Program-made: the position numbers and the translations under genes
Assembly (NCBI GenBank): GCA_030696105.1
Contig: JAUYNJ010000001.1
Coordinates: 134,903-198,902, forward strand
Source of the DNA: a bacterium
GTDB lineage: Bacteria > Patescibacteriota > Patescibacteriia > Patescibacteriales > UBA12465
DNA length: 64,000 nt
Reading direction: 5' to 3'
The notes under the pieces: model-generated
Seen by the model: the letters and a program-made list of their open reading frames with translations, nothing else
The model's database searches: none
Told to the model about the DNA's origin: nothing
In this document: piece by piece, positions 1-64,000 of the stretch
How the letters are laid out: every line of letters starts with the position of its first letter
Position numbering within the stretch: the first letter of the stretch is position 1

Positions 1-18
1 TTGTTTTTATATACTACG

Positions 19-90
19 AGCGGGTAAGGGGAATCGAACCCCTTTCTCAACCATGGCAAGGTTGCATAATAACCATTATACGATACCCGC
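19..90 (-). tRNA. tRNA-Gly (anticodon GCC)
   Basis: Cloverleaf folded by hand on the minus strand: acceptor GCGGGTA/TACCCGC, anticodon stem CAACC/GGTTG with loop TTGCCAT, T-arm AGGGG-TTCGATT-CCCCT, discriminator U. CCA is not encoded. Confidence 0.85.
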
Positions 91-170
91 AAAAACTATA
101 TAACTTATATAGCAAATAAAAAGAAGCAAGGCAAGCCCTAAAATTGGGGAAAATTTGATTTCGTAAGAAA

Positions 171-192
171 TTCGTGCCGCGGGCGGGAATCG
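171..192. repeat. 22-bp direct repeat (ttcgtgccgcgggcgggaatcg), identical to 349-370, which is the 3' end of tRNA-Leu plus 4 nt of flank
   Basis: Exact 22/22 match read directly from the sequence. The downstream copy is part of an intact tRNA-Leu; this upstream copy has no tRNA body attached. Confidence 0.7.
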
Positions 193-348
193 GTCACGGT
201 CGCTAAGTCTCGCTTGTCCGCCCTGGGCGGACTGCGCTCACTAAGCGCCCCGACCCGGCCTCGCGATGCCTGCGGCATATCGCTCCGGCTTTCTCTTCCC
301 GACGCGAGCAAATCAATTTGCTCGCTCCCTTGCCCTCATGCTATCGCA
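193..348. other. GC-rich highly structured 156-bp segment between the two repeat copies; identity unknown (possible att-site remnant or small structured RNA)
   Basis: The local GC content is far above the surrounding AT-rich DNA. It contains several strong hairpins: GTCCGCC-ctg-GGCGGAC, GCGAGCAAAT..ATTTGCTCGC, and GCGATGCC..GGCATATCGC. I could not find tRNA, SRP or RNase P consensus motifs. Confidence 0.3.
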
Positions 349-352
349 TTCG

Positions 353-436
353 TGCCGCGGGCGGGAATCGAACCCGCACTGTATCTCTACAACTGGATTT
401 TAAGTCCAGCGCGTCTACCAGTTCCGCCACCGCGGC
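353..436 (-). tRNA. tRNA-Leu (anticodon TAA), class II long variable arm
   Basis: Minus strand: acceptor GCCGCGG/CCGCGGC, discriminator A, anticodon stem CTGGA/TCCAG with loop CTTAAAA, roughly 15-nt variable arm, T-arm GCGGG-TTCGATT-CCCGC. Confidence 0.85.
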
Positions 437-445
437 AAGATAATT

Positions 446-830
446 GTGGAGATGATGGGAGTTGAACCCATGTCTAATAAGTGACCCTAGATACGTTTAC
501 ATAAATAGCCTGATTTATTTGTGTCACCAACGTTCTCAAAAATCAGACAAAAGAAACGTCAGTCACCCCTCGTTGTGTCGAAATCATCAGGAGGGGACCA
601 GTGATTTCCAAGCCTCGATAATGACACCGGTTGTTGATGCTGAGGCAGCACCAGTCCGATGGCTATGGCTATTTTTTAATTAAGCCATAACAGGGGCGTA
701 ACTCGGAACATTCCAAGTAAACGCCTTTGCAGTGTTTTTGACACTTGTTTTTTAGGTTATTTTTACGGTTTAACCAAAACCCGCTATGAATATCTAAGGA
801 CAATCTTAATTATCGATACCCGGCATCCCC
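446..830 (-). ncRNA. ssrA: tmRNA (ssrA), one-piece, about 385 nt
   Basis: Minus strand. The 5' end is GGGGATG and the 3' end is ATGGG-TTCAACT-CCCAT-CATCTCC-A, which form a tRNA-Ala-like acceptor with a G3:U70 wobble. The 3' end closely resembles the E. coli ssrA 3' end GGGUUCAACUCCCGCCAGCUCCA. An internal tag reading frame GCA AAG GCG ... ATG GCT TAA (plus coordinates 730 down to 680) ends in GCU UAA as in E. coli. The smpB gene is immediately adjacent. Confidence 0.65.
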
Positions 831-841
831 GGTATCCATAA

Positions 842-1312
842 CTATCTGCTGTTGCCCTGTCTTTTTGTTAATGTCCTTATTTGCCTTTCCACGTCGCGCT
901 TCTTAATTGCTTCGCGTTTGTCATACTTCTTTTTACCGCGACCTAAGGCAAATTCTAACTTTACAAAACTGCGTTTAGTATACATTTTCAACGGAACGAG
1001 TGTCAAGCCCTTTTCTTGGGTTTTTCCGACGAGGTGCGCTAACTCCTTCTTCGTCAGCAGCAACTTCCTTTCCTGAGTCGGATTATACCCCTCTAACTGA
1101 CCAGCATAGCTGTATGCAGAGATATGAGCGTTAAGCAGCCAGGCTTCGGGTCCGCTTAGCTTGTTGCGTAAACTGATATGAGCACCTTTTAAGTTGACGT
1201 GCCCTGCTTTAGCGGACTTTGCTTCCTGTCCAGACAATATTAACCCCGCCTCATAGTTTTCTAGGAGTTCAAAATCAAAACTAGCTCTGCGATTGTGTGC
1301 CAGTGTCGGCAT
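842..1312 (-). CDS. smpB: SsrA-binding protein SmpB
   Basis: 156 aa with the SmpB-like N-terminus (AHNRRASFDFELLENYEAGLILSGQEAKS) and a basic C-terminal tail, adjacent to the tmRNA gene. The ATG overlaps the tig 3' end by 32 nt. Confidence 0.9.
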   Translation of the reverse strand: MPTLAHNRRASFDFELLENYEAGLILSGQEAKSAKAGHVNLKGAHISLRNKLSGPEAWLLNAHISAYSYAGQLEGYNPTQERKLLLTKKELAHLVGKTQEKGLTLVPLKMYTKRSFVKLEFALGRGKKKYDKREAIKKRDVERQIRTLTKRQGNSR

Positions 1313-2591
1313 AATTCCATTTTTTTAACTTCGATATAACTTCATCATTAAACATCATGTTTTCTAGATGGCGGCGATACTCGGGAGCAGCCATGCGCTT
1401 CACCGCTTCGGCGTCTTGCGCATACATTTTCTTATAGGCTTCAAGCTTTTCATCTATTGCTTCTTTTTTCACTTCAACTTTTTCAATAATACCAACCTCA
1501 CGAATAATGAGAGCGGTTTTAATTCTCTTCACGGCATTAGGTAATAAATCTAAACGTAATGCCTCTTTCGTCTTATTGATATGTTTTAAATAATCTTCAA
1601 AATTACCACCCTGACTAATGACGTTACGCTCTAGCTCCTGCATCATGCCGTCAGACTCACTGGCAATAAGAGTATCTGGAATATCCCCAAACTTTGCCTT
1701 ATCGGCAATCGCCTCTAGCATTTTTAATTCCGACTTTATATCGGCTTGTCTTTCACGATCAGCGGCAATATTTTTTTTGATTGCATCTTTTAAATCATCA
1801 ACATTCTTAAAATGCATTTCCTTAGCTAATTCATCGCTTAGAGCGGGTAGTTCACGCTTATAAACAGCGGTCGCCTTTACTTCAAATTCAACCATCTTGC
1901 CAGCCAAATGCGCCTGATGATGTGTTGCTGGATATTGCAATTTGAATTCTCTTTTTTCATCTGCTTTAATGCCGGTAACCTTATCATCAAAACCTGGAAC
2001 CATATATTCTTTACCAAGCATCACCGTGACATCCTTAGCTTGTCCGCCTTCAACTGGGACTTTATCAAGACTGATGTTAATGTTTAACATTAACTTATCA
2101 CCAAGCTTTGCCGGCTCATCAGTTAATGACTCTTTTGCGCGCATCTCAATAATTTCTTTCAGGGTTTTTTCAATATCTTCACTTGAGACAACAACTTCTT
2201 CGCGCTTAATCTTTAAATCCTTATACAAACCAAGAGCAACTGTAGGTAACAAAGAAATTGTAACTTTATATTCAAGAGGGTTACCTGGCGCCAATTTTGT
2301 AATCTCGACATTTGGCTGTCCAACCGGCTGCCTGCCGGCTAATTCCTTAGCAAATATTTCATCAATGGTTTTACGAATAGCAATATGGGCCGCTTCCTCT
2401 AAAATGCTAATTTCACCAACTTTCTGCTTTAAAACGTCGTAGGGAACTTTGCCAGCGCGAAAGCCTTCAATCTTAACATGTTCTGAAATGTGCTTGGCAC
2501 CTTTTTCAATATATGGCTCAAATTCGCCAACTTCCAGGATTACAGTTAACTCTACCGCTGATTTTTCTAAGTCCTTTTTTGTTACTTGCAT
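1281..2591 (-). CDS. tig: trigger factor (ribosome-associated chaperone / PPIase)
   Basis: 436 aa. The N-terminal ribosome-binding domain and overall length are typical of Tig. Confidence 0.85.
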   Translation of the reverse strand: MQVTKKDLEKSAVELTVILEVGEFEPYIEKGAKHISEHVKIEGFRAGKVPYDVLKQKVGEISILEEAAHIAIRKTIDEIFAKELAGRQPVGQPNVEITKLAPGNPLEYKVTISLLPTVALGLYKDLKIKREEVVVSSEDIEKTLKEIIEMRAKESLTDEPAKLGDKLMLNINISLDKVPVEGGQAKDVTVMLGKEYMVPGFDDKVTGIKADEKREFKLQYPATHHQAHLAGKMVEFEVKATAVYKRELPALSDELAKEMHFKNVDDLKDAIKKNIAADRERQADIKSELKMLEAIADKAKFGDIPDTLIASESDGMMQELERNVISQGGNFEDYLKHINKTKEALRLDLLPNAVKRIKTALIIREVGIIEKVEVKKEAIDEKLEAYKKMYAQDAEAVKRMAAPEYRRHLENMMFNDEVISKLKKWNYADTGTQSQS

Positions 2592-2745
2592 ATTCTTATT
2601 ACAATTAGAAACGAGCCTTGTTGAGCTCGCTTGATTTATTCCTTTATTCCTTATATCTTAGCATTTAATTAAGAAAAGGCAAGTTTGACTTTTTTTCAAC
2701 AATATACTAAAGTCACGCTATGTTCACTTAAAAAGGAGGTATATC

Positions 2746-3069
2746 ATGTCGTACTGGATATCAGTCCAAGTAATTAATAAGAAGCCTGTGTCAGGAAAAC
2801 CCTTCTCATCCGAAGAGGTTAATGAGGAAAGTATTAGACGCGGAGGGATTTCAAGGGTAGATATCTGTTACCCTACAAAATACTACCTACGCGAAATGGT
2901 GGAGGCTGAGTATTTTACATTTGACAACACAGGTCCGCAACTACGTTATCAAGCGACTGAGCAATTTCTCGTCCTCGCCAAAGCACACCCACAGTGTGTT
3001 GAAAAGGGCATCAGAATTGATTTAATGGCCTGCCTGAGAGAGCTACACCGCGCCCTAGGAGAAGCTTAG
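2746..3069 (+). CDS. hypothetical protein (107 aa)
   Basis: Strong SD (aaaaaggaggtatatc) directly upstream of the ATG. I recognise no family. Confidence 0.5.
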   Translation: MSYWISVQVINKKPVSGKPFSSEEVNEESIRRGGISRVDICYPTKYYLREMVEAEYFTFDNTGPQLRYQATEQFLVLAKAHPQCVEKGIRIDLMACLRELHRALGEA

Positions 3070-3144
3070 TAATCATCGCCAATGCGAATCAAAAAAGCGC
3101 CAGCTTAATATATGCGGCGCTTCTTTTTTTTTGCTTTTTCTGTT

Positions 3145-5142
3145 TTAAATCAGTAGACCGATAATTAATAAGGCAACGATGTTTAGAACCTTGATCATTG
3201 GGTTAATTGCAGGACCAGCGGTGTCTTTATAAGGATCGCCGACAGTGTCACCGGTCACAGCCGCTTTGTGAGCATCTGAGCCCTTGCCACCGAAATGACC
3301 AAGTTCAATATACTTCTTGGCATTATCCCAAGCGCCGCCACCAGAGGTCATTGAGATGGCCACAAAGACACCGGTAATAATAGAGCCGACTAGTAAGCCG
3401 CCAAGAGCATCGATGCCAAGACCAAAACCAACTACAATCGGCACAACAATCGGAATAGCAGCCGGAACAATCATTTCTTTTAAAGCCGCTTTAGTAACGA
3501 TATCAACGGTACGGCCGTAATCTGGTTTTTCAGTGCCAGCCATAATACCTAACTTCTCCTTAAACTGAGCACGCACATCATCAACCACGGCGCCAGCGGT
3601 ACGTCCGACAGCCTTCATAGTTAATGCGCCGAAATAGTATGGAAGTAATCCACCAATAAATAAGCCGGCGAGAACGTATGGATTATCAATTAAAAACTGT
3701 TTGTCGCTAGGCAAGTAATGTGTGAAGTCAGCAAAGAGCACGAGGGCCGCCAAAGCAGCTGAGCCGATAGCGTAACCTTTAGTCACGGCTTTCGTAGTAT
3801 TACCAACCGCATCAAGCGGATCAGTGATGTTACGCACATCTTCGCCTAACTCTGCCATTTCCGCGATACCACCTGCGTTATCAGTAATTGGACCATAAGC
3901 ATCAATTGTAACGATGATGCCGGCCATTGATAACATGGCAACAGCCGCCACTGCTACTCCGTATAAACCAGCCAAAGCGTGAGCACCTAAAATTGCAGCG
4001 ACGATTACTAGAATCGGTAAGGCAGTTGACTGCATAGAAACTGCGAGACCAGCAATCACGTTAGTGCCGTGTCCGGTACGTGATGCTTCCGCAATACTTT
4101 TTACCGGAGCGAACTTAGTTGAAGTATAGTATTCAGTGATAACAACTAATGCAGCGGTCACAACCAAACCGATGAGACTGGCAAAATATAGATTTAAAGC
4201 TAAAGCTGCGTCCGAAATAAACATCATTGTCAACGGATAAAAGGCAATGGCGGATAAAACGCCAGCAGCAATTAGTCCTTTATACAAAGCGCGCATGATG
4301 TGTTGTTTTTTTCCAAGACGAATAAAGAAAATACCGATGATAGAAGCGATGATGGAGACGGCCCCTAAAACAAGAGGGTAGATAACAATATCAGTGTTTC
4401 CTGGGAATAATAATGAGCCAAGCACCATCGCGGCAATTGAGGTCACCGCATACGTTTCAAATAAGTCAGCTGCCATACCAGCACAATCACCAACGTTGTC
4501 ACCAACGTTGTCAGCAATAACAGCTGGGTTGCGAGGGTCATCTTCAGGAATACTGGCCTCGACTTTGCCGACAAGGTCAGCGCCAACATCAGCTGCTTTA
4601 GTGTAAATGCCGCCACCGAGACGAGCAAAGATTGAAACTAAGGATCCACCAAAGGCAAAACCAATCAAGGCAGTTAAAGTTTCTTTTTCACTTATAAACT
4701 GCAAGGCTAATAAATAAAACCCGGCTGTACCTAAAAGTGCTAGTCCGACGACCAGCATACCAGTAACGCTGCCGCCACGCACGGCGACGTTCATAGCTTT
4801 TTGTAAGCCACCGCGAGCAGCTTCAGTTGTGCGCACGTTTGCGCGCACACTCACAAACATACCGATGTAACCGGCAAGACCAGAGAAAAATGCCCCCAAG
4901 AGGAAGGCGGCCGCAGTCCACCAGCTTAAGAATAAGCCAAGAACTACAAATAAAATGATGGCCACAATCGCCACGGTGCGATATTGGCGATTTAAGAAGG
5001 CGCGAGCTCCGTCCTGAATGGCGGCAGCAATCTCCTTCATTTTTTCGTTGCCCGCAGGCAAGCGCAAAACAGCAGCCACAGCAATTAAGCCATAAATGAT
5101 GGCGACCACTGCACTACCGAGGATTAAAAGATTTGTCAGCAT
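3145..5142 (-). CDS. hppA: membrane-bound H+/Na+-translocating pyrophosphatase (V-PPase)
   Basis: H+-PPase signature regions are present ([41 protein letters not shown]) with many TM helices. I moved the start to the internal ATG at 5142 ([10 protein letters not shown]). The longer ORF to 5280 would overlap nusA and encodes a basic low-complexity extension. Confidence 0.9.
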
Positions 5143-5170
5143 ATTGATATTATTAATTAAATTTTTACTT

Positions 5171-6412
5171 TTATTCCTCCTTGCTTTCTTCCGCCGGATT
5201 CTCCTCGACAACGTCAATATCAGCAACGATAATGTTTTCATCTTCACTGTCAGCAATTTTTTTCTCACCTTCAGCTTCAATAATGTCGATTTTCCAGGTT
5301 GTCAGATGTGCTGCTAAGCGAACGTTCTGACCACTCTTACCAATCGCTAAGGATAATTTATCAGCAGCAACCTTTACGATTGCTTTATGATTCTCCTCAT
5401 CCAACTCAATGCTAGAAATTTTAGCTGGAGACAAAGCGTTAGCAATAAACTTTGCTGGGTCCTCATCATATTCGATAATATCGACTTTTTCCCCGCCTAA
5501 TTCTGAAATAATTGTCTGTATGCGAGCCCCGCGTTGTCCGACGCAGGAACCAACTGGGTCAACGTTCTCCGCTTCAGTATAAATCGCGACCTTAGAGCGC
5601 GAACCAGCTTCACGGGCAACTGCCTTAATCTCTACTAAGCCGTTAGCTATTTCCGGAATTTCTAAGTAAAAAATCTTTTTTAATATTTCTTCACTTCTTC
5701 TTGATAGAATTATTTCTGGACCCTTGTGACCTTCGCGCACTTCTTTAATGTATACTTTTACGCGCTCACCTGGGCGGTAGAATTCATTGAATATTTGCTC
5801 CTCTGGCGGCAATATACCGATGGCCTTGCCTAGGTCGACAAATACCATGCGACCCTCATTTCTTTGCACAACCCCACCGACGACTTCATGCTCCTTATCT
5901 TTAAATTCATGAAGAACCATATCACGCTCCATTTCGCGGAGCTTTTGAATAATTACTTGCTTTGCTGTTTGCGCAGCCATACGTCCATATGACTCTGGAA
6001 TTGGTAACTCGGTCATTATCTCGTCGCCTACTTTCACGTCGTGTTTAAAAATTACAGCGGCCTTAACCTGAATATCTGTCTTAGGGTTAAATTTACGTTC
6101 CTTCTCTTCGTCGTCACCTACAACTACCTCGCGCTTTTCTTCCTTCTCATCACGCTTATAGTCAGGGTCATTTAGACGGCGAATCATTTCTTCTTCCTCC
6201 TCTGCGGGTAAGTTTTCGACGACTGTTTTTACATCATAAATCTCCGACTTTGCCGTTACCGGGTCGAAAATGACTTTGATGTTCTGATTCTTTTCGCCGT
6301 AGTCCTTACGATAGGCAGCGGCGAGCGCCAGCTCAATCGTATTAACGACTGCCTGGTAATCTAGGTTTTTTTCTTCGCACACCTGCTTGATGGCGTTAGT
6401 TAAATCGGACAT
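5171..6412 (-). CDS. nusA: transcription termination/antitermination factor NusA
   Basis: 413 aa with the NusA N-terminal domain followed by S1 and KH regions and an acidic C-terminus. Confidence 0.9.
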
Positions 6413-6556
6413 AGTTTTAAACCATTGTCACTCAGAAAGAGTAAAAATGGGGTAATTAATTGCTACTTAAAGAAAAAGCCAATTGTATTCAACAATCAGC
6501 TTTCTAATAGACAATATAGCAAATATTGTTGAAAAAGTCAACGAAAATTTCCGCGC

Positions 6557-6979
6557 CTAGGGAAGTAGTGGATTGTTGCCAACCGCGGCGGCAAGATTCC
6601 TCATAATGAAGTAGGTAATACCCCAGGCACCCAAAATAATTAGTAAGCCAATAACACCCTGCGTTATTTGCTTTATCGCGGCTCTTGTCTGCTCCTCATT
6701 GCCGGCAGCAGTCATATATTTAAAGCCCGCAATTACTAAAATGATGACAAAGATTATGCCAATAAGCGAAAGTATGGAAACAATAATGCGTGCGGCTGTA
6801 TACCTTATATCCGCAGGATCCTCAGGACCGAAGGCAGATTTAATCTCACCATTCTCCTTAAATCCATACTGACTGCCAAGCAATGACTCGTCTGCCATTA
6901 CTGGCTGAACTGGAAATAGTAGGCTCACCTGAAAAAAAGCGATGGCAATGAGTAAAGTAAGTGATAGTTTTCTTTTCAT
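6557..6979 (-). CDS. TrbC/VirB2-like pilin-family small membrane protein (paralog G)
   Basis: Signal peptide, then a hydrophobic helix, then the motif KYMTAAGNEEQTRAAIKQ, then a second hydrophobic helix. Same architecture as the tandem array at 52.2-54.8 kb. Confidence 0.65.
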   Translation of the reverse strand: MKRKLSLTLLIAIAFFQVSLLFPVQPVMADESLLGSQYGFKENGEIKSAFGPEDPADIRYTAARIIVSILSLIGIIFVIILVIAGFKYMTAAGNEEQTRAAIKQITQGVIGLLIILGAWGITYFIMRNLAAAVGNNPLLP

Positions 6980-7050
6980 AAGTAATGCTCATTAATTTAA
7001 TGATATGATATAATCATTATATAAAAACTTCCCAGAAATAACAAGAAATT

Positions 7051-8487
7051 ATGAGCTTGCAGCGTAAAATATTCCGCAATACCCTCATCCAAATAATTGG
7101 TAAAATAGCCTCAACCGGTCTTAACCTTTTTGCGTTTGCCTTAATGACGCGAGAATTAGGACAGGCGGGCTTCGGTGAATACACGACCGCCATTACCTTC
7201 TTGTCATTTTTTGCTATTATCGCTGACTTAGGATTAACCCTCGTAACCGCACAGATGATTAGCAGTGAACCCGAGAAGGAGGAACAAATTCTTGGTAATT
7301 TGTTTGGGCTTCGTTTGATTTCTGCTCTACTCTTTATTGGCTTAGCACCGGCCGTCGTCCTGCTCTTCGACTATAGCTCGGGCATTAAGATGGGTGTTTT
7401 ACTAGCCGCTGCCTCATTTATCTTTACCGCCTTAAATCAAATAATGGTTGGGCTCTTTCAAAATCGTTTGAAAATGGATCGTGTGGCCTGGGCTGAAACA
7501 TTAAGTCGCTTCGTATTAATCACCGGCGTCATCTTATCCGTCGTCTTTGACTGGGGTTTATACGGCATATTAATAACGACTTCAGCAGCGAGTCTAGCTA
7601 GTTTTCTTTTGCACTTTTATTTTGCTAAGCAGTTTGCACGCATTAGACCCTTATTTGAACGTGCCTGGTGGCGCAAAATTATCGCCTTATCCTGGCCCCT
7701 CGCCATTACTATCGCCTTCAATCTTATCTACCTGCGCGCCGACACCTTAATCTTGTCTCTTATTAAAGGCCAAGAAGAGGTTGGACTTTACGGTGCAGCG
7801 TATAAGATAATTGATGTGCTCAGCTCCTTGCCTTTTATGTTCGCTGGTATTATATTGCCTTTACTGGTCACTGCCTGGCAGTTAAAAGATAACGAGCGCT
7901 TTAGTAAAGTCCTGCAAAAATCATTTGATGTCATGGCGATGTCGGCTTTGCCAATTGTCGTTGGCGCTCAGTTCTTAGCGGACGAAATCATCATTCTGAT
8001 TGCCGGACCCGAATTTAGCGAAGCGGGAGCCATCCTGCGTATCCTGATTTTGGCGGTCGCCGCTATTTTCTTGGGTAATATGGCGGCTCATGCTATTATT
8101 GCGGTTAAAGCCCAGAAGAAAGTGATAGGCATTTACGTATTTACCGGCATAAGCTCGCTGCTTGCCTATCTTTACCTTATCCCTCGCTATTCATATTTTG
8201 GAGCAGCGGCCGTGACGGTCTACAGCGAAAGCGCAATTACCATTCTAACCGGCATCTTTCTATATCGTCATTTGAAACTACGCTTAAACTTATCAGGCCT
8301 CACTAAGGCTGTAATTGCCTCGGCTGTAATGGGCGCCCTGCTCTGGTTCTGGCCCAGTGCCTACGCTGACACTATATTAGGATTACTCGCAACTTTAACT
8401 TTAGCCACCCTCACCTATTTTGCTTCTTTGTTCTTGCTGCGAGCATTCTCAAAAAGCGATTTAGAATTAATAATGAAACAGAAATAA
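7051..8487 (+). CDS. MOP-superfamily polysaccharide/oligosaccharide flippase (Wzx/MurJ-like)
   Basis: 478 aa with about 12-14 TM helices and a flippase-like N-terminus (IFRNTLIQIIGKIASTGLNLFAFALMTRELG). Confidence 0.65.
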   Translation: MSLQRKIFRNTLIQIIGKIASTGLNLFAFALMTRELGQAGFGEYTTAITFLSFFAIIADLGLTLVTAQMISSEPEKEEQILGNLFGLRLISALLFIGLAPAVVLLFDYSSGIKMGVLLAAASFIFTALNQIMVGLFQNRLKMDRVAWAETLSRFVLITGVILSVVFDWGLYGILITTSAASLASFLLHFYFAKQFARIRPLFERAWWRKIIALSWPLAITIAFNLIYLRADTLILSLIKGQEEVGLYGAAYKIIDVLSSLPFMFAGIILPLLVTAWQLKDNERFSKVLQKSFDVMAMSALPIVVGAQFLADEIIILIAGPEFSEAGAILRILILAVAAIFLGNMAAHAIIAVKAQKKVIGIYVFTGISSLLAYLYLIPRYSYFGAAAVTVYSESAITILTGIFLYRHLKLRLNLSGLTKAVIASAVMGALLWFWPSAYADTILGLLATLTLATLTYFASLFLLRAFSKSDLELIMKQK

Positions 8488-8489
8488 TT

Positions 8490-9278
8490 ATGAAAACATT
8501 AGAAACGCCTCACGGCGCAATAAAAATATTACATGAGGATGACGATTTGTTAATCATCGACAAACCATCTGGCTTAGTCGTGCACGAGGGAGACACAACT
8601 ACGGAGCCCACACTCGCCGATTACTTACTCGCCGCTTATCCCAAGATCGCCGGCGTTGGTGAAGATGAACTGAGACCCGGTATTGTCCATCGCCTTGACC
8701 GTGAAGCGAGCGGCTTAATGGTTATTGCGCGCAATAATAAAGCCTTCGAACACTTAAAGAAACAGTTTAAGAAAAGAACAATTAAAAAAGAATACATTGC
8801 CCTAGTTTTTGGAAAAGTCATAAAAGACGAAGGTAAAATATTATTTCCTATTGTTCGTTCACGCGCCGGCTTCAAGATGGCGGCCCTACCAATGAGTGCT
8901 GATAAAATTGAAGAGTCAAAAAAGGGACGTTTGTCCAACCGCGACAAAGGCGTCATTGAAGCTTATGAAAAATCTCGTGAAGCCATCACCGAATTCGAGG
9001 TTACAAAAAAATGGAATCATTTAAGTCTACTAAGCGTAAAAATAAAGACTGGTCGCACTCATCAAATTAGAGTTCACTTCGCTGCCTACGGACACCCACT
9101 CGTCGGCGATGATATCTATGGCACCCCGAAGACTAAGGCGCGTAATAAAAAAATCAATCTGGGACGTATCTTCCTGCACGCCCACAAACTAAGCTTCACT
9201 GGTTTAAACAAGGAAAAAAAGGAATTTGTTTCAGATCTACCGGACAATCTTTCCGGATATCTTAACAAACAAAAATAA
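8490..9278 (+). CDS. RluA-family 23S rRNA/tRNA pseudouridine synthase
   Basis: Catalytic motif HRLDREASGLMVIARN. The start lies 3 bp after the stop of the upstream gene. Confidence 0.85.
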   Translation: MKTLETPHGAIKILHEDDDLLIIDKPSGLVVHEGDTTTEPTLADYLLAAYPKIAGVGEDELRPGIVHRLDREASGLMVIARNNKAFEHLKKQFKKRTIKKEYIALVFGKVIKDEGKILFPIVRSRAGFKMAALPMSADKIEESKKGRLSNRDKGVIEAYEKSREAITEFEVTKKWNHLSLLSVKIKTGRTHQIRVHFAAYGHPLVGDDIYGTPKTKARNKKINLGRIFLHAHKLSFTGLNKEKKEFVSDLPDNLSGYLNKQK

Positions 9279-9343
9279 TTTTGACAACGAGGCCGTAATT
9301 TCCTATAATAACGTAATAAAGAAACTAATTATTAATAAACAAT

Positions 9344-10357
9344 ATGAGTAAAATGTTTAATCGTTTTTTACAGAATAAGCGAGCTGTTGGCACCGGTTTA
9401 ATTGTATTGGCCGTCGTCGTCGTAGCCGCTCTTTTCCTTTTTGGTCCATGGGGCCAGGCGGGCACAAAGTTAAGTAGTGAAGAAGCAAGCACAAAGTCAG
9501 AATCGTTTATTAATGATTTTCTAATGCCTAGCGGCAGTAAGGCAACGATTTCTGAGGTTAGCGAAGAGTATGGTTTATATAAGATGATGATTGATATTGG
9601 CTCAGAAAGCCCAGTAGAATCATACGTCACAAAAGATGGTCGCCTTTTCTTCCCACAAGCCATTGATATGGATGAAATGCTCGGCGAACAGTCACCAACT
9701 GCAGGCGCCCCTGGCGCCAATACAGCGATTGATTTAAATATTCCTAAGACTGATAAGCCGGTCGTTGAATTATTCGTGATGAGCTACTGCCCATACGGCA
9801 CTCAAATCGAAAAAGGCATGCTTCCGGTTATCGAAACGCTCGGTGATAAGATGGACTTCCGGTTAAAGTTTGTTGATTACATCATGCACGACAAGGAAGA
9901 AATCGATGAAAACCTTATTCAGTACTGTATTCAAGAGGAACAACCAGAACAACTTCTTTCATACTTACAGTGTTTCCTCGCTGATGGTGACACTGCTGGA
10001 TGTTTAAGTGGAAAGAATATTAATAAGAGTAAGATCGAAAGCTGTGTAGCTGCTACTGATAAGAAGTTCAGCGTCACTGACAATTACAACAAAAAACTAG
10101 ATTACCGCGGTCAGTTCCCAGGATTTAACGTTGATAAAGAAGATAACGCCAAGTACGGCGTTGGCGGCTCTCCGACATTAGTAATCAACGGCCTTGAGGT
10201 TTCAAGTGGCCGCGACTCCGCCACTTTGCTCGCCACTATCTGCTCAGCTTTTAACGAAGCTCCGGCTGAATGTGCCACTCAGTTAAATGCTCAGTCACCA
10301 ACTCCAGGCTTTGGCTTTGATTATAACGTTGCCTCCACTGACGCTTCCTGCAACTAA
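9344..10357 (+). CDS. secreted/membrane-anchored thioredoxin-fold-like protein with a degenerate CPYG motif
   Basis: N-terminal TM/signal. Central VELFVMSYCPYGTQIEKG resembles a DsbA/glutaredoxin CPYC site but has G in place of the second Cys. Additional Cys pairs occur towards the C-terminus. Confidence 0.4.
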   Translation: MSKMFNRFLQNKRAVGTGLIVLAVVVVAALFLFGPWGQAGTKLSSEEASTKSESFINDFLMPSGSKATISEVSEEYGLYKMMIDIGSESPVESYVTKDGRLFFPQAIDMDEMLGEQSPTAGAPGANTAIDLNIPKTDKPVVELFVMSYCPYGTQIEKGMLPVIETLGDKMDFRLKFVDYIMHDKEEIDENLIQYCIQEEQPEQLLSYLQCFLADGDTAGCLSGKNINKSKIESCVAATDKKFSVTDNYNKKLDYRGQFPGFNVDKEDNAKYGVGGSPTLVINGLEVSSGRDSATLLATICSAFNEAPAECATQLNAQSPTPGFGFDYNVASTDASCN

Positions 10358-10390
10358 AAAAGTAAGTAAAAATTGATACTAAAAAAGGCT

Positions 10391-10421
10391 ATCTGCGTGA
10401 TAGCCTTTTTTGATGCTCTGA
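10391..10421. terminator. bidirectional rho-independent terminator between two convergent genes
   Basis: aaaaaaGGCTATCtgcgtGATAGCCttttttga: a perfect hairpin flanked by an A-run and a T-run. Confidence 0.6.
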
Positions 10422-10425
10422 TGTA

Positions 10426-11652
10426 TTATCTCCCGCGCCAATGTTTGGCGGCGAGTATACGACGTACCGCTAAAATATAGGCGGCCTGCCTTAAACTAAT
10501 CCCTGTTTTTTCTTTGTAAACATCATAAGTGCGCTGCCAATTTGCTCTCATCTTTTTTTCTAGGAGATTTCGTAAATATTCTTCATCGAGAATCTGTCCA
10601 GTGCGATTCTGCGCCCATTCAAAGTAACTCACAATCACGCCACCTGAGTTAGCGAGAATGTCGGGAACAATTACGACGCCCGCCTCATCTAAAATCTTAT
10701 CGGCTGCTAAATCAATCGGCCCATTAGCCAATTCAATAATGTGCTTGGCTTTAATTCTGTGTGCATTGTCCGCCGTGATCTGATTTTCTAGGGCGGCAAG
10801 AATTAATATATCAACATCAAGCTCGAGTAAAACCTCATTGCTAATTGGCGCGCCTGGCTGAAAACCTTCAACCGCCTTACCCTCAGCTTTAAACAAGCTT
10901 AGCTTGGCAACATCTAACCCGTCAGCATTAAATATACCGCCGCGGCTATCAGATGCAGCTACTACTTTATAACCGTCAGCAAAAATCTTTTCTGCCATTA
11001 AGGCACCGGCATTGCCGAAGCCTTGAATAGCGACTGAGATGTCAGAAGGCTTGCGGTTTTTAATAAACATTTTCGCCGCTTCCTGCATCACAAAATATCC
11101 ACCCTGCGCAGTCGCATCTGCTCTTAACTTAATGCCGCCAAGCTCAACAGGTTTACCAGTAATCATCCCTGGCTCGTGTCTACCTGTTACTTTTTCAAAT
11201 TCATCGAGCATCCAGGACATAATCTGACTATTGGTATAAACGTCTGGCGCTGGGATATCCTTATCCTGCCCAAGCACATCAGCAAAAGTGCGTGCGTAAG
11301 CGCGCGAAACTGCTTCGAGTTCTGCCTTATCAGCAGTTTTAGGATCGAACTTAACGCCGCCTTTGGCGCCGCCGTAAGGGATGTCGGCTAATGAGTTCTT
11401 TAAAGCCATCCAGAAGGCGAGTGACTGCACCTCATCTTCACTCACATCGGGGTGATAGCGAATACCGCCCTTACCGGGACCAAGGTCTGAACTATAGAGA
11501 ATACGCCAAGCGGGATATTCCTTTCCGTTTACCTCCATGTTTTTATACGACACTCGTGCGGGCGTGCTCAGCAATACCAAATCTGACTCGCTTATACTGT
11601 CGAGCGCTGCGACCGTTGTCAAACGATTAAGATTGTCCTGAAAGATACTCAT
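10426..11652 (-). CDS. gdhA: NAD(P)-dependent glutamate dehydrogenase
   Basis: Glu/Leu/Phe/Val dehydrogenase signature IPYGGAKGGVKFDPK, 408 aa. Confidence 0.9.
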   Translation of the reverse strand: MSIFQDNLNRLTTVAALDSISESDLVLLSTPARVSYKNMEVNGKEYPAWRILYSSDLGPGKGGIRYHPDVSEDEVQSLAFWMALKNSLADIPYGGAKGGVKFDPKTADKAELEAVSRAYARTFADVLGQDKDIPAPDVYTNSQIMSWMLDEFEKVTGRHEPGMITGKPVELGGIKLRADATAQGGYFVMQEAAKMFIKNRKPSDISVAIQGFGNAGALMAEKIFADGYKVVAASDSRGGIFNADGLDVAKLSLFKAEGKAVEGFQPGAPISNEVLLELDVDILILAALENQITADNAHRIKAKHIIELANGPIDLAADKILDEAGVVIVPDILANSGGVIVSYFEWAQNRTGQILDEEYLRNLLEKKMRANWQRTYDVYKEKTGISLRQAAYILAVRRILAAKHWRGR

Positions 11653-11717
11653 ATATATCGATGGTTATTATATAAACAAAGCGACCGCAAAATACGGCCG
11701 CTTGGTCTTTTTATATG

Positions 11718-12047
11718 TTATAAATGCTTCTCGAGGCTTGCTCGTAAATCATCCTGACTTCTTAAGCCGATGAATTCTTCAACCACCTGCCCGCCCTTGA
11801 ACAACTTCATGTTAGGGATGCTTTGGATTTGGTATTGAATAGCTAAGTCTTGATTCTCAGGATTCTCAGTATCAACTTTTGTAATCTTCATTTTACCATC
11901 AAAAGTTGTTGCTAATTCATCGAGAATTGGCGCCATCATCCGACACGGCGCACACCATGGTGCCCAAAAATCGACGAGAACCGGTGTCTCACTTTTTAAT
12001 ACCTGTTCTTTAAAAGTGCTTTTTGTTAAATCAATTGCTTTACCCAT
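11718..12047 (-). CDS. trxA: thioredoxin
   Basis: 109 aa, active site WAPWCAPCR (a WCxPC variant). Confidence 0.9.
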   Translation of the reverse strand: MGKAIDLTKSTFKEQVLKSETPVLVDFWAPWCAPCRMMAPILDELATTFDGKMKITKVDTENPENQDLAIQYQIQSIPNMKLFKGGQVVEEFIGLRSQDDLRASLEKHL

Positions 12048-12067
12048 AAATTTATATTTTATGTTTA

Positions 12068-12313
12068 TTATTTTTTAATTACTTCTTTTAGCAAGCCGGC
12101 CATCTTTTCACGTTTTGCCGGCGATATTTTACCATTTAAACAACGGTCCAACTCAGAAGAAAGTATTTGCTCGGTGAGCGATGACATCGCAGAACGAACA
12201 GCCTTCATTTGATTAAGCAAAGGAAAGCAATCCTCCGGAGCTTGAGCAAGCATCCGCTTGATGCCTTCTAGCTGTCCAATAATATTGTTTATCCTTTGTT
12301 CTGAGGTTTTCAT
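12068..12313 (-). CDS. CsoR/RcnR/CstR-family metal/persulfide-sensing transcriptional repressor (two-Cys type)
   Basis: DUF156 fold: RINNIIGQLEGIKRML ... EDCFPLL ... SELDRCLNG. It has only two Cys and lacks the His of the copper-type x-C-H-C fingerprint. I take the start at ATG 12313; the annotated extension to 12361 runs through the gene's own promoter. Confidence 0.7.
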   Translation of the reverse strand: MKTSEQRINNIIGQLEGIKRMLAQAPEDCFPLLNQMKAVRSAMSSLTEQILSSELDRCLNGKISPAKREKMAGLLKEVIKK

Positions 12314-12331
12314 AAATTTGTATCTATTCTG

Positions 12332-12361
12332 AGTATACACCACACCCCAGGGGGGTGTCAA
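12332..12361 (-). promoter_or_regulatory. sigma70-like promoter with embedded GC palindrome (candidate CsoR-family operator)
   Basis: On the minus strand: TTGACA (12361-12356), an 18-nt spacer containing the 17-bp palindrome ACACCCCAGGGGGGTGT, then TATACT (12337-12332). It lies about 19 nt upstream of the ATG. GC-tract palindromes of this kind are typical CsoR-family operators. Confidence 0.5.
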
Positions 12362-13059
12362 GAGCTTTGAGTTTTTTCTGCAATTATCCAGTAATTGTAG
12401 CCACTGTTATTGTCTTTTATTACTTTCCAGCCAGCGGCTTCTATTTCGCGACGAAAGCCTGAACGGGTGAATAGGTGATAATACCGGGTCGCCATTTCCT
12501 TGCCGTCATCGCCCTTCCAAGGGAAAACAAAATCTAGCCAGCCGTAAGGATGTGCGCCGCGTATTTTTTTTAACCAGGTTTGATAGAGCTGACGCCGATA
12601 CTTTCCTCTAAACTTCCAATAACTAATAATTAATTTGCCACCGGGAGCGGTCGCGTTATAAATATTTTTCAGTGCCTGAATTCTTTCATTCTTACCCGGG
12701 ATGTGACCCAGTACCGCCGAACAAAAAACGGCACTGTATTTATCAGTGGGAAGAGAGTTAATAATGGTTAAATCAGCGACCTCAAACTGAAAGGCAGGGT
12801 GATCTTGGCGGGCAATTTCAATTAAAGCCCGACTTTGATCGATGCCGAGATAGTTATTAGGATTAATGCTCAGCCAGTCGAGTAGTCGCCCGTTACCGCA
12901 ACCAGCATCAAGCACAAAATCATCTGCTTGAATATGCCCCATCGCCCAAAAAAAATCTAAGCCAGGTGCTTTAACCCTAGTGGCCGCGAAATGCTTCGCC
13001 GCGACTTCGTATGAAGACGCAACCATCTCTTTTAGTTGTCGAAGCTTATTTTCTTTCAT
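12358..13059 (-). CDS. class I SAM-dependent methyltransferase
   Basis: Motif I LDAGCGNGRL. 4-bp stop/start overlap with recQ. Confidence 0.7.
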   Translation of the reverse strand: MKENKLRQLKEMVASSYEVAAKHFAATRVKAPGLDFFWAMGHIQADDFVLDAGCGNGRLLDWLSINPNNYLGIDQSRALIEIARQDHPAFQFEVADLTIINSLPTDKYSAVFCSAVLGHIPGKNERIQALKNIYNATAPGGKLIISYWKFRGKYRRQLYQTWLKKIRGAHPYGWLDFVFPWKGDDGKEMATRYYHLFTRSGFRREIEAAGWKVIKDNNSGYNYWIIAEKTQSS

Positions 13060-13061
13060 AA

Positions 13062-14852
13062 TTAATAGCTGGCGAGGTATTCTCGTTTTGGCATTTTACC
13101 GCGACGCATACAATTATCACAGTGTCCGCAGAGTTTTGGATCATCTTCTCCGAAATATTTCAAGATAAACTGCTGTCGACACATATTAGTGCGCACGTAT
13201 GCTTCCATTTCTTCAAGTTTAGCACGTGCCCGACCAGCCTTTTCTTCTAGAGCAGAAAAGTCGACGTCTATTTCTTCGGGGTCCGTTTCTTTCAGTATTC
13301 GAATTTCAGTGCCCTTAAAAGGAGGGCGGTATTCAACTAAGTCTTGCTCAGCCATTTTTTTTATCGCTCGGTTAAGCACGTCTTTTTTGATGCGTAAACT
13401 AAGAGCTGCTTCCTCGGCAACAAATTGCCAGCCATTTTGTATTTCATCCTCGTAGCGTTCTTTAAGTTTTTCTGCAATCGCAAGCTGCACTTTAGCGCGT
13501 GGACTAATGGCTGCAATTAATTCTTCCCACGATTTCAATAACTTTAAATAACTATTTGTGGTTCTTTCGTTGGGACGAGAGACATAGCCTTCTTTTTCTA
13601 AAATTTTAATAGCCGTGCCCACTGCCATTTCCGGCGCCGATTCTGACAACTGCTTAGTGAGTTCGCCGTAGGTAATTAAAACGGTTTCTTCATGCTCAGG
13701 ATTATTTTCTTTCGCCTGCAACAGAAAACGATACACATCTTTTATCAGTTGTGGTCCGGGGTTATCACCTTGAATAAAGAATTCTCGTAGGTAACGGTCG
13801 GAAGGGGAGTGAAACAAAATGCAAATACTTGGCCGCCCATCACGTCCGGCGCGACCTGCTTCTTGATAATAAGCTTCCAGTGTTCCCGGTAAATCATGGT
13901 GTAAAACAAAACGTATATCTTTCTTGTTGATCCCGAGACCAAAGGCGTTAGTGGCGACTACCACCTGCGCTTCTTTGCGCATAAACTGTTCCTGCACCCA
14001 ATTGCGACTATCAGCATCCATGCCGCCGTGATATGCAACGGCCGTAATGTCGTAATCAGACAGATATTCAACAATCTCATCAGCTTTCGAGCGCGTCCCC
14101 ACATAAACAATGCCGGAACCGCTTTCTTGTGAGCGAATAGCATCAAGAATATATTCAAATTTATCACTACCTTTTGCCTGCACAGCCGCCAACTGCAAAT
14201 TAGGTCGCGCAAAACCACTAACGACCAGCTCATAATCACTCAGACCTAATTGTTTGGCGATATCAGTTCGCACCTCCGTTGTGGCAGTAGCGGTAAGAGC
14301 GACCACGGTCGGATTGCCACAAAACTTTATCACTTCTTTTAAGCGTAAGTAGCTTGGACGGAAGTCGTGTCCCCACTGGCTGATGCAGTGCGCCTCATCA
14401 ATGGCAAACAAAGATACTTTTAATTTTTTTAGTTCATCCAAAAAAGCGCGATTATAAAAACGCTCGGGGGCAATGTAAATTAAACGAAAAGCGCCATCTC
14501 TTATTTGCGCTAAACGTTTAGTCGTTTCACTCAGCGACACGGATGAGTTAATAAAAGTTGCGGGAATGCCAACTTTTTCGAGAGAATCTACCTGATCTTT
14601 CATTAAGGCAATAAGGGGTGAGACGACTAAAGTTACCCCCTCTAAAACCAGAGAGGGCAATTGAAAAATCATCGATTTACCAGCCCCAGTCGGCAGAACG
14701 GCGACCGTATCTTTTCCATTTAAAAGGGCGTCAATCGCTTTTTCTTGTCCGGGACGAAAAGACTCGTATCCAAAATGGATGCGAAGCAGCTCAATTACTT
14801 GTTTCTTCTTAATCTCCATGGAGTCTATAGACAAGTAAAGCCATGCGGACAT
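13062..14852 (-). CDS. recQ: ATP-dependent DNA helicase RecQ
   Basis: Motifs [24 protein letters not shown] and the RecQ C-terminal region. The start may instead be the internal MEIKKKQ at 14819. Confidence 0.85.
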
Positions 14853-14885
14853 GGCTATTACTTTATTTAATCTAACATTTTCAAA

Positions 14886-15737
14886 TTATTGACGGCGACG
14901 ATATATTTCAACCACATTTTTAAATAGAAAGGCGATGGTCATTGGACCAATTCCTCCTGGCACTGGGGTAATAGCGGCGGCATTATTTGCAGCACTATCA
15001 AAATCAACATCACCATGCACATGTCCATGGTCAGTGTTAATACCAATATCAACAATCACCGCTCCCTCGCGAACATAGTCCTCGTTTAAAAATAAAGGTA
15101 GACCGAGCGCGGTAACAATTAAATCCGCTTTCTTACTCACTGCTGTTAAACGATCTCGTAAAGCATTATCAGTGAGTGGGCTTTCGTCTTCTTTCACGGG
15201 CAACAAATCAACTTGCAGACCAAGTTTTTCTAAGTGCGATTTGAAAGATTCTCCAAAAACAGCGGAACGATGAAATACGCAAGCTCGACCGGTAATTTTT
15301 TTCTGCTTAGCAATATAATCGACTGCAGCGATGACCGGCGAAAGTACGTATTCTGGATGATAGGGATGGAAACCGTCCGCATCTTTGTAAGGACTAATAG
15401 CGGCAATCATTTTATCAGTATCAAATGAAATTGGCAGCGGTAACTGCAGCAATATCGCATCAACGCTTTCATCTTTATTCAAAAAATCAATCACAGTAAG
15501 CAGCTCCGCTTCGCTTGATTCCTCTTCCAGTCTATAAATATGAGTATCAATACTCACTTTTATGGCCTCTCGTTCTTTTAAAGAAACATAGAGCTTAGAG
15601 TCAGGGCGATCACCAACTAAAATAATTGCGAGACTGGGCCTACTTTCACCGCCATTCTCAAAAATCTCCGCCGTAATTTCATCTTTAATCTTTTCGGCGA
15701 TTTTTCTGCCATCAATTATTTGTTTAATTACTTTCAT
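14886..15737 (-). CDS. folD: bifunctional 5,10-methylene-THF dehydrogenase / methenyl-THF cyclohydrolase
   Basis: 283 aa. The FolD N-terminus (IDGRKIAEKIKDEI...AIILVGDRPDSKLYVSLK) is conserved. Confidence 0.9.
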   Translation of the reverse strand: MKVIKQIIDGRKIAEKIKDEITAEIFENGGESRPSLAIILVGDRPDSKLYVSLKEREAIKVSIDTHIYRLEEESSEAELLTVIDFLNKDESVDAILLQLPLPISFDTDKMIAAISPYKDADGFHPYHPEYVLSPVIAAVDYIAKQKKITGRACVFHRSAVFGESFKSHLEKLGLQVDLLPVKEDESPLTDNALRDRLTAVSKKADLIVTALGLPLFLNEDYVREGAVIVDIGINTDHGHVHGDVDFDSAANNAAAITPVPGGIGPMTIAFLFKNVVEIYRRRQ

Positions 15738-15739
15738 GT

Positions 15740-16981
15740 TTAAGCCGGGATAGGATAGCGTTTACAAAATTCCGCTGTCTTACCTTTTAATTCTAATAAC
15801 TTCACTTCATCTTCACGGTTAATAATCGCATCATCAATAATATCGGCTACAACTTTCATGTCTGCCTCTTTAAGTCCACGTGTCGTCACAGCTGGTGTGC
15901 CAATGCGAATACCCGAAGGATTCATTGGGGGATTAGGGTCATCAGGAATGGTGGAACGAGAAACGGAAATACCAAGTGCCTCGAGAGCCTTCTCCGCTTC
16001 CTTACCGACTAAGCCCTTAGTTGATAGGTCGACGACAAAAAGATGATTATCAGTACCGCCGGAGACAATACTATATCCTTTCGCAATTAAGGCGTCTGAT
16101 AAAGCCTGCGCATTTAAAATTGTTTGATGAGAGTACTCAGCAAATTCTGGTTTTAAGGCTTCACCAAAGGCAACAGCTTTAGCGGCGGTAACATTATCAT
16201 GAGGACCGCCTTGCATGCCTGGAAATACGGCACGATCAACTTGTTTTGCAAACTGCTCCTTACACATAATAACGGCGCCTCTCGGTCCGCGCAGGGTTTT
16301 ATGAGTCGTCGTTGCCACAACATCAAATATCGGCACCGGGTTAGTCAGTTGTTTGCCAGCAATTAGACCAGCAATGTGCGCGATATCAGCAAAAGTGTAG
16401 GCGCCAATTTCATCAGCAATTGCCTTAAATCCCGCCCAGTCAATTTCACGTGAGTAGGCGCTAAAGCCGGCTACAATCATTTTCGGTCTTTCGGCGAGAG
16501 CAACTTTGCGCAGCTCGTCCATATCAATGCGACCAGTTTTTGGGTCTAAGCCGTATTGTACAAAGTTATATAAGCGACCAGAGAAGTTTACACTATGTCC
16601 GTGAGAAAGGTGTCCGCCGTGATCAAGGCGTAAGCCTAGAACCTTATCACCTGGCTCCAGGAAAGCCATATAGACCGCGGCGTTGGCCGGTGACCCGGAC
16701 AAAGGCTGTACATTCGCGTGTTCAGCAGAAAAAAGCTCCTTAACGCGATTAATCGCCAAAGTTTCAATTTCATCAATAATACTGTTCCCGCCGTAATATC
16801 GTTTACCGGGGTAACCTTCGCTATATTTATTCGTTAAGACCGAGGACAAAGCCGCTCGCACCGCAGGTGAGGCGTAATTTTCAGAAGCAATGAGCTCAAG
16901 CTCATTATCTTGTCGTGTTTCCTCGCGTTCGATTATCTCGTCAACGACGGGGTCAAAAGTTGATAGTTCTTGTATTTTCAT
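15740..16981 (-). CDS. glyA: serine hydroxymethyltransferase
   Basis: LELIASENYASPAVRAALSSVLTNKYSEGYPGKRYYGG, 413 aa. Sits directly upstream of folD. Confidence 0.95.
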   Translation of the reverse strand: MKIQELSTFDPVVDEIIEREETRQDNELELIASENYASPAVRAALSSVLTNKYSEGYPGKRYYGGNSIIDEIETLAINRVKELFSAEHANVQPLSGSPANAAVYMAFLEPGDKVLGLRLDHGGHLSHGHSVNFSGRLYNFVQYGLDPKTGRIDMDELRKVALAERPKMIVAGFSAYSREIDWAGFKAIADEIGAYTFADIAHIAGLIAGKQLTNPVPIFDVVATTTHKTLRGPRGAVIMCKEQFAKQVDRAVFPGMQGGPHDNVTAAKAVAFGEALKPEFAEYSHQTILNAQALSDALIAKGYSIVSGGTDNHLFVVDLSTKGLVGKEAEKALEALGISVSRSTIPDDPNPPMNPSGIRIGTPAVTTRGLKEADMKVVADIIDDAIINREDEVKLLELKGKTAEFCKRYPIPA

Positions 16982-17045
16982 ATCTCTATCTTAGTTTAGC
17001 TAAGACCTTTTGTCAAAAGCTAAAATGCACTTTATTATAGCATTT

Positions 17046-18623
17046 TTAGAGCTTTTTTATCATATATCCGCCCGCTAAGCGATAGCCTAGTTTACGGTAA
17101 TAGCCTCTGACGCCGACGCCAGAGATTACAGCCAGCTTATCTGCCTTTTCTTGCTTAGCAATGCGCTCCGCTTCTTGCATTAAGCGTTTACCCAGGCCAC
17201 GATGCTGAACGCTCTTTTGACCACCAACAGGTGCTAGCTCGCCGTAGACGTGTAACTCACGGATAATCGCAGCGGCAACTGGACTAGATTTATCCAGGCG
17301 TAAGCGGCAGAATCCGTAAATTGTTTTACAATCAGTACTATCTAGACTAATGAAGTATTCCTCCCCACCGGAAGCTTTATACTGCTGCACATTTAAACTG
17401 TGTTCGCCGATTGAGGCCGTTTTTGGCTCACGGCACCTAATACAATGGCAAATAGCTCCCCGCTGCTGCATCACTTGTCTTAGGTTGGTAATTTTATTAC
17501 CGGCAATAATAGACTCGGCTGGTATATCGCGGATCAAACGAATAATGCGGACATAGGACGGGACTAAAGCTTTGCATTTTAAGATTAAGTTCTGCAAAAC
17601 TTTATCAGAATATGGTTTATATTTACCCGCCTTATACCATTTGTATAATAAGCTTCCCTTAGTTACGACGGTGGGATAAAATTTTATTTGATCTGGTTGA
17701 AATCGGGCATCAATAAACAAACGAGCAAACAATTTTAAATCTAAGCGAGGGTTCGAGCCTGGTAAAGCAGGCATTAGGTGATATGTGATCTTAAAGCCGT
17801 ATTGCTTTAATAAGGTAGTCGCTTCAGCAATAGCAGCGACGCCATGTCCACGTTTATTTAATTTTAAGATTGCGTCATCAACCGCTTGCACACCCATTTC
17901 CACGCGGGTGCATCCAAATTCGCGCATCTGCTCAAGCTCTTTTTTATTAATATAATCAGGGCGAGTCTCTAAAGTAAGACCAATGATGCGATACCGCGCT
18001 TGCTCATTTCTTTTTTGTTCCCGCTGCAATATTATTTTTAAATCGCTTAACTTAGTACTTAGAGGATAAGGCGTATTTACGAGCTTGCCGTTCGCTCGGT
18101 AATCATTAGCGGCCTTAAAGCAATTTACGATATACCAATATTTGTATTTTTCAGGCAGATAACTCCAAGTGCCACCAATAACAATGAGCTCCATCTTCGT
18201 GGGCTCATGACCGTTGTTCTCTAACGCACGCAAACGGGAGACAACTTGAATGTAGGGATGATAATCACAACGAATCGCACGCATTACCGCTGGTTCATTA
18301 GCCAGATAACTCACGGGGACGTCGGTTTCCCTGGGACAGTAAGCGCAAGTGCCTGGACAGGGATAGGATTTTGTTAAAACTGCAATCGGCGCAATTCCTG
18401 ATAATGTGCGCACCGAACGCTTCCTTAATAATGATTCAAAAGCTAAATTAGGTTTAAGTATTTTTTCACTAACCAGTCGCTTATATTCGCGAATTATCTC
18501 GTCATTACGAATAGCGTCAAGCTTATATTTTTTAGTATAAACTCTTTTTAGAGATGACAACTCATCCCGGTTGCGAACGGAATTTATACCCTCTTTGATT
18601 AATTCAGAAATTGCCTGGACCAT
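17046..18623 (-). CDS. Elp3-family radical SAM + GNAT acetyltransferase (tRNA U34 carboxymethylation type)
   Basis: Radical-SAM Cys cluster CPGTCAYC and a C-terminal GNAT motif RGLGKRLMQEAERIAKQ. I took the start at internal ATG 18623 (MVQAISEL); the upstream extension is hydrophobic junk that overlaps the divergent neighbour. Confidence 0.8.
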   Translation of the reverse strand: MVQAISELIKEGINSVRNRDELSSLKRVYTKKYKLDAIRNDEIIREYKRLVSEKILKPNLAFESLLRKRSVRTLSGIAPIAVLTKSYPCPGTCAYCPRETDVPVSYLANEPAVMRAIRCDYHPYIQVVSRLRALENNGHEPTKMELIVIGGTWSYLPEKYKYWYIVNCFKAANDYRANGKLVNTPYPLSTKLSDLKIILQREQKRNEQARYRIIGLTLETRPDYINKKELEQMREFGCTRVEMGVQAVDDAILKLNKRGHGVAAIAEATTLLKQYGFKITYHLMPALPGSNPRLDLKLFARLFIDARFQPDQIKFYPTVVTKGSLLYKWYKAGKYKPYSDKVLQNLILKCKALVPSYVRIIRLIRDIPAESIIAGNKITNLRQVMQQRGAICHCIRCREPKTASIGEHSLNVQQYKASGGEEYFISLDSTDCKTIYGFCRLRLDKSSPVAAAIIRELHVYGELAPVGGQKSVQHRGLGKRLMQEAERIAKQEKADKLAVISGVGVRGYYRKLGYRLAGGYMIKKL

Positions 18624-18678
18624 AGTTTTAGGATATAATAACGGTATAATTATAGCAAATATTTGTAATTTTTTTATT

Positions 18679-19818
18679 ATGACCAACAAACTCAAGGCGC
18701 TTATTGCGACAACTGCCACCATCCTCCTCTTTGCCCCCTTTATTGCGGACGCAGCCGAGGTAAAATCGCAAAACAATATTTATGTGCCTGCAGGCGAAAC
18801 AATTGATGGCAATTTATATGCTGCCGGCAACAATATCACGATTGACGGAGAAATAAAAGGCGATCTAATTGCCGCCGCTCAAACAATCACCGTCAACGGC
18901 CGTCTTGATGGCGACCTTATTGCCGCCGCTCAAACTATTACTATTAACGGGGAAATCAACGGTAACGTGAGAATCGCTGCTAATAGCGCCAGCCTCAATG
19001 GTGTGGTTGCTCGCAATGTTAACTTTATTGGTAATTCAATTGCCCTTGGTAAAAATGCGAGAGTTGGCTGGGATTTACTAAGCGCCGCCATGAACACCGA
19101 CATTATGGGCGTGATTGACGGGAACGTCTACGGTGAGGGTGACAATATAATACTCTCAGGTAAAATCGGAAAGAACTTTAGTTTTCTCAGTGATAACCGT
19201 AATCGCAACATCACCCTAGCGCCTCAAGCAACCATTAATGGCAACCTGACCTACGGCGAGGGCACAAATATAAATATACAAGATGGCGCTAGTGTCGCCG
19301 GTGAAGTTAATCCTGTTAAACAAGAAAGCAAGAGTGGCAGCAAGGCGATGAACAAGCTCTGGTCAATAATATACAGTATTTTCGCCGCAATTGTGATTGG
19401 TTTAGTGATAATTAAACCAGGCAGAAAAATTGCGCTAGGGATGAATAATATAATCAGACAACAGCCGGGTATGGTTTTTGTCTGGGGACTTCTCACCTTC
19501 CTCGTCGTGCCGATGGGTGCTTTAATTTTAATATTCACCATCATCGGCGCACCGCTAGCTATAATCTTGCTTGGTCTATGGTTAATGATGTTATGGATAG
19601 GTAAAATTATTACCGCGATATTTGTTGGTCAAACCTTGGTCGCTCGCTTTAGTCGTGGCGAAGAAAACTCCAAAACTTTAACCGTTGGCTTAATGATTGG
19701 TGTTATCATTCTCTGGTTGCTGTTCGCTATTCCATTTGTTGGTTGGCTCATTTCTCTTGCTGCAACCTGCCTTGGCACCGGTGCCCTTATTCTCTTATTT
19801 ACAAGCCGTAACTCTTAA
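18679..19818 (+). CDS. exported beta-helix repeat (bactofilin/DUF583-like) protein with C-terminal multi-TM anchor
   Basis: Signal peptide MTNKLKALIATTATILLFAPFIADA. Repeats of the form GDLIAAAQTITVNGRLDGDLIAAAQTITINGEINGNV. The C-terminal roughly 150 aa contain about 4 hydrophobic helices. Confidence 0.5.
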   Translation: MTNKLKALIATTATILLFAPFIADAAEVKSQNNIYVPAGETIDGNLYAAGNNITIDGEIKGDLIAAAQTITVNGRLDGDLIAAAQTITINGEINGNVRIAANSASLNGVVARNVNFIGNSIALGKNARVGWDLLSAAMNTDIMGVIDGNVYGEGDNIILSGKIGKNFSFLSDNRNRNITLAPQATINGNLTYGEGTNINIQDGASVAGEVNPVKQESKSGSKAMNKLWSIIYSIFAAIVIGLVIIKPGRKIALGMNNIIRQQPGMVFVWGLLTFLVVPMGALILIFTIIGAPLAIILLGLWLMMLWIGKIITAIFVGQTLVARFSRGEENSKTLTVGLMIGVIILWLLFAIPFVGWLISLAATCLGTGALILLFTSRNS

Positions 19819-19822
19819 TACC

Positions 19823-21202
19823 ATGTTTAATCCTTCAATTTTTAAAGCATACGACATCCGCGGTATTTACGAAACGGACTTTGATTTAAGTTTTGTCACC
19901 CGTCTCGCTTACGCCTTCGTCGCTCTACGTCGTCTTGATGGCGACAGTGATGTGAGTAAACCCTTAACCATTGTTGTTGCTCGTGATATGCGACTCAGCT
20001 CACCGGCAATCAGTGAAGTTCTAATCGCTGGTCTGCAAAGTGCTGGCGCAAAAGTAATAGATGCCGGTCTTCTCTCTACCCCCGCTTTCTACTTCACTGT
20101 TTCCAATCAAAAAGCGGATGGCGGTATTATGGTCAGTGCCTCTCACAACCCAAAGGAGTGGAATGGTTTTAAGATGGTGCGCGCCATGAGTCGTCCAATA
20201 AGCGGCGATAGCGGTATTAACTGGATGCGCGATGAAATCCTAAAAAGCGAAGAGTTTGATATTATCGAAGAAGAGCACCTAGCAGTTACTTCGCTCGCTA
20301 ACGCTGCCGAAGCACAATTGACACATGATTTGGAACACATTGATGTTAACATCATCAAACCTCTGCGCGTAGTGGCCGACGCTGCAAACAGCATGGGCGC
20401 TCAATATTTAGATTTACTTGCCTCAAAATTACCAATACAACTTGAAAAATTAAACTTCACGCTTGACGGTTCATTTCCAGCTCATGAAGCCGACCCTTTA
20501 AAGAGCGAAAATTTAGAGCAACTGAGTCAGACTGTAAAAAAGGCAGGTGCCGATCTCGGTATTGCGACGGATGGTGACGGAGACCGCATCTTCTTTGTTG
20601 ACGAAAAAGGAGTGCTTGTTGATCCTTCAATAATTCGAGGCCTACTCGCACAAATTTTCTTAAAAGATAAACCTGGCAGTAAAATTTGTTATGATGTCAG
20701 GCCCGGTAAAATCACTGTCGACTTGATCACGGCCAGCGGCGGCATTCCAGTACCTTCTCGCGTTGGCCACTCCTTAATTAAAGAACAGATGCTCGCTGAA
20801 AACGCCTACTTCGCCGGCGAGTCTTCCGGTCATTTCTTTCTAAATTTAGAAGTTGGCTGTTATGAAATGCCAATGATTATGATCGGCAAACTCCTCGCCC
20901 TCTTCTCAGCGACCGAACTACCATTGTCTGAGTTCTTAAAACCATATAGGCGTTATTTCCACTCCGGAGAAATAAACCGCAGTGTTAAAGATAAGGATAA
21001 AATATTTCAGCTCTTACAGGAAAATTACAGTGACGGTGACATCAGCTTACTAGACGGTGTTAGCATCACTTATCCAAACTTTTGGTTCAATGTTCGCGGC
21101 TCAAATACAGAAGATAAGGTGCGCTTAAATCTCGAAGCTGATTCCTCTGATGTAATGACCACCAGAAGAGATGAGGTATTACAACTGATTGAAAACTCTT
21201 AA
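19823..21202 (+). CDS. phosphomannomutase/phosphoglucomutase (alpha-D-phosphohexomutase)
   Basis: Active-site serine loop VSASHNPKEWNGFK and metal-binding loop DGDGDR. The start is at ATG 19823 (MFNPSIFKAYDIRG). Confidence 0.85.
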   Translation: MFNPSIFKAYDIRGIYETDFDLSFVTRLAYAFVALRRLDGDSDVSKPLTIVVARDMRLSSPAISEVLIAGLQSAGAKVIDAGLLSTPAFYFTVSNQKADGGIMVSASHNPKEWNGFKMVRAMSRPISGDSGINWMRDEILKSEEFDIIEEEHLAVTSLANAAEAQLTHDLEHIDVNIIKPLRVVADAANSMGAQYLDLLASKLPIQLEKLNFTLDGSFPAHEADPLKSENLEQLSQTVKKAGADLGIATDGDGDRIFFVDEKGVLVDPSIIRGLLAQIFLKDKPGSKICYDVRPGKITVDLITASGGIPVPSRVGHSLIKEQMLAENAYFAGESSGHFFLNLEVGCYEMPMIMIGKLLALFSATELPLSEFLKPYRRYFHSGEINRSVKDKDKIFQLLQENYSDGDISLLDGVSITYPNFWFNVRGSNTEDKVRLNLEADSSDVMTTRRDEVLQLIENS

Positions 21203-21213
21203 GTTTTACAAAA

Positions 21214-21245
21214 TAAAAAGAGCGCTGAACAAGCGCTCTTTTTTG
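21214..21245. terminator. bidirectional rho-independent terminator
   Basis: aaaaAGAGCGCTgaacaAGCGCTCTtttttg between two convergent genes. Confidence 0.6.
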
Positions 21246-21253
21246 TATCGTTT

Positions 21254-21574
21254 TTATTTCTTAACAACAACAATGCTGCCCTTGTTTAGTAAGGCGGCTA
21301 ACGCACCGACGGCGGCGAGCACTGGAGCAAATACTGCGCCAATAACTGCAAAAGTGACTGGAATTTCCATCATTACCTTGCCTTTTTCATTTTTGATAAT
21401 AATGCGGCGAACATTACCTTCTTTAATAAGCTTTTTTATCTTCTCCACTAGCTCATGTCCAGCAACTGAAAACTCCTCGAACTGATCGTCGGTTGATGAG
21501 TTTTTTGTTTTTGTTTTTTTTGCCTGCATATAAATGCTTATAGTTTTAATTTTATTATTGTTGATTATATTCAT
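21254..21574 (-). CDS. DUF4342-like small protein with C-terminal hydrophobic segment
   Basis: ELVEKIKKLIKEGNVRRIIIKNEKGKVMMEIP is typical of DUF4342. SD GGAGGA lies upstream of ATG 21574. 20-nt overlap with the upstream gene. Confidence 0.5.
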   Translation of the reverse strand: MNIINNNKIKTISIYMQAKKTKTKNSSTDDQFEEFSVAGHELVEKIKKLIKEGNVRRIIIKNEKGKVMMEIPVTFAVIGAVFAPVLAAVGALAALLNKGSIVVVKK

Positions 21575-22367
21575 CTATATCCTCCGACTCCTCTATCACC
21601 TGCCTCGAACTCTCCTTATCATGATTACCATTTGTTTCGCCGTTATTAATTTCGTTCTTCCCACTCTTTTTTAAAGATGAAAAAACAATATACATCATTT
21701 CTAACTGATTGATTATAGAGCGCACAAAGAAGTCTTGATCTTTGTTGTTCAGCTTGGCCGATAATATACAATAAGCTTTGATGTTAATATTTTCTTGCTC
21801 AGATTTCACAATTGTACACCTATCATCTTTACACTTACCAGATATAATTTCGCTATTTTCAATCTTGCCATAATTAATATCCTGATTGTTGCGAGAAAAC
21901 TTATCTTCGCGAATTGTACGTCCGTTTTTCATGTCAATGACGCGGATAATGACCCAGTCAGTGTTAACCATGCTGAGTATTTTTTCAGCAAAGTATGCAA
22001 ACACGGTACGAATATCTTTTTTATTCTCCGGGTACTTTTTAAAATTCGAAAAGGCCTGCCTCATTTCTTCCATCTGCAAATTTACAGAACCAATATACTT
22101 AAAGGTGTCTTGTAGTCTGTCCTCAAGATTAACTTGATAACGATGAAGGCGCCAATATTCTTTTAGGCACATTGAGTTAATAAAAAAAGCGGCGGCTAGT
22201 AGGCCGCCGATAATTAATGACTCTGCAACCTCTTCGCCAAAGCCAAGGATTGGTCCATTAATAATCTGCGGAATTGCAGCTGATACGAAAAAAATAAGAG
22301 CTAAAACACTAAAGAAAAGTATTCTGCGACTATATAGATATTTCATATAATCTATCTTCTTTATCAA
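21555..22367 (-). CDS. hypothetical membrane protein (270 aa)
   Basis: Two N-terminal TM helices. No recognisable family. Confidence 0.4.
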   Translation of the reverse strand: MIKKIDYMKYLYSRRILFFSVLALIFFVSAAIPQIINGPILGFGEEVAESLIIGGLLAAAFFINSMCLKEYWRLHRYQVNLEDRLQDTFKYIGSVNLQMEEMRQAFSNFKKYPENKKDIRTVFAYFAEKILSMVNTDWVIIRVIDMKNGRTIREDKFSRNNQDINYGKIENSEIISGKCKDDRCTIVKSEQENINIKAYCILSAKLNNKDQDFFVRSIINQLEMMYIVFSSLKKSGKNEINNGETNGNHDKESSRQVIEESEDIDEYNQQ

Positions 22368-22437
22368 ATATTAAGCTTACAATGTCATTATAGCTTTTTT
22401 AACATTAAAATGTAACACAAGCGACTTACTCAAACGA

Positions 22438-23565
22438 CTAGGCCTTCACGCTCTCTCCTTTTTTATCAAATAATAGCCAAACTGCTAAAACCGTGGCAAT
22501 AGGCATCGTTAGACACAGACCAATAACTCCAACTAAGCCGCGCACAATTTCAGTGGCAATCTCTTCGTGATTAATAACCTGTGAAAAACTTAAGAATGGC
22601 GCGCTGTTAATTTTAAATAACAGAATTAGCGGCAGGGAAGCGCCAACGTAGGCAAGAAATAAAGTATTAATGATTGCACCGAGATGCGCCCGCCCAATTG
22701 TCATAGCTGATTTAAACAAGTTTACTTTTGATTGATTTGGATTATTTAAGCGCAACTGTTCAACGGCCTCAATTTGACCGATTGCAATATCATCAAGCAC
22801 ACCGAGGGCGCCGATAATAATCGCCGCGAGAAGTAATCCTTGAAAATTCAAGGCCGCAATATTGTCACCTATTAAATATATTACCTCCTCGCTCGAGGTG
22901 CCACTTAAGCGAGTTAAGTTTACAAACAGCCAGGAAAGTAGAAAGGTAATAATTAAAGCAACAAAAATACTCAACATCGCAATATGCGCCTTACGATTGA
23001 ACCCATCAGTTATGTATATCAGGGCCGCAAGAATTAAAATCGTTGCAATTGGACCGATAATTATTGGGTTATAGCCGGCAAGAATTAATGGGGCAAGGAA
23101 TTCTAGAATCAACATGAAACTAATTACCAGTGCCAGTAGGGAGCGCCAGCCAACTTTTCCACCAATTAGACCAACAACAATTACGAACAGAATAACTAAA
23201 ATTATCAAACCGCGTTCGCGCACGAAGTCTGTAATATATACCACTCTATTGTTTTGCTCATCATACTCTATGCTTACAAAAACGATGTCTCCAGCTTTAT
23301 ATAGACGTGAAGATACGACATCAATAGTACTTATACCCTTAAACTCAAGTGTTTCACCCTTAGTGGTGCCACCAAGACTCACGAGCTCGACGTTTTGCTG
23401 TGTGATTACATCGCCGTTTTCACGGGTAATTGTTCTTTCGTCAAGAATACGCGTCACACGCGCCTTTACACTTTCTGCTTGAGTGATGGTTTGAGCCTGT
23501 GCAATGGGCACGACAAAAAAGAATAGAAAAAAAAGAAGCAAAACTGAAAGTGACTTTCTCAACAT
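22438..23565 (-). CDS. YibE/F-family integral membrane protein
   Basis: Signal peptide, a roughly 100-aa extracytoplasmic domain, then about 8 TM helices, as in YibE/F. Confidence 0.6.
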   Translation of the reverse strand: MLRKSLSVLLLFFLFFFVVPIAQAQTITQAESVKARVTRILDERTITRENGDVITQQNVELVSLGGTTKGETLEFKGISTIDVVSSRLYKAGDIVFVSIEYDEQNNRVVYITDFVRERGLIILVILFVIVVGLIGGKVGWRSLLALVISFMLILEFLAPLILAGYNPIIIGPIATILILAALIYITDGFNRKAHIAMLSIFVALIITFLLSWLFVNLTRLSGTSSEEVIYLIGDNIAALNFQGLLLAAIIIGALGVLDDIAIGQIEAVEQLRLNNPNQSKVNLFKSAMTIGRAHLGAIINTLFLAYVGASLPLILLFKINSAPFLSFSQVINHEEIATEIVRGLVGVIGLCLTMPIATVLAVWLLFDKKGESVKA

Positions 23566-23583
23566 AATCTCAATGCTTATTAA

Positions 23584-24420
23584 TTAAGCAGATAATAGGC
23601 TTTTTTCTAAGGCCTCAATTTCTTTTAGACCTTCTAAGTAAAAACTTTTCATTGGTCCTTCTTCACTGATAATGCCCTCGCAATATAAATACCAATCAGT
23701 TAGAAATGGCTGTTTATTTTTATCAATCATAATTGTTCCACCAGCTGGGTTATGGTGAATGTATCCTTTTTCGGCCGCTTCTCTATATACCACTTTTACC
23801 TTTTCAAGTATTTCTAAAAGCTCAGTAATATCAATACTCTCGCGTGCAGTCATTACCTCTTCTGAAAAATCTGGGCCCTCGACGTACTCCATTAACAGGG
23901 AACCATTTAGGCCGTCGTAAGCAGCACCATAAAACTTAGGGATTCCTTTCGTACCTTGTAAGGCTGCCATTGCCTTTGCCTCGTTATATAAATAATCGAC
24001 CACCAGTTTATCATCTTTATGATCGGCGTGATTAATAAGCTCATACCTCGGTTCTGAATCCATTTTTTGAGGCACCTCACCCATATTCACCAAAGCAAAA
24101 CGTCTCTCGATTTCTTTTACCTCAGAATAAGTGCGTTCAATTACATCAAACTCTTGTCCGTTTTCACGACTTTTTACGCGTAATTTAAACAGAGGGCCGA
24201 ACGAGCCACCACTACAAGCCTCTCTTTCACTTAATAAATCAAAGCCGTTTCTTCTAAGAACGTCACGCACCTTGTTTAAGTCGGGTAACTCTAGCTTGCC
24301 TTCTTGGTTTTCCGGCCCCTCAAGCGCTTTAAGTTGTTCGGCACTAATACCAATGTCATTTACATGTAACAATATCAGCTCTTCCTGTCCGTCTAGTTGG
24401 ATATTTTTCTTGCGCGCCAT
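23584..24420 (-). CDS. hypothetical protein with atypical protein-kinase-like features
   Basis: Gly-rich loop CSGGSFGPLFKLRVKS, hinge-like LLMEYVEG, and HHNPAGGTIMID with LTDWY in the positions of the catalytic and DFG loops. Confidence 0.35.
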   Translation of the reverse strand: MARKKNIQLDGQEELILLHVNDIGISAEQLKALEGPENQEGKLELPDLNKVRDVLRRNGFDLLSEREACSGGSFGPLFKLRVKSRENGQEFDVIERTYSEVKEIERRFALVNMGEVPQKMDSEPRYELINHADHKDDKLVVDYLYNEAKAMAALQGTKGIPKFYGAAYDGLNGSLLMEYVEGPDFSEEVMTARESIDITELLEILEKVKVVYREAAEKGYIHHNPAGGTIMIDKNKQPFLTDWYLYCEGIISEEGPMKSFYLEGLKEIEALEKSLLSA

Positions 24421-24556
24421 ATATGTAAATTGTTTATATATCGTTATTTAATCTTACCTTATCTGCAAATTTAAGCCAATACTAATACTTCTATGAAACC
24501 AGCATTATTGCCAAAAAATTTCTAAGAGGATAGACTGTAATTAAATCGAAATAGTC

Positions 24557-25222
24557 ATGAAAAAGTTCGTTAAAAATCTGATCAGCATTTTTATGCTGTT
24601 ATTATTTTGGCTGATTGGCTGGTGGTTGTTTCGAGTAAGAAATAAAACTACCATTATCGGCCTTGAGAATCTTCCCAAACAAACAGGCTTACTGCTCCTG
24701 TCTAACCATCAAAGTTTGGTTGACTCGATGCTCATTGGTTACGCCCTGTTTGATCCTCATGAAATTCTGAGTCGCTACCGCCAAATTCCTTGGAATGCGG
24801 CCGCCTGGGAAAACTTTTTTCATAAAAAAGTATTTCTGCGCACATTCTGTTATTTTTTGAAAACAATCCCTGCTTACCGTCAACTCGGAGCTGAGTTAGC
24901 TAATCAAAATATTCGGGAGTACGACGAAATCCTTAAGCATGGCAATTTACTTTTGTTCTTTGAAGGCACACGCAGTCGCAACGGTGATATTGGTCCCTGT
25001 GCCTATGGCCCAGCGAAAATCATCGCCATGCGTCAACCAACAACCATCCCCATTAAAATTGAGGGAATGGACAAGGTAATGCCTATCAGTGCTGGTTTTA
25101 AATGGCATCACATTAAGGGTGGCAAAAAGATTACAATCAAAGTCGGCAAACCGATGGAGTTTCAATCTTTAACCCTTGATGACATTCGCCAAACTGTACT
25201 GAGTAGTGTAAAAAATCTCTAG
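24557..25222 (+). CDS. plsC: 1-acyl-sn-glycerol-3-phosphate acyltransferase
   Basis: HX4D motif LLLSNHQSLVD and FEGTRSRNG. Confidence 0.85.
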   Translation: MKKFVKNLISIFMLLLFWLIGWWLFRVRNKTTIIGLENLPKQTGLLLLSNHQSLVDSMLIGYALFDPHEILSRYRQIPWNAAAWENFFHKKVFLRTFCYFLKTIPAYRQLGAELANQNIREYDEILKHGNLLLFFEGTRSRNGDIGPCAYGPAKIIAMRQPTTIPIKIEGMDKVMPISAGFKWHHIKGGKKITIKVGKPMEFQSLTLDDIRQTVLSSVKNL

Positions 25223-25249
25223 CCCGTTTACTCTTGTAGCGGGCTTTTT
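25222..25249 (+). terminator. rho-independent terminator after plsC
   Basis: GCCCGtttactcttgtagCGGGCttttt. Confidence 0.55.
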
Positions 25250-25310
25250 GATAATTGAAAAGGCCTCGAAGAATATTTTTCGAGGCCTCGCTTTATTTTT
25301 TTGTGTGGGT

Positions 25311-25763
25311 TTATTTGGTAACCCGCACTTGAATTGGCTTAAAGCGGATAAACATGTCCGTTGTGCCAGGAATCAGCATTTCAGGCTCACCTGTTGGTGA
25401 AAAAGTTTTAAGTTCCGATTCCGGTCTAACTTTTTTGTCACCTGTTTTATAAATGTCTATCACCATCCGCACTGCCCCGGTTGTCTCGTTTTTTGAAGTT
25501 AAAACTACAACTTTATCGGCGGTGAAGGTTTCACCGGCATAAGTATAGTCAATATAGTAGTTCTTTGTTACTATAATTTTTTTATACCTGTCGCCTCGGC
25601 GGATATGCTTGGGCACGTTAATTGTCTTACCGTCCGCGTCGATGAACGTGTGGGCATCCATAATTGTAAAAAATTCATCCGTTGGTGGTGGACATGTTAC
25701 TTTCACATTAAACATGGTTGTTAATGTTTCGTAGCGTGGTCCGGTGTTTGTTTTCGTTTCCAT
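25311..25763 (-). CDS. hypothetical protein (150 aa)
   Basis: ORF with its own TTGACA-N17-TATTAT promoter upstream. No recognisable family. Confidence 0.45.
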   Translation of the reverse strand: METKTNTGPRYETLTTMFNVKVTCPPPTDEFFTIMDAHTFIDADGKTINVPKHIRRGDRYKKIIVTKNYYIDYTYAGETFTADKVVVLTSKNETTGAVRMVIDIYKTGDKKVRPESELKTFSPTGEPEMLIPGTTDMFIRFKPIQVRVTK

Positions 25764-25876
25764 TTGCTGTTTTTTTTGTTTGGTTTGATGATTAATTGGA
25801 TTGATTGCTAAACCTACGAATTCATAGGCTTGGCAATCAATCCAAGAAACAGCATTTGTAAATGAACCAACCGTTT

Positions 25877-25905
25877 ATAATATCATATAATTGAAATATT
25901 GTCAA
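25877..25905 (-). promoter_or_regulatory. sigma70-type promoter TTGACA-N17-TATTAT for the 25311-25763 gene
   Basis: Minus strand: TTGACA 25905-25900, 17-nt spacer, TATTAT 25882-25877. Confidence 0.45.
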
Positions 25906-26339
25906 TGTTTGGCTTTTGATACTATTATTACAATAAAAAAGAGGGTTAATTACTTAACCCCCGTAACTCAGAACTCATTGAACTGCTTTCGAGGTTATTT
26001 CACTCTATTCGCTCCTTCGATCAACAGGGACGGTATTTAACATTTAGACTCCGCTAAAGCTGGCGCATTAGCTTCACAGTCTCCCGTCTATTCTACACAT
26101 TGTTAATCTATCTTTAAGCCAACATACGGGAGTCGGACCCGCGGACATCAATTTGATGTTTGTGCCCCTTGCACTATATTGTTTCTGAATTAATTAAAAT
26201 ATTATACAGATATTTGTTGTTTGTCAATAAAAAAGACCCAAATTTCTTCAGGCCTTATGGTGTTTCATATCTCTCGCCTATTTGTGAACCGAGACTCATT
26301 TTCAACGTTTCTATGAATTTGCATCACAGGCCTTTTAGG

Positions 26340-26756
26340 TTAGCGGATTGCCGTGAATTTTTCGAGTATATCTTCGAATTTTTCCGGCATTCTTATGCTT
26401 TGTCTGGCAATAGACTCGGATAATCCAGCTTCTATTAAGTCTTGCGCGGACAGTGATGAGTAAACCAACACCTTAAGAGACGAACTTATTTTCTGAAGTA
26501 TCTTAATAAGATGTATTCCAGATTCGTAGCCGCGATTTATTGTCGGCTTAGGGTGGTTTAATAAACTTAGAGGAACAAAGGGGTCAATAATCAAAAAATC
26601 AATTTGCTCGATGTTTTCCAATATTTCCTGTTCGTGTTGAAAAAACAGAACATTAAAACCCTTCCACTTCAGCTGTTCGCCAATACACTGCCTTATAGAC
26701 AGTGAGTCGATTATAATTACCACATTTTTCATGACTCCGTTTTTTTTGTTTAACAA
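26340..26756 (-). CDS. orphan receiver-domain (CheY-like, atypical) protein
   Basis: VVIIIDSLS ... DFLIIDPFVP ... VLVYSS pattern of a REC fold. Only one acidic residue at the DD position. No output domain and no kinase nearby. Confidence 0.45.
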   Translation of the reverse strand: MLNKKNGVMKNVVIIIDSLSIRQCIGEQLKWKGFNVLFFQHEQEILENIEQIDFLIIDPFVPLSLLNHPKPTINRGYESGIHLIKILQKISSSLKVLVYSSLSAQDLIEAGLSESIARQSIRMPEKFEDILEKFTAIR

Positions 26757-26845
26757 TCGGGTTAATTGTTAAAGTCACTAATCATAGAAACCTTAATAAT
26801 TAACCTGATTACTGTTTGTAAAGGAGCGAGTATATATAACAAAAT

Positions 26846-26874
26846 ATTATGTAAAACAAATACTATTTTGTCAA
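26846..26874 (-). promoter_or_regulatory. sigma70-type promoter TTGACA-N17-CATAAT for the receiver-domain gene
   Basis: Minus strand: TTGACA 26874-26869, CATAAT 26851-26846. Confidence 0.4.
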
Positions 26875-27075
26875 TCACTTTGTCCTATTTAACCTGGTAG
26901 GCTTAATTTTGTGTTGGTATATGTAATAAATGCGCGTCTTCGGCTCGTCTTTGTTAAACAGGTTCGTTAAACGTAAGTCTTGGCAAACCTTTTTATTGGA
27001 GTATTTAGTTAAATAAAAAACTACCTCAACCTTAATGGTATATTGGTAGTAATTAATTGCTTCATGCCTTAGAGG

Positions 27076-27369
27076 CTACACTCTCACGTAATTCATAGGT
27101 TGAGAATATCCAACACCACCGCCTTCGGACGCCCATTTTACCCACAACACAGGTTCTCCCTCAGTAAATTCCATAGGTGCGACACCTTGAACCTCACCAA
27201 TGCCCTCCATGTTGGGGTGTGTAACTTTCATCCCATGTTTGGCGGGAATCACTTTTCCATCCTTATTAGGGATTAAAAAATGCTTGCAAGCCGCGTTTGA
27301 GATGTCAACCACAAATGCGTGATCCGTGTGCGCGGTAACCTTAATTTTATTAACACTTTTTTTAGGCAT
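27076..27369 (-). CDS. hypothetical protein (97 aa)
   Basis: Strong SD AAAAAGGAGGG before ATG 27369 (MPKKSVNK). The longer ORF to 27447 is upstream read-through. Confidence 0.45.
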   Translation of the reverse strand: MPKKSVNKIKVTAHTDHAFVVDISNAACKHFLIPNKDGKVIPAKHGMKVTHPNMEGIGEVQGVAPMEFTEGEPVLWVKWASEGGGVGYSQPMNYVRV

Positions 27370-27675
27370 GTACCCTCCTTTTTTAGTGTAAACAATCAGA
27401 TTAATTATTAAATCTACTATTTCAATAAAATTGACAACTAACCTCATTATTACTCTTAAATGAACCGCTTAACCGAAAATAATAATGTATAACTACAGTT
27501 GTGTCAAACTGCCGTCCACCCTACACTTATAAATAATAATCCAGTTGAGGCTGGATTTTCTTATTACAGGAGGGGGCTACTCTTAAAAGTTGGATAGCTT
27601 TTTTGATGAATTATTTGGTGAAATTATAAAGGCCTTTGATATGATCTCTGGCCAAATATATAAATTTTTATCCTT

Positions 27676-27951
27676 TTAAAAAAAGGGTGTTAATAAATCT
27701 TTAGTCAAAACAAGCCCTATGACCAAAGTTACTAAGCTCGCAACCTGAATAATTACTGCACCTATTTGAATTTTGATTAGCATATCAGAAATTCTCCATC
27801 CCTTATCCCTGTCTCTGCCGTGAAGCCACCCAAATGCGTGGTAATTGACAAATAACATGCAAATCATATTAATCAGCATGCCAAATACAATAAGGCCTAA
27901 ATAGAATATAGGCAGAGAAACTAATTCTCTAAAAAATTCTACACTTTCCAT
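27676..27951 (-). CDS. small membrane protein (91 aa, 2 TM)
   Basis: Two hydrophobic helices. It has its own promoter. Confidence 0.4.
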   Translation of the reverse strand: MESVEFFRELVSLPIFYLGLIVFGMLINMICMLFVNYHAFGWLHGRDRDKGWRISDMLIKIQIGAVIIQVASLVTLVIGLVLTKDLLTPFF

Positions 27952-27995
27952 GATTCTTGTTTTTTAAGGTTAGTATTTTAATGAACTATGCCTTT

Positions 27996-28024
27996 AATAT
28001 ATCACGTTTATTATATTTTGTCAA
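27996..28024 (-). promoter_or_regulatory. sigma70-type promoter TTGACA-N17-TATATT
   Basis: Minus strand: TTGACA 28024-28019, TATATT 28001-27996, about 40 nt upstream of the ATG at 27951. Confidence 0.45.
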
Positions 28025-28114
28025 TTAGCTTGGCCCTAGGGATTATTTGATAAATTAATACAAAAAAAGACCCTTGATGTTATCGCGGGTCTTGCGTTGT
28101 TTTAACTAACGTCA

Positions 28115-28435
28115 TTAACCAACAATTGATTGTCTTTTACTTGGCATTAGCATGCCAATAAAACACAAGGTATATGTCAAAATATTTAAAACAAGCGTTA
28201 ATTTTGACACTTCGAGAATAATTACCTGAGACAAGGAGAGTCCGATTATTCCGAGTCCCAGAAGGAATCCTTTGTTAGTTATTCTTTTGTTTAAATTATA
28301 TTTAGGGTTTGCAATAACGATTGCTGTTAAGATGCTGGCAAGCATTGGCCCTATATATAATAAAAAGGATAAAACGAAAGAAAGGAGCAAAACTAAAATT
28401 GATACCCCGATCCATTTAATAGATTGTGCTTTCAT
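28115..28435 (-). CDS. small membrane protein (106 aa, 3-4 TM)
   Basis: Hydrophobic throughout. TTGACA-N17-TATAGT promoter upstream. Confidence 0.4.
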   Translation of the reverse strand: MKAQSIKWIGVSILVLLLSFVLSFLLYIGPMLASILTAIVIANPKYNLNKRITNKGFLLGLGIIGLSLSQVIILEVSKLTLVLNILTYTLCFIGMLMPSKRQSIVG

Positions 28436-28477
28436 CTCCGTGTGTTTTTGGTTTGTTTTTAAATAACTGTGCTTTTA

Positions 28478-28506
28478 CTATATCATATTTATTAAATTCT
28501 GTCAAC
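28478..28506 (-). promoter_or_regulatory. sigma70-type promoter TTGACA-N17-TATAGT
   Basis: Minus strand: TTGACA 28506-28501, TATAGT 28483-28478. Confidence 0.4.
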
Positions 28507-28698
28507 TAGTTTATACTCCCGTAACGGCTACCCCTTTTTTTAAACAAAATAGCCTTACATGTTTCCTTAATATTGGTGACTTGCGTGGTCGCTCCGCCTC
28601 AGAATACTGACCGCCGCTTGTCCGCTTCCCAGCAGGGATTACGTATTTATAGCAAAAAACACCCCTTTTTATTGGGATGTTTTTTATTCACTACTAGG

Positions 28699-28770
28699 GG
28701 TGCCTATCGGGAATCGAACCCGAAATAACAGGACCACAACCTGCTGTGTTACCACTACACCATAGGCACC
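28699..28770 (-). tRNA. tRNA-His (anticodon GTG)
   Basis: G-1:C73 extra base pair characteristic of tRNA-His. Anticodon loop TTGTGGT. T-arm TCGGG-TTCGATT-CCCGA. A hairpin plus T-run terminator follows on the minus strand. Confidence 0.85.
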
Positions 28771-28805
28771 ATGTTAATCTTAATTACTTAAGACTCATTA
28801 TTTAA

Positions 28806-28949
28806 TTATTCAGCGTCTCCGCAATGGTGTTCGCAGCGACTGCAGTCACAACTAAAATCCATTGAAAACATGTTTTCAATTTCTTCTCTTGTCTTCTTTT
28901 CGCTTACTGGCTTTACAGCAGCCTTAGCCTTAACAGTTTTCTTTTCCAT
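28806..28949 (-). CDS. possible small Cys/His-rich ORF (47 aa) between two tRNAs
   Basis: ATG ... MEKKTVKAKAAVKPVSEKKTREEIENMFSMDFSCDCSRCEHHCGDAE. There is no clear SD, so it may be non-coding spacer. Confidence 0.2.
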   Translation of the reverse strand: MEKKTVKAKAAVKPVSEKKTREEIENMFSMDFSCDCSRCEHHCGDAE

Positions 28950-28979
28950 ATATAATTGAATTAATGAATTAATTAAACG

Positions 28980-29051
28980 TACGCCCAGTAGGAATCGAAC
29001 CTACGTAACCAGCTTAGAAGGCTGGTGTTCTATCCATTGAACTATGGGCGC
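28980..29051 (-). tRNA. tRNA-Arg (anticodon TCT)
   Basis: Anticodon stem CCAGC/GCTGG with loop CTTCTAA. T-arm GTAGG-TTCGATT-CCTAC. Acceptor GCGCCCA/TGGGCGT with a G1:U72 wobble. Confidence 0.8.
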
Positions 29052-29101
29052 TCCCTTTATCAATTTGATAATACTAGATAAAAAACTGACTGTCAATTAA
29101 A

Positions 29102-29896
29102 TTATTTCTTCTTAATATTAGCCCCGTTCTTTAAATCACGTTGTCTTTTTGCCTCAAAAATGATAATGGCGGCACTAACGGAAACATTTAAGGAGTCGAT
29201 TCCGGTTTGCATGGGGATGATAATATTCTTGTCGGCCTCTTTAATCCAAAAATCGCTTAAGCCAGTTGCCTCCGTGCCCATGATGATTGCTGCGCCCTCT
29301 GACCAATCAACCTCTGTGTATGGGGTCGCGGCTGTTATATTCGTAGCAAGTACTTTTATTTTATTCTTCTTCAGCCAGGCTAATGTTTCCGCTTCATCGG
29401 CGATGGCGACCTGATCGCTAAATACATGACCGGAGCTGGCTTTAATGACGTTGGGATTATAGAAGTCGGTTTGAAGGTTATTGATAATCACCGCATCAAT
29501 GTTAGCGGCGTAGGCGGTCCGCAGCATCGCACCCAGATTACCTGGTTTCTCCACCGCCTCTAAAACCAGAACCAGTGGATTTGCTTTTAATTTTAAATCG
29601 TCCAGTGTGCGGTAGCGGGGCTTAACCAGAGCCAACCAACCATTTGGGTTGTCGGCGTAGGCGGCCTTTTTAAAAACCTCAAGACTAACGGGAGTCGGTA
29701 TAATCGGTGCCTGCTTCCAATCTTCTGTACTTAGTTCAGGACAGTGTAATAGTTCAACAAATTCAAAACCATAGTCAAAGGCGACTTTTATTTCTCTTAA
29801 GCCGTCGACGATAACCAAATCTTGCTGCTTACGTGCTCTGGCTTTCCGTAGTTTAACAATATTTTTTATCAACGTGTTTTGGGGACTGGTAATCAT
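29102..29896 (-). CDS. TrmH/SpoU-family RNA 2'-O-methyltransferase
   Basis: SPOUT motifs LVLVLEAVEKPGNLGAMLRTAYAANIDAVII and IPMQTGIDSLNVSVSAAII. Confidence 0.8.
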   Translation of the reverse strand: MITSPQNTLIKNIVKLRKARARKQQDLVIVDGLREIKVAFDYGFEFVELLHCPELSTEDWKQAPIIPTPVSLEVFKKAAYADNPNGWLALVKPRYRTLDDLKLKANPLVLVLEAVEKPGNLGAMLRTAYAANIDAVIINNLQTDFYNPNVIKASSGHVFSDQVAIADEAETLAWLKKNKIKVLATNITAATPYTEVDWSEGAAIIMGTEATGLSDFWIKEADKNIIIPMQTGIDSLNVSVSAAIIIFEAKRQRDLKNGANIKKK

Positions 29897-30034
29897 ATAT
29901 TTTTACTATCTACAGATTATAGGGTATTTGACAAAATTTCAATACTCTTATGAATTAGTTGCTATATTTTTGTTTTCGTCTTTTTCATTATAGGGAAAAG
30001 TCTGTTATAATGTGGTTGTTATTATATACATATT

Positions 30035-30943
30035 ATGAGTAAAAAAGCCCAAATACGCTATAACCTTCTTTCGGGACAGAGTGTCATTTTTGCCCCTGAA
30101 CGTGAAAAAAGACCTAATGATACCAAAAAAAAGAAGTCTACTGACTGTCCTTTTTGTATTGAGAATGTAGCGAAGAGTAAGATTATTAGCCAAGTGCCGA
30201 CTTCCGGTAAATGGCAGGCAGTGTCAATTAAGAACGTTTTCCCTGTAATGTCAGCTGATAACAAGCAGGCATATGGTTTTCAGGAGGTTGTTATTGATAC
30301 TCCTGCTCATCTAGAAAATTTTTCTGACTTGGGCGTGGAACAAATAGAGGCAGTTTTACGGTTATATCAAGTCCGTAGTGAAAAATTGATGCGCGATAAA
30401 AATATTAAATATATCCTCTGCTTCAAAAATCAAGGCAAAGCGGCAGGCGCCTCCCTTCGACACATTCACTCACAAATATTTGCTTCCACTATTTTGCCTC
30501 CCGATATTATTGAAGAGCGCAAACGGGTTGCAATCTTAAAAGCAGAAAGCAGTCGCTGTCCCTATTGTGACTTAAGTAAACAGGAAGAGCGTGGTGATTT
30601 AGAAATATATAGTGATTCAAATATCGTTGCCTTCTGCCCATTTGCCTCATCCTATCCATATGAGGCTTGGGTTATAACGCGCCGTCACGTAGATAACATT
30701 GCTTTATTAAAAACTTCTGAAATCACTTCTCTTGCTAAAGCTTTGAAATTAATTTCTCAAAAATTAAAAGATTTGGGGTGCGATTTCAATTTTTTCACTC
30801 ATAACGACATTGATAATGAGAATCAACATTTTTATTTAAAGGTTCAACCGCGCCGAGGTGTCTGGGCCGGTGTTGAATTAGGCTCCGGATTAATAATTAA
30901 TACTGTTTTACCAGAAAAAGCCGCTAAGCATTATCGTCAATAA
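30035..30943 (+). CDS. galactose-1-phosphate uridylyltransferase-like (HIT superfamily, GalT type 1)
   Basis: N-terminal zinc site CPFCIEN and nucleotidyl-transfer motif LRHIHSQIF (HxHxQ). Confidence 0.7.
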   Translation: MSKKAQIRYNLLSGQSVIFAPEREKRPNDTKKKKSTDCPFCIENVAKSKIISQVPTSGKWQAVSIKNVFPVMSADNKQAYGFQEVVIDTPAHLENFSDLGVEQIEAVLRLYQVRSEKLMRDKNIKYILCFKNQGKAAGASLRHIHSQIFASTILPPDIIEERKRVAILKAESSRCPYCDLSKQEERGDLEIYSDSNIVAFCPFASSYPYEAWVITRRHVDNIALLKTSEITSLAKALKLISQKLKDLGCDFNFFTHNDIDNENQHFYLKVQPRRGVWAGVELGSGLIINTVLPEKAAKHYRQ

Positions 30944-30951
30944 TAATATAT

Positions 30952-33462
30952 ATGCCCATACCAAAATTAAAAACTGTTTCTTCTCCTAAAGCTGAGTTCT
31001 GGAGAAATAAAGATAAACGAAAATCACCAAGTAGTTGGAAGAAGAAAATTCTACTAGCTCTTGTTATTTTTGCATCACTCGGATTACTTTCATCCTTTAT
31101 TCTTGTGGCCTGGGTTTCCCGTGATCTTCCGGAACCAAACCAACTAATCGATCGTGATGTTGCACAGAGCACTAAAATTTTTGATCGTAGCGGTGAAAAC
31201 GTTCTCTATGAAATTCATGGTGATGAAAAACGTACATTGATGAGCCTGGATGAAATCCCCGACAACGCTAAAAATGCAACTATTGCCATTGAAGATAAGA
31301 ACTTCTACAGACATGGTGGTTTTAGTGTTTGGGCAATGTTTCGAACGCTGGTAACAAATGTTATGTATAACCGCCGCGCCGGTGGCTCAACTTTAACACA
31401 GCAGTTTGTTAAGAACGCAATTCTAACCTCTGAGAAAAAAATTACAAGAAAAATTAAGGAAATTGTTTTAGCGCAACGCATCGAAAAGAAATTTTCTAAA
31501 GATGAGGTCTTGCAAATGTACTTAAACGAAATCCCCTACGGCTCTAATGCTTATGGAATTGAAGCGGCGAGCCAAAAATACTTTGGAAAAAGTGTACGTG
31601 ATATTAACTTAGCCGAATCCGCCTTACTTGCCGCATTAATTCAAACACCAAGTCGCTACTCGCCTTATGGACCCAACAAAGAGCTTTTATTAGGACGTAA
31701 AGATTATGTTCTAACCTTAATGGCGGAACAAGGGTATATCACGGAACCAGAAAAAGAGGCTGCTAAAAGCTATGAGTTTGTATTTCAACAGGCCGAAACC
31801 AGTATTAACGCACCTCACTTTGTCATGATGGTAAAGCAAATTCTTTCCGAAAAATATGGTGAGAGTGAAGTGGAGCGTGGCGGCTTAAAAATTTACACCA
31901 CCCTAGACTGGGATAAACAAAAGTTTGCCGAGGAGGTTATTAAAGAAAAAACTGAGAATTATAAAGAAAAATATAATGCTGACAACGCTTCTCTTGTAGC
32001 CATTGATCCTAAAACTGGTCAGGTCTTAGCACTAGTGGGCTCACGTGACTACTTTAATGATGAAATTAAAGGTCAGGTTAACGTAGCTGATCGACCCCGC
32101 CAACCCGGCTCTTCTTTAAAACCAATAGTCTACGCCGCCTTATTTGAGCAGGGATACACCCCCAACACAAAGTTATACGATGTTGTAACAAATTTCTCCA
32201 CCAACCCCAGCGAACCTTATATTCCTCAAAATTACAGCGGTGGCGAGCTTGGTCCCGTTTCTATTAGACAGGCCTTGGCTGGCTCTTTAAACATCCCCGC
32301 CGTTAAAGCAATTTATCTTGCTGGAATCAATCAAGTTATTAATCTCACTGAAAACCTTGGCTATAGCACTTTATCCGATCGCAGTCGTTTTGGTTTAGCC
32401 CTTGTTTTAGGAGGTGGAGAAATTAAACTGTTAGAGCACACTAATGCTTATAGTGCTTTCGCGCGTGAGGGTAAGGTTAATGAGCTTTCCTACATCCTTA
32501 AAATTGAAGATAAAGACGGAAAAATACTAGAAGAATATCAACAAAAAGAAAGCCGCGCTTTAACAACCGAGACTGCTCGCAAGATTAATAGTATTTTAAG
32601 TGATAATGAAGCACGCGCTTATGTCTTCGGAACAAGAAACACCCTAACACTTGGTAGTCGTCCCGTAGGAGCCAAGACGGGCACCACCAACGATTTTAAA
32701 GACGCTTGGACGATAGGTTACACCCCCTCGCTCGTAGCGGGCGTCTGGGTGGGTAATACCGATAACTCCAAAATGAGCAGCGGTGCTGATGGTAGTGTTA
32801 TTGCCGCACCAATCTGGAATGAATTTATGAAGCGAGCCCTTGGTGACTCGCCGGTTGAAACTTTTAACCCCTGGGATGGTAAAAATACCGGTAAAGCCGC
32901 AATAGATGGTGAAGTATCGGGATCCCGCAAGATTATAGTCGATATCTCAACCGGTCTACCTGCCGGCATTGATACACCCGATGAATTAAAGCAGGAATTA
33001 GAGGTCTTTAATCATCACTCCATTCTTCATTATATAAATCGTGAAGATCCCCTTGGACCCGAACCGGAAAAACCAGAGGCTGACCCTCAATATCTGGTTT
33101 GGGAAGAAGCTATAAGAAAGTGGGCGGAAAAGAATAACCAGGAATCAAATCAGGAGCTTATTAATAACGTTGAACAGATAAAACCAGAAAACACACCGAG
33201 TATTAACTTCATATCCCCTGGCGATGGTGAGCTTGTAAACTCCAATATAATCTTAATTAAGGTTGAGGCAAGCGCGCCGCGTGGCATTAAAACAATTAAA
33301 TATTTATTAAATGATGTTATTCTTGCTGGCGGTGGTTCCGAGTCAGAAATAAATGCTGCTCTTGATGGACTGGAAAATGGTTATCATAAGTTAACCGCCA
33401 CCGCTTGTGATGATGTTGGAAACTGTAACAGCGCTAGTATAAATATAAATTTAGTAAGATAA
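30952..33462 (+). CDS. class A penicillin-binding protein (PBP1A; transglycosylase + transpeptidase)
   Basis: GT51 motif IEDKNFYRHGGFS. Transpeptidase SxxK (QPGSSLKP) and KTGTT motifs. N-terminal TM anchor and a C-terminal extra domain. Confidence 0.9.
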   Translation: MPIPKLKTVSSPKAEFWRNKDKRKSPSSWKKKILLALVIFASLGLLSSFILVAWVSRDLPEPNQLIDRDVAQSTKIFDRSGENVLYEIHGDEKRTLMSLDEIPDNAKNATIAIEDKNFYRHGGFSVWAMFRTLVTNVMYNRRAGGSTLTQQFVKNAILTSEKKITRKIKEIVLAQRIEKKFSKDEVLQMYLNEIPYGSNAYGIEAASQKYFGKSVRDINLAESALLAALIQTPSRYSPYGPNKELLLGRKDYVLTLMAEQGYITEPEKEAAKSYEFVFQQAETSINAPHFVMMVKQILSEKYGESEVERGGLKIYTTLDWDKQKFAEEVIKEKTENYKEKYNADNASLVAIDPKTGQVLALVGSRDYFNDEIKGQVNVADRPRQPGSSLKPIVYAALFEQGYTPNTKLYDVVTNFSTNPSEPYIPQNYSGGELGPVSIRQALAGSLNIPAVKAIYLAGINQVINLTENLGYSTLSDRSRFGLALVLGGGEIKLLEHTNAYSAFAREGKVNELSYILKIEDKDGKILEEYQQKESRALTTETARKINSILSDNEARAYVFGTRNTLTLGSRPVGAKTGTTNDFKDAWTIGYTPSLVAGVWVGNTDNSKMSSGADGSVIAAPIWNEFMKRALGDSPVETFNPWDGKNTGKAAIDGEVSGSRKIIVDISTGLPAGIDTPDELKQELEVFNHHSILHYINREDPLGPEPEKPEADPQYLVWEEAIRKWAEKNNQESNQELINNVEQIKPENTPSINFISPGDGELVNSNIILIKVEASAPRGIKTIKYLLNDVILAGGGSESEINAALDGLENGYHKLTATACDDVGNCNSASININLVR

Positions 33463-33474
33463 TTTCTTCAATAC

Positions 33475-33508
33475 AAAAAAGCCACTGATTATCAGTGGCT
33501 TTTTTAAC
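33475..33508. terminator. bidirectional rho-independent terminator between PBP1A and dnaN
   Basis: aaaaaaGCCACTGATtatcAGTGGCttttttaa. Confidence 0.65.
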
Positions 33509-33517
33509 AGACTCTTC

Positions 33518-34639
33518 CTAATTTCTAATTGGCATTACAATATATAAATAGTTCTCATCGTCAGTAGTGCTTACAGCACAAGGGGTGTTGTTATTAATAA
33601 TCTTAATACTAACTGTATCACTCTCAATAATATTTAACCCATCAAGTAAGTAACGATAATTAATCGTAATATCGTTATCATCGCCGCTCAGGTCTCCACT
33701 TAAATCAATTGAACTCTCACCACTTTGCCCTGATGAAGAAAAAATATTAACTAATCCTTTTTTAAACACCAGCGAAATATCCTGCACCCCAACCCGAGAA
33801 AAAATTGATGATGCTTTTAAGGCTCTAATTAAATCTTGTCTTTTAACTACCATTTCAGTTTTATACTTATCAGGGATAATTTGTTTATAGTCCGGATATT
33901 GACCATTAATAAGGCGTGAGATTAATTCAACCGAATCAAGTGCAAATAATATTTGATTGTCAGCAATATAAATTTTTAAGATATCACTTTCGATTGCTTG
34001 AGGGTCAGCACTAATCCCAGAAATAATTCTTAAAACCTCCTGCACTGTTCTTGCTGGGACAATAACCCTACCTTCGTTTATATTACCACCTTTAACAGCG
34101 AGTTTTCGCTCTGACAGACGATAGCTATCAGTTGCCACTAGTGTTAGGTGCTCCTCATTAAATTCAAATAGAACCCCTGACAACTCTAAGCGGTTGTCAT
34201 TATTAGCAACGGCGAAAGCAACTCCACTTAAGGCCTTTTTAAAATCAAAAATATTAAACTCAGCATATCGTGAGCGATCAATTACTGGGATTAAAGGAAA
34301 CTCCTTAGCTGATTCTCCTTTTATTTTTGTCTTATAGTTACCACACTTCAGCGAAGCCTCATCCTCCTTCTCATTAAATTCAATCTTTTCTGAAGGTAAT
34401 AGGTTTACATAATCACTTATAATCTTTGCATCAACTGTTGTTTCCCCAAGCTCCTCCACCTTTGCTCTTAGTTGATGAGTGATACCAATCTCTAAATTAG
34501 TGCTAACCAACTCAAGACCACTCTCATTTGACCTTATAAGGATATTATTAAGAATAGGTAAGTTTATGTTTTTATTATTAATGTGACTAACAACTGCTAA
34601 TCCTTTTTTTAAGTTCTCCTGCAAGCAGATGAATTTCAT
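33518..34639 (-). CDS. dnaN: DNA polymerase III beta sliding clamp
   Basis: 373 aa with a DnaN-like N-terminus (MKFICLQENLKKGL...). Directly downstream of dnaA. Confidence 0.9.
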   Translation of the reverse strand: MKFICLQENLKKGLAVVSHINNKNINLPILNNILIRSNESGLELVSTNLEIGITHQLRAKVEELGETTVDAKIISDYVNLLPSEKIEFNEKEDEASLKCGNYKTKIKGESAKEFPLIPVIDRSRYAEFNIFDFKKALSGVAFAVANNDNRLELSGVLFEFNEEHLTLVATDSYRLSERKLAVKGGNINEGRVIVPARTVQEVLRIISGISADPQAIESDILKIYIADNQILFALDSVELISRLINGQYPDYKQIIPDKYKTEMVVKRQDLIRALKASSIFSRVGVQDISLVFKKGLVNIFSSSGQSGESSIDLSGDLSGDDNDITINYRYLLDGLNIIESDTVSIKIINNNTPCAVSTTDDENYLYIVMPIRN

Positions 34640-34901
34640 ATATATTATATAATTTATATATATTTAATAAATAATAACAATAAGGGGTGGGGACAATTCA
34701 AAATTGATTGATTCTTTCGCTACTATTAGATGTGAACGCCTGTGATTTAGGTTCTGTGTAGACGGTGTAATTAGGCTTATATCAGGTGGACAGATTCCTG
34801 AGCTATTTAATAAGTGACGCTTGTTAACTATTAGTTAGACCTCTATACACAGCGACATGCACAGTATAAGTAGTGCTTACTAACAGGTAGTCCACAGACT
34901 T
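34640..34901. promoter_or_regulatory. candidate oriC module: AT-rich unwinding element plus DnaA-box-like 9-mers in the dnaA-dnaN spacer
   Basis: A 45-bp pure-AT tract at 34640-34683. DnaA-box-like sites (consensus TTATCCACA): CTATACACA 34843-34851 (7/9), GGTGGACAG 34785-34793, AGTCCACAG 34889-34897, TGTGATTTA 34741-34749. Confidence 0.4.
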
Positions 34902-36299
34902 TTAGTATAATGGGTTGGCGTATAGCTGCTTAATGGACTCTAGGTCTTGCTTTAACTTCTCATTATCATTCTCCTTTACCTCTCTAAGAATTTTGTTATA
35001 AGCGTGCATGGCGGTGGTGTGGTCTCTTCCACCTATTTCTTGGCCGATACTTGGATAAGAGGAACTCAGCTCTTCACGAATTAAGTATATAGCGACCTGC
35101 CGGGGGCCAACCAACTCTTTACGGCGGCTATTACCAGATATTTCTTTCAGACTAACTTCATAAAAACGTGAAACCGCTTCAATAATTTCCTTAGCGGTAA
35201 GTGACTTTGCTTGTAAACTGGAAACATAATCACTTAAAGCGTTTCGAACACTCTTTAAAGTTGGCACCGAGTTGCTTAATTGGTGAATAACAACAACCTT
35301 ATTTAAAGCACCTTCAAGCTCACGAATATTATTCTGAACATTATTTGCGATATAAATTAAGACATCTTTATCAAGTGGAAAACCCTTTTCAATTGATTTG
35401 CGCTCTAAAATTGCAATTTTAGTCTCCATATCAGGTTTCCCAACATCGGCAACCATACCAGACTCAAAACGAGATATTAATCTTTTTTCAATCGCTGGGA
35501 TTGACTTGGGTGGGCGATCTGAGGTCATTACAATCTGTTTATCTCCCTGCTGTAGTTCATTAAAGGTATGAAAAAACTCTTCTTGAGTACCGTCTTTTCC
35601 ACCCATGAACTGGACATCATCAACTAATAATAAATCAACGTTGCGGTAAATATTTTTAAAGTCTTTCGCTTTTCCAGTTTGAACAGCCTGAATATAATTA
35701 TTCGTAAACTTTTCACTGGTTGCGTATAAAATTTTATCAGTATGTTTAGCAACCTCGTTGCCGATGGCTTGTAGGAGATGGGTCTTACCTAATCCAACAC
35801 CACCATAAATAAATAAAGGGTTGTAAGCCTTGCCTAGATTATTTACTACTGCACGGCAAGCAGCGTGAGCTAATTCATTTCCACGCCCAACCACAAAATT
35901 ATCAAATACATATTTAGGATTTAAACCAAAGCGATTAGCGGTAACAGCCTTTACAGTGGTGTCCGGAGTTTGAATTTTAGATTCAGAAACAGAAGCATCC
36001 TCAGTATTTTTTATTTGACGCACATTTAAACCAATATTATTTGAGCCATGGCGCAACTCAATTTTATAAATAATCTCGTGCAGTTTATGCTTCGTAATAT
36101 TTTCTAAAGAGTTTACAATATTCTTGTGATACTTTTCTTCCAACCATTTTTTTACAAATGCGTTAGGTACACAAATAATTGCCCGTCCATCTTCGAAGGA
36201 TGACAGGAAGGTATCTTTAAACCATGTTACAAAATTAACCCGAGAAAGGTTAATCTCTAACTCGCCTAGGGTTGCTTGCCAAATTTGATCATTATTCAT
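34902..36299 (-). CDS. dnaA: chromosomal replication initiator DnaA
   Basis: Walker A GGVGLGKTHLL, AAA+ sensor motifs, and a C-terminal DNA-binding helix (HTTAMHAYNKI). Confidence 0.95.
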   Translation of the reverse strand: MNNDQIWQATLGELEINLSRVNFVTWFKDTFLSSFEDGRAIICVPNAFVKKWLEEKYHKNIVNSLENITKHKLHEIIYKIELRHGSNNIGLNVRQIKNTEDASVSESKIQTPDTTVKAVTANRFGLNPKYVFDNFVVGRGNELAHAACRAVVNNLGKAYNPLFIYGGVGLGKTHLLQAIGNEVAKHTDKILYATSEKFTNNYIQAVQTGKAKDFKNIYRNVDLLLVDDVQFMGGKDGTQEEFFHTFNELQQGDKQIVMTSDRPPKSIPAIEKRLISRFESGMVADVGKPDMETKIAILERKSIEKGFPLDKDVLIYIANNVQNNIRELEGALNKVVVIHQLSNSVPTLKSVRNALSDYVSSLQAKSLTAKEIIEAVSRFYEVSLKEISGNSRRKELVGPRQVAIYLIREELSSSYPSIGQEIGGRDHTTAMHAYNKILREVKENDNEKLKQDLESIKQLYANPLY

Positions 36300-36465
36300 A
36301 AGCCTGATGTTTGTTTCTTTATTATAATGTATAAATACAGGGCTAACAAGCGATTCCTATGTTTACAAGGTGTTTATAATAAGTGCATAACTATTTCAGC
36401 TAAGATTGTTGACCTTTTAAAATATTAGTGTTATGTTAGATATAATTATTTAGAATCATTGTATT

Positions 36466-36603
36466 ATGCCCAAAAGAACGTATCAACCAAATAAGAAGCG
36501 CGCCTCTAAGAAGCACGGGTTCCTGAAACGCATGAGTACTAAGGATGGGCGTGATGTTTTGAAGCGCCGCCGCGACAAAGGACGCGAAGTATTGTCTAAA
36601 TAA
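36466..36603 (+). CDS. rpmH: 50S ribosomal protein L34
   Basis: Translated by hand: [45 protein letters not shown]. It is below the 60-aa cutoff of the ORF track. Confidence 0.9.
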
Positions 36604-36616
36604 CTGGCTTTTCGCC

Positions 36617-36952
36617 ATGTTGCCAAGAAAATACAAATTATCTCTCAATAAAGATTTTGAAAAAACATTTAAGGCCGGCCGTAGTGTATACGGGCGGTTT
36701 TTAGGCTTTAAAATCATCAAAAATAATCTAGACTATTCTAGATTTGGCGTAGTGTTAGGAGTAAAAATAGAAAAAAGTGCAGTTAAAAGACATGTGTTAA
36801 AAAGGCGCGTTTATACAATATTAGAGAAGGTGCAGCTTAATTTATCAATTCCTTCTGATTGTGTTATAATTGCTTTAGCTGGAATTAAGGACGCCACAAT
36901 CACTGAACTTAGGCACGAAATTCTAGAAACGTTCGCTAAAATCAATAAATAA
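36617..36952 (+). CDS. rnpA: ribonuclease P protein component
   Basis: 111 aa and basic. Position between rpmH and yidD. Confidence 0.85.
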
Positions 36953-36956
36953 CGAT

Positions 36957-37214
36957 ATGCTAAAGCTGGTTTCTGCAATAATCGGCAATTTTTTGGTTTC
37001 CGTAATTAAGGTTTACCAAAAAACACTCTCTCCAGACCACGGGGTATTCAAATATAAGCATCCCTACGGTTTTTGTCGTTTTCATCCGACCTGCTCAAAT
37101 TATAGTATTCAGGCAATTGAAAAATATGGGCCACTTCTTGGCTCGCTAAAGGCGACCTGGCGGGTGTTGCGCTGCAACCCATTTAACAAAGGCGGTGAAG
37201 ACCCATTAAAATAA
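36957..37214 (+). CDS. yidD: membrane protein insertion efficiency factor YidD
   Basis: [24 protein letters not shown] ... [12 protein letters not shown]. Confidence 0.9.
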
Positions 37215-37218
37215 CATT

Positions 37219-37971
37219 ATGATCTACTTATTTAACACAATTTTTTACCAACCAATCTTCAATTTACTCGTATTCTTGTATAACTCAGTTACTTTTCAAG
37301 ATTTAGGTATTGCAATCATTCTTCTTACGATAATTATTAAGCTGATTCTTTGGCCATTATCAAGAAAGTCAATCAAGTCACAGCAATCATTACAAACACT
37401 TCAACCCAAGATTGATGCTCTCAAGGCCAAGCACAAAGGTAATCAACAAGAGATGGGTAAGGAAATGATGGCGCTTTATAAAGAGCACAAAATTAATCCT
37501 TTTTCTTCTTGTTTGCCTTTAATTCTACAATTACCTTTCTTTATTGCGGTGTATCAAGTTTTGCGTAAGGGTCTTGATAACAACTTTGAGATGCTATACC
37601 CCTTTATTACTAGACCAGAAGTTATTAACCCCTTCCTACTAGACTTCTTAGATTTATCTAAACCAAATATTTATCTAGCGGTCTTAGCTGGTGCGGCGCA
37701 GTTCTGGCAAGCAAAAATGATGATGGCTAAGCGTGTCGATGTAAAAGCTGGGGGCGAGGGGTCAAAAGATGAAAACATGGCAGCAATTATGAGTAAGCAG
37801 ATGGTTTACTTTATGCCCGCCTTAACTGTGTTTATTGGTATTACCCTCCCGGGTGGACTAACACTTTACTGGCTAACCATCACCTTGTTGACCGTGTTAC
37901 AACAAGTACTGATGGCAAGAAAACAACCAAAAAATGACCCACCAGCCATTGAGGGTCAAATCATTAAATAA
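37219..37971 (+). CDS. yidC: YidC/Oxa1-family membrane protein insertase (short form)
   Basis: 250 aa with 5 TM helices. Last gene of the rpmH-rnpA-yidD-yidC cluster. Confidence 0.85.
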   Translation: MIYLFNTIFYQPIFNLLVFLYNSVTFQDLGIAIILLTIIIKLILWPLSRKSIKSQQSLQTLQPKIDALKAKHKGNQQEMGKEMMALYKEHKINPFSSCLPLILQLPFFIAVYQVLRKGLDNNFEMLYPFITRPEVINPFLLDFLDLSKPNIYLAVLAGAAQFWQAKMMMAKRVDVKAGGEGSKDENMAAIMSKQMVYFMPALTVFIGITLPGGLTLYWLTITLLTVLQQVLMARKQPKNDPPAIEGQIIK

Positions 37972-37983
37972 ATATATTTGTAC

Positions 37984-38010
37984 AAAAAAACCGGGTCAAC
38001 CCGGTTTTTT
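37984..38010. terminator. bidirectional rho-independent terminator
   Basis: aaaaaaaCCGGGTcaACCCGGtttttt. Overlaps the stop codon of the convergent minus-strand gene. Confidence 0.65.
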
Positions 38011-38752
38011 ATATGAATCCTCTTTCTTTACCAACGATTACATTTATCTTTTGTGGAATTATACCCACCTCTGTGGGTAAAGGAATTGTAACTGAATTAT
38101 CGAGGATTAATTCACCCTCTCCGGAAATCTTAATATTATTGCTTGTTAAAAATGTGTTATCCTCACCACGCCCACTGATCACCAGATTTAAATCATTATC
38201 ATAGGGATCAATTCTGTCCTTACAGAATAAATTTAAATCATCGTTAAGGTTAATGATTTTAATTGTAGTTTTTTTAGTAAGCTCAAGGGTGTATTCTTCA
38301 TTAATACTCAGCTGGGCACTGCTACTCGTGATTTCTGCTTTATTTAAGAAGATATTATTACCAGCTATACCAATGTCAATTTTTTTAATACGTCTCGCCA
38401 GCAAGATATTGCAAGCATCTTCCTCTTTTTTTATACCGAGTGAAGTGGCAATTGAATTATTGTCACCGATTGGAATAATTGAAAATAGAACATCTTTCTG
38501 GAAAAAACCGTAGGCTTTGTTGGTTATCATTGCACTAATAACCTTATTTGCCGTTTCATTATTGCCCACCGCAATAATATTTTTTATACCGTTCTTAATT
38601 TCTGCCTGTATTACATCACGGACATTTTTTATAGAGCCTAAACGAATGATCTTGCCATTAAGGCCAAGGTCAGTCAGCCTGATCTCGATACGATTTAAAG
38701 CGCGGCGATAACGGCCCTTATTTAAATAGTCGTCGTAAATGTAAGCATTCAT
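38009..38752 (-). CDS. DAGK_cat/NAD-kinase-like lipid kinase family protein with degenerate GGDGT motif
   Basis: IIAVGNNETANKVISAM (in place of GGDGT) and IIPIGDNNSIATSLGI. Length and layout resemble YegS/BmrU-like kinases. Confidence 0.45.
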   Translation of the reverse strand: MNAYIYDDYLNKGRYRRALNRIEIRLTDLGLNGKIIRLGSIKNVRDVIQAEIKNGIKNIIAVGNNETANKVISAMITNKAYGFFQKDVLFSIIPIGDNNSIATSLGIKKEEDACNILLARRIKKIDIGIAGNNIFLNKAEITSSSAQLSINEEYTLELTKKTTIKIINLNDDLNLFCKDRIDPYDNDLNLVISGRGEDNTFLTSNNIKISGEGELILDNSVTIPLPTEVGIIPQKINVIVGKERGFI

Positions 38753-38766
38753 ACAGCAATTAAGCG

Positions 38767-39168
38767 CTATTCAGCCTCCTCGACAGCTTCAGATTTTTTA
38801 TCAGCTCGTTTAGCATCAGAGGCAGAGACGAGAATTTGACCAGTAATTGAAGCGCCGCGTTCGATGGATATTTCACCACACTGAACGTCACCGGCAATTT
38901 TTGCAGTTTTGCCTATTGCCAAATAGCGACGAGCTTTAATGTTACCACTGATTTCGCCGTTAATTAATGCTTCATTTGCTTCAACGTTGGCATTTACGCG
39001 CGCTTTTTCACCGATGAACACATTAGCCTCAGTTTTTAGGCTACCCTCAAGGAATCCTTCGATGACAATGTCTCCTTTACCATTAAAATTTCCTTTAACG
39101 CGAATCGAAGCACCAATAATTGTTTCGGCGTCTTTCATACGCTCCAATTTGTTGTCTTTGCTAAACAT
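38767..39168 (-). CDS. bactofilin (DUF583) polymer-forming cytoskeletal protein
   Basis: 133 aa with beta-helix repeats (VIEGFLEGSLKTEANVFIGEKARVNANVEA...). A TTGACA-N17-TAAAAT promoter sits at 39254-39282 on the minus strand. Confidence 0.75.
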   Translation of the reverse strand: MFSKDNKLERMKDAETIIGASIRVKGNFNGKGDIVIEGFLEGSLKTEANVFIGEKARVNANVEANEALINGEISGNIKARRYLAIGKTAKIAGDVQCGEISIERGASITGQILVSASDAKRADKKSEAVEEAE

Positions 39169-39253
39169 AAATTTAAATAATCCGGTCCATTAACGAAACG
39201 GATGTGCAATTTAAAAGGCAATGTAAATATAGTTGTTAATTAGAATTGCTTAT

Positions 39254-39282
39254 ATTTTAGTATATATATTGTAAGTTGTCAA
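39254..39282 (-). promoter_or_regulatory. sigma70-type promoter TTGACA-N17-TAAAAT for the bactofilin gene
   Basis: Minus strand: TTGACA 39282-39277, TAAAAT 39259-39254. Confidence 0.4.
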
Positions 39283-39366
39283 AAATTTAGTTAATGTTAT
39301 TGCAATAAGTTCAGAATATAAGGGTTGTAAAAAAAATTAATTTCGGTTATTATTATTCTTGACCTG

Positions 39367-39438
39367 GCCCTTGTAGTTTAATGGATAAAACAAGAATCTC
39401 CTAAGTTCTAGATCCAGGTTCGATTCCTGGCGAGGGCA
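39367..39438 (+). tRNA. tRNA-Arg (anticodon CCT)
   Basis: Acceptor GCCCTTG/CGAGGGC, D-stem GTTT/AAAC, anticodon loop CTCCTAA, T-arm CCAGG-TTCGATT-CCTGG. Confidence 0.85.
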
Positions 39439-39511
39439 CCCACTTGCCTATTGACAAATATAGATAATTATAGTGTTAAGTAACAATCCACCGTTCTTCG
39501 CAGAACATTAT

Positions 39512-39585
39512 GGGCCATTAGCTCAGTTGGCTAGAGCGCTTCCATGGCATGGAAGAGGTCAAGGGTTCAAGTCCCTTATGGTCCA
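39512..39585 (+). tRNA. tRNA-Ala (anticodon GGC)
   Basis: Acceptor GGGCCAT/ATGGTCC with the G3:U70 alanine identity pair. Anticodon loop ATGGCAT. T-arm AAGGG-TTCAAGT-CCCTT. Confidence 0.9.
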
Positions 39586-39589
39586 CACT

Positions 39590-39619
39590 AAGAAAGACTT
39601 TTATAGTCTTTCTTTTTTT
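39590..39619 (+). terminator. rho-independent terminator after tRNA-Ala
   Basis: AAGAAAGACTtttatAGTCTTTCTTttttttg. Confidence 0.6.
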
Positions 39620-39655
39620 GTACTTAAACCACATTTATCTCGTCATCGACAGTTT

Positions 39656-39671
39656 TGTTCTACGCAGAACA
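39656..39671. repeat. palindrome unit 2 (TGTTCTACGCAGAACA)
   Basis: Seen directly in the sequence. Confidence 0.7.
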
Positions 39672-39767
39672 ACCTAAAGGAGCCATCTACCTCGACAAGT
39701 GACGCAATTATACAATAATAAACACCAAATTATTAACTCAGAGCACTTAAATAGCTACTAACAGCAT

Positions 39768-39783
39768 TGTTCTGTGCAGAACA
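39768..39783. repeat. palindrome unit 3 (TGTTCTGTGCAGAACA)
   Basis: Seen directly in the sequence. Confidence 0.7.
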
Positions 39784-39973
39784 CCGGTCAATATCAAGTA
39801 AATTATATTTTTTATGGCTATTTAAAAGCGTTGGCATGATAAATTCCTGCCAAATTATTCTAGCGGCGCCACTATTTGATTTCTCGTTAAATTATCAATG
39901 CGCTGTCAGCAAATATGGGCAGCAAAGCAATCCTTGTTCGTTGTTTGATGATTAAGATCTATTTTATCTGCGT

Positions 39974-39989
39974 TGTTCTACACAGAACA
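39974..39989. repeat. palindrome unit 4 (TGTTCTACACAGAACA)
   Basis: Seen directly in the sequence. Confidence 0.7.
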
Positions 39990-40191
39990 ACACTATAAAT
40001 CATCATCGTGCGTTTAATGTACGAGCTATGAGATAGCAGCAGAGATCTAAATATCTAGCGACTTATTATTCGTCGAACAAGTTAAAGCTATATATTGGCG
40101 TAATTAATTCTGCTTTGCTAAATAACTTATTCTTATATGCAAAATAATTACTTGCGAATAGTGTTCTGTTAACGTTAATATCCTTAGATTT

Positions 40192-40207
40192 TGTTCTTTA
40201 CAGAACA
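40192..40207. repeat. palindrome unit 5 (TGTTCTTTACAGAACA)
   Basis: Seen directly in the sequence. Confidence 0.7.
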
Positions 40208-40269
40208 AGCTCTAGAAATAATATCATCTTCTAGGACTTGCACCTGAAACTATTTTGTGTGCAAGCAAT

Positions 40270-40285
40270 TGTTCCACAAAGAACA
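40270..40285. repeat. palindrome unit 6 (TGTTCCACAAAGAACA)
   Basis: Seen directly in the sequence. TGTTCCACA is also 7/9 to the DnaA box TTATCCACA. Confidence 0.7.
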
Positions 40286-40391
40286 AAGCTAATACAGCTG
40301 TAAATCCTAATAAGACAATTAATCACACGCCAAGTGGGGGTTAGATACAGTCATTAATGGGCTTGTGGAATTTATCTATAATAAATATAAC

Positions 40392-40407
40392 TGTTCTGCG
40401 TAGAACA
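40392..40407. repeat. palindrome unit 7 (TGTTCTGCGTAGAACA)
   Basis: Seen directly in the sequence. Confidence 0.7.
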
Positions 40408-40444
40408 TCCGTAGTATTAGGGACAATAAAGGCTGAGGAGGTGC

Positions 40445-40460
40445 TGTTCCGCGTAGAACA
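40445..40460. repeat. palindrome unit 8 (TGTTCCGCGTAGAACA)
   Basis: Seen directly in the sequence. Confidence 0.7.
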
Positions 40461-40587
40461 CTGTTTTTATTACTAACATTAAACAAATACTATAAAAGTA
40501 TGCTAAAATTAGCGCAATATTGAAGCTTTGCTTTTTAAATATTTAAACACTATAATATTAGTATTGAAATTAAAAATTAAACTAAAT

Positions 40588-41517
40588 ATGTACGACACAA
40601 TTATTATTGGTCAGGGACCAGCAGGCATCACTGCCGGCATATACGCAGTGCGCCGCGAGATGAAGACGCTCATTATTGGCAAGGAGCCAGGCGGGCAAAT
40701 AATTTGGGCTAGCGATATCGAAAATTATCCGGGCTTCGTCAGTATAACTAACTTTGAGTTGATTGATAGATTTAATGAGCACGCTATTAAGTCTGGGGTA
40801 GAAATAAAAAACACCACCGTCACTAGCTTACTTAAAAAGGATGACGGCACTTTTGTTGTAACTACAGAGGCGGGCGATTTCGAAGCCAAAACTGTTATTA
40901 TTACCATGGGGCTAGCACCGCGCCGCTTATCAGTACCTGGGGAAATGGAGTTAAGTGGGCGCGGCGTTTCCTACTGTGCTAACTGTGACGGGCCTTTATA
41001 TAAAGGTAAGACCGTGGCTGTTGTTGGTAGTGGCAACTCTGCTTTTGACGCTGCTGAGGTTATGTCAAAAATTGCTGAGAAAGTATATCTCGTAATTCGA
41101 AGCAGTACTTATAAAGCCTTTGACGCCTTAGTGAAAGAAGTGCAATCAAGACCAAATATCGAAATACTTATGGAGGCAAAAACCGTTGAAATAAAGGGCG
41201 AAGCAAAGGTTGAGGCGTTAATATACGAGAATACCAAGCAGGAAAAAATTACCTTACCACTCGAAGGTGTATTTGTAGAAATTGGACGTATTGCAAGCAC
41301 AGATTTGTTAAAAGATTTTGTTGAGCGTGATGAGCAGGGGCAGCTTTTAGCGGATGATAAACAAGAAACAAAAACGCCTGGTTTATTTGCTGCAGGCGAC
41401 GTTGTGCACAGTGAATACAAACAGATAACTATTGCGATGGGGCAAGCAACAGTAGCCGCCTTGTCTGCTTATCAATACATACAGAAGCAAGAGACAAAAA
41501 AACACGAAGTGAAATAA
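40588..41517 (+). CDS. trxB: thioredoxin-disulfide reductase
   Basis: FAD motif IIIGQGPAGITAGIYA, redox-active CANCDG, and NADPH motif VAVVGSGNSA. The start is at ATG 40588 (MYDTIIIG). Confidence 0.9.
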   Translation: MYDTIIIGQGPAGITAGIYAVRREMKTLIIGKEPGGQIIWASDIENYPGFVSITNFELIDRFNEHAIKSGVEIKNTTVTSLLKKDDGTFVVTTEAGDFEAKTVIITMGLAPRRLSVPGEMELSGRGVSYCANCDGPLYKGKTVAVVGSGNSAFDAAEVMSKIAEKVYLVIRSSTYKAFDALVKEVQSRPNIEILMEAKTVEIKGEAKVEALIYENTKQEKITLPLEGVFVEIGRIASTDLLKDFVERDEQGQLLADDKQETKTPGLFAAGDVVHSEYKQITIAMGQATVAALSAYQYIQKQETKKHEVK

Positions 41518-41530
41518 TTTAAAACAATAA

Positions 41531-41558
41531 AATCGCCCTTTCAGGGGCGATTTTTTTA
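41531..41558 (+). terminator. rho-independent terminator after trxB
   Basis: aATCGCCCtttcaGGGGCGATttttttat. Confidence 0.55.
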
Positions 41559-41596
41559 TAGTATAATGAAGGTGATTATATATTTAAATAAAACCT

Positions 41597-42874
41597 ATGA
41601 ATAATAAGATTCACCTTGTCGCGGTTGATATGGGCTATGGTCACCAGCGTGCCGCTTATCCATTACTAGAACTAAGTCGAGAAGGAGCGCTTAATTTAAA
41701 TGATTACGAAGGGGTTGAAAATTGGGAAAAATCATACTGGTTGAAATCTCAAAAAACCTACGAAAAAATATCATACTTCAAACGAATTCCAGTTCTCGGG
41801 TCTTTAGTTTTTAAGGCGATGGATTATTTCCAGCAGATTGATAAGTTTTATCCTCGTCGTGATTTATCACCGATGACACTGCAGCAAAAAATGTTTTTTA
41901 GTGCCATCAAGAAAGGTGTGAGCCGTGGGTTGATTGAACGCTTAACTAAGGAGCCCTTACCATTCGTAACCAGTTTTTTTGTAGCTGCTTATGGTGCTGA
42001 GCATTATAATTATCCAGGCGACATTTATTGTATAGTTTGTGACGCTGATATTTCGCGTGCTTGGGCGCCTATTGATCCTAAGAATAGTCGCATCAAGTAT
42101 TTTGCGCCCAATGAAAGGGGACGTGAGCGCCTTAAACAATATGGTGTACCAGTAAATAATATAATAGTAACTGGTTTTCCATTACCCCTAGAAAACATCG
42201 GTGAAAATGATGAAATTATTAAAAGCGATTTAGGAAAAAGAATTGTATCGCTCGACCCGCTTAACATTTTTCGGAAAACGTACGAAAATTATCTTAAAGA
42301 TAACCTTGAGTTGCCGTTAGACTCAGGACGTCCTCTCACCGTTACTTTTGCGGTTGGCGGAGCTGGTGCACAACGCGAAATTGGTAGTCAAATAATTACT
42401 AAACTACAATCACACATCAAAGAAGGAAATATAAAAATGAATTTAATAGCAGGAAGTCGTGAGGATGTGCGTGATCACTTTAAAAAAACTCTAACTGAGA
42501 TCGGTTTAGAAAATAATCAGAATGCGCGTATTATTTATCATCCGCAAAAAATGGAATACTTCCGACAGTTTAATGAATGTATCCGGGAGACTGATGTATT
42601 ATGGACAAAGCCATCAGAGCTTAGTTTCTACTCAGGTTTAGGATTGCCAATTATTATGTCGGAACCAGTAGGATCGCAAGAGCACTTTAACCGCGAGTGG
42701 CTAATATCTATCGGGGCTGGCTTAGATAGTCCTGATCCGGAATACGTAGCTGAATGGTTGCTTGACTGGCGCCTGGATGGGCGCTTAGCAAGAGCTGCTT
42801 TTAATGCTTATTTAAACGCGCCAAGAGATGGAGTAGTAAATATTAAGAAAGCCTTATTTAATGAAAACCTATGA
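41597..42874 (+). CDS. MGDG-synthase-like (GT28-type) glycosyltransferase
   Basis: The N-terminal VAVDMGYGHQRAAYPLLEL matches the MGDG_synth / UgtP-type G-x-GHxxAAxAL motif. 425 aa. Confidence 0.5.
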   Translation: MNNKIHLVAVDMGYGHQRAAYPLLELSREGALNLNDYEGVENWEKSYWLKSQKTYEKISYFKRIPVLGSLVFKAMDYFQQIDKFYPRRDLSPMTLQQKMFFSAIKKGVSRGLIERLTKEPLPFVTSFFVAAYGAEHYNYPGDIYCIVCDADISRAWAPIDPKNSRIKYFAPNERGRERLKQYGVPVNNIIVTGFPLPLENIGENDEIIKSDLGKRIVSLDPLNIFRKTYENYLKDNLELPLDSGRPLTVTFAVGGAGAQREIGSQIITKLQSHIKEGNIKMNLIAGSREDVRDHFKKTLTEIGLENNQNARIIYHPQKMEYFRQFNECIRETDVLWTKPSELSFYSGLGLPIIMSEPVGSQEHFNREWLISIGAGLDSPDPEYVAEWLLDWRLDGRLARAAFNAYLNAPRDGVVNIKKALFNENL

Positions 42875-43809
42875 GTTGGATAATTGTTGCTTTTGCTGCA
42901 TACTTCTTATTAGCCATCGCAAATTTAGTAGACAAATATTTAGTAGAAAAAGTCGTTGGCAGCGCGCGCGCCTATACTTTTGTCGCCTGTGTTTTAGGCG
43001 CAGTCGTATTTGTGGCTGCCCCCTGGGTATTAGAGTGGCCAGGTTGGCAAGGCTTATTATATAATGTTATTCTAGGCGGCATATTCGCTGCCGCCTTGTT
43101 ACTACTCTTTGCGTCGCTCAGAAGAGGAGAAGCTTCAAGAGCTTTAGTAGTTATTGGCGGTTCAACGCCGGTGTTTACAATACCGCTCGCTTTTTTAATT
43201 CTAGGCGATCGAATTCCGTCAGGCGAGCTCATGGCTATAGGCTTTTTAATCGCTGGCGTCGCCGTGGTAGCACTGTTGCCTAGCCAAAAACCAAGCCTAT
43301 GGTCAAAAATTGTGGGTATGGTTAAGAAAAGACCTTCAACCAAAACAAGTATTGCCCTGGCTCTTGCCTCCGGTTTAGCTTACTCCCTGTTCTTTGTCGG
43401 CAGTAAGTATGTATATCAGGACCAATCGTTTTTGAGCGCCTTTCTCTGGATGCGTCTTGGTGCGGCAATGTTTGCTTCACTACTGCTTATTTCCCCTCGC
43501 GCACAGCAAGAGGTGAAGGCTCTGTTTACACGCAAGCCGGGAAGTAAGCGCAATCAAGGATTGGTGGTGGGCAATCAGGTACTTGGTGCTCTCGGTTTCA
43601 TCTTACAAAACTATGCTGTATTTCTCGGGCCAGTTGCTTTAGTGAACGCTTTACAGGGTGTGCAGTATGCCTGGATAATTGTGCTTGGTGCTCTTGTTAC
43701 TGTCTTTAGGCCAGATATTCTTAAAGAGGATATCAGCTGGCGGGCATTAACTCAAAAAGGTCTTGCGATTTTACTTATTGGTATTGGTTTATATCTTTTA
43801 GCGGTATGA
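42871..43809 (+). CDS. DMT/EamA-family transporter
   Basis: 312 aa with about 10 TM helices in two halves. ATGA overlap with the upstream gene. Confidence 0.55.
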   Translation: MSWIIVAFAAYFLLAIANLVDKYLVEKVVGSARAYTFVACVLGAVVFVAAPWVLEWPGWQGLLYNVILGGIFAAALLLLFASLRRGEASRALVVIGGSTPVFTIPLAFLILGDRIPSGELMAIGFLIAGVAVVALLPSQKPSLWSKIVGMVKKRPSTKTSIALALASGLAYSLFFVGSKYVYQDQSFLSAFLWMRLGAAMFASLLLISPRAQQEVKALFTRKPGSKRNQGLVVGNQVLGALGFILQNYAVFLGPVALVNALQGVQYAWIIVLGALVTVFRPDILKEDISWRALTQKGLAILLIGIGLYLLAV

Positions 43810-44807
43810 AATTAAAAATGAAAATATTTTGGCTCGTCTTAATTGTGCTAGCGGTGAGCCTAGTCTTAATCATGAAAATTTTTAACTACAGTCGAGAGAA
43901 TCTCGTTATTGAGCGAAACCCAGAATTTTTTGGCGTCACTTACTCAAAAAAGTATGCTCAAGGGATTGGCTTAAACTGGCGTGAAACCTATATCGCAATT
44001 CTTGACGATTTAAAAGTTAAGCATTTACGCCTGCCAATCTATTGGGATGAAATTGAAAAAGAAAAAGGCGTATTTGATTATAGCGACTATGACTACATGA
44101 TTTCTGAGGGATTAAAGCGTAATGTGCATTTTGTCATCAATATCGGCTGGCGCCTACCTCGTTGGCCAGAGTGTCATGCTCCCGCTTGGACGAATCAGGA
44201 GAGTATTTCTGATATTCAGGAGGACACCTTGCACATGATAGAAAAAACTGTTAAAAGATATCAGGACAATCCGGCAATCATGTATTGGCAAATCGAGAAT
44301 GAGCCATTTTTGAATACATTCGGTATTTGCCCCCCAAGTGATGAGGAATTTTTTGCTCGTGAAATTGCGTTGGTAAGATCGTTAGATAAAAGACCTATTA
44401 TCGTTTCTGGGCCCGGTGAGCTTAATATGTGGCGCAAAGAAGCAAAATACGGGGATATATTTGGAACCACCATGTACCGCGTCATCTGGAACCCAATGAT
44501 TGGCTACCTGCGTTACCCAATTCCAACCTGGTATTATCCGCTGAAAGCTTGGTTTGTTGGTATTCCACCTGAAAAACGCATCATTGCTGAACTACAGGCA
44601 GAACCATGGGTACCTCAGGGCAAAATTATATACTTATCAAAAAGCGAGGCTGACTATTCATTTAATGTTGATCAATTCAAAGCGAATTTAAATTACGCGC
44701 AGAAAACAAAATTCAAAAAAGCGTACCTTTGGGGTGTTGAATGGTGGTACTGGCAGTATAAACACGACGATCCTGCTTTTTGGGAATTAGCGCGCACCCT
44801 TTTCTAG
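43806..44807 (+). CDS. membrane-anchored TIM-barrel glycoside hydrolase-like protein (IENEP motif)
   Basis: N-terminal TM anchor. MYWQIENEPF is the catalytic acid/base NEP motif of clan GH-A hydrolases. ATGA overlap with the upstream gene. Confidence 0.45.
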   Translation: MKLKMKIFWLVLIVLAVSLVLIMKIFNYSRENLVIERNPEFFGVTYSKKYAQGIGLNWRETYIAILDDLKVKHLRLPIYWDEIEKEKGVFDYSDYDYMISEGLKRNVHFVINIGWRLPRWPECHAPAWTNQESISDIQEDTLHMIEKTVKRYQDNPAIMYWQIENEPFLNTFGICPPSDEEFFAREIALVRSLDKRPIIVSGPGELNMWRKEAKYGDIFGTTMYRVIWNPMIGYLRYPIPTWYYPLKAWFVGIPPEKRIIAELQAEPWVPQGKIIYLSKSEADYSFNVDQFKANLNYAQKTKFKKAYLWGVEWWYWQYKHDDPAFWELARTLF

Positions 44808-44811
44808 TAAT

Positions 44812-45513
44812 ATGTTATCGATAGTTATACCGACTCTAAATGAAGAAAAGTATTTACCTCTACTGCTTGAAGCTATCAAGAAGCAGGGTTTTTCTGACTA
44901 TGAAGTTATAGTTTCAGACGGCAAGTCAGAGGATAAAACAATTAGTATAGCCTTTAATGCTGGCTGTAGAGTGGTTGAGGATGAAGGGCGTTCGCCGGCA
45001 AGACAGCGAAACTTAGGCGCGCAGGTTGCTAAGGGCGACACCATATTATTTTTAGATGCGGATTCACTCTTGCCCGACGACTTTCTGCCCGCCGCCTATA
45101 AGGAGTTTAGAAAAAAAAATTTAAGCGCTGCGGGTTTCTATTTGCACTTCAATTCCCCTAAACGTGTTTATCGTTTTATTGAGCCCGCTTTTCGTATTAT
45201 GAGTTATCTGGGTCAGTACTTTTTTCCAGCCTCCGTCGGCGTAGGGATTATGGCGTCAAAAATTGCTCATGATACGATTAAAGGTTTTGACGAGAGCATC
45301 TATATTGGCGAGGATTATGATTATATTAATCGCCTTGCCGGTGTCGGTAAGTACCGAATGATTGCGAGTACGTTCCTCTATTTTTCGGTGCGTCGCTTAG
45401 AAAAAGAGGGGGTCGCGCCGGTACTTTGGAAATGGTTTGTGGGTGGGATCTATTTTATCATCAGGGGACCGATACGGAAGAAAATTGTGAAGTATGAGTT
45501 TGGGAAATACTAA
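44812..45513 (+). CDS. family 2 glycosyltransferase (GT-A fold)
   Basis: MLSIVIPTLNEEKYLPLLLEAI and DxD-like FLDADS. Confidence 0.75.
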   Translation: MLSIVIPTLNEEKYLPLLLEAIKKQGFSDYEVIVSDGKSEDKTISIAFNAGCRVVEDEGRSPARQRNLGAQVAKGDTILFLDADSLLPDDFLPAAYKEFRKKNLSAAGFYLHFNSPKRVYRFIEPAFRIMSYLGQYFFPASVGVGIMASKIAHDTIKGFDESIYIGEDYDYINRLAGVGKYRMIASTFLYFSVRRLEKEGVAPVLWKWFVGGIYFIIRGPIRKKIVKYEFGKY

Positions 45514-45541
45514 AAAACAGCCATAAAGTGGCTGTTTTTTG
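45513..45541. terminator. rho-independent terminator
   Basis: aaaaaACAGCCATaaagtGGCTGTtttttt. Confidence 0.6.
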
Positions 45542-45553
45542 ATATATTGTGTG

Positions 45554-45625
45554 AGCGGGTAAACGGAATCGAACCGTCATCCTCAGCTTGGAAGGCTGAT
45601 ATAATAACCATTATACGATACCCGC
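45554..45625 (-). tRNA. tRNA-Gly (anticodon TCC)
   Basis: Acceptor GCGGGTA/TACCCGC, anticodon stem TCAGC/GCTGA with loop CTTCCAA, T-arm GACGG-TTCGATT-CCGTT. Confidence 0.85.
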
Positions 45626-45672
45626 GCTTACTCAAACTTCATAATAAGAGATTTTAAGGTAGTAGTCAAATA

Positions 45673-46854
45673 TTAACGCGTGTCTTTAATGATGTATAAA
45701 AACAGGAAGCCAGAGGACATTAATAAGGCAATGAAAATAAAAAGATACTCGAGTGGGTAGAACAAGAGCACAATAGCGGCTAAGCCAGTTCCCACTAAAT
45801 ACCCAAGAGGAGAAGCTGTTCTAAAAAAATTAATATAAGGCACATCGTCGGCGGCCACAAGCTTGAAAAAGTATGACTCTCTCATAGCCTCGATTAAAGC
45901 CGCGCCAACACGGCTCAGAAATAATAAGCCGCCCCAAATCCAAATGTCGGGAGTTTTTATGGCAAAAAATAAAAACAAGGCGAGAATAATTATTCCTAGG
46001 CCGATGCCTAGCATTTCTTTTTCTCCAAAATACTTGTCGGCCAGATAACCGGCTGGAATTTCTATAAGAAGGAACGGCAATAACATAAAAGAAAACATTA
46101 TACCGAGAACAGCCCAGGAGAAACCAAGATTTTGGTGAAGATAAATTGGAATATAAACAACCGCACTACTGAAAAAAATACTGAGTAATAGAGAAATAAA
46201 ATAAATACCGCGCAAATTCTTATTTTTCCATAAACCCTTAATTGTTTTTACAATCGAAGCAGTTTTATAGCGATGTGAGTCTTTAAAGCGTCGTCGATAA
46301 TTAATCAGTAAAGCAAAAAAAGGAACTAAAAATATTGCTGCTATAATAAATACCCAGTAGTAACCGGCACGCTGAACTAAGACACTAGACAAGAAGGGGG
46401 CTAAAATCCAACCAAGATTAATGGCGGTAAAATATATAGTTCTTGTTCTGCCGGTTGAGGCATCTTCGGAAAATTTCTCAACCAACAAATCCATGTTAAT
46501 CCAGATCAAGTTGCTAACGACACTAAGTAAAATGAAGGAGGCAAAAATCGCTATAAAATTGGTTGCCAGACTCATTCCCAGCAGAGATAAAACAAAGAGA
46601 AAAAGGTTTACCTCAGTTGTAACAAGATTGCCAAAACGCTTAATTAAGCGTGGAAAATAAATAATAGCGAAAACAGCTATAAGGTTAGCGACGGCAAAGA
46701 AGATGCTAATCCAGGTAATGGAAAGCATTGTTCCTAGATAGTTTGACTGGATGTATGCCGGCAGTGCATTAGCAATTGCTAAAATTGTGCCCAAAATGTA
46801 AAGGAGGACAAGGTTTTGTTTAGGGTTGTTGCGATGGAATAAACGGATTTTCAT
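45673..46854 (-). CDS. MFS transporter
   Basis: 393 aa with 12 TM helices in a 6+6 arrangement. Confidence 0.65.
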   Translation of the reverse strand: MKIRLFHRNNPKQNLVLLYILGTILAIANALPAYIQSNYLGTMLSITWISIFFAVANLIAVFAIIYFPRLIKRFGNLVTTEVNLFLFVLSLLGMSLATNFIAIFASFILLSVVSNLIWINMDLLVEKFSEDASTGRTRTIYFTAINLGWILAPFLSSVLVQRAGYYWVFIIAAIFLVPFFALLINYRRRFKDSHRYKTASIVKTIKGLWKNKNLRGIYFISLLLSIFFSSAVVYIPIYLHQNLGFSWAVLGIMFSFMLLPFLLIEIPAGYLADKYFGEKEMLGIGLGIIILALFLFFAIKTPDIWIWGGLLFLSRVGAALIEAMRESYFFKLVAADDVPYINFFRTASPLGYLVGTGLAAIVLLFYPLEYLFIFIALLMSSGFLFLYIIKDTR

Positions 46855-47657
46855 AATTGACGGATTTTTAATGTTATAGAAAGCCAGGTGGCGGTTAAGA
46901 TAATAAATATGAGACTTGCTATTTGTGGCCAGCGAAGACCAAGGAGCATCGGCGTAGGATCAATTTTAATAAATTCCAAAGTAAAACGTAATAAGGAGTA
47001 GGCGATTAGATAGATGGCAACAATTAGCATCTGACGTCGGTAATTTAAAACAGAAAAACGATTAATAAGGTATATAAGAACGAAAAAAATTATTAAACTA
47101 CCAAGACTTTCATATAAGAAGGTCGGATGAAAATACTGAAATGACTCATACCCTATCGGTCTATTAATGAACGATATCGGAATGCCCCAGGGCAGGCTTG
47201 TTGGTAGGCCAAACAGCTCTTGATTGAACCAATTTGCAAAACGACCAATCGCTTGACCAAGGGCAAGTCCAGGAACAATAATCGCTGCTAGTATCAGCGC
47301 GTCGTAATGATGGCGCTTAGCAAAAAGAAAAAGCGCCAGTGCGCCGCCGATAATACCTCCATGAATAGCGAGTCCGCCTTCCCAAATTTTAAAGATAGAA
47401 ATGGGACTAGAGGCGTAGTACGAGAATTCAAGAAATACTTCGTAAAGTCGAGCCCCTAGTAAACCGCCTACAATCACCCAGACAGATAAATCAAGGATAG
47501 TATCGCGCTCAATTTTGTATCGACGCGCAATATATACGGAGCTCATGATACCAGCTATCATCGCTATCACTAAGATTAGTCCGTACCAGCGAATATTTAC
47601 CGGTCCAAGGGAAAACAACAATGGGTCCGGTGTGAATTTATGTAAGAGGTTAATCAT
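46851..47657 (-). CDS. lgt: prolipoprotein diacylglyceryl transferase
   Basis: Lgt-like TM pattern with conserved GGLLGARLYEV and HPTFLYESL. Confidence 0.8.
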   Translation of the reverse strand: MINLLHKFTPDPLLFSLGPVNIRWYGLILVIAMIAGIMSSVYIARRYKIERDTILDLSVWVIVGGLLGARLYEVFLEFSYYASSPISIFKIWEGGLAIHGGIIGGALALFLFAKRHHYDALILAAIIVPGLALGQAIGRFANWFNQELFGLPTSLPWGIPISFINRPIGYESFQYFHPTFLYESLGSLIIFFVLIYLINRFSVLNYRRQMLIVAIYLIAYSLLRFTLEFIKIDPTPMLLGLRWPQIASLIFIILTATWLSITLKIRQL

Positions 47658-47674
47658 TTGTAATCACTAAAGTG

Positions 47675-47756
47675 TGCGGACGGAGAGACTCGAACTCTCA
47701 AGGGTTGCCCCGCTAGCTCCTAAGGCTAGTGCGTCTACCAATTTCGCCACGTCCGC
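47675..47756 (-). tRNA. tRNA-Leu (anticodon TAG), class II
   Basis: Acceptor GCGGACG/CGTCCGC, anticodon stem CTAGC/GCTAG with loop CTTAGGA, long variable arm, T-arm GAGAG-TTCGAGT-CTCTC. Confidence 0.85.
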
Positions 47757-47853
47757 TAATTCGTGCCTGCTAATATCTTATGGTATTATTATGATAAAGT
47801 AAAGAATATGCTATAATGCCAATATAGTTTTGCAATAAAAAAATTTAAAGATA

Positions 47854-50265
47854 TTGTTTATGAACAAGCCCGTATTCGTTCGTTTTTTTGAAGAGCTGTC
47901 TATTAAAGATGTGCCTTCAGTCGGAGGGAAAAACGCCTCTTTGGGCGAGATGTATCGCAAGTTGCATGATCAAGGTATTAAAGTGCCTAACGGTTTTGCG
48001 ACAACTGCCTCGGCCTACAACTATTTTCTAGAAAGTACTGGTCTCAAAAAAAGAATTAAAGACATATTAAAAGATTTAGATACGAAAGATACTCGTAATC
48101 TAATGGCTCACGGTAAACGTGTTCGCGAAGAGATTTTAAAAGTGCAATTGCCAGCTGATTTTAAAAAAGAGATTGTTGCTGCTTACAAAAAACTCTCCGC
48201 TGAAAGTAAAGTGAAGGCTACAGATGTGGCTGTTCGCTCAAGCGCTACCGCTGAAGATTTACCAGACGCCTCTTTTGCTGGCCAGCAAGAAACATTTTTA
48301 AATATAGTCGGCGAAAAAGAATTATTGCTTGCCGTAAAGAAGTGTATTGCCTCTTTATTCACGGACCGCGCAATTTCATATCGTGAAGATAAAGGGTTTG
48401 ATCATTTTTCTATCGCTCTTTCGGTGGGTGTACAGAAAATGGTGCGCTCTGATCTTGGTTCCTCTGGCGTAATGTTCACCATCGACACTGAATCCGGTTT
48501 TCGTAATACCGTTTTAATAAATTCAATCTACGGACTCGGCGAGAATATTGTTCAAGGGCGTGTTAATCCCGATGAATACTATGTTTTCAAGCCGACGCTG
48601 GCGATTATTTCGCGCTCAATTGGCAAGAAAGAGGTGCGCATGATTTATAACCGTAAAGGTAAATCTCCTGTAAAAAACATTCCGGTATCAGCGAGTGATC
48701 GATTAAAGCCATCAATTAGTGATGCTCAAGTTAAGCAGTTAGCAAAATGGGGCATGATTATTGAGGAGCATTACGGCCGCGCCATGGATATAGAGTGGGC
48801 CTTAGATGGACGTAATAACGAATTATATATTATTCAGGCCCGCCCGGAAACGGTGCAAAGCATGAAGAACTTGAATGTCGTGGAGGAGTTCCGTTTAGAA
48901 AAAAAAGGTCGCATTATTGTTAAGGGGCAAAGTGTAGGCAATAAAATTGGTGCTGGTAAAGTCAGGCGGATTATGGATGTTAAACAAATTCATAGTTTCA
49001 AGCCTGGCGAGGTGCTGGTAACAGATATGACTGACCCCGACTGGGAACCAATCATGAAAATTGCCTCAGCTATAGTTACTGATAAGGGTGGGCGCACTTG
49101 TCACGCCGCCATTGTCTCACGTGAGCTAGGAATTCCTTGCGTCGTGGGCACTAATCGCGGCTCAGCACTAATTTCTAATGGCAGAAATGTAACTGTTAGT
49201 TGTGCTGAAGGAGAAGAGGGCTTTGTTTATGAAGGTAAACTTCCCTTTAAAGTATTATCAACTGATATTAAGGGTTTAAAAAAGACAAAGACGAAAATAA
49301 TGATGAATATTGGGGAGCCAGAAATGGCCTTCGCCCAATCATTTATCCCAAATGACGGTGTTGGTTTGGCCCGCTTAGAATTTATCATTAATAACTACAT
49401 TAAAATTCACCCTCTAGCTTTAATTAATTATTCTAAGCTGCAGGATAAAGAGGCTAAGAAGCAAATTGATGAATTGACTATCGGATATAGTGATAAGGCG
49501 CAGTACTTTGTTGACCGCCTAGCACAAGGCGTTGCTATTTTAGCGGCCGCCTTTTCACCGAAAGATGTTATTGTTCGTCTATCAGACTTTAAAACAAACG
49601 AATACGCAAATTTAATTGGCGGCAAGGAGTTTGAGCCACTCGAATCTAATCCGATGATTGGTTGGCGTGGGGCTAGTCGTTATTATGCAAAGCAGTTTGT
49701 GCCCGCCTTTAATTTGGAATGTAAAGCGATGAAACGCGTACGCGATGACTATGGCTTAACCAACCTTAAAATAATGGTACCCTTCTGTCGCACGGTTGAA
49801 GAGGGTGTTAAAGTGCAGGAAATCATGGCTAAGAATGGATTGAAACGCGGTAAGAATGGCTTGCAGCTATACATGATGGCCGAAATACCATCAAATATAA
49901 TTCTCGCCGATAAATTTTGTGGTATTTTTGACGGCTTTTCTATCGGCTCTAATGATCTTACGCAGTTAGTCCTCGGTATTGATCGCGACTCCGGTGGTAG
50001 CCTGAAGATTGAAGGGGTCTCGAATGAAAATAATGAGGCGGTCAAGATTATGATTAAGAGCCTTATTGCTGTCGCTAAGAAACGTAAACGCAAAGTCGGT
50101 ATTTGTGGACAGGGTCCAAGTGACTTCCCTGAATTTGCTGAGTTCCTTGTTTCTGCCGGTATCGATAGTCTCTCTCTGATTCCTGATACAATTATTCCAA
50201 CAACACTTAACTTGCTCAAAAAAGAAAAAAGACTGCGTCGACGCGGCTTGCTCTCAATGGTCTAA
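47854..50265 (+). CDS. ppsA: phosphoenolpyruvate synthase (pyruvate, water dikinase)
   Basis: 803 aa with an ATP-grasp N-terminus (VPSVGGKNASLGEM), phosphohistidine domain GGRTCHAAIVSRELGIPCVVG, and a C-terminal PEP-utilizing TIM barrel. Confidence 0.9.
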   Translation: MFMNKPVFVRFFEELSIKDVPSVGGKNASLGEMYRKLHDQGIKVPNGFATTASAYNYFLESTGLKKRIKDILKDLDTKDTRNLMAHGKRVREEILKVQLPADFKKEIVAAYKKLSAESKVKATDVAVRSSATAEDLPDASFAGQQETFLNIVGEKELLLAVKKCIASLFTDRAISYREDKGFDHFSIALSVGVQKMVRSDLGSSGVMFTIDTESGFRNTVLINSIYGLGENIVQGRVNPDEYYVFKPTLAIISRSIGKKEVRMIYNRKGKSPVKNIPVSASDRLKPSISDAQVKQLAKWGMIIEEHYGRAMDIEWALDGRNNELYIIQARPETVQSMKNLNVVEEFRLEKKGRIIVKGQSVGNKIGAGKVRRIMDVKQIHSFKPGEVLVTDMTDPDWEPIMKIASAIVTDKGGRTCHAAIVSRELGIPCVVGTNRGSALISNGRNVTVSCAEGEEGFVYEGKLPFKVLSTDIKGLKKTKTKIMMNIGEPEMAFAQSFIPNDGVGLARLEFIINNYIKIHPLALINYSKLQDKEAKKQIDELTIGYSDKAQYFVDRLAQGVAILAAAFSPKDVIVRLSDFKTNEYANLIGGKEFEPLESNPMIGWRGASRYYAKQFVPAFNLECKAMKRVRDDYGLTNLKIMVPFCRTVEEGVKVQEIMAKNGLKRGKNGLQLYMMAEIPSNIILADKFCGIFDGFSIGSNDLTQLVLGIDRDSGGSLKIEGVSNENNEAVKIMIKSLIAVAKKRKRKVGICGQGPSDFPEFAEFLVSAGIDSLSLIPDTIIPTTLNLLKKEKRLRRRGLLSMV

Positions 50266-50281
50266 AGGTTTATATACACAA

Positions 50282-50316
50282 AACACCCGCCCCGTTTTAC
50301 GGGGAGGGTGTTTTTA
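50282..50316 (+). terminator. rho-independent terminator after ppsA
   Basis: ACACCCGCCCCGttttaCGGGGAGGGTGTttttat. Confidence 0.6.
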
Positions 50317-50330
50317 TATTGCTTTGAATA

Positions 50331-51038
50331 TTATTTTACTTCTTCAAGCACTTCGATGGTGGCACGCTTGACGCCAAATTGTCTGGCATCTGCGTATTCA
50401 AGCATCCAAATGTCGACACGATCGGTATAACGTCTATTCATGCGATCGCGAACAACGAAGACACGGTCGCCGAATAATTCTGGAATACGTATCTTTGTAC
50501 CGAATTTCAGAAAGTTGGCGGCTACAGTATCTTCAATGCCATGTTCACAGACATTGAAATTATTGGCCGTGATACAAGGAGTGCTATCAGTTTGAGCCTC
50601 AAGTGAGTTATAGGCAGTCATAGAGTGGGTGCTGGTGCGTACAACGCGGTACTCGGGTTCTGTTTTGACTTGTTCTGTCTCATCTGTAATTTCAAGCTTT
50701 AACTCTGGGGCTGGTTCTGGCTTAATACCGACATATGGCAACTCTAAGGCTGCACTGGCCTGACTCTCTGCATTTTCGATTAATGCTGCCACAATCGGTG
50801 AGGCTGCACTCTTACTCATGACGCCAAGCTTAACGACGTCTTCTTTAGCCATTGCCTCAGCCGCTAGGACGGGGGCGAAGAAAAACATGAATTGGAACAC
50901 ACAAACAACGATTAGTCCTAAGACTTCTCGCTGGCGTCTACTAAGAGGCACTAAGTCCTCGCTCATCTTGATGATTTTCATAGCAGCGTAGGTTAATTTA
51001 ATCAAACAAAAAATCCCGACTATATAATTGATAAACAA
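50331..51038 (-). CDS. 3D-domain (MltA/RlpA-like) cell-wall-associated protein
   Basis: C-terminal 3D domain FGTKIRIPELFGDRVFVVRDRMNRRYTDRVDIWM. N-terminal TM anchor. Confidence 0.6.
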   Translation of the reverse strand: MFINYIVGIFCLIKLTYAAMKIIKMSEDLVPLSRRQREVLGLIVVCVFQFMFFFAPVLAAEAMAKEDVVKLGVMSKSAASPIVAALIENAESQASAALELPYVGIKPEPAPELKLEITDETEQVKTEPEYRVVRTSTHSMTAYNSLEAQTDSTPCITANNFNVCEHGIEDTVAANFLKFGTKIRIPELFGDRVFVVRDRMNRRYTDRVDIWMLEYADARQFGVKRATIEVLEEVK

Positions 51039-51112
51039 ATAAGTGGGATTTTGTAACTTACATTTATATCATGTCTGGATTAAAAAGTCAAGGGTGTCCT
51101 GGGGAAAAGTTA

Positions 51113-51141
51113 TTGACAGATGTCAAAATATGTGATATATT
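51113..51141 (+). promoter_or_regulatory. sigma70-type promoter TTGACA-N17-TATATT for the 51230 gene
   Basis: TTGACA 51113-51118, TATATT 51136-51141. Confidence 0.45.
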
Positions 51142-51229
51142 TTATAGTTACCAGCTAGAATGACAAATTTTAGCTAATAATGAGTAAAAGTACATTTAAC
51201 AATCAAACAAACCAAAAAAAACTGATATC

Positions 51230-52060
51230 ATGAAAAAAGTAGCAATTTTGTTTATGCTTATCGTTGTGACGATTTGCGTAAACGCTCAAACCCGCCAGCA
51301 AATTAAGGCGGAAAAGAAAATCCGAATAGAACTATCTCAGCTGTATGCGCAACTAAGGGTAGTTAACAGCAGAATTTCAGGTCTCGCCTCCGACACGGCT
51401 AAAATCTTTGAACAAAAACAAAGACTTAACGCCGCTATTAATGGTGGTGCAATCACCGGGGAGCAGGAGTTCGCCTACAAGAATCAGCTTGGCAAAATTG
51501 AGACGGTTTTACGATCGGCTCGTACTAAAACAAACTCTTCACACTACCAAGGTCTTAAGACTGAGGAAATGCGTCTGCAGTTTCGCATCACTGAGCTCCA
51601 GCTGAATCTGCGAGATTTCACCGACAAAACGGTAAAACAAGCCTACAAAGACGAAATCCCACGCGAACTAACAGTTACAGAGGAAAAACGTCGTAAACGC
51701 GGCAACAACATCCGTCGCGAAGAGCTTGGCTATAAAAAGCTCGAGGCTACCACGGTGAACGCGGATCCAGTTCAAGGTTATCTTGGGTTAATATGGAACC
51801 AAACCAGGTACACCCCAGCACTGTTTGTCATCAAGGACGCTAGCGGACGCGATGTTGATAAAGGAACGTTTTTTCTCCAACCCGGAGAAAGTGTTGAAGC
51901 ATACTTGCTTCCTGGCCAGTATATCGGCGTTGTCAAAGTACACGGTCAAATATCGGGCAGTTCCATGATTAAATCGGAACCTTCTCAAAAGTATATTGAC
52001 GCCGGTAAAGGCAAAAACCAATATCATTGGTTTCTAACAAAAACCCGTGACGGTATCTGA
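51230..52060 (+). CDS. hypothetical secreted protein (276 aa)
   Basis: Signal peptide MKKVAILFMLIVVTICVNAQ. Coiled-coil-like N-terminal half. No recognisable family. Confidence 0.45.
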   Translation: MKKVAILFMLIVVTICVNAQTRQQIKAEKKIRIELSQLYAQLRVVNSRISGLASDTAKIFEQKQRLNAAINGGAITGEQEFAYKNQLGKIETVLRSARTKTNSSHYQGLKTEEMRLQFRITELQLNLRDFTDKTVKQAYKDEIPRELTVTEEKRRKRGNNIRREELGYKKLEATTVNADPVQGYLGLIWNQTRYTPALFVIKDASGRDVDKGTFFLQPGESVEAYLLPGQYIGVVKVHGQISGSSMIKSEPSQKYIDAGKGKNQYHWFLTKTRDGI

Positions 52061-52162
52061 AGAGCGTCTCGCAATAACGAACGTATAAGCCATTATCTAA
52101 TAATGGCTTTTTTTCTATCAAAAAAGGCATTTGTAAAATGCCTTTTTAAGTAACACGATTTA

Positions 52163-52594
52163 TTACACACCGACAACCCCGCCGTTATTTGTGCTACCCC
52201 CCGTCATCGGCAACTCTCTGAAGATAAAGGTGGTGATGGCGAAGGCGGCGAGAATGATGATTAGGCCGATAATTGAAGTCTTTAAAGTATGCTTAGCTTT
52301 AGTGACCGCTTCTTCATTTCCAGACGCAGTCATCCAGCGGTAGCCAGTAAATATCATTAGAACTAAGAATATAATACCGAGTAAACTTAAAATCACTTTA
52401 ATCAGTGTGGCAATCATGTAACTTAGTGAAGTGTCGCCGAGTTGGGCGGTTGTTTGCATTGCAGCGGCTGGGCCGCTTATATTATCTATATAGTTAGTTC
52501 CTCCAGTAGTGGTGTTCTGAGCTAGCACAAGAGCAGGTAAAACAAGTAGCGCGACAACGAAGACAAAAACGGTGTATTTAATAGTTTTACTCAT
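52163..52594 (-). CDS. TrbC/VirB2-like pilin-family protein (tandem paralog F)
   Basis: Signal peptide; GIIFLVLMIFTGYRWMTASGNEEAVTKAKH; second TM helix. I took the start at ATG 52594 (MSKTIKYTVFV). Confidence 0.65.
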   Translation of the reverse strand: MSKTIKYTVFVFVVALLVLPALVLAQNTTTGGTNYIDNISGPAAAMQTTAQLGDTSLSYMIATLIKVILSLLGIIFLVLMIFTGYRWMTASGNEEAVTKAKHTLKTSIIGLIIILAAFAITTFIFRELPMTGGSTNNGGVVGV

Positions 52595-52598
52595 ATAT

Positions 52599-53027
52599 TT
52601 ATAATTTAGCGATAATTTCGAAGAGAACAAAGGTCCAAATGCCCCAGGCGCTGAGAACTATTATTAAACCGATAACCGCGCTGGTTATTATTTTTTTTGC
52701 CTTTGATACGGATTCTTCGTTACCAGACGCCGTCATCCAATTGAATCCAGCATAGATAATTAAGACAACAAAGATAATGCCCAGCAGACTTAAGGCGGCG
52801 TTAACTATTGTGCCGATAGTTTTGGGTAAGGTGTTTTCATCGGCAGTGTTATAGGGCCCAGCTGCACCTGGGCTGCCAGTCCCTACCTTTTCTAACATTT
52901 GCAGGGGATTAGCGTCGGCACTAATGGTGCCAGTATTTGCAGTTTGCGCAAACACGAAATAAGGCAAAACCATTACAGCTGTGAGAATAATTAAGGTCAG
53001 AACCGGTTTTAAAGCTTTAATTTTCAT
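52599..53027 (-). CDS. TrbC/VirB2-like pilin-family protein (tandem paralog E)
   Basis: GIIFVVLIIYAGFNWMTASGNEESVSKAKK. Confidence 0.65.
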   Translation of the reverse strand: MKIKALKPVLTLIILTAVMVLPYFVFAQTANTGTISADANPLQMLEKVGTGSPGAAGPYNTADENTLPKTIGTIVNAALSLLGIIFVVLIIYAGFNWMTASGNEESVSKAKKIITSAVIGLIIVLSAWGIWTFVLFEIIAKL

Positions 53028-53036
53028 ATGAAAAAA

Positions 53037-53435
53037 TTAGGTAACGAGATTAATTACAAAATAAGAAATCGCGTAAGCCGACAAAATTATAATTAAACCG
53101 AGCAATGACTGCACGATGATAGTTCTGCCTTTTTTAGTTTTTTCTTCATTACCAGCGGCTGTTAAGTACAAAAATCCACCGTAAATAACAAACAAAACAA
53201 AGATAATGCCTAATAAGGAAATAATGGCAGTGACAATTCTTCCAGCTAGCGACTCAACGGTGATTCCAGGCAGATAACCGCCGCCTTGCTCAGCAACTGT
53301 CTGCAGAGGCTTATTGGTGTCTCTTTTGAAGGCATCTTTAAGGGTTGGCGCAGCTAATACATCATTCACAAACAACGTAAAAAAGGCAAAACTGCCGATG
53401 ATGTAGTGAGAAACAGTTTTTATAGAAATATTCAT
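53037..53435 (-). CDS. TrbC/VirB2-like pilin-family protein (tandem paralog D)
   Basis: GIIFVLFVIYGGFLYLTAAGNEEKTKKGRT. Confidence 0.65.
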   Translation of the reverse strand: MNISIKTVSHYIIGSFAFFTLFVNDVLAAPTLKDAFKRDTNKPLQTVAEQGGGYLPGITVESLAGRIVTAIISLLGIIFVLFVIYGGFLYLTAAGNEEKTKKGRTIIVQSLLGLIIILSAYAISYFVINLVT

Positions 53436-53439
53436 GCAC

Positions 53440-53844
53440 TTAACTCTTGGTAGTTAATACTAGTTGTAAAACAAAGTAGCTGATTGCATAAGCTGCAAGC
53501 ACAATAATTAAACCAATGATAGATTCTGTGAGTAATTCTTTTGCTTTACGTACTTTTTCCTCGTTGCCTTGGGCTGTCATCCAGGTGATGCCAGCATAAA
53601 TTATTAAGGCTAAAAAGATAACACCGAGGACGGAAATAATTACTGTAATGATTTTAGAAACATAACCTTCAAGCGTCGGGGCAGAAGCGCCAATATCATA
53701 ACCAGCGGCAGCGCCTGTTTTGTCGAGTCCACTCTGCTCACTAAAATTATAAGAGCCCCCATCTTGAGCGAGAGCTAAAACAGGAGCGAATATTGAAGAG
53801 GCAATAATTAAGAAGGCGAAGATGGAGCCAAGTACCCTTTTCAT
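53440..53844 (-). CDS. TrbC/VirB2-like pilin-family protein (tandem paralog C)
   Basis: GVIFLALIIYAGITWMTAQGNEEKVRKAKE. Confidence 0.65.
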   Translation of the reverse strand: MKRVLGSIFAFLIIASSIFAPVLALAQDGGSYNFSEQSGLDKTGAAAGYDIGASAPTLEGYVSKIITVIISVLGVIFLALIIYAGITWMTAQGNEEKVRKAKELLTESIIGLIIVLAAYAISYFVLQLVLTTKS

Positions 53845-53847
53845 AGA

Positions 53848-54252
53848 TTAAATTAATTTATCACCAACAAAGGCGGTAATTGCGTAGGCAGCCAGAACGA
53901 TAATAAGACCAATAATTGCATTTATCATTAAATCTTTGGCTTTCGTAACCTTTTCACTGTTGCCTTGGGCGGTCATCCAACTAAGTCCGGCAAAAATCAT
54001 CAGCACTAAGAATAAAACGCCGATAAAAGACAACACCAGCCCTATAAGTGAGCCGACTCTGGTGGCTAAAAAGTTGTCGCTGCTAGCTCCGACCTGATCT
54101 TTGTAAGCATCAACCATTCCGGCTGTTGCATCGAGCCCGTACTTATCAGGTTCTGTCAGTGCGGAAACCGTTGTGCCTATAAAAAAACCGGCAAGCAAAG
54201 CACAGGTTAAGACAAAAGTTGATACGATTCTGGTAATTTTCGTACTAATCAT
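53848..54252 (-). CDS. TrbC/VirB2-like pilin-family protein (tandem paralog B)
   Basis: GVLFLVLMIFAGLSWMTAQGNSEKVTKAKD. Confidence 0.65.
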   Translation of the reverse strand: MISTKITRIVSTFVLTCALLAGFFIGTTVSALTEPDKYGLDATAGMVDAYKDQVGASSDNFLATRVGSLIGLVLSFIGVLFLVLMIFAGLSWMTAQGNSEKVTKAKDLMINAIIGLIIVLAAYAITAFVGDKLI

Positions 54253-54270
54253 ATATATTATTTATTTTTT

Positions 54271-54360
54271 CACTGCTCTGCATACCAGCGAAGCTGATTT
54301 TCAGAGCAGTGGCCCCTGTTTTAAACAAGGGCCGTGCTTTTCTAAAATCGATTTTAGAAA
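54271..54360 (-). promoter_or_regulatory. hairpin cluster between pilin paralogs A and B (terminator/attenuator-like), including a perfect 22-bp palindrome
   Basis: 10-bp inverted repeat CACTGCTCTG...CAGAGCAGTG (54271-54311). Imperfect GGCCCCTGTT...AACAAGGGCC (54311-54333). Perfect palindrome TTTCTAAAATCGATTTTAGAAA (54339-54360), immediately 3' of the paralog A stop. Confidence 0.4.
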
Positions 54361-54365
54361 CTTAA

Positions 54366-54767
54366 TTACCCGTTGACGATCTGACCTCCAGTCGCCTCGA
54401 CTAATTCTCTCAAGATGAAGGTGGCGATACCCCAGGCAGACAAAATGATGACTAAGCCGATAACACCAGCGCCCATGAGCTTTCTGGCTTCAGCAACCTT
54501 TTCTTCATTTCCACCTGCAGTCATCCATTTGAAACCAGCAGCAAGAATGATGACAACGGCGATGATGCCCAAGAAGAGCATGGCTACGTTGATTAATCTA
54601 GCGACGGTTTCTCTTGGATCGGTGTTGGTTAAGCCGTTGTCTCCAAAGCCTGTTTCGATTTGTTCAAGGCCTAAGTTGAGGTTGCCCTGTGCAAAAGTTA
54701 CAGCAGGCACCATTAAAAAGGAGAGCATGGCAAAAGCCATTAAGTATTTTACGATTGTTTTTTTCAT
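54366..54767 (-). CDS. TrbC/VirB2-like pilin-family protein (tandem paralog A)
   Basis: GIIAVVIILAAGFKWMTAGGNEEKVAEARK. Confidence 0.65.
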   Translation of the reverse strand: MKKTIVKYLMAFAMLSFLMVPAVTFAQGNLNLGLEQIETGFGDNGLTNTDPRETVARLINVAMLFLGIIAVVIILAAGFKWMTAGGNEEKVAEARKLMGAGVIGLVIILSAWGIATFILRELVEATGGQIVNG

Positions 54768-54870
54768 AAATTCACCACCTTTCTAGTTGTTGATTGTTTA
54801 CTAACGTAATCATATTTTATCATATGTAAGTAGCAAAGACAAACAATTGGAGTTATGATAAGATATATTT

Positions 54871-56466
54871 ATGACTAAAAATTACCAAAAATTGTCAATA
54901 GTTCTCGGCTTGGGCCTATTTTTTGTGGGTATGTTTATTTTAGCCTTGGTAAATTCCTACTCATATTCAGATAACGATTTAGGCTGGCACTTACGTATTG
55001 GTAATGATATTGCTGTTTCAGGGGTGGCGCCGACCATAAACTATTATAATTATACCCTTGCTGGGGATAAATGGGTTGATCACGAGTGGCTTCTAAATCT
55101 CGCGATGTTTAAGGTTTTCGAGTTTGGCGGCTTTTCTGGTTTACATATTATATTTGCTCTGCTGGTATTACTTATTGTATATCTAGCCTGGCAGAGGACG
55201 AGAGAATTTAATGGTAAGTCCATCGCTGGCAGCGTTATTAGCCTGGCTCTAATCGCACTTGCAATATGGGCGAGCCGGCCTCATCTTGGCATTAGGGTAC
55301 AGGAATTTGCCTTGTTACTAATTCTACTGTTGCTCTACGCGATTGATTTGTTCCCGCTTAAAACTAGATTATTCTGTTTTTTACCATTAGTCTTTATATT
55401 CTGGGCAAATATCCACGGTAGCTTTATTTTAGGCTTGGGTATTTTATTCGCTTATAGTGTTTACCTGTGGGCGCAGCCACTCTTACGTAGAATTGCATTC
55501 TTACATAATCTATTACATTCAAAATATAGTAAACAAGACAAAATAATCTCTAGTGTTGTCCTGTCGCTATCTCTGTTAGGTACCTTAATTAATCCTTACG
55601 GAGTAAAGTTATATGCTTTCTTGGGTGGCTATACCAACACTTTTTACATGAAGCATATTTCGGAGTGGCAAGGTCAATCTTCAATTCCTTTATACTATCC
55701 TCAGCTCGTTTATTTAGCTATTTTTGTTTCTTTTGTTGGTATATTTCTTTATATCAATCGTGGCAATAAAAATAACCAGTCTCTTTGGGACTGGGGCGTG
55801 TCACTTTTGTTTTTTGTTTTAGCTCTACGGTCACGGCGCCACTTTCCTATATTCGCTTTTGCCTCCTTACCCCTACTAGTTTTGGCCGTAAAGCAGATGA
55901 TTGCCGGCGCTCAGCTTAAGTTAAGTAACAGGTTAAAAAAAATCATTACCGTTTTAATGATCGCAGCTGTCTTACTGGCTTTCATATCCTTAGCCATTCG
56001 CTTGCCTGTTAAACAAGGTAGCATTAATGACGGATGTGAGACAAAATATCCGTGTGCTGCTGTAAGTTTTTTGAAACAGCAAACAGAAATGCAAGATTTA
56101 AGACTGTTAAACGAGTTTAATTGGGGCGGGTATTTACTCTACGCTTACCCGGAAAGACAAATATTTATTGACGGACGCATGCCGCAAGCGTCTTATAAAG
56201 AACATACGATTTTAGAAGAGTATTCTCAGTTCAAAGTCGCAGACACAGACTTTCGGGCCTTACTTACTGAGCATGACATCGGGCTCGTGCTCTTATATTC
56301 GTCAGACAGACAAGTTAAAATTAGTAAATTCGAGCAGTTATTTCTACATATTGAACCAGAAGAGGTGATAGTGGACAGTTATTTGAGAGATTATTTGTCA
56401 TATTCCCCAGCCTGGGAAGAAATTTATAGAGATAATCTGAGTATTGTATTTAAGCGAAAGAAGTAA
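54871..56466 (+). CDS. large polytopic membrane protein (possible GT-C-type glycosyltransferase / polymerase-like), hypothetical
   Basis: 531 aa with about 12 TM helices followed by a roughly 150-aa C-terminal soluble domain. No motif I can name confidently. Confidence 0.35.
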   Translation: MTKNYQKLSIVLGLGLFFVGMFILALVNSYSYSDNDLGWHLRIGNDIAVSGVAPTINYYNYTLAGDKWVDHEWLLNLAMFKVFEFGGFSGLHIIFALLVLLIVYLAWQRTREFNGKSIAGSVISLALIALAIWASRPHLGIRVQEFALLLILLLLYAIDLFPLKTRLFCFLPLVFIFWANIHGSFILGLGILFAYSVYLWAQPLLRRIAFLHNLLHSKYSKQDKIISSVVLSLSLLGTLINPYGVKLYAFLGGYTNTFYMKHISEWQGQSSIPLYYPQLVYLAIFVSFVGIFLYINRGNKNNQSLWDWGVSLLFFVLALRSRRHFPIFAFASLPLLVLAVKQMIAGAQLKLSNRLKKIITVLMIAAVLLAFISLAIRLPVKQGSINDGCETKYPCAAVSFLKQQTEMQDLRLLNEFNWGGYLLYAYPERQIFIDGRMPQASYKEHTILEEYSQFKVADTDFRALLTEHDIGLVLLYSSDRQVKISKFEQLFLHIEPEEVIVDSYLRDYLSYSPAWEEIYRDNLSIVFKRKK

Positions 56467-56475
56467 TATTTATTA

Positions 56476-56829
56476 CTACAAAAAGTGTGGATAATATTCT
56501 AAGGAGGCCTTACCGTTATGTACACTAATAATAATTAAGGCGTAAGAGACAGAGAGTTCCGAAATATTCATCTGCTCACAAAAGGCTCTGTGCGCTAGTC
56601 GCAAATGAGCCTTTTGTCTTTCTGATATGATATTTGTCGCCGCTCGATTTCGTCTTGTTTTAACTTCAAACAGGCAACAGTGATCGTCTTTGCGGGCGAT
56701 GATGTCAATTTCAAATCGCTTGATGCGATAATTGCGTCTAATATTTTCCCAGCCCAAGCTATGCAAATAAAGGGCTGCCGCCGCCTCACCTCGTTTACCT
56801 AAGTCCTGACGAGCATCGGCAGTGTTCAT
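56476..56829 (-). CDS. YraN-family (UPF0102) endonuclease-like protein
   Basis: RGEAAAALYLHSLGWENIRRNYRIKRFEIDIIARKDDHCCLFEVKTRRN matches the YraN fold signature. Confidence 0.75.
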   Translation of the reverse strand: MNTADARQDLGKRGEAAAALYLHSLGWENIRRNYRIKRFEIDIIARKDDHCCLFEVKTRRNRAATNIISERQKAHLRLAHRAFCEQMNISELSVSYALIIISVHNGKASLEYYPHFL

Positions 56830-56881
56830 GATAATTTCAGATTAACTTTAACAAAAACCCCTCCAGTTGGAGGGGTTTATT

Positions 56882-57265
56882 TTAGGGAATGTATTTTTTG
56901 AATTCCTTGTCTTTTTCAATCTGCTCTTTCTTTAGTGGGATTAAGCGGTAGCTTTTTATTAATGGATATATCCAGGCGAGCATCACTAGCAGCCAGAGTA
57001 GCAACCAAAAGCGTGCCGATAAGAAAGCCGCTCTTTCGTAGTTAAAGAAGAAAAAAAAGACGCTGATTACAAGGTTGCTAAAACTGAAGGCATACATCCG
57101 GCTCCAAAACTTTTTGTATAAACCCTTTTTTCTTTGCTTAAAAGCAGTGAAGATTGTGGCTACAAGCAATAAGCCAAGAAAGCCCAAGAAAAGATTTGTA
57201 AATAGTGGCAACAGAGGTTCGGGGCGCATAGCGAACCAGAAGCGCCAAGTCAACAGGTTTTGCAT
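56882..57265 (-). CDS. small membrane protein (127 aa)
   Basis: Three hydrophobic helices. No recognisable family. Confidence 0.35.
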   Translation of the reverse strand: MQNLLTWRFWFAMRPEPLLPLFTNLFLGFLGLLLVATIFTAFKQRKKGLYKKFWSRMYAFSFSNLVISVFFFFFNYERAAFLSARFWLLLWLLVMLAWIYPLIKSYRLIPLKKEQIEKDKEFKKYIP

Positions 57266-57271
57266 AATTTT

Positions 57272-57835
57272 TTATGATTTATGAAATATTAATCCGTAAT
57301 GATAAGTTCCAGCTTCAAATTCAGTTTCAAGTACAAGACCCAGCTTTGGGGCTGCTTGTTTTAAGGCGTCTTTGCTAACGCGCTTATCACCGCTTGGGCC
57401 AAATGGGTTGTCGCTCGCTTTCCACTCAACAATTAACATCTTGCCTCCAGACTTTAGCATACGTACAGCTTCGCGCAATATCTCGACGCGTTTGCTAGAC
57501 TGGTGGATGACATTTATTAATAATACGCGGTCTAGACTTGAGCTCTCAATTTTTGTTCCTTTAAATATTTCCAGATTACTCCAGACGGTTTCAATTTGCT
57601 GCAGATTTTCCAACAAGGCTCTTTTGCGGATTTCCTCGAGCGTTGTTTTGAGGATATCGACGGCATAAAGGCGACCCCCCGCTCCGATTAACTTAGCGGT
57701 CGGAAAAACAAAGTAGCCAAAATTGCCACAACCGAGCTCAGCAACGTGATGGTTCTCGCTTATAGTTATTTTATTCAAAATACCATGAATGTCAAATAAT
57801 GTGGTATTAGTTTGTTTGTTCATATGATTCTTCAA
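57272..57835 (-). CDS. class I SAM-dependent methyltransferase
   Basis: Motif I VAELGCGNFGYF and motif post-I/II region. Confidence 0.6.
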   Translation of the reverse strand: MKNHMNKQTNTTLFDIHGILNKITISENHHVAELGCGNFGYFVFPTAKLIGAGGRLYAVDILKTTLEEIRKRALLENLQQIETVWSNLEIFKGTKIESSSLDRVLLINVIHQSSKRVEILREAVRMLKSGGKMLIVEWKASDNPFGPSGDKRVSKDALKQAAPKLGLVLETEFEAGTYHYGLIFHKS

Positions 57836-58484
57836 CTAAGATTTGGCGTTGAATAAGGCTTTCTCGGCCATATTTCTTCTTGGCGCTAATGGTAATGTTG
57901 TTTAAACCCCTTTTTAGCCTTATTTCATGAGTAAAGCTTCCATCCTCTGTGCTCATGATGCTGGTATTGTTAATACTTATTTCAGTTTCGGGGTCACTTT
58001 TACCCTTAACTTCGATTAATAAGGCATTCGTAATCAAATTTTCGCTTGGATACTCCAGGCTTAAGTCCGGCGCGAGAGTGAGACGTCTAAAATAGATTAG
58101 TAGGTATAAAAGAAAAATGCAGAATAAGCCGATTAATAGTGCATTGCGGATAATTTTGGGAAAGACGAGAAACTTATGGCGACGGAGAATTTTTTGTGAA
58201 AAGGGATTGTCGCCAGTCTTCTCTTCGGAGTAGGGGGTAAGGCGGACAAGCTTGCGGTAGTCAAGTTTAAGTAACTGACTGTATTCTTTTAGAAACTGAC
58301 GACCATATAAGCCAGAAGGTAAGCGGTCATATTCCTCATTTTCAAGAGCGGCAAGATATTCTACGCGTATGTGTAAAATTTCAGCAGCATCTTTTAGCGT
58401 CGCCTTTTTATCTTCTCGAGCGCGGCGAAGTTTTTCACCCACTCTTTCTTCGGTTGCGAGCGTTTTCAAGGTGAACAGGGACAT
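57807..58484 (-). CDS. RodZ-like HTH (XRE-type) membrane protein
   Basis: N-terminal HTH (EKLRRAREDKKATLKDAAEILHIRVEYLAALE), a central TM helix, and a C-terminal beta-rich domain. Confidence 0.5.
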   Translation of the reverse strand: MSLFTLKTLATEERVGEKLRRAREDKKATLKDAAEILHIRVEYLAALENEEYDRLPSGLYGRQFLKEYSQLLKLDYRKLVRLTPYSEEKTGDNPFSQKILRRHKFLVFPKIIRNALLIGLFCIFLLYLLIYFRRLTLAPDLSLEYPSENLITNALLIEVKGKSDPETEISINNTSIMSTEDGSFTHEIRLKRGLNNITISAKKKYGRESLIQRQILVEESYEQTN

Positions 58485-58510
58485 GGGTATATTATTAATT
58501 TCTTATAGTA

Positions 58511-58912
58511 TTAAGTGACAGTCGAGGCTGTGTAGGTGCCGTCCCAGCTTATGCCCATGGTATCTAGAACAAGGCGGATAATAACAAAACTCGCGAAGAC
58601 AATGACAAGGCCGATAGTGGCGGCAATCAGAATATTTTTAGCCTTGCCAACCTTTTCGCTGCTGCCTGAAGAAATTAAAAACATTAAACCACCATAGACA
58701 AACATGAGTAGCGCGAGTGAGCCGACAACACCTAAGATTATACGCGAAGCTCTAATGGCGAGAAGCACCATGTCATCTAAGTCATAGTTACCTTGCGCGT
58801 ACTTTGGATCTTCAGTGTTGATAATAGACTGGGCAAGAGTAGGCTCCGGAAGAGCAAGTGGAATTAAAAAGAGGGCGAGAATAAAAGCGGCGATTGATAA
58901 TTTTTTTATCAT
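58511..58912 (-). CDS. divergent TrbC/VirB2-like pilin-family protein (paralog H)
   Basis: GVVGSLALLMFVYGGLMFLISSGSSEKVGKAKN plus a second TM helix. The start is at ATG 58912 (MIKKLSIAAF), which avoids overlap with the upstream gene. Confidence 0.55.
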   Translation of the reverse strand: MIKKLSIAAFILALFLIPLALPEPTLAQSIINTEDPKYAQGNYDLDDMVLLAIRASRIILGVVGSLALLMFVYGGLMFLISSGSSEKVGKAKNILIAATIGLVIVFASFVIIRLVLDTMGISWDGTYTASTVT

Positions 58913-58916
58913 AGTA

Positions 58917-60287
58917 TTAATTAACCGTTTGCTGTACTTTGGCAGCGCCGGCATTGATAGCGTCTATAATCTTATCTAAATTTTCACTCGCAGATTTTAT
59001 CATTTCAGCAATAGCGGTCTCAGCTGCTTGCGCATTCTTTCCTTTATACCAACTTTTAGCGGTTAAAAGTTGAGAAGCAAAGACGCCGATTTCATCGTCA
59101 TTTCTCTGTTCGGAGACTAATGAGCGTAGGGCGGTTGGCTTACCGCTTATTTCTAAATACTTCTTAGCCTGCTGTTCTTTGGTTGCAAATATTACGAAAT
59201 CCCAGGCCTCATTTGGATATTTACTTTTCTTTGAAACCGTTTCAATCCAGTAGTTGGCAAAGTTTACTTCAACTGGGCTCCCTTCAATCTGTGGCAATTT
59301 GCTAACGGAAAAGTTTAATTTAGGAGACATCGCTTTAATAGTCGCGACATGATACGAATAGCCAAACATCATTGCTAGCTTGCCGCTGGCAAATAATTCA
59401 ATTGAGTTTGGTAATTCATCGTTCCAAGAATAAACTTCTTTCCCGGGATTGGCAAAATCGATATAGAAGCGTAGCGCCTCTAATCCCGGGTTATATTTAT
59501 TTTCTCTGTTTGCTTGGGGTAAGACGTGAAATAAGACACGACTTCCTTCCATCATAGTCGCACCATTTTGCATCATTAAAATAGAAAGAATGTCACTATA
59601 GCGCTCGATATTAGTGCCCCCGCCTAAAGCAATGCCGGACTGAACAAGTCCGAGAACAGCATCTTGGCGGGTTAATTTCTTTACGTTTTGCTGAAACTCT
59701 TTATTCCAGTATAAAGGGGCCTGCACAATACTAGCGTTATTAAAAAGGTCGCGGTTGTAAAATAAAGCTAAGGTGTCTACTGACAGAGGCAGGCCGTAAA
59801 CCTGATTATCACTCATAACAACATCGCCGTAGACGACGTCAATAAAGCGGTCCTTGATTTCTTTTAAGGTCGGGCTTTTAACAGTTTGTAGTTGCGGAAT
59901 AACTTCTTTTTTAATAGAGCCCTGTTCAATTGGATAAGCCATAGTGATGTTATCGGGCATCGGGGTTAATTTATTCAGGTACTTTGGCATCCAAGTGTTG
60001 TGGATTGAAAGAATGTCAGGACCGCGATCTTCGGCAAGTGCGTTTAGCAATTCAACTTCATACTCATCGTAACGGAGTTTGCGATAAGTTATATTAATAT
60101 TTGGATGAATGGTGCGGTAAGATTCAATAATAGGTGCGAGTGTATCGGGTCCGTCAAAAACACGCCAGTACGACAAGGTTATCGGCTGCATGGCTTCTTG
60201 AGTTTTTTTATCAACTGTTTTACAACCAAATCCGGTTGTGAGCACAAAAATTCCGATTAAAAATAGGGCGAGAGTTTTTTTCGGCAT
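58917..60287 (-). CDS. ABC-transporter extracellular solute-binding lipoprotein (family 1)
   Basis: Lipobox LTTGFGC. 456 aa with the typical SBP fold length. No permease or ATPase genes are adjacent in the window. Confidence 0.65.
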   Translation of the reverse strand: MPKKTLALFLIGIFVLTTGFGCKTVDKKTQEAMQPITLSYWRVFDGPDTLAPIIESYRTIHPNINITYRKLRYDEYEVELLNALAEDRGPDILSIHNTWMPKYLNKLTPMPDNITMAYPIEQGSIKKEVIPQLQTVKSPTLKEIKDRFIDVVYGDVVMSDNQVYGLPLSVDTLALFYNRDLFNNASIVQAPLYWNKEFQQNVKKLTRQDAVLGLVQSGIALGGGTNIERYSDILSILMMQNGATMMEGSRVLFHVLPQANRENKYNPGLEALRFYIDFANPGKEVYSWNDELPNSIELFASGKLAMMFGYSYHVATIKAMSPKLNFSVSKLPQIEGSPVEVNFANYWIETVSKKSKYPNEAWDFVIFATKEQQAKKYLEISGKPTALRSLVSEQRNDDEIGVFASQLLTAKSWYKGKNAQAAETAIAEMIKSASENLDKIIDAINAGAAKVQQTVN

Positions 60288-60393
60288 AAATATATCACTA
60301 AGGTAAGACGCCCTCTTTATTGATGGGGGCGATTATTGTCATTATACCAAATTATCAGCAATTAAGTAAATCGAATAAATGCACTCCGCATTA

Positions 60394-61902
60394 CTATTTA
60401 TTGTCTAATCGATAGCTAAGCGCTTCGGCAATATGTCTCGGCAGAATATTATTTTCGGAGTCTAAATCGGCGATGGTACGCGCGACCTTAAATAGCCTAT
60501 CATAGGCGCGTGCCGACAACTTTAATGAATCAGCTGCTTGAAGAGCTAAGCTTTCTGCCTCTTTATTATCTTTTTGCCAGAAGCGTAAAACTACTGAAGG
60601 CGCTCGGGCATTTAGATGTGACTGACGTCTGAGTTGTTTTTTAGTAGCACTCTCAACTGCCAATAAGGGAGGCGCCTGTGCGTCACCCGCTATGCTTGAA
60701 AGTTCCGACGGCAATAAACGAGGGACGTTTAGCTGTAAATCAAAGCGATCAAGAATGGGCCCAGATATCCTTTGACGATATCTTTGAATACTTGTCTGTG
60801 AGCAGGTACAGGCTCGTCCGTCATCACCATCATAACCACAGGGACAGGGATTCATGGCGGCGAGTAGCAAAAAGTCGGCGGGAAAGTGGAGGTGGTTATC
60901 AGCGCGACTAATCAAAATCTGGCCTTGTTCAATTGGTTGTCTTAAGGCATCAATAATTACACGAGAAAACTCCGGGAGTTCATCTAAAAATAGGGCGCCA
61001 CGATGAGCTAGTGTAATTTCGCCGGGCTTAGGGCCACGACCACCACCCAATATAGACGCTAAGGACGCATTGTGGTGCGGAGCCCGAAAAGGGGGGCGAT
61101 GGAGCTGTTTAGCAACGCGGTCGAATTCGCCGGCAACGCTATATATTTGCGCCACTTCCAACTGTCTTTGCGGACTAAGATCAGGCAATAAGGCCGCTAG
61201 AGAGTTGGCGAGTAAGCTTTTGCCACTGCCAGGCGGTCCTATCATGAGCAGATTGTGACCCCCGGCAGCTGCAATCGTTAAGGCACGCTTTGCCTGTGTC
61301 TGCCCCTTAATATGACTCCAGGGGTTAACACTTTTCATTAAGACGGGCGTAGTTTCTGGCTTGAAAGCGGGTATATTAATTTCGCCCTTTAATTTGGCAA
61401 TCGTCTGTTTCAGATTTATGACAGGAATAATTTCTATGCCAGGTACTAAGGCCGCTTCAGCGGCATTACTTACTGCTAAATAGGCCGTTTTCAGGCCGGC
61501 TCTTTTAGCAGCCAGAATAAACGGCAGCACTGAGCGTAGAGGTCGGACCTCCCCATCAAGCGATAACTCCCCGCAAAATATTGATCGTTCAAAATCGAAC
61601 TTAAAGCGATTACTAAGACATAGTATGCAAACGGCAATAGGTAAATCATAGCCTGAGCCCCTCTTTTTTAAGTGTGCCGGTGCTAAGTTAACAGTTAATT
61701 TTCTTTTAGGATACGGCAGACCACAATTAACAAGAGCGCTTTTTACCCTTTCACGGGCCTCCGATATGGCTACATCAGGCAGCCCCACTATTGCTATTTG
61801 GCCGAACTCGCCACCGGCGCTGGTGGCTTCAACTTGAATTATTTCTGCGCCCAAGCCAGAGATGGCTGCTGTGAGTATGATTTCTGACATAAATAAAACC
61901 AC
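60394..61902 (-). CDS. comM: YifB/ComM-family Mg-chelatase-like AAA+ ATPase
   Basis: N-terminal Lon-like domain, Walker A GPPGSGKS, Walker B LFLDELPEF, and a C-terminal ChlI-like region. Confidence 0.85.
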   Translation of the reverse strand: MVLFMSEIILTAAISGLGAEIIQVEATSAGGEFGQIAIVGLPDVAISEARERVKSALVNCGLPYPKRKLTVNLAPAHLKKRGSGYDLPIAVCILCLSNRFKFDFERSIFCGELSLDGEVRPLRSVLPFILAAKRAGLKTAYLAVSNAAEAALVPGIEIIPVINLKQTIAKLKGEINIPAFKPETTPVLMKSVNPWSHIKGQTQAKRALTIAAAGGHNLLMIGPPGSGKSLLANSLAALLPDLSPQRQLEVAQIYSVAGEFDRVAKQLHRPPFRAPHHNASLASILGGGRGPKPGEITLAHRGALFLDELPEFSRVIIDALRQPIEQGQILISRADNHLHFPADFLLLAAMNPCPCGYDGDDGRACTCSQTSIQRYRQRISGPILDRFDLQLNVPRLLPSELSSIAGDAQAPPLLAVESATKKQLRRQSHLNARAPSVVLRFWQKDNKEAESLALQAADSLKLSARAYDRLFKVARTIADLDSENNILPRHIAEALSYRLDNK

Positions 61903-61956
61903 TTAATATTAAGTGGCTTTATTATAACTGTTGGGTGTTAAATTTTTTTTAACATT

Positions 61957-64000
61957 TTAACTACGGAAAGCGTTAATATCATCCAGTCGAATACTTAGTA
62001 ATTGACTAACACCATCTGCTTTCATGGTGACGCCGTAGATAATGCTTGCTCGCTTCATTGAGGCGCGGTTATGAGTGATGGTGACAAACTGTGTTTTTGA
62101 TGATAGGTCATCAAGAATTTGAGCGAGGCGCTCAGAATTTGCCTCATCAAGAGCGGCGTCAACTTCATCAAGCACAACGAATGGGGAGGGATTCGCACTG
62201 ATGATGGCACAGATAAGGGCAATCGCGGTTAAGGCACGTTCACCACCAGATAACATCGAAATTGTCTGAATTTTTTTGCCTGGAGGAGTTGCTTGAATTT
62301 CGATACCGGCAAGCCCAAGAGAACTGCGCTTACGCAATAGTTTTAGGCGTTTAAAACGGTCATCTTCGCTGCTAGTAGAGGCAGCGTCAACTGTTACCCC
62401 TTCCTCATTATCTAAAGTTTCAAGTTTATCAATTTTAGCGGAGCCGCCATTGAATAGTATCTTAAAATATTCGCTGAATTTTTCAGATATAATTTTAAAT
62501 TCTTTTTCAAAGCGCTCTTTAATATTGATATCAAGCTCAGCAATTACTTTTTCAAGCGATTGAATCGCTGTGTCTAAATCAGCCGTTTGTTTTTCTAAGA
62601 AATTATAGCGTTCATTTGTTTCCGAATATTCTTTTTCGGTCTCAGGGTCGATGCCGCCAATCATTTCTAATTGATTTTTTAGTTCGTTGATGCGCTTACG
62701 TAAGCGGTCGTCGTCAAGACCGTCATCAGTTTCACTAGCGACGTATTCTTTGATTAAAGAAATTTCTAACTCATCGTCGCGGATATTATTTTCAAGATCT
62801 TCAAGTCTAGTTTCTTGTCTTGCCGCCTCTACCTTTAAGGCGTTTAATTCATTAGAGATAATGTTAAGGCCCGATTGTAGTCCTTGAATTTGCGATTGGA
62901 AGGCAAATAAACGGCGCTTTTCTTCATTCTGACGTTCATTTTCAGACTGCAACTCTGCTTGCCAGGAAGAAATCTGAGCATCAATTTCAGCTAAACGCTT
63001 ATTTAAGGCTGCCTTATCGCGATTAATCTTATCAGCGTCAAACTTCACCTGACTCTTGGCAATTTTTTCTTGGATGTCTTTTATTTCCTTGCCGAGCTGG
63101 CGCAATTTTTCATTCAGGTGACGCTGCTTGTCACTCTTTGAGGCAGTAGCTACACGACATTCATTAATTTCGTTGACTAGGCGTTGTCTGTCATTATATA
63201 GATTACCAGTCTGACTTTCAGTTAAGGCTTTTATTATTTCCTCCTCGAGGCTACTTAGCTGTTTGTTTAAAACTTCTTTTTCGTTGTTAATTTTTATAGC
63301 ATCAAACTTAACTTCGCTGCGGGCGATATTATCTTTGATTTCTTTAATTTCACGACTAGCTTGTATTTGCTGAGCTTCTAGTAGGCGACGACGCTCTTGT
63401 CTAGTTGAGAGCTCTAGGCGCAAATCATTAATTTCGGCTATTAAAGCTTGTCGGTCTTCGCTGTACTTAATAATCTCCTCCTGCAAGGTTCTAGCTTTTT
63501 CTAGCTTGGCTTCGTTTTCACCATCGATAAGAGTACGTATCTGCTTTTGAAATTCCTGCTTTGCTTCTTCAATCAAAGTTTTAATACGATCAAGATTTTC
63601 TTCATTTTTAATAGCATCAAGACGGCTTAAGAAGTTTTCGATACTTAAATTTATCTCATCACGACTGGCGACTGGTTTAGCGCTGGCTTTAATTTCACGA
63701 TTAATATTTTGTAATTCAGTATTACCTTGAGCAATCAAGCTATCAAGTTGCACTCGTTGTGAATCTAAACCGCTGACTTCACCACGTAAAGTGTCAACAT
63801 CTATTTTTGAAATCTCTTGATTAATGCTATCGAGAGCACGATTTAATTCGTCGTGTTTATTATTCAACCAAGCAACATCAAATTGACCTTGGGCTTCAAG
63901 GTTTGCTTCAAGCACAGCGTCCAGTCTCGCTAAACGCTTTAAGAGTTGATTCTTTTCTTCTTGTTTTGCCTCAGTCGCGCGCTTAATTTCCTCGCGACGG
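61957..64000 (-). CDS. smc: chromosome segregation protein SMC (C-terminal roughly 680 aa; the 5' part runs off the window end)
   Basis: Long coiled coil. ABC signature LSGGERALTAIAL and Walker B/D-loop VVLDEVDAALD. The reading frame stays open upstream of the annotated GTG through position 64000. Confidence 0.85.
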   Translation of the reverse strand, partial: RREEIKRATEAKQEEKNQLLKRLARLDAVLEANLEAQGQFDVAWLNNKHDELNRALDSINQEISKIDVDTLRGEVSGLDSQRVQLDSLIAQGNTELQNINREIKASAKPVASRDEINLSIENFLSRLDAIKNEENLDRIKTLIEEAKQEFQKQIRTLIDGENEAKLEKARTLQEEIIKYSEDRQALIAEINDLRLELSTRQERRRLLEAQQIQASREIKEIKDNIARSEVKFDAIKINNEKEVLNKQLSSLEEEIIKALTESQTGNLYNDRQRLVNEINECRVATASKSDKQRHLNEKLRQLGKEIKDIQEKIAKSQVKFDADKINRDKAALNKRLAEIDAQISSWQAELQSENERQNEEKRRLFAFQSQIQGLQSGLNIISNELNALKVEAARQETRLEDLENNIRDDELEISLIKEYVASETDDGLDDDRLRKRINELKNQLEMIGGIDPETEKEYSETNERYNFLEKQTADLDTAIQSLEKVIAELDINIKERFEKEFKIISEKFSEYFKILFNGGSAKIDKLETLDNEEGVTVDAASTSSEDDRFKRLKLLRKRSSLGLAGIEIQATPPGKKIQTISMLSGGERALTAIALICAIISANPSPFVVLDEVDAALDEANSERLAQILDDLSSKTQFVTITHNRASMKRASIIYGVTMKADGVSQLLSIRLDDINAFRS

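Follow-up and report, generated by a model that had tools for sequence, protein, structure and literature searches.

A parS-like palindrome array in an origin-proximal, gene-free spacer of a patescibacterial genome, and its possible role as a centromere-like cluster

A palindrome array between tRNA-Ala and trxB

The window, i.e. the whole stretch of DNA that was analysed (64 kb), belongs to a tiny, uncultured, Falkowbacteria-like member of the Patescibacteria. It carries dnaA on the minus strand (34902-36299) and, at higher coordinates, tRNA-Arg, tRNA-Ala (39512-39586) and trxB. An SMC gene was observed at its right edge. Between tRNA-Ala and trxB lies the largest non-coding stretch of the window, 1001 bp in length (39587-40587). 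The longest ORFs between these two genes did not exceed 62 aa and none was conserved in relatives, in agreement with an earlier note on this DNA, which had described about 1 kb without a credible ORF. An 81-aa ORF at 39473-39718, overlapping tRNA-Ala, was likewise without conservation in relatives, hidden small ORFs yielded no conserved candidate, and no Rfam family was found in the stretch. Directly after tRNA-Ala, a hairpin followed by a T-run resembles an intrinsic terminator (39590-39614, plus strand), making read-through from the tRNA genes into copies 2-8 of the array described below unlikely. The downstream edge of the array is marked by a promoter-like element of trxB (TTGCTT-17 nt-TATAAT; 40528-40556, plus strand), predicted from sequence and alignment. 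This element was common to the window and the relatives L082 and L085 and was absent from the listing of a consensus scan.

The pattern TGTTC-N6-GAACA occurs eight times between 39492 and 40460, as seven exact copies and one copy with a single mismatch. Copy 1 (CGTTCTTCGCAGAACA, 39492-39507) carries the mismatch in one arm (CGTTC...) and is located in the gap between tRNA-Arg and tRNA-Ala, 4 nt before the latter. Exact matches to TGTTCNNNNNNGAACA were obtained by pattern scan for copy 2 (TGTTCTACGCAGAACA, 39656-39671), copy 3 (TGTTCTGTGCAGAACA, 39768-39783), copy 4 (TGTTCTACACAGAACA, 39974-39989), copy 5 (TGTTCTTTACAGAACA, 40192-40207), copy 6 (TGTTCCACAAAGAACA, 40270-40285), copy 7 (TGTTCTGCGTAGAACA, 40392-40407) and copy 8 (TGTTCCGCGTAGAACA, 40445-40460). 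The left half of copy 6 is the canonical parS half-site (G)TTCCAC. Copy 8, which agrees with the parS sequence TGTTCCACGTGGAACA at 14 of 16 positions, is placed 68 bp upstream of the -35-like hexamer of trxB and aligned with a copy in L082 and L085. The eight imperfect 16-bp palindromes noticed earlier were thereby confirmed, and the consensus given for them, TGTTCTACGTAGAACA, was correct. The earlier remark that no further copies had been noticed in the 64 kb was borne out for exact copies, as no exact TGTTC-N6-GAACA was found outside the array in the window. When up to one mismatch was allowed, 11 matches were obtained in the window against 2.0 expected, a number reached in none of 100 shuffles; three one-mismatch matches were located outside the array region, within the dnaN, dnaA and bactofilin genes. 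The shorter form GTTC-N6-GAAC was found elsewhere in the window only once, at 61587.

Start-to-start distances within the array were 164, 112, 206, 218, 78, 122 and 53 bp, and over the lineages described below the spacings were irregular, ranging from 43 to 559 bp. Helical phasing was not detected in 34 spacings from eight lineages (Rayleigh p ~0.3). A CRISPR, a tandem satellite and iterons were rejected on account of the irregular spacings and because TRF and a repeat finder returned only the 16-18 bp palindrome repeats and no longer unit; the earlier description of the array as unphased and neither CRISPR nor satellite therefore stands.

The array is located 3.2-4.2 kb from the start of dnaA, as expected from the 3-4 kb estimated before. 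A probable oriC unwinding module was identified in the dnaA-dnaN spacer (34640-34901, minus strand), about 5 kb from the array and apart from it. This module contains conserved DnaA boxes, a GC cluster, TAA/CAA trio-like repeats and an all-AT element of about 45 bp, and exact TTTTCCACA or TTATCCACA boxes were present in the dnaA-dnaN spacer of relatives. The cumulative GC-skew minimum of the window was found at 40331, inside the array; owing to two minus-strand genes in the interval, skew does not distinguish 34.6 kb from 40.3 kb. Distance from dnaA and skew minimum both place the sites close to the origin, as in ParB-parS centromeres.

Conservation and structure of the sites in related lineages

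Close relatives were gathered via TrxB homologues, giving eight lineages with TrxB proteins 65-100% identical. Each lineage carried 2-8 copies in the same tRNA-Arg/tRNA-Ala/trxB gap, amounting to 42 sites (40 exact and 2 with a single mismatch). Exact copies were not found outside the gap in the other ~200 kb examined (~0.24 expected by our own base-composition estimate), nor outside the syntenic spacer in the loci of the seven relatives, of about 15-21 kb each. Alignment across the gap was confined to the palindromes, tRNA-Ala and the promoter-like blocks, the DNA between copies being too diverged to align; alignment of the homologous spacer, proposed in the earlier note as a check, thus showed the palindromes to be conserved within diverged DNA. 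Conservation of the arms was accompanied by turnover of the copies. The most deeply conserved copy is the one next to tRNA-Ala, found 3-5 nt upstream of this gene in L082, L085, L088, L089 and L224 and as a one-mismatch version in L225; its position would also suit an operator. In L225 the bactofilin-trxB locus is no longer beside dnaA, only two single-mismatch copies are left, and the tRNA-Ala-trxB spacer of 830 bp is without any copy. The DnaA of the L225-type genome was not identified among the best 120 matches listed. No such sites were found within 10 kb of dnaA in the more distant L228 and L229, where dnaA lies on a different locus, and a GTDB scan with DnaA yielded only distant relatives (at most 55% identity) and no shared motif.

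The 42 sites gave the consensus TGTTC-Y-n-Y|R-n-R-GAACA. Positions 2-5 and 12-15 were invariant in all 84 half-sites, and the flanking T/A was conserved in only about 50%; with flanks included, about half of the sites read TTGTTC...GAACAA. Judged from the sequence, the 5-N6-5 layout sets the half-site centres 11 bp apart. At the three inner positions complementarity was observed in 30, 10 and 22 cases, compared with 26.8, 15.5 and 21.8 expected for independent halves. Variation in one half of a site is therefore independent of that in the other, in keeping with a protein dimer on duplex DNA rather than with a hairpin.

Resemblance to parS and linkage to ParB genes

Sites of the sequence TGTTCCACGTGGAACA are documented as parS in P. 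aeruginosa, P. putida and M. xanthus, and 22 clustered parS sites are found in Myxococcus xanthus (PMC7022226; PMC4368675). The arms of the array, TGTTC and GAACA, are identical to the arms of this sequence (10/10), and TGTTCCACGTGGAACA itself fits the degenerate consensus of the array. The parS-like layout pointed out in the earlier note was therefore upheld; its further statement that each arm differs from parS in a dinucleotide was not, since the arms exactly match the Pseudomonas/Myxococcus variant. Both kinds of site are 16-bp palindromes in which position 6 is Y and the centre is YR; both occur in several copies near oriC, and the half-parS GTTCCAC was present in 10 of the 42 array sites. 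In contrast to parS of Pseudomonas and Myxococcus, the core of the array is relaxed to Y-n-Y-R-n-R and is never CACGTG (0/42 sites; the closest cores agree with it at 5/6 positions in L085 and at 4/6 in the window). Position 7 is free in the array sites; in the ParB proteins studied, it distinguishes parS from Noc sites. Whereas parS sites of the Pseudomonas/Myxococcus type are spread over tens of kb, within genes as well as between them, the array is packed into one non-coding spacer of 1 kb and, unlike those systems, has no parAB nearby.

Arrays with the same arms were linked to parAB in other genomes. A metagenome scan was carried out with the pattern TGTTCY...RGAACA occurring twice with a gap of 84-114 bp. 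Among the 120 loci listed, 88 had the CACGTG core in at least half of their sites, and the densest arrays held up to 26 copies in 1.9 kb. A ParB match was located within 3 kb of 28 of the 88 canonical-core arrays and, at a similar rate, of 10 of the 32 other-core arrays and, where at least 3 kb of flank was present on both sides, 8 of 12 and 4 of 6 arrays, respectively, were ParB-linked; these base rates are valid for the selected class only, as the pattern required paired sites at a set gap. Four loci (L154, L155, L174 and L177) combined conserved arms with variable cores and were situated directly upstream of gidB-parA-parB, verified in all four by Pfam ParB_N, HTH_ParB and ParB_C. Another Patescibacteria MAG, L016, carried two perfect canonical parS sites 5-6 kb from dnaA. 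The metagenome arrays upstream of (gidB-)parA-parB resemble the array of the window in that many 16-bp palindromes follow one another in non-coding DNA at uneven distances of 30-200 bp. They differ from it in adjoining their own par operon, which they may autoregulate, whereas the window array adjoins tRNA-Ala and trxB. In the type Ia centromere sopC of plasmid F, a unit that includes a 16-bp inverted repeat recurs 12 times as a regular tandem repeat; the window array, in contrast, repeats nothing longer than the palindrome itself.

No ParB or ParA gene was detected in the window by Pfam, run on essentially every ORF of at least 70 aa, or by our own ParB HMM. None was found in about 21 kb of each of eight relatives, nor was a ParB found near dnaA in about 25 Patescibacteria loci. 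Pfam on about 60 ORFs, repeated with relaxed thresholds for those left unannotated, yielded no candidate regulator in the window, and the window contained no LexA gene. The window proteins left without annotation have the appearance of membrane or secreted proteins, and DUF6938 resembles a glycosyltransferase.

Competing explanations and a candidate centromere

The 1-kb stretch could be oriC itself, with the palindromes forming a cluster of variant DnaA boxes in head-to-head pairs. The skew minimum at 40331 would agree with this, as would origin-proximal clustering of short motifs, and one copy is DnaA-box-like: TGTTCCACA matches TTATCCACA at 7 of 9 positions, as had been stated correctly for unit 6, and TTWTNCACA at 8 of 9. 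No TTATCCACA with up to one mismatch was found near the array, however, and the conserved bases of the array are the wrong ones, TGTTC being invariant and the CACA part variable or missing in most copies. The contact residues of DnaA domain IV are canonical (equivalents of R399, P423, D433, H434, T435 and H439, the DNA-contact residues of E. coli DnaA), and a separate, canonical-looking module of boxes, GC cluster, trio-like repeats and AT-rich DNA lies 5 kb off in the dnaA-dnaN spacer. The explanation by DnaA boxes is thus very improbable and largely refuted, and the role of a second initiator module suggested in the earlier note is not supported, on the same grounds. Selfish or structural repeats of REP/MITE type, or RNA hairpins serving as processing sites, terminators or small RNAs, are just as hard to credit. 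Each copy can form a stem of 5-6 bp, and tRNA genes, often used as integration sites, precede the region, but in eight lineages the copies stay within a single syntenic spacer and are not part of a longer unit. Dispersed REP/MITE repeats were rejected, as no exact copies occurred off the syntenic spacer in the window and the loci of seven relatives. Against hairpins, and against the small hairpin RNAs proposed before, stand the terminator ahead of copies 2-8, the lack of T-runs after the palindromes and of an Rfam match, the absence of compensatory changes in 42 stems and pairing of the inner positions at chance level.

Operators for a dimeric helix-turn-helix factor (e.g. Rex-, CRP/FNR- or LexA-like) that acts on tRNA-Ala and/or trxB, possibly by binding cooperatively or by looping the 1-kb spacer, are an unlikely but more serious alternative. 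LexA, Rex and CRP-type operators are likewise palindromes of GTTC/GAAC-like arms read by dimeric HTH proteins, and a distance of 11 bp between half-site centres is found in many operators of this kind. In six lineages a copy is found 3-5 nt upstream of tRNA-Ala, a degenerate one persists there in L225, and the last copy of the array has stayed in place ahead of the promoter-like element of trxB. The Clostridial Rex box is TTGTTAA-N4-TTAACAA; the form TTGTTC...GAACAA, seen in about half of the sites, shares its outer bases, and trxB is a redox gene. Yet the flanking T/A is only ~50% conserved. Local operators are not arranged as eight sites scattered along 970 bp, with the nearest promoter hundreds of bp away for most of them, and the streamlined genome keeps a dedicated 1-kb spacer for nothing but these sites. 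The motif was present at no other promoter in the 64 kb and ~150 kb of relatives, no candidate regulator was found beside the locus or in the window, and the trxB spacer of L225 has lost all copies with trxB and its neighbours intact. LexA boxes have the form GAAC-N4-GTTC in Gram-positive bacteria and TGTTC-N4-GAACA in Verrucomicrobia. An SOS operator was rejected, since neither GTTC-N4-GAAC nor GAAC-N4-GTTC occurs in the window and the flanking genes are tRNA-Ala and trxB; given a spacer of 6 instead of 4, the crowding of eight sites into a single intergenic spacer and the lack of sites ahead of repair genes, the relation to LexA boxes drawn in the earlier note is superficial only. Alternatively, the cluster might organise the origin through a lineage-specific protein other than ParB, comparable to RacA-ram or to origin-sequestering or replication-timing factors, which we consider improbable; its role would then be centromere-like or replication-regulatory all the same. 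This would be consistent with a skew minimum inside the array and oriC ~5 kb off, with the absence of par genes from the window, with a degenerate core unlike that of studied parS, and with restriction of the array to one clade (none near dnaA in L228 and L229). It is less economical in view of the 10/10 arm match to parS and the ParB-linked arrays with the same arms, and no candidate gene was found. The ram sites of Bacillus subtilis are a GC-rich 14-mer over hundreds of kb, read by the sporulation-specific RacA; like the array, ram consists of repeats of a short palindrome around the origin, where it serves to organise or anchor the chromosome, but it is dispersed and has no sequence resemblance to the array.

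Eight parS-armed palindromes in a gene-free 1 kb about 5 kb from the origin are most likely a chromosome-segregation landing pad. We therefore interpret the array as a lineage-specific, origin-proximal, centromere-like cluster of parS type with a relaxed core, for which a ParB encoded outside the window is the candidate reader; we assign this reading a probability of about 0.5. The ParB-like centromere considered earlier is thus favoured by the exact arm match and by same-arm arrays that are mostly ParB-linked, and disfavoured by the window having no ParB or ParA. The reduction of the array to two single-mismatch copies in L225, where the locus has left dnaA, was also counted in favour. Counted against were the negative search for ParB/ParA in the window and in ~21 kb of each relative, the complete lack of CACGTG cores, the free position 7 and the lack of sites by dnaA in L228 and L229. 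Which protein binds the sites, and their part in segregation, are both inferred. A homodimer would bind duplex DNA at each 16-bp palindrome, each of its DNA-reading heads taking one TGTTC arm and adding a weak Y-n-Y preference. The most likely binder would be a CTPase of the ParB family whose gene would lie outside the window. Eight close loading sites in a presumably transcriptionally quiet 1-kb spacer ~5 kb from oriC might then nucleate a large ParB-DNA complex, and this complex could mark the newly replicated origin for ParA segregation and/or SMC loading.

At this locus a streamlined genome bears the cost of 1 kb of non-coding DNA for the sake of binding sites. Tentatively, this clade of Patescibacteria may have evolved a gene-free 'regional' centromere, a fast-evolving 1-kb spacer kept solely for its 4-8 arm-only parS-like sites, read by a relaxed-core ParB or, if ParABS is lacking, by an unrelated origin-organising protein. 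Patescibacteria (CPR) make up a large share of bacterial diversity and have genomes of roughly 1 Mb. Their chromosome segregation appears to be unstudied, and a full-text literature search on parS/ParB in Patescibacteria, Saccharibacteria or the candidate phyla radiation returned nothing relevant. The array predicts a ParB specificity for this clade that covers the arms only, with a relaxed core; if the clade has no ParB, the array would point to a novel centromere protein, and an unrelated reader in a clade without ParABS would represent a new centromere-binding system in ultra-small bacteria. The array may also serve as a marker of the origin region in fragmented MAGs and, being conserved and easily recognised, offers a concrete handle on chromosome segregation in Patescibacteria.

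Palindromes in the tRNA-Ala/trxB gap

Seven exact copies of the palindrome TGTTC-N6-GAACA were found in the window (at 39656, 39768, 39974, 40192, 40270, 40392 and 40445), together with a single-mismatch copy (39492-39507) ending 4 nt before tRNA-Ala (39512-39586). Allowing up to one mismatch, the whole window yielded 11 matches versus 2.0 expected, a number reached in none of 100 shuffles; the three matches outside the array region each carried one mismatch and were all intragenic. GTTC-N6-GAAC occurred only once outside the array, at 61587. No non-coding stretch in the window is longer than the 1001 bp from tRNA-Ala to trxB (40588-41517). Within the array only the palindrome repeats, with no tandem or larger unit, at irregular spacing without helical phasing. 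The earlier note had described the array correctly in its copies, ORF-free stretch of about 1 kb, unphased spacing and palindrome-only repeat, and its remark that further copies were not noticed elsewhere holds for exact copies in the window.

The source organism is a Falkowbacteria-like Patescibacterium (identity to HGW-Falkowbacteria-2: TrxB 87%, DnaA 95%). Its gene order was PBP1a, dnaN (-), dnaA (-), rpmH, rnpA, yidD, yidC, a DAGK-like gene (-), bactofilin (-), tRNA-Arg, tRNA-Ala, array, trxB, DUF6938 and onward. An intrinsic terminator (39590-39614) directly follows tRNA-Ala and a conserved TTGCTT-17-TATAAT element precedes trxB, so that copies 2-8 lie in a stretch without an evident transcription unit; no Rfam family matched the array stretch. 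Over the whole window, cumulative GC skew reached its minimum within the array (40331), but with two minus-strand genes between it and dnaA, skew cannot distinguish 34.6 kb from 40.3 kb. In every lineage, even where copies are few, a bactofilin gene (38767-39168 in the window) adjoined the tRNA/array locus on its upstream side; in Myxococcus, proteins of this family position the ParB-parS complex, and the adjacency may be a coincidence. Logan short-read assemblies of the same organism broke within tRNA-Ala (39518) and near the tmRNA gene (446-830), so that assemblies often separate the array region from the dnaA side. Small T4SS_pilin proteins (PF18895, about 135 aa) were also encoded in the window, by six tandem paralogues (52163-54767) and dispersed copies (6557-6979, 58511-58954).

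Conservation and half-site pattern

Syntenic loci in seven further lineages were reached via TrxB homologues or, for L203, via a metagenome scan, and all seven carried the motif in the same tRNA/trxB gap: seven copies each in L089 and L224, six in L082, five in L088, four in L085, two in L203, and two exact plus one single-mismatch copy in L226. No exact copy was present beyond the gap in any of these loci (about 15-21 kb each). Altogether, 40 exact copies fell in about 8 kb of spacer versus 0 in flanks totalling about 200 kb, for which our own base-composition estimate gives about 0.24. The earlier note had proposed aligning the homologous spacers for palindrome-only conservation; the palindromes were indeed conserved, but so were tRNA-Ala and promoter-like blocks, and nothing else. 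Copy number and internal copy positions changed, while two copies were positionally stable, one lying 3-5 nt before tRNA-Ala and the other upstream of the trxB promoter. The more distant dnaA loci L228 and L229 had no array within 10 kb of dnaA, which makes the array a feature of a single clade.

The pooled consensus of 42 sites was T-G-T-T-C-Y-n-Y|R-n-R-G-A-A-C-A, with positions 2-5 and 12-15 invariant in 84/84 half-sites. The array is a real cluster of putative binding sites under strong selection. Complementarity between the halves at the inner positions was 30, 10 and 22, versus 26.8, 15.5 and 21.8 expected for independent halves, and no compensatory change was found in any palindrome stem. 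Such a pattern would be expected for a homodimeric protein reading two half-sites on duplex DNA, not for a hairpin. RNA hairpins, which the earlier note had listed as a candidate role, are effectively excluded by this chance-level pairing, alongside the blank Rfam result; selfish repeats are effectively excluded as well.

Separation from the unwinding module

The dnaA-dnaN spacer (34640-34901) contained a minus-strand DnaA box, TTGTCCCCA, and motifs conserved across lineages: TTGTCCCCA, TTTTCCACA or TTGTCCACT, then aTCCAC and ATCACAG. The spacer elements were conserved in five lineages, and relatives' spacers carried exact TTTTCCACA or TTATCCACA boxes. After the boxes come a GC cluster (GGGG), trio-like repeats (TAA-TAA-CAA-TAA) and, adjoining dnaN, a block of about 45 bp made up only of A and T. 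Bacillus-type origins combine box, GC cluster, DnaA-trio and AT-rich unwinding region in the same layout, and the spacer looks like a complete module of this type. The base-contacting residues of DnaA domain IV were kept (SRRKELVGPRQ...YPSIG...GGRDHTTAMHA). In the palindromes TGTTC is invariant and the CACA needed by a DnaA box is variable; with the box module in the dnaA-dnaN spacer, the array is a separate module, the likely unwinding site being about 5 kb away. DnaA boxes as the identity of the palindromes are effectively excluded, and the previously suggested second-initiator role is not supported.

The dnaA-rpmH spacer (36300-36465) was unusually conserved (80% identity, five lineages) and held a twin motif, ATGTTTAcAAGGTGTTTATAA (complement TTATAAACA / TTGTAAACA), which may represent weak DnaA boxes for autoregulation. 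In L225, a bactofilin-trxB locus away from dnaA, the tRNA-Ala-trxB spacer (9169-10000) had, in place of the lost palindromes, the densest cluster of DnaA-box-like 9-mers among the loci compared (e.g. TAATCCACA, ATGTCCACA and, twice, TAATACACA), with seven TTWTNCACA matches (up to one mismatch) in a single 500-bp bin.

Relation to parS and possible function

TGTTCCACGTGGAACA is a documented chromosomal parS of P. aeruginosa and P. putida and, with one change, of M. xanthus, where 22 sites are clustered (PMC7022226; PMC4368675). It agrees with the degenerate consensus of the array at every position. Several ParB proteins bind the half-parS GTTCCAC by itself (PMC7022226), and 10/42 sites contained it. 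The arms are those of this parS; the canonical CACGTG core occurred in 0/42 sites.

Viral and metagenome collections were scanned for two TGTTCY-N4-RGAACA sites 84-114 bp apart. The viral scan gave 13 loci, several of them bearing arrays whose core was the canonical one or another fixed sequence, and the metagenome scan at least 120, with CACGTG in at least half of the sites in 88 of the 120 listed. Among those listed, canonical arrays reached 26 copies in 1.9 kb (L223), and extremely dense arrays of TGTTCCACGTGGAACA in L223, L178 (2508-3963; 17 copies in 1.4 kb) and L214 (1344-3485; 11 copies) each spanned 1.4-2.1 kb. The L214 array abutted a parB gene, and several listed canonical arrays lay only a few kb from dnaA or dnaN. 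Using a ParB HMM built from these loci, a ParB ORF was detected within 3 kb of 28/88 canonical-core and 10/32 other-core arrays among the matches listed, or 8/12 and 4/6 where both flanks reached at least 3 kb. Clustered same-arm palindromes of this selected class are thus ParB-linked at similar rates whatever their core; variable-core arrays with conserved arms lay directly upstream of Pfam-confirmed gidB-parA-parB in L154, L155, L174 and L177. Two perfect canonical parS in L016, another Patescibacteria MAG locus (3257-3272 and 4250-4265, 5-6 kb from dnaA), show that the phylum does contain parS sequences. These two have identical flanks (ATTGTTCCACGTGGAACAATTTGA), lie on either side of a 222-aa ORF and a tRNA-like sequence, and may be a duplicated site or small mobile unit. 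Phage-like contigs carried the same arms with other fixed cores (TGTTCCAATGGGAACA, six copies at 30-39 bp spacing, L094 8400-8625; TGTTCCAAAAGGAACA, five copies, L095 10557-10827), which may serve as operators or as centromeres of phage-plasmids. Downstream of dnaA in a Berkelbacteria locus (L020 11813-15085), another palindrome of 13 bp, AAGGAC-N-GTCCTT, occurred seven times, mostly in pairs 23 bp apart.

The best explanation, with a probability of about 0.5, is that the array would be a parS-type centromere with a relaxed core, or an SMC-loading zone, close to the origin. The ParB-like centromere proposed in the earlier note is favoured by the arms, the consensus and the ParB linkage of same-arm arrays, although the CACGTG core is missing and no gene for ParB, ParA, LexA or another plausible DNA-binding regulator was found in the 64-kb window or in relatives' flanks. 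An operator array for some other regulator is less likely. As regards trxB, L225 retained only two single-mismatch copies, both upstream of tRNA-Ala, and none in the 830-bp spacer before trxB; this loss, a single case, is more in line with a role tied to the origin than with regulation of trxB. An origin-organising system other than ParB is less likely still.

A literature search found no published description of such a parS-type centromere in Patescibacteria. As a class, ParB-type centromeres are known; new here would be a predicted specificity for the arms alone, the crowding of all sites into one non-coding spacer dedicated to them, and the presence of such an array in Patescibacteria.

Follow-up and report, generated by a model that had tools for sequence, protein, structure and literature searches.

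Results

Six Pilin-Type Genes Form One Operon near the Replication Origin

We analyzed a 64,000-nucleotide stretch of bacterial DNA (hereafter, the window) that spans the dnaA/dnaN origin region and carries, between positions 52163 and 54767, six consecutive minus-strand open reading frames for small, related membrane proteins, here called pilin genes A to F (Table 1). The nearest named relatives are Candidatus Falkowbacteria and the Patescibacteria group, and the source organism is a Falkowbacteria-like patescibacterium. A search with an Escherichia coli-type DnaA box found no DnaA-box cluster (9 matches versus 15 expected). The six frames lie where the original prediction placed them, as minus-strand genes of 132 to 155 amino acids, but its upper length probably does not stand. 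Translation of gene F from the TTG at 52630 gives 155 residues and overlaps gene E, whereas the ATG at 52594 gives 143 residues and leaves a 4-bp gap; the ATG was also chosen when genes were called independently on this DNA, and the TTG start is probably wrong.

Genes B to F are separated by gaps of 3 (B–C), 4 (C–D), 9 (D–E), and 4 bp (E–F), and gene A is set apart from B by 113 bp, as had been noted. As read from the sequence, the stretch between the last hairpin of this A–B spacer and the B start codon leaves no room for a promoter, and the only terminator within the array is a canonical intrinsic one after gene F. Hairpin-plus-U-run terminators likewise follow the last gene in the related loci L002, L003, and L004. 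The tight gaps, the lack of room for a B promoter, and the single terminator bear out the operon predicted for B to F and extend it to A: The six genes constitute one real operon of related small membrane pilin-type genes. The count of eight copies in all also holds, the two others (G and H) lying elsewhere on the same strand. Copy G is closest to A (41%), copy H directly follows a gene for an SBP_bac_1 solute-binding lipoprotein (SBP), and both sit among housekeeping genes.

Table 1. Positions of the array genes, the dispersed copies, and the associated elements in the window
Feature	Position	Strand	Length	Remarks
Copy G (seventh)	6557-6979	−	140 aa	PF18895 40.2 bits; upstream of nusA
Intrinsic terminator after gene F	52120-52147	−		GGCAUUU-loop-AAAUGCC, then U run; canonical; read from sequence
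Pilin gene F	52163-52594	−	143 aa from ATG	PF18895 41.0 bits; PF04956 21.1 bits, E 3.7e-4
Pilin gene E	52599-53027	−	142 aa	PF18895 51.5 bits
Pilin gene D	53037-53435	−	132 aa	PF18895 34.9 bits; most divergent member (YLTAAGNEEKTKKGR)
Pilin gene C	53440-53844	−	134 aa	PF18895 36.5 bits
Pilin gene B	53848-54252	−	134 aa	PF18895 35.6 bits
Three-hairpin RNA element, A–B spacer	54270-54365	−		Folding and covariance model R1
Pilin gene A	54366-54767	−	133 aa	PF18895 41.0 bits
Promoter-like region and putative 5′ leader of A	54768-54845	−		−35-like TTGTCT; extended −10-like TGATAAAAT; leader ATCAACAACTAGAAAGGTGGTGAATTT
Shine-Dalgarno of A	54772-54782	−		AAAGGTGGTGA, inside the leader
Copy H (eighth)	58511-58954	−	147 aa, or 133 aa from M15 (position 58912)	PF18895 31.5 bits

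The Array Proteins Belong to a T4SS Pilin Family Related to TrbC/VirB2

All six array proteins score above the curated gathering threshold of PF18895 (T4SS_pilin), with 34.9 to 51.5 bits against 26.6 (E values 1.6e-8 to 1.1e-13), and so do copies G and H, with H the lowest of the eight. Since every protein exceeds the threshold of a curated model, the similarity is not a matter of chance. Moreover, NCBI lists a protein identical to E under the name "pilin." The 27.9-bit gathering score of PF04956 (TrbC/VirB2) is reached by no array protein, gene F coming closest, followed by A (15.7 bits) and B (10.3 bits); among 68 family members, 35 match this model at E ≤ 0.01 (best, 7.2e-8). These profile scores indicate that the array proteins form a family related to PF04956 rather than direct members of it. 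The proposed identity as TrbC/VirB2-like T4SS pilins thus passed the profile searches, which found the relation to T4SS pilins for all six, and a tandem operon of such paralogues in a CPR genome is supported. A further link leads to the pilin-like conjugal-transfer family NF045849, whose cut-off of 40 bits is exceeded by F (47.3), E (46.9), G (43.2), and D (40.2); A (36.1), C (34.5), B (27.7), and H (24.8) fall below it.

The six proteins share one architecture, as originally described: an N-terminal hydrophobic signal, a variable segment of 23 to 38 residues, a motif helix, and a second hydrophobic helix. The signal sequences end, as read from the proteins, at a −3/−1 small-residue site, mostly A↓Q, which resembles the signal-peptidase site of VirB2. 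The first helix carries the motif G(I/V)(I/L)F...WMTA.GNEEKV.KAK, with slight deviations in D and A, and hydropathy segments and loop sequences reveal in each protein a pair of hydrophobic helices with a short charged or polar loop between them. The AF2 model of protein E (pLDDT ∼90) consists of a signal helix, a short helix (residues 41 to 50), and a helical hairpin (66 to 99 and 104 to 139). With this model as query, Foldseek returned no significant PDB structure, its matches being generic helical hairpins (best E 1.3), a comparison that cannot discriminate because the two-helix fold is too simple. A profile of the 68-sequence alignment run against PDB sequences had a designed protein as its sole, meaningless match. 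None of the six proteins matches the VirB3 family (PF05101) at E ≤ 1, and the class III signal of type IV pili, G↓F(M)xxxE, is absent, the N termini being Sec-type and ending A↓Q or A↓A. A tblastn search with pilin E against 72,556 plasmids matched nothing.

The Paralogues Are Old and Keep Their Order

The same array recurs in assemblies made independently from other samples and is found across 79 species-level genomes, with exactly six tandem genes in 53 of the 79 loci. The reading of the frames as chance or as an assembly artefact is effectively refuted by this recurrence, by curated-model E values down to 1e-13, and by dN/dS ratios far below 1. In 49 species-level genomes, one-to-one orthologues stand in the same order at five of the six positions (46 to 49 of 49 per position). 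Specifically, the second gene best matches B in 48 of the 49 arrays, the third C in 46, and the fifth and sixth E and F in all 49; the fourth is ambiguous, matching D best in 12 arrays but C in 30. Within the array, the proteins are 26 to 44% identical (mean, ∼37%), the DNA of the paralogues is 64 to 74% identical in the core, and no gene-conversion tracts were found among them. The six paralogues are therefore old, with their order kept in 49 species-level genomes, and the lineage-specific expansion that had been proposed is not borne out. Gene A is the most conserved paralogue, with 74 to 75% identity to its orthologues in L002 and L004 and a mean core identity of 70% over 50 species.

The segment that precedes the motif was predicted to be the variable, diversifying, surface-exposed part of the proteins. 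It is indeed the fastest-evolving part: Mean identity among orthologues is 18 to 32% in this segment versus 46 to 70% in the core, and its dN is two to six times that of the core. The predicted diversifying selection finds no support, however. The segment-wide dN/dS is 0.05 to 0.18 in the N-terminal segment and far below 1 everywhere, in comparisons at a dS of 0.3 to 1.7 that are blind to site-level positive selection, and each paralogue keeps conserved N-terminal motifs of its own, such as IE(T/Q)GFGDNGL in A. As judged from these alignments, the exposed N-terminal segment evolves under purifying selection.

These data bear on the idea that the six genes encode interchangeable alternative major pilins, retained so that the exposed surface can vary in the service of host range or evasion. 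Differences among the paralogues are indeed greatest in the exposed N-terminal segment, which is also where orthologues change fastest, and antigenic or host variation is the rationale offered for such arrays by Quinonero-Coronel et al. (2025, PMC12102498); the idea has been proposed for the VirB2 paralogues of Bartonella and Anaplasma as well. Against it stand the one-to-one orthology in fixed order, the paralogue-specific motifs, the low dN/dS, the lack of conversion tracts, and the placement of all six genes in one transcription unit that has no switching element and strong translation signals at A only. We consider this explanation improbable. That many species share a set number and order of paralogues speaks for separate structural roles and not for antigenic variation.

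Expression Signals and a Covarying RNA Element Single Out Gene A

Upstream of gene A lie promoter-like hexamers and a 27-nt leader that do not differ between the window, L002, and L004, whose A proteins are only ∼75% identical. The motif AACTAGAAAGGTGGTGA, or its variant GGGGGGTGA/GGGAGGTGA, is found upstream of the first gene in nearly all 79 loci, and the Shine-Dalgarno sequence of A is the only such site among 42 genes of the window. This region probably serves as the promoter and leader of gene A.

The predicted hairpin-rich character of the A–B spacer was confirmed by folding, which gave −44.4 kcal/mol against −22.2 ± 3.3 kcal/mol for shuffled sequences (z = −6.8). The spacer forms three hairpins, the first UUUCUAAAAUCGAUUUUAGAAA, the second GGCCCUUGUU..AACAGGGGCC, and the third CACUGCUCUG...CAGAGCAGUG. 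The covariance model R1 scored 93.5 bits at this site and was not significant anywhere else in the window. Over a search space of 0.98 Mb, it matched 47 sites at E < 5e-4, one in the window and the others in 46 related loci, each directly after a pilin gene. In the alignment, 90.7% of cells are paired compared to 43 to 55% in slid controls, and compensatory changes occur at 29 of the 34 pairs. The G-U pairs and the much weaker antisense scores assign the structure to the mRNA. When the spacer was searched against Rfam at E ≤ 1, no relevant family emerged. The hairpins do not resemble canonical intrinsic terminators, as they lack the U-tract of the terminators that follow gene F in four genomes. 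Pairing of CUAGAAA in the leader with UUUCUAG in the 5′ arm of hairpin 1 was also considered and rejected, as many species have the leader motif without hairpin 1.

Intercistronic hairpins set subunit ratios in operons such as Rhodobacter pufBA-LMX and E. coli papBA, in which stable stem-loops directly follow the gene of a small structural subunit made in abundance, and genes expressed at lower levels come next on the same transcript. The element described here differs in having three hairpins and a first loop conserved in sequence (AAUCGAUU), and its role in decay or termination is putative: It may act as a decay barrier, a processing site, or a partial terminator. The unique Shine-Dalgarno, the conserved leader, the pilin-specific covarying element, and the high conservation of A together support graded expression of the operon. 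Gene A would be expressed abundantly through its conserved promoter, strong Shine-Dalgarno, and downstream hairpin element, and B to F, tightly packed and devoid of Shine-Dalgarno sequences, would yield less protein and provide specialized minor subunits. The orientation of the array, head-on to replication, counts against this explanation, as it is unusual for very highly expressed genes.

The Array Adjoins SBP and GT-C Genes, with No T4SS Gene within ∼72 kb

As the original prediction had it, the window holds no gene for VirB4, VirB6, or VirD4: No frame of at least 110 codons matched these families or VirB11, and the next 8 kb past the window end contains housekeeping genes and no T4SS gene. 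VirB4, VirB6, VirD4, and VirB3 are all missing within ∼72 kb. A 235-residue frame at 50331 to 51038 had been a candidate for a 3D-domain, MltA-like, VirB1-type wall hydrolase, an assignment that found no support in Pfam, NCBIfam, or PDB sequences.

This setting is compatible with a second alternative, in which the products are small bitopic or hairpin envelope proteins that form no T4SS pilus, for example, a membrane or cell-wall scaffold tied to a solute-binding lipoprotein and a GT-C glycosyltransferase, and in which the pilin name reflects distant ancestry only. Besides the missing T4SS genes, it draws on the neighborhood: An SBP gene directly precedes a pilin frame in 45 of 46 loci, it lies within or heads the pilin array in the more distant lineages L072 and L079, and a conserved divergent GT-C glycosyltransferase adjoins the array. 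Further, VirB2 is normally missing from monoderm T4SSs (PMC12857230), and the model of pilin E found no solved pilin in the structural search. However, the whole neighborhood is syntenic, so that having the SBP and GT-C genes close by carries little weight by itself. The sequence links to TrbC/VirB2 and to the mycoplasma conjugal-transfer family also speak for a pilin, as do the equivalent array of Candidatus Southlakia epibionticum, which is essential and embedded in the T4SS cluster (PMC10633639), and the presence of a pilin gene near virB4 in 1,135 of 1,948 assemblies (PMC12102498). On balance, we regard envelope proteins of this sort as unlikely, although clearly less so than interchangeable pilins.

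Discussion

Relation to Known Pilin Systems

Arrays of this kind were described in Patescibacteria between 2023 and 2025, and the locus is no new kind of system. Quinonero-Coronel et al. (PMC12102498) report 441 VirB2-like pilin arrays of 2 to 11 genes each, most abundant in Microgenomatia and Saccharimonadia, with a mean identity within arrays of 25% and a maximum of 54%. The present array matches these in being patescibacterial, in having at least two tandem PF18895/PF04956 genes (here six), and in its low internal identity; the virB4 proximity catalogued there, which is not obligatory for such arrays, is not seen here within ∼72 kb. The accessible part of that report makes no mention of fixed positional orthology, a first-gene Shine-Dalgarno, or a three-hairpin element, and both the fixed gene order and the conserved RNA structure that follows gene 1 seem to be unreported so far.

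The closest parallel is Ca. S. epibionticum ML1, which has an essential six-pilin array inside its T4SS cluster (Wang et al. 2023, PMC10633639; PMC12857230). Both are patescibacteria with six tandem VirB2-like pilins, divergent in sequence and similar in structure, near the origin of a small chromosome. ML1 belongs to the class Saccharimonadia and carries its array within the cluster SEML1_0006-0019, whereas our array is in a Falkowbacteria-like genome and has no T4SS gene within ∼72 kb. No patescibacterial T4SS pilus has been seen, and reviews raise only the possibility (PMC12857230).

The array proteins also resemble the VirB2/TrbC pilins of diderm T4SSs (Agrobacterium T-pilin, RP4 TrbC, and F TraA; PF04956) in their long signal peptide, two hydrophobic helices, short charged loop, and small size, and weak but repeated sequence matches link the two. 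They differ from these in the extra N-terminal segment of 23 to 38 residues in the mature protein, in scoring below the PF04956 threshold, in their monoderm host, and in having no virB linkage in the window. The NF045849 family, typified by the mycoplasma ICE protein Mbov_0395/MMCAP2_0565, resembles the array in its scores with D, E, F, and G (40.2 to 47.3 bits) and in being found in lineages that are wall-less or monoderm and have MPF-FATA-type systems. That family is an equivalog within mobile ICEs, whereas the genes described here are chromosomal, multicopy, outside any ICE, and flanked by housekeeping genes.

A Model for the Array

The explanation that we favor, and hold to be probable, is that A to F are six old, nonredundant VirB2-like pilin paralogues of the PF18895 family that work with the monoderm-type T4SS of Patescibacteria. 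Each product would be made with a cleavable Sec signal peptide and would adopt a helical-hairpin topology in the membrane, its variable N-terminal segment and C terminus facing outward and its GNEEKV.KAK loop facing the cytoplasm. By analogy with VirB2, the subunits may then be extracted and polymerized by a machine that contains VirB4 and whose genes lie elsewhere in the genome, to give a surface filament or conduit directed toward the host cell. In such a structure, A would be the major subunit and B to F lower-abundance specialized subunits. Against this explanation count the lack of VirB4, VirB6, VirD4, and VirB3 genes over ∼72 kb, the housekeeping surroundings of copies G and H, the subthreshold PF04956 scores of the six proteins, and the PDB and plasmid searches, which returned no meaningful match.

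A bolder version, which we offer as speculation, would make the array an ordered module of one major and five specialized pilins whose stoichiometry is set by an undescribed, Patescibacteria-specific cis-regulatory RNA and the unusual Shine-Dalgarno leader. Together with the co-inherited solute-binding lipoprotein and GT-C glycosyltransferase, this module might be an organelle for host contact or nutrient acquisition and not a conjugation pilus.

What the T4SS and its pilin arrays do in Patescibacteria is a recognized question in the field, and the arrays are essential in the sole species tested. The expression signals of the first gene and the covarying RNA element are directly testable features of the array, and the recurrent SBP–pilin gene pair and the adjoining GT-C enzyme provide concrete candidates for its partners.

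A tandem array of T4SS_pilin-family genes

All eight proteins, namely the six of the tandem array (A to F, in transcription order) and the dispersed copies G and H, scored above the curated gathering threshold of the Pfam family PF18895 (T4SS_pilin), with 31.5 to 51.5 bits against 26.6; the original assignment to TrbC/VirB2-like pilins is correct. F, A and B matched PF04956 (TrbC/VirB2) only below threshold. Among the 68 members of the family alignment, 35 matched PF04956 at E ≤ 0.01 (best 7e-8), which links the two families at the sequence level. D, E, F and G also exceeded the cut-off of NCBIfam NF045849, the pilin-like conjugal transfer protein of mycoplasma ICEs. None of the array proteins matched VirB3, and type IV pilus pilins were rejected, the N-termini being without prepilin signals. 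Each of the eight copies begins with a hydrophobic signal and a −3/−1 small-residue site, mostly A|Q, followed by a 23- to 38-aa variable segment and two hydrophobic helices round a short GNEEKV.KAK loop. An AF2 model of E consists of a signal helix, a short helix (residues 41 to 50) and a helical hairpin (66 to 99/104 to 139; pLDDT ~90); searching solved structures by fold and by sequence returned nothing informative. NCBI lists a protein identical to E as "MAG: pilin [bacterium]"; its gene is on a 208-kb contig. Our analyses show all eight to be T4SS_pilin-family membrane proteins with Sec-type signals and two helices.

The six minus-strand ORFs were all present as originally described except for the start of F. 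The gene itself stands, but the TTG start that gave 155 aa (52163-52630) overlaps E and was most likely called too far upstream; gene calling done independently on identical DNA also chose the ATG now favoured. The start of H was probably placed too far upstream as well, and may be M15 (position 58912), leaving a 4-nt gap from the SBP stop codon as in the related locus L004. A profile built from the six array proteins recovered exactly two further copies in the window, in agreement with the original total of eight. Gaps along the array are 113 bp between A and B and then 3, 4, 9 and 4 bp, and the analysis shows the six genes to be one transcription unit between a promoter-like region and a terminator.

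Features of the pilin locus and its surroundings (window positions unless a locus is named)
Feature	Position	Strand	Remark
Pilin gene A	54366-54767	-	ORF confirmed
Pilin gene B	53848-54252	-	ORF confirmed
Pilin gene C	53440-53844	-	ORF confirmed
Pilin gene D	53037-53435	-	ORF confirmed
Pilin gene E	52599-53027	-	ORF confirmed
Pilin gene F	52163-52594	-	143 aa from ATG at 52594
Pilin copy G	6557-6979	-	profile of the six array proteins
Pilin copy H	58511-58954	-	profile of the six array proteins
Divergent neighbour of A, multi-pass membrane protein	54871-56466	+	531 aa; unannotated
SBP_bac_1 lipoprotein gene and copy H	58511-60287	-	H directly 3' of SBP
Distant-lineage regions with SBP gene and pilin array	L072 1741-5258; L079 3061-6399		SBP at head of or inside pilin array
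Conserved syntenic ORF	50331-51038	-	235 aa; just downstream of array
Conserved syntenic ORF	51230-52060	+	276 aa; just downstream of array
dnaN and dnaA	33.5-36.3 kb	-	back to back with rnpA/yidC
rnpA and yidC	36.6-38.0 kb	+	back to back with dnaA/dnaN

The array is an old module with a fixed order

The six-gene array and its flanking genes recurred in two independent assemblies (L002 and L004), where all-against-all scores gave orthology by position, A pairing with gene 1 and so on to F with gene 6. With an alignment of A orthologues as query, a scan of one genome per species yielded 335 relatives and 79 loci. Exactly six tandem pilin genes were found at 53 of these loci, seven at 8 and eight to eleven at 6; most loci with fewer than six are cut by contig ends. 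Among 49 clean six-gene arrays, the best match was A at position 1 (49/49), B at 2 (48/49), C at 3 (46/49), E at 5 (49/49) and F at 6 (49/49), position 4 alone being ambiguous. The paralogues A to F share 26 to 44% protein identity and 64 to 74% core DNA identity, and no gene-conversion tracts were found in that core DNA. Positional orthology combined with low paralogue identity and no conversion tracts shows the array to be an old, ordered module and not a recent expansion, contrary to the lineage-specific expansion first suggested. The fixed order and orthology also argue against interchangeable antigenic variants.

The pre-motif segment had been predicted to be exposed and diversifying. It is indeed the most variable part: orthologue identity across 50 species averages 18 to 32% in the N-terminal segment and 46 to 70% in the helical core, and in the closest genome pairs segment dN is 2 to 6 times core dN. 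Diversifying selection across the segment found no support, however: dN/dS in these pairs (dS 0.3 to 1.7) is 0.05 to 0.18, versus 0.025 to 0.087 in the core. Paralogue-specific motifs are kept in the segment, such as IE(T/Q)GFGDNGL in A. These comparisons show a segment under weaker constraint and distinct for each paralogue.

Gene A has putative expression signals of its own and is followed by a conserved RNA element

Upstream of A lie promoter-like hexamers and the leader ATCAACAACTAGAAAGGTGGTGAATTT, which three genomes with ~75% protein identity share unchanged; the leader motif, the same or a variant, is found in nearly all 79 loci. A alone among 42 window genes has a Shine-Dalgarno (SD)-like site, B to F and the dispersed copies having none. 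Judged from the 42 window gene starts, SD sequences are almost absent from this genome, and A/T-rich sequence precedes most starts.

The spacer that sets A apart, originally described as hairpin-rich, folds into three hairpins (z = −6.8). Related genomes share all three, the stems of hairpins 2 and 3 differing in sequence, and RNAalifold analysis of 26 sequences revealed compensatory changes in 20 of 25 pairs. The sequence of hairpin 1 is itself conserved, and the TCGA in its loop is invariant. R1, a covariance model of the element, had a single match in the window (54270-54365, 93.5 bits). At E < 5e-4 the model detected 47 sites, one in the window and the others in 46 related loci; at E ≤ 0.05 it recovered 61 of the 79 species-level loci. 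In the 0.98 Mb searched, all matches lay immediately 3' of pilin genes, most often gene 1, and none lay elsewhere. The model-fitted alignment is biased towards R1, but its margin over slid controls is nonetheless large, with 90.7% paired cells versus 43 to 55%, a covariation score of 0.63 versus 0.11 to 0.18 and double changes in 29 of 34 pairs. That the mRNA strand carries the structure follows from the frequent G-U pairs and from antisense scores that are much weaker. No U-tract follows any hairpin, canonical terminators lie 3' of F in four genomes, and the stretch from hairpin 3 to gene B, at ~20 nt, is too short to hold a promoter. Rfam contains no matching family, and a literature search for such a motif found no paper.

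Neighbouring genes and chromosomal setting

The divergent neighbour of A had no Pfam or NCBIfam match, and its homologues, all from Patescibacteria, are all "hypothetical". In a confident AF2 model (pLDDT 92.6) it adopts a GT-C glycosyltransferase fold, matched best by the protein-glycosylating STT3, AglB and PglB and by DPY19 and ArnT (E 1e-8 to 1e-4), and D34 and D36 are invariant. Its location is conserved in 52 of about 71 related loci, with a PMT_2 gene adjoining in L002 and L004. The protein may glycosylate pilins or the envelope. No ABC permease or ATPase gene lies near the SBP_bac_1 gene. At 45 of 46 loci the ORF directly after an SBP gene encodes a pilin, and the SBP gene is without exception 5' of the six-gene array, on its strand and 1.0 to 5.8 kb away; in the more distant lineages L072 and L079 it is flanked by 300- to 400-aa proteins that carry a T4SS_pilin domain at their C-terminus. 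As synteny extends over the whole block, the GT-C and SBP links are leads, not functional evidence. The 235-aa ORF is reminiscent of 3D-domain wall hydrolases, an assignment unsupported by Pfam, NCBIfam and PDB sequence searches.

The window is chromosomal DNA, carrying tmRNA, nine tRNAs and genes for SmpB, trigger factor, NusA, H+-PPase, RecQ, SHMT, FolD, PBP1, PPDK and Lgt. The nearest named relative (82% identity) is Candidatus Falkowbacteria HGW-Falkowbacteria-2, placed by NCBI taxonomy in the Parcubacteria group, Patescibacteria. The records of many array-bearing MAGs (L008-L086) carry the title "uncultured Gammaproteobacteria bacterium", and one that of "Bacillota bacterium"; in view of the genes present and of the relatives in Falkowbacteria and Patescibacteria, these titles look like mislabelled taxonomy.

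The dnaA/dnaN-rnpA/yidC block adjoins the cumulative GC-skew minimum at ~40 kb, making 33518-40500 the probable replication origin region and placing the array 12 to 18 kb from it; E. coli-consensus DnaA boxes did not form a cluster. The array, on the minus strand and right of the origin, runs head-on to replication, and its position agrees with a published remark that T4SS components are often near dnaA. Two bactofilin-domain proteins are encoded at 18571-19818(+) and 38767-39168(-), one beside the origin region. As originally noted for VirB4, VirB6 and VirD4, these proteins, and VirB11, are absent from all window ORFs of at least 110 aa and also from the 8 kb past the window end.

Discussion

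Arrays of this kind are already known from Patescibacteria, and the window locus is a further member. One survey describes 441 tandem VirB2-like arrays, of 2 to 11 genes each, spread over 383 assemblies; identity averages 25% and reaches at most 54% (PMC12102498). It also places pilin genes near virB4 in just 1,135 of 1,948 assemblies, so the distance of our array from T4SS genes is not unusual. The S. epibionticum T4SS cluster includes a series of essential predicted pilins (PMC10633639), described as six divergent VirB2-like pilins (PMC12857230); the window locus, in contrast, is Falkowbacteria-like and far from any T4SS gene. Positional orthology, a first-gene SD and the RNA element go unmentioned in the available portions of the literature on patescibacterial arrays.

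From family membership and the S. epibionticum precedent, we infer that these proteins would be pilin subunits that a VirB4-type machine, encoded elsewhere, pulls from the membrane and builds into a filament or conduit towards a host. The SD, leader, RNA element and higher conservation of A suggest that it would be the abundant major subunit, with B to F as minor, specialised subunits. The hairpins could increase A relative to B-F, either because they shield the A segment against 3' decay or because they terminate part of the transcripts. The link to the mycoplasma ICE family bears on a published uncertainty over pilin origin, namely whether the pilins arrived with a monoderm-type system or were co-opted. 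The fixed order of six paralogues and the pilin-specific RNA element make the question of why there are so many pilins more testable.
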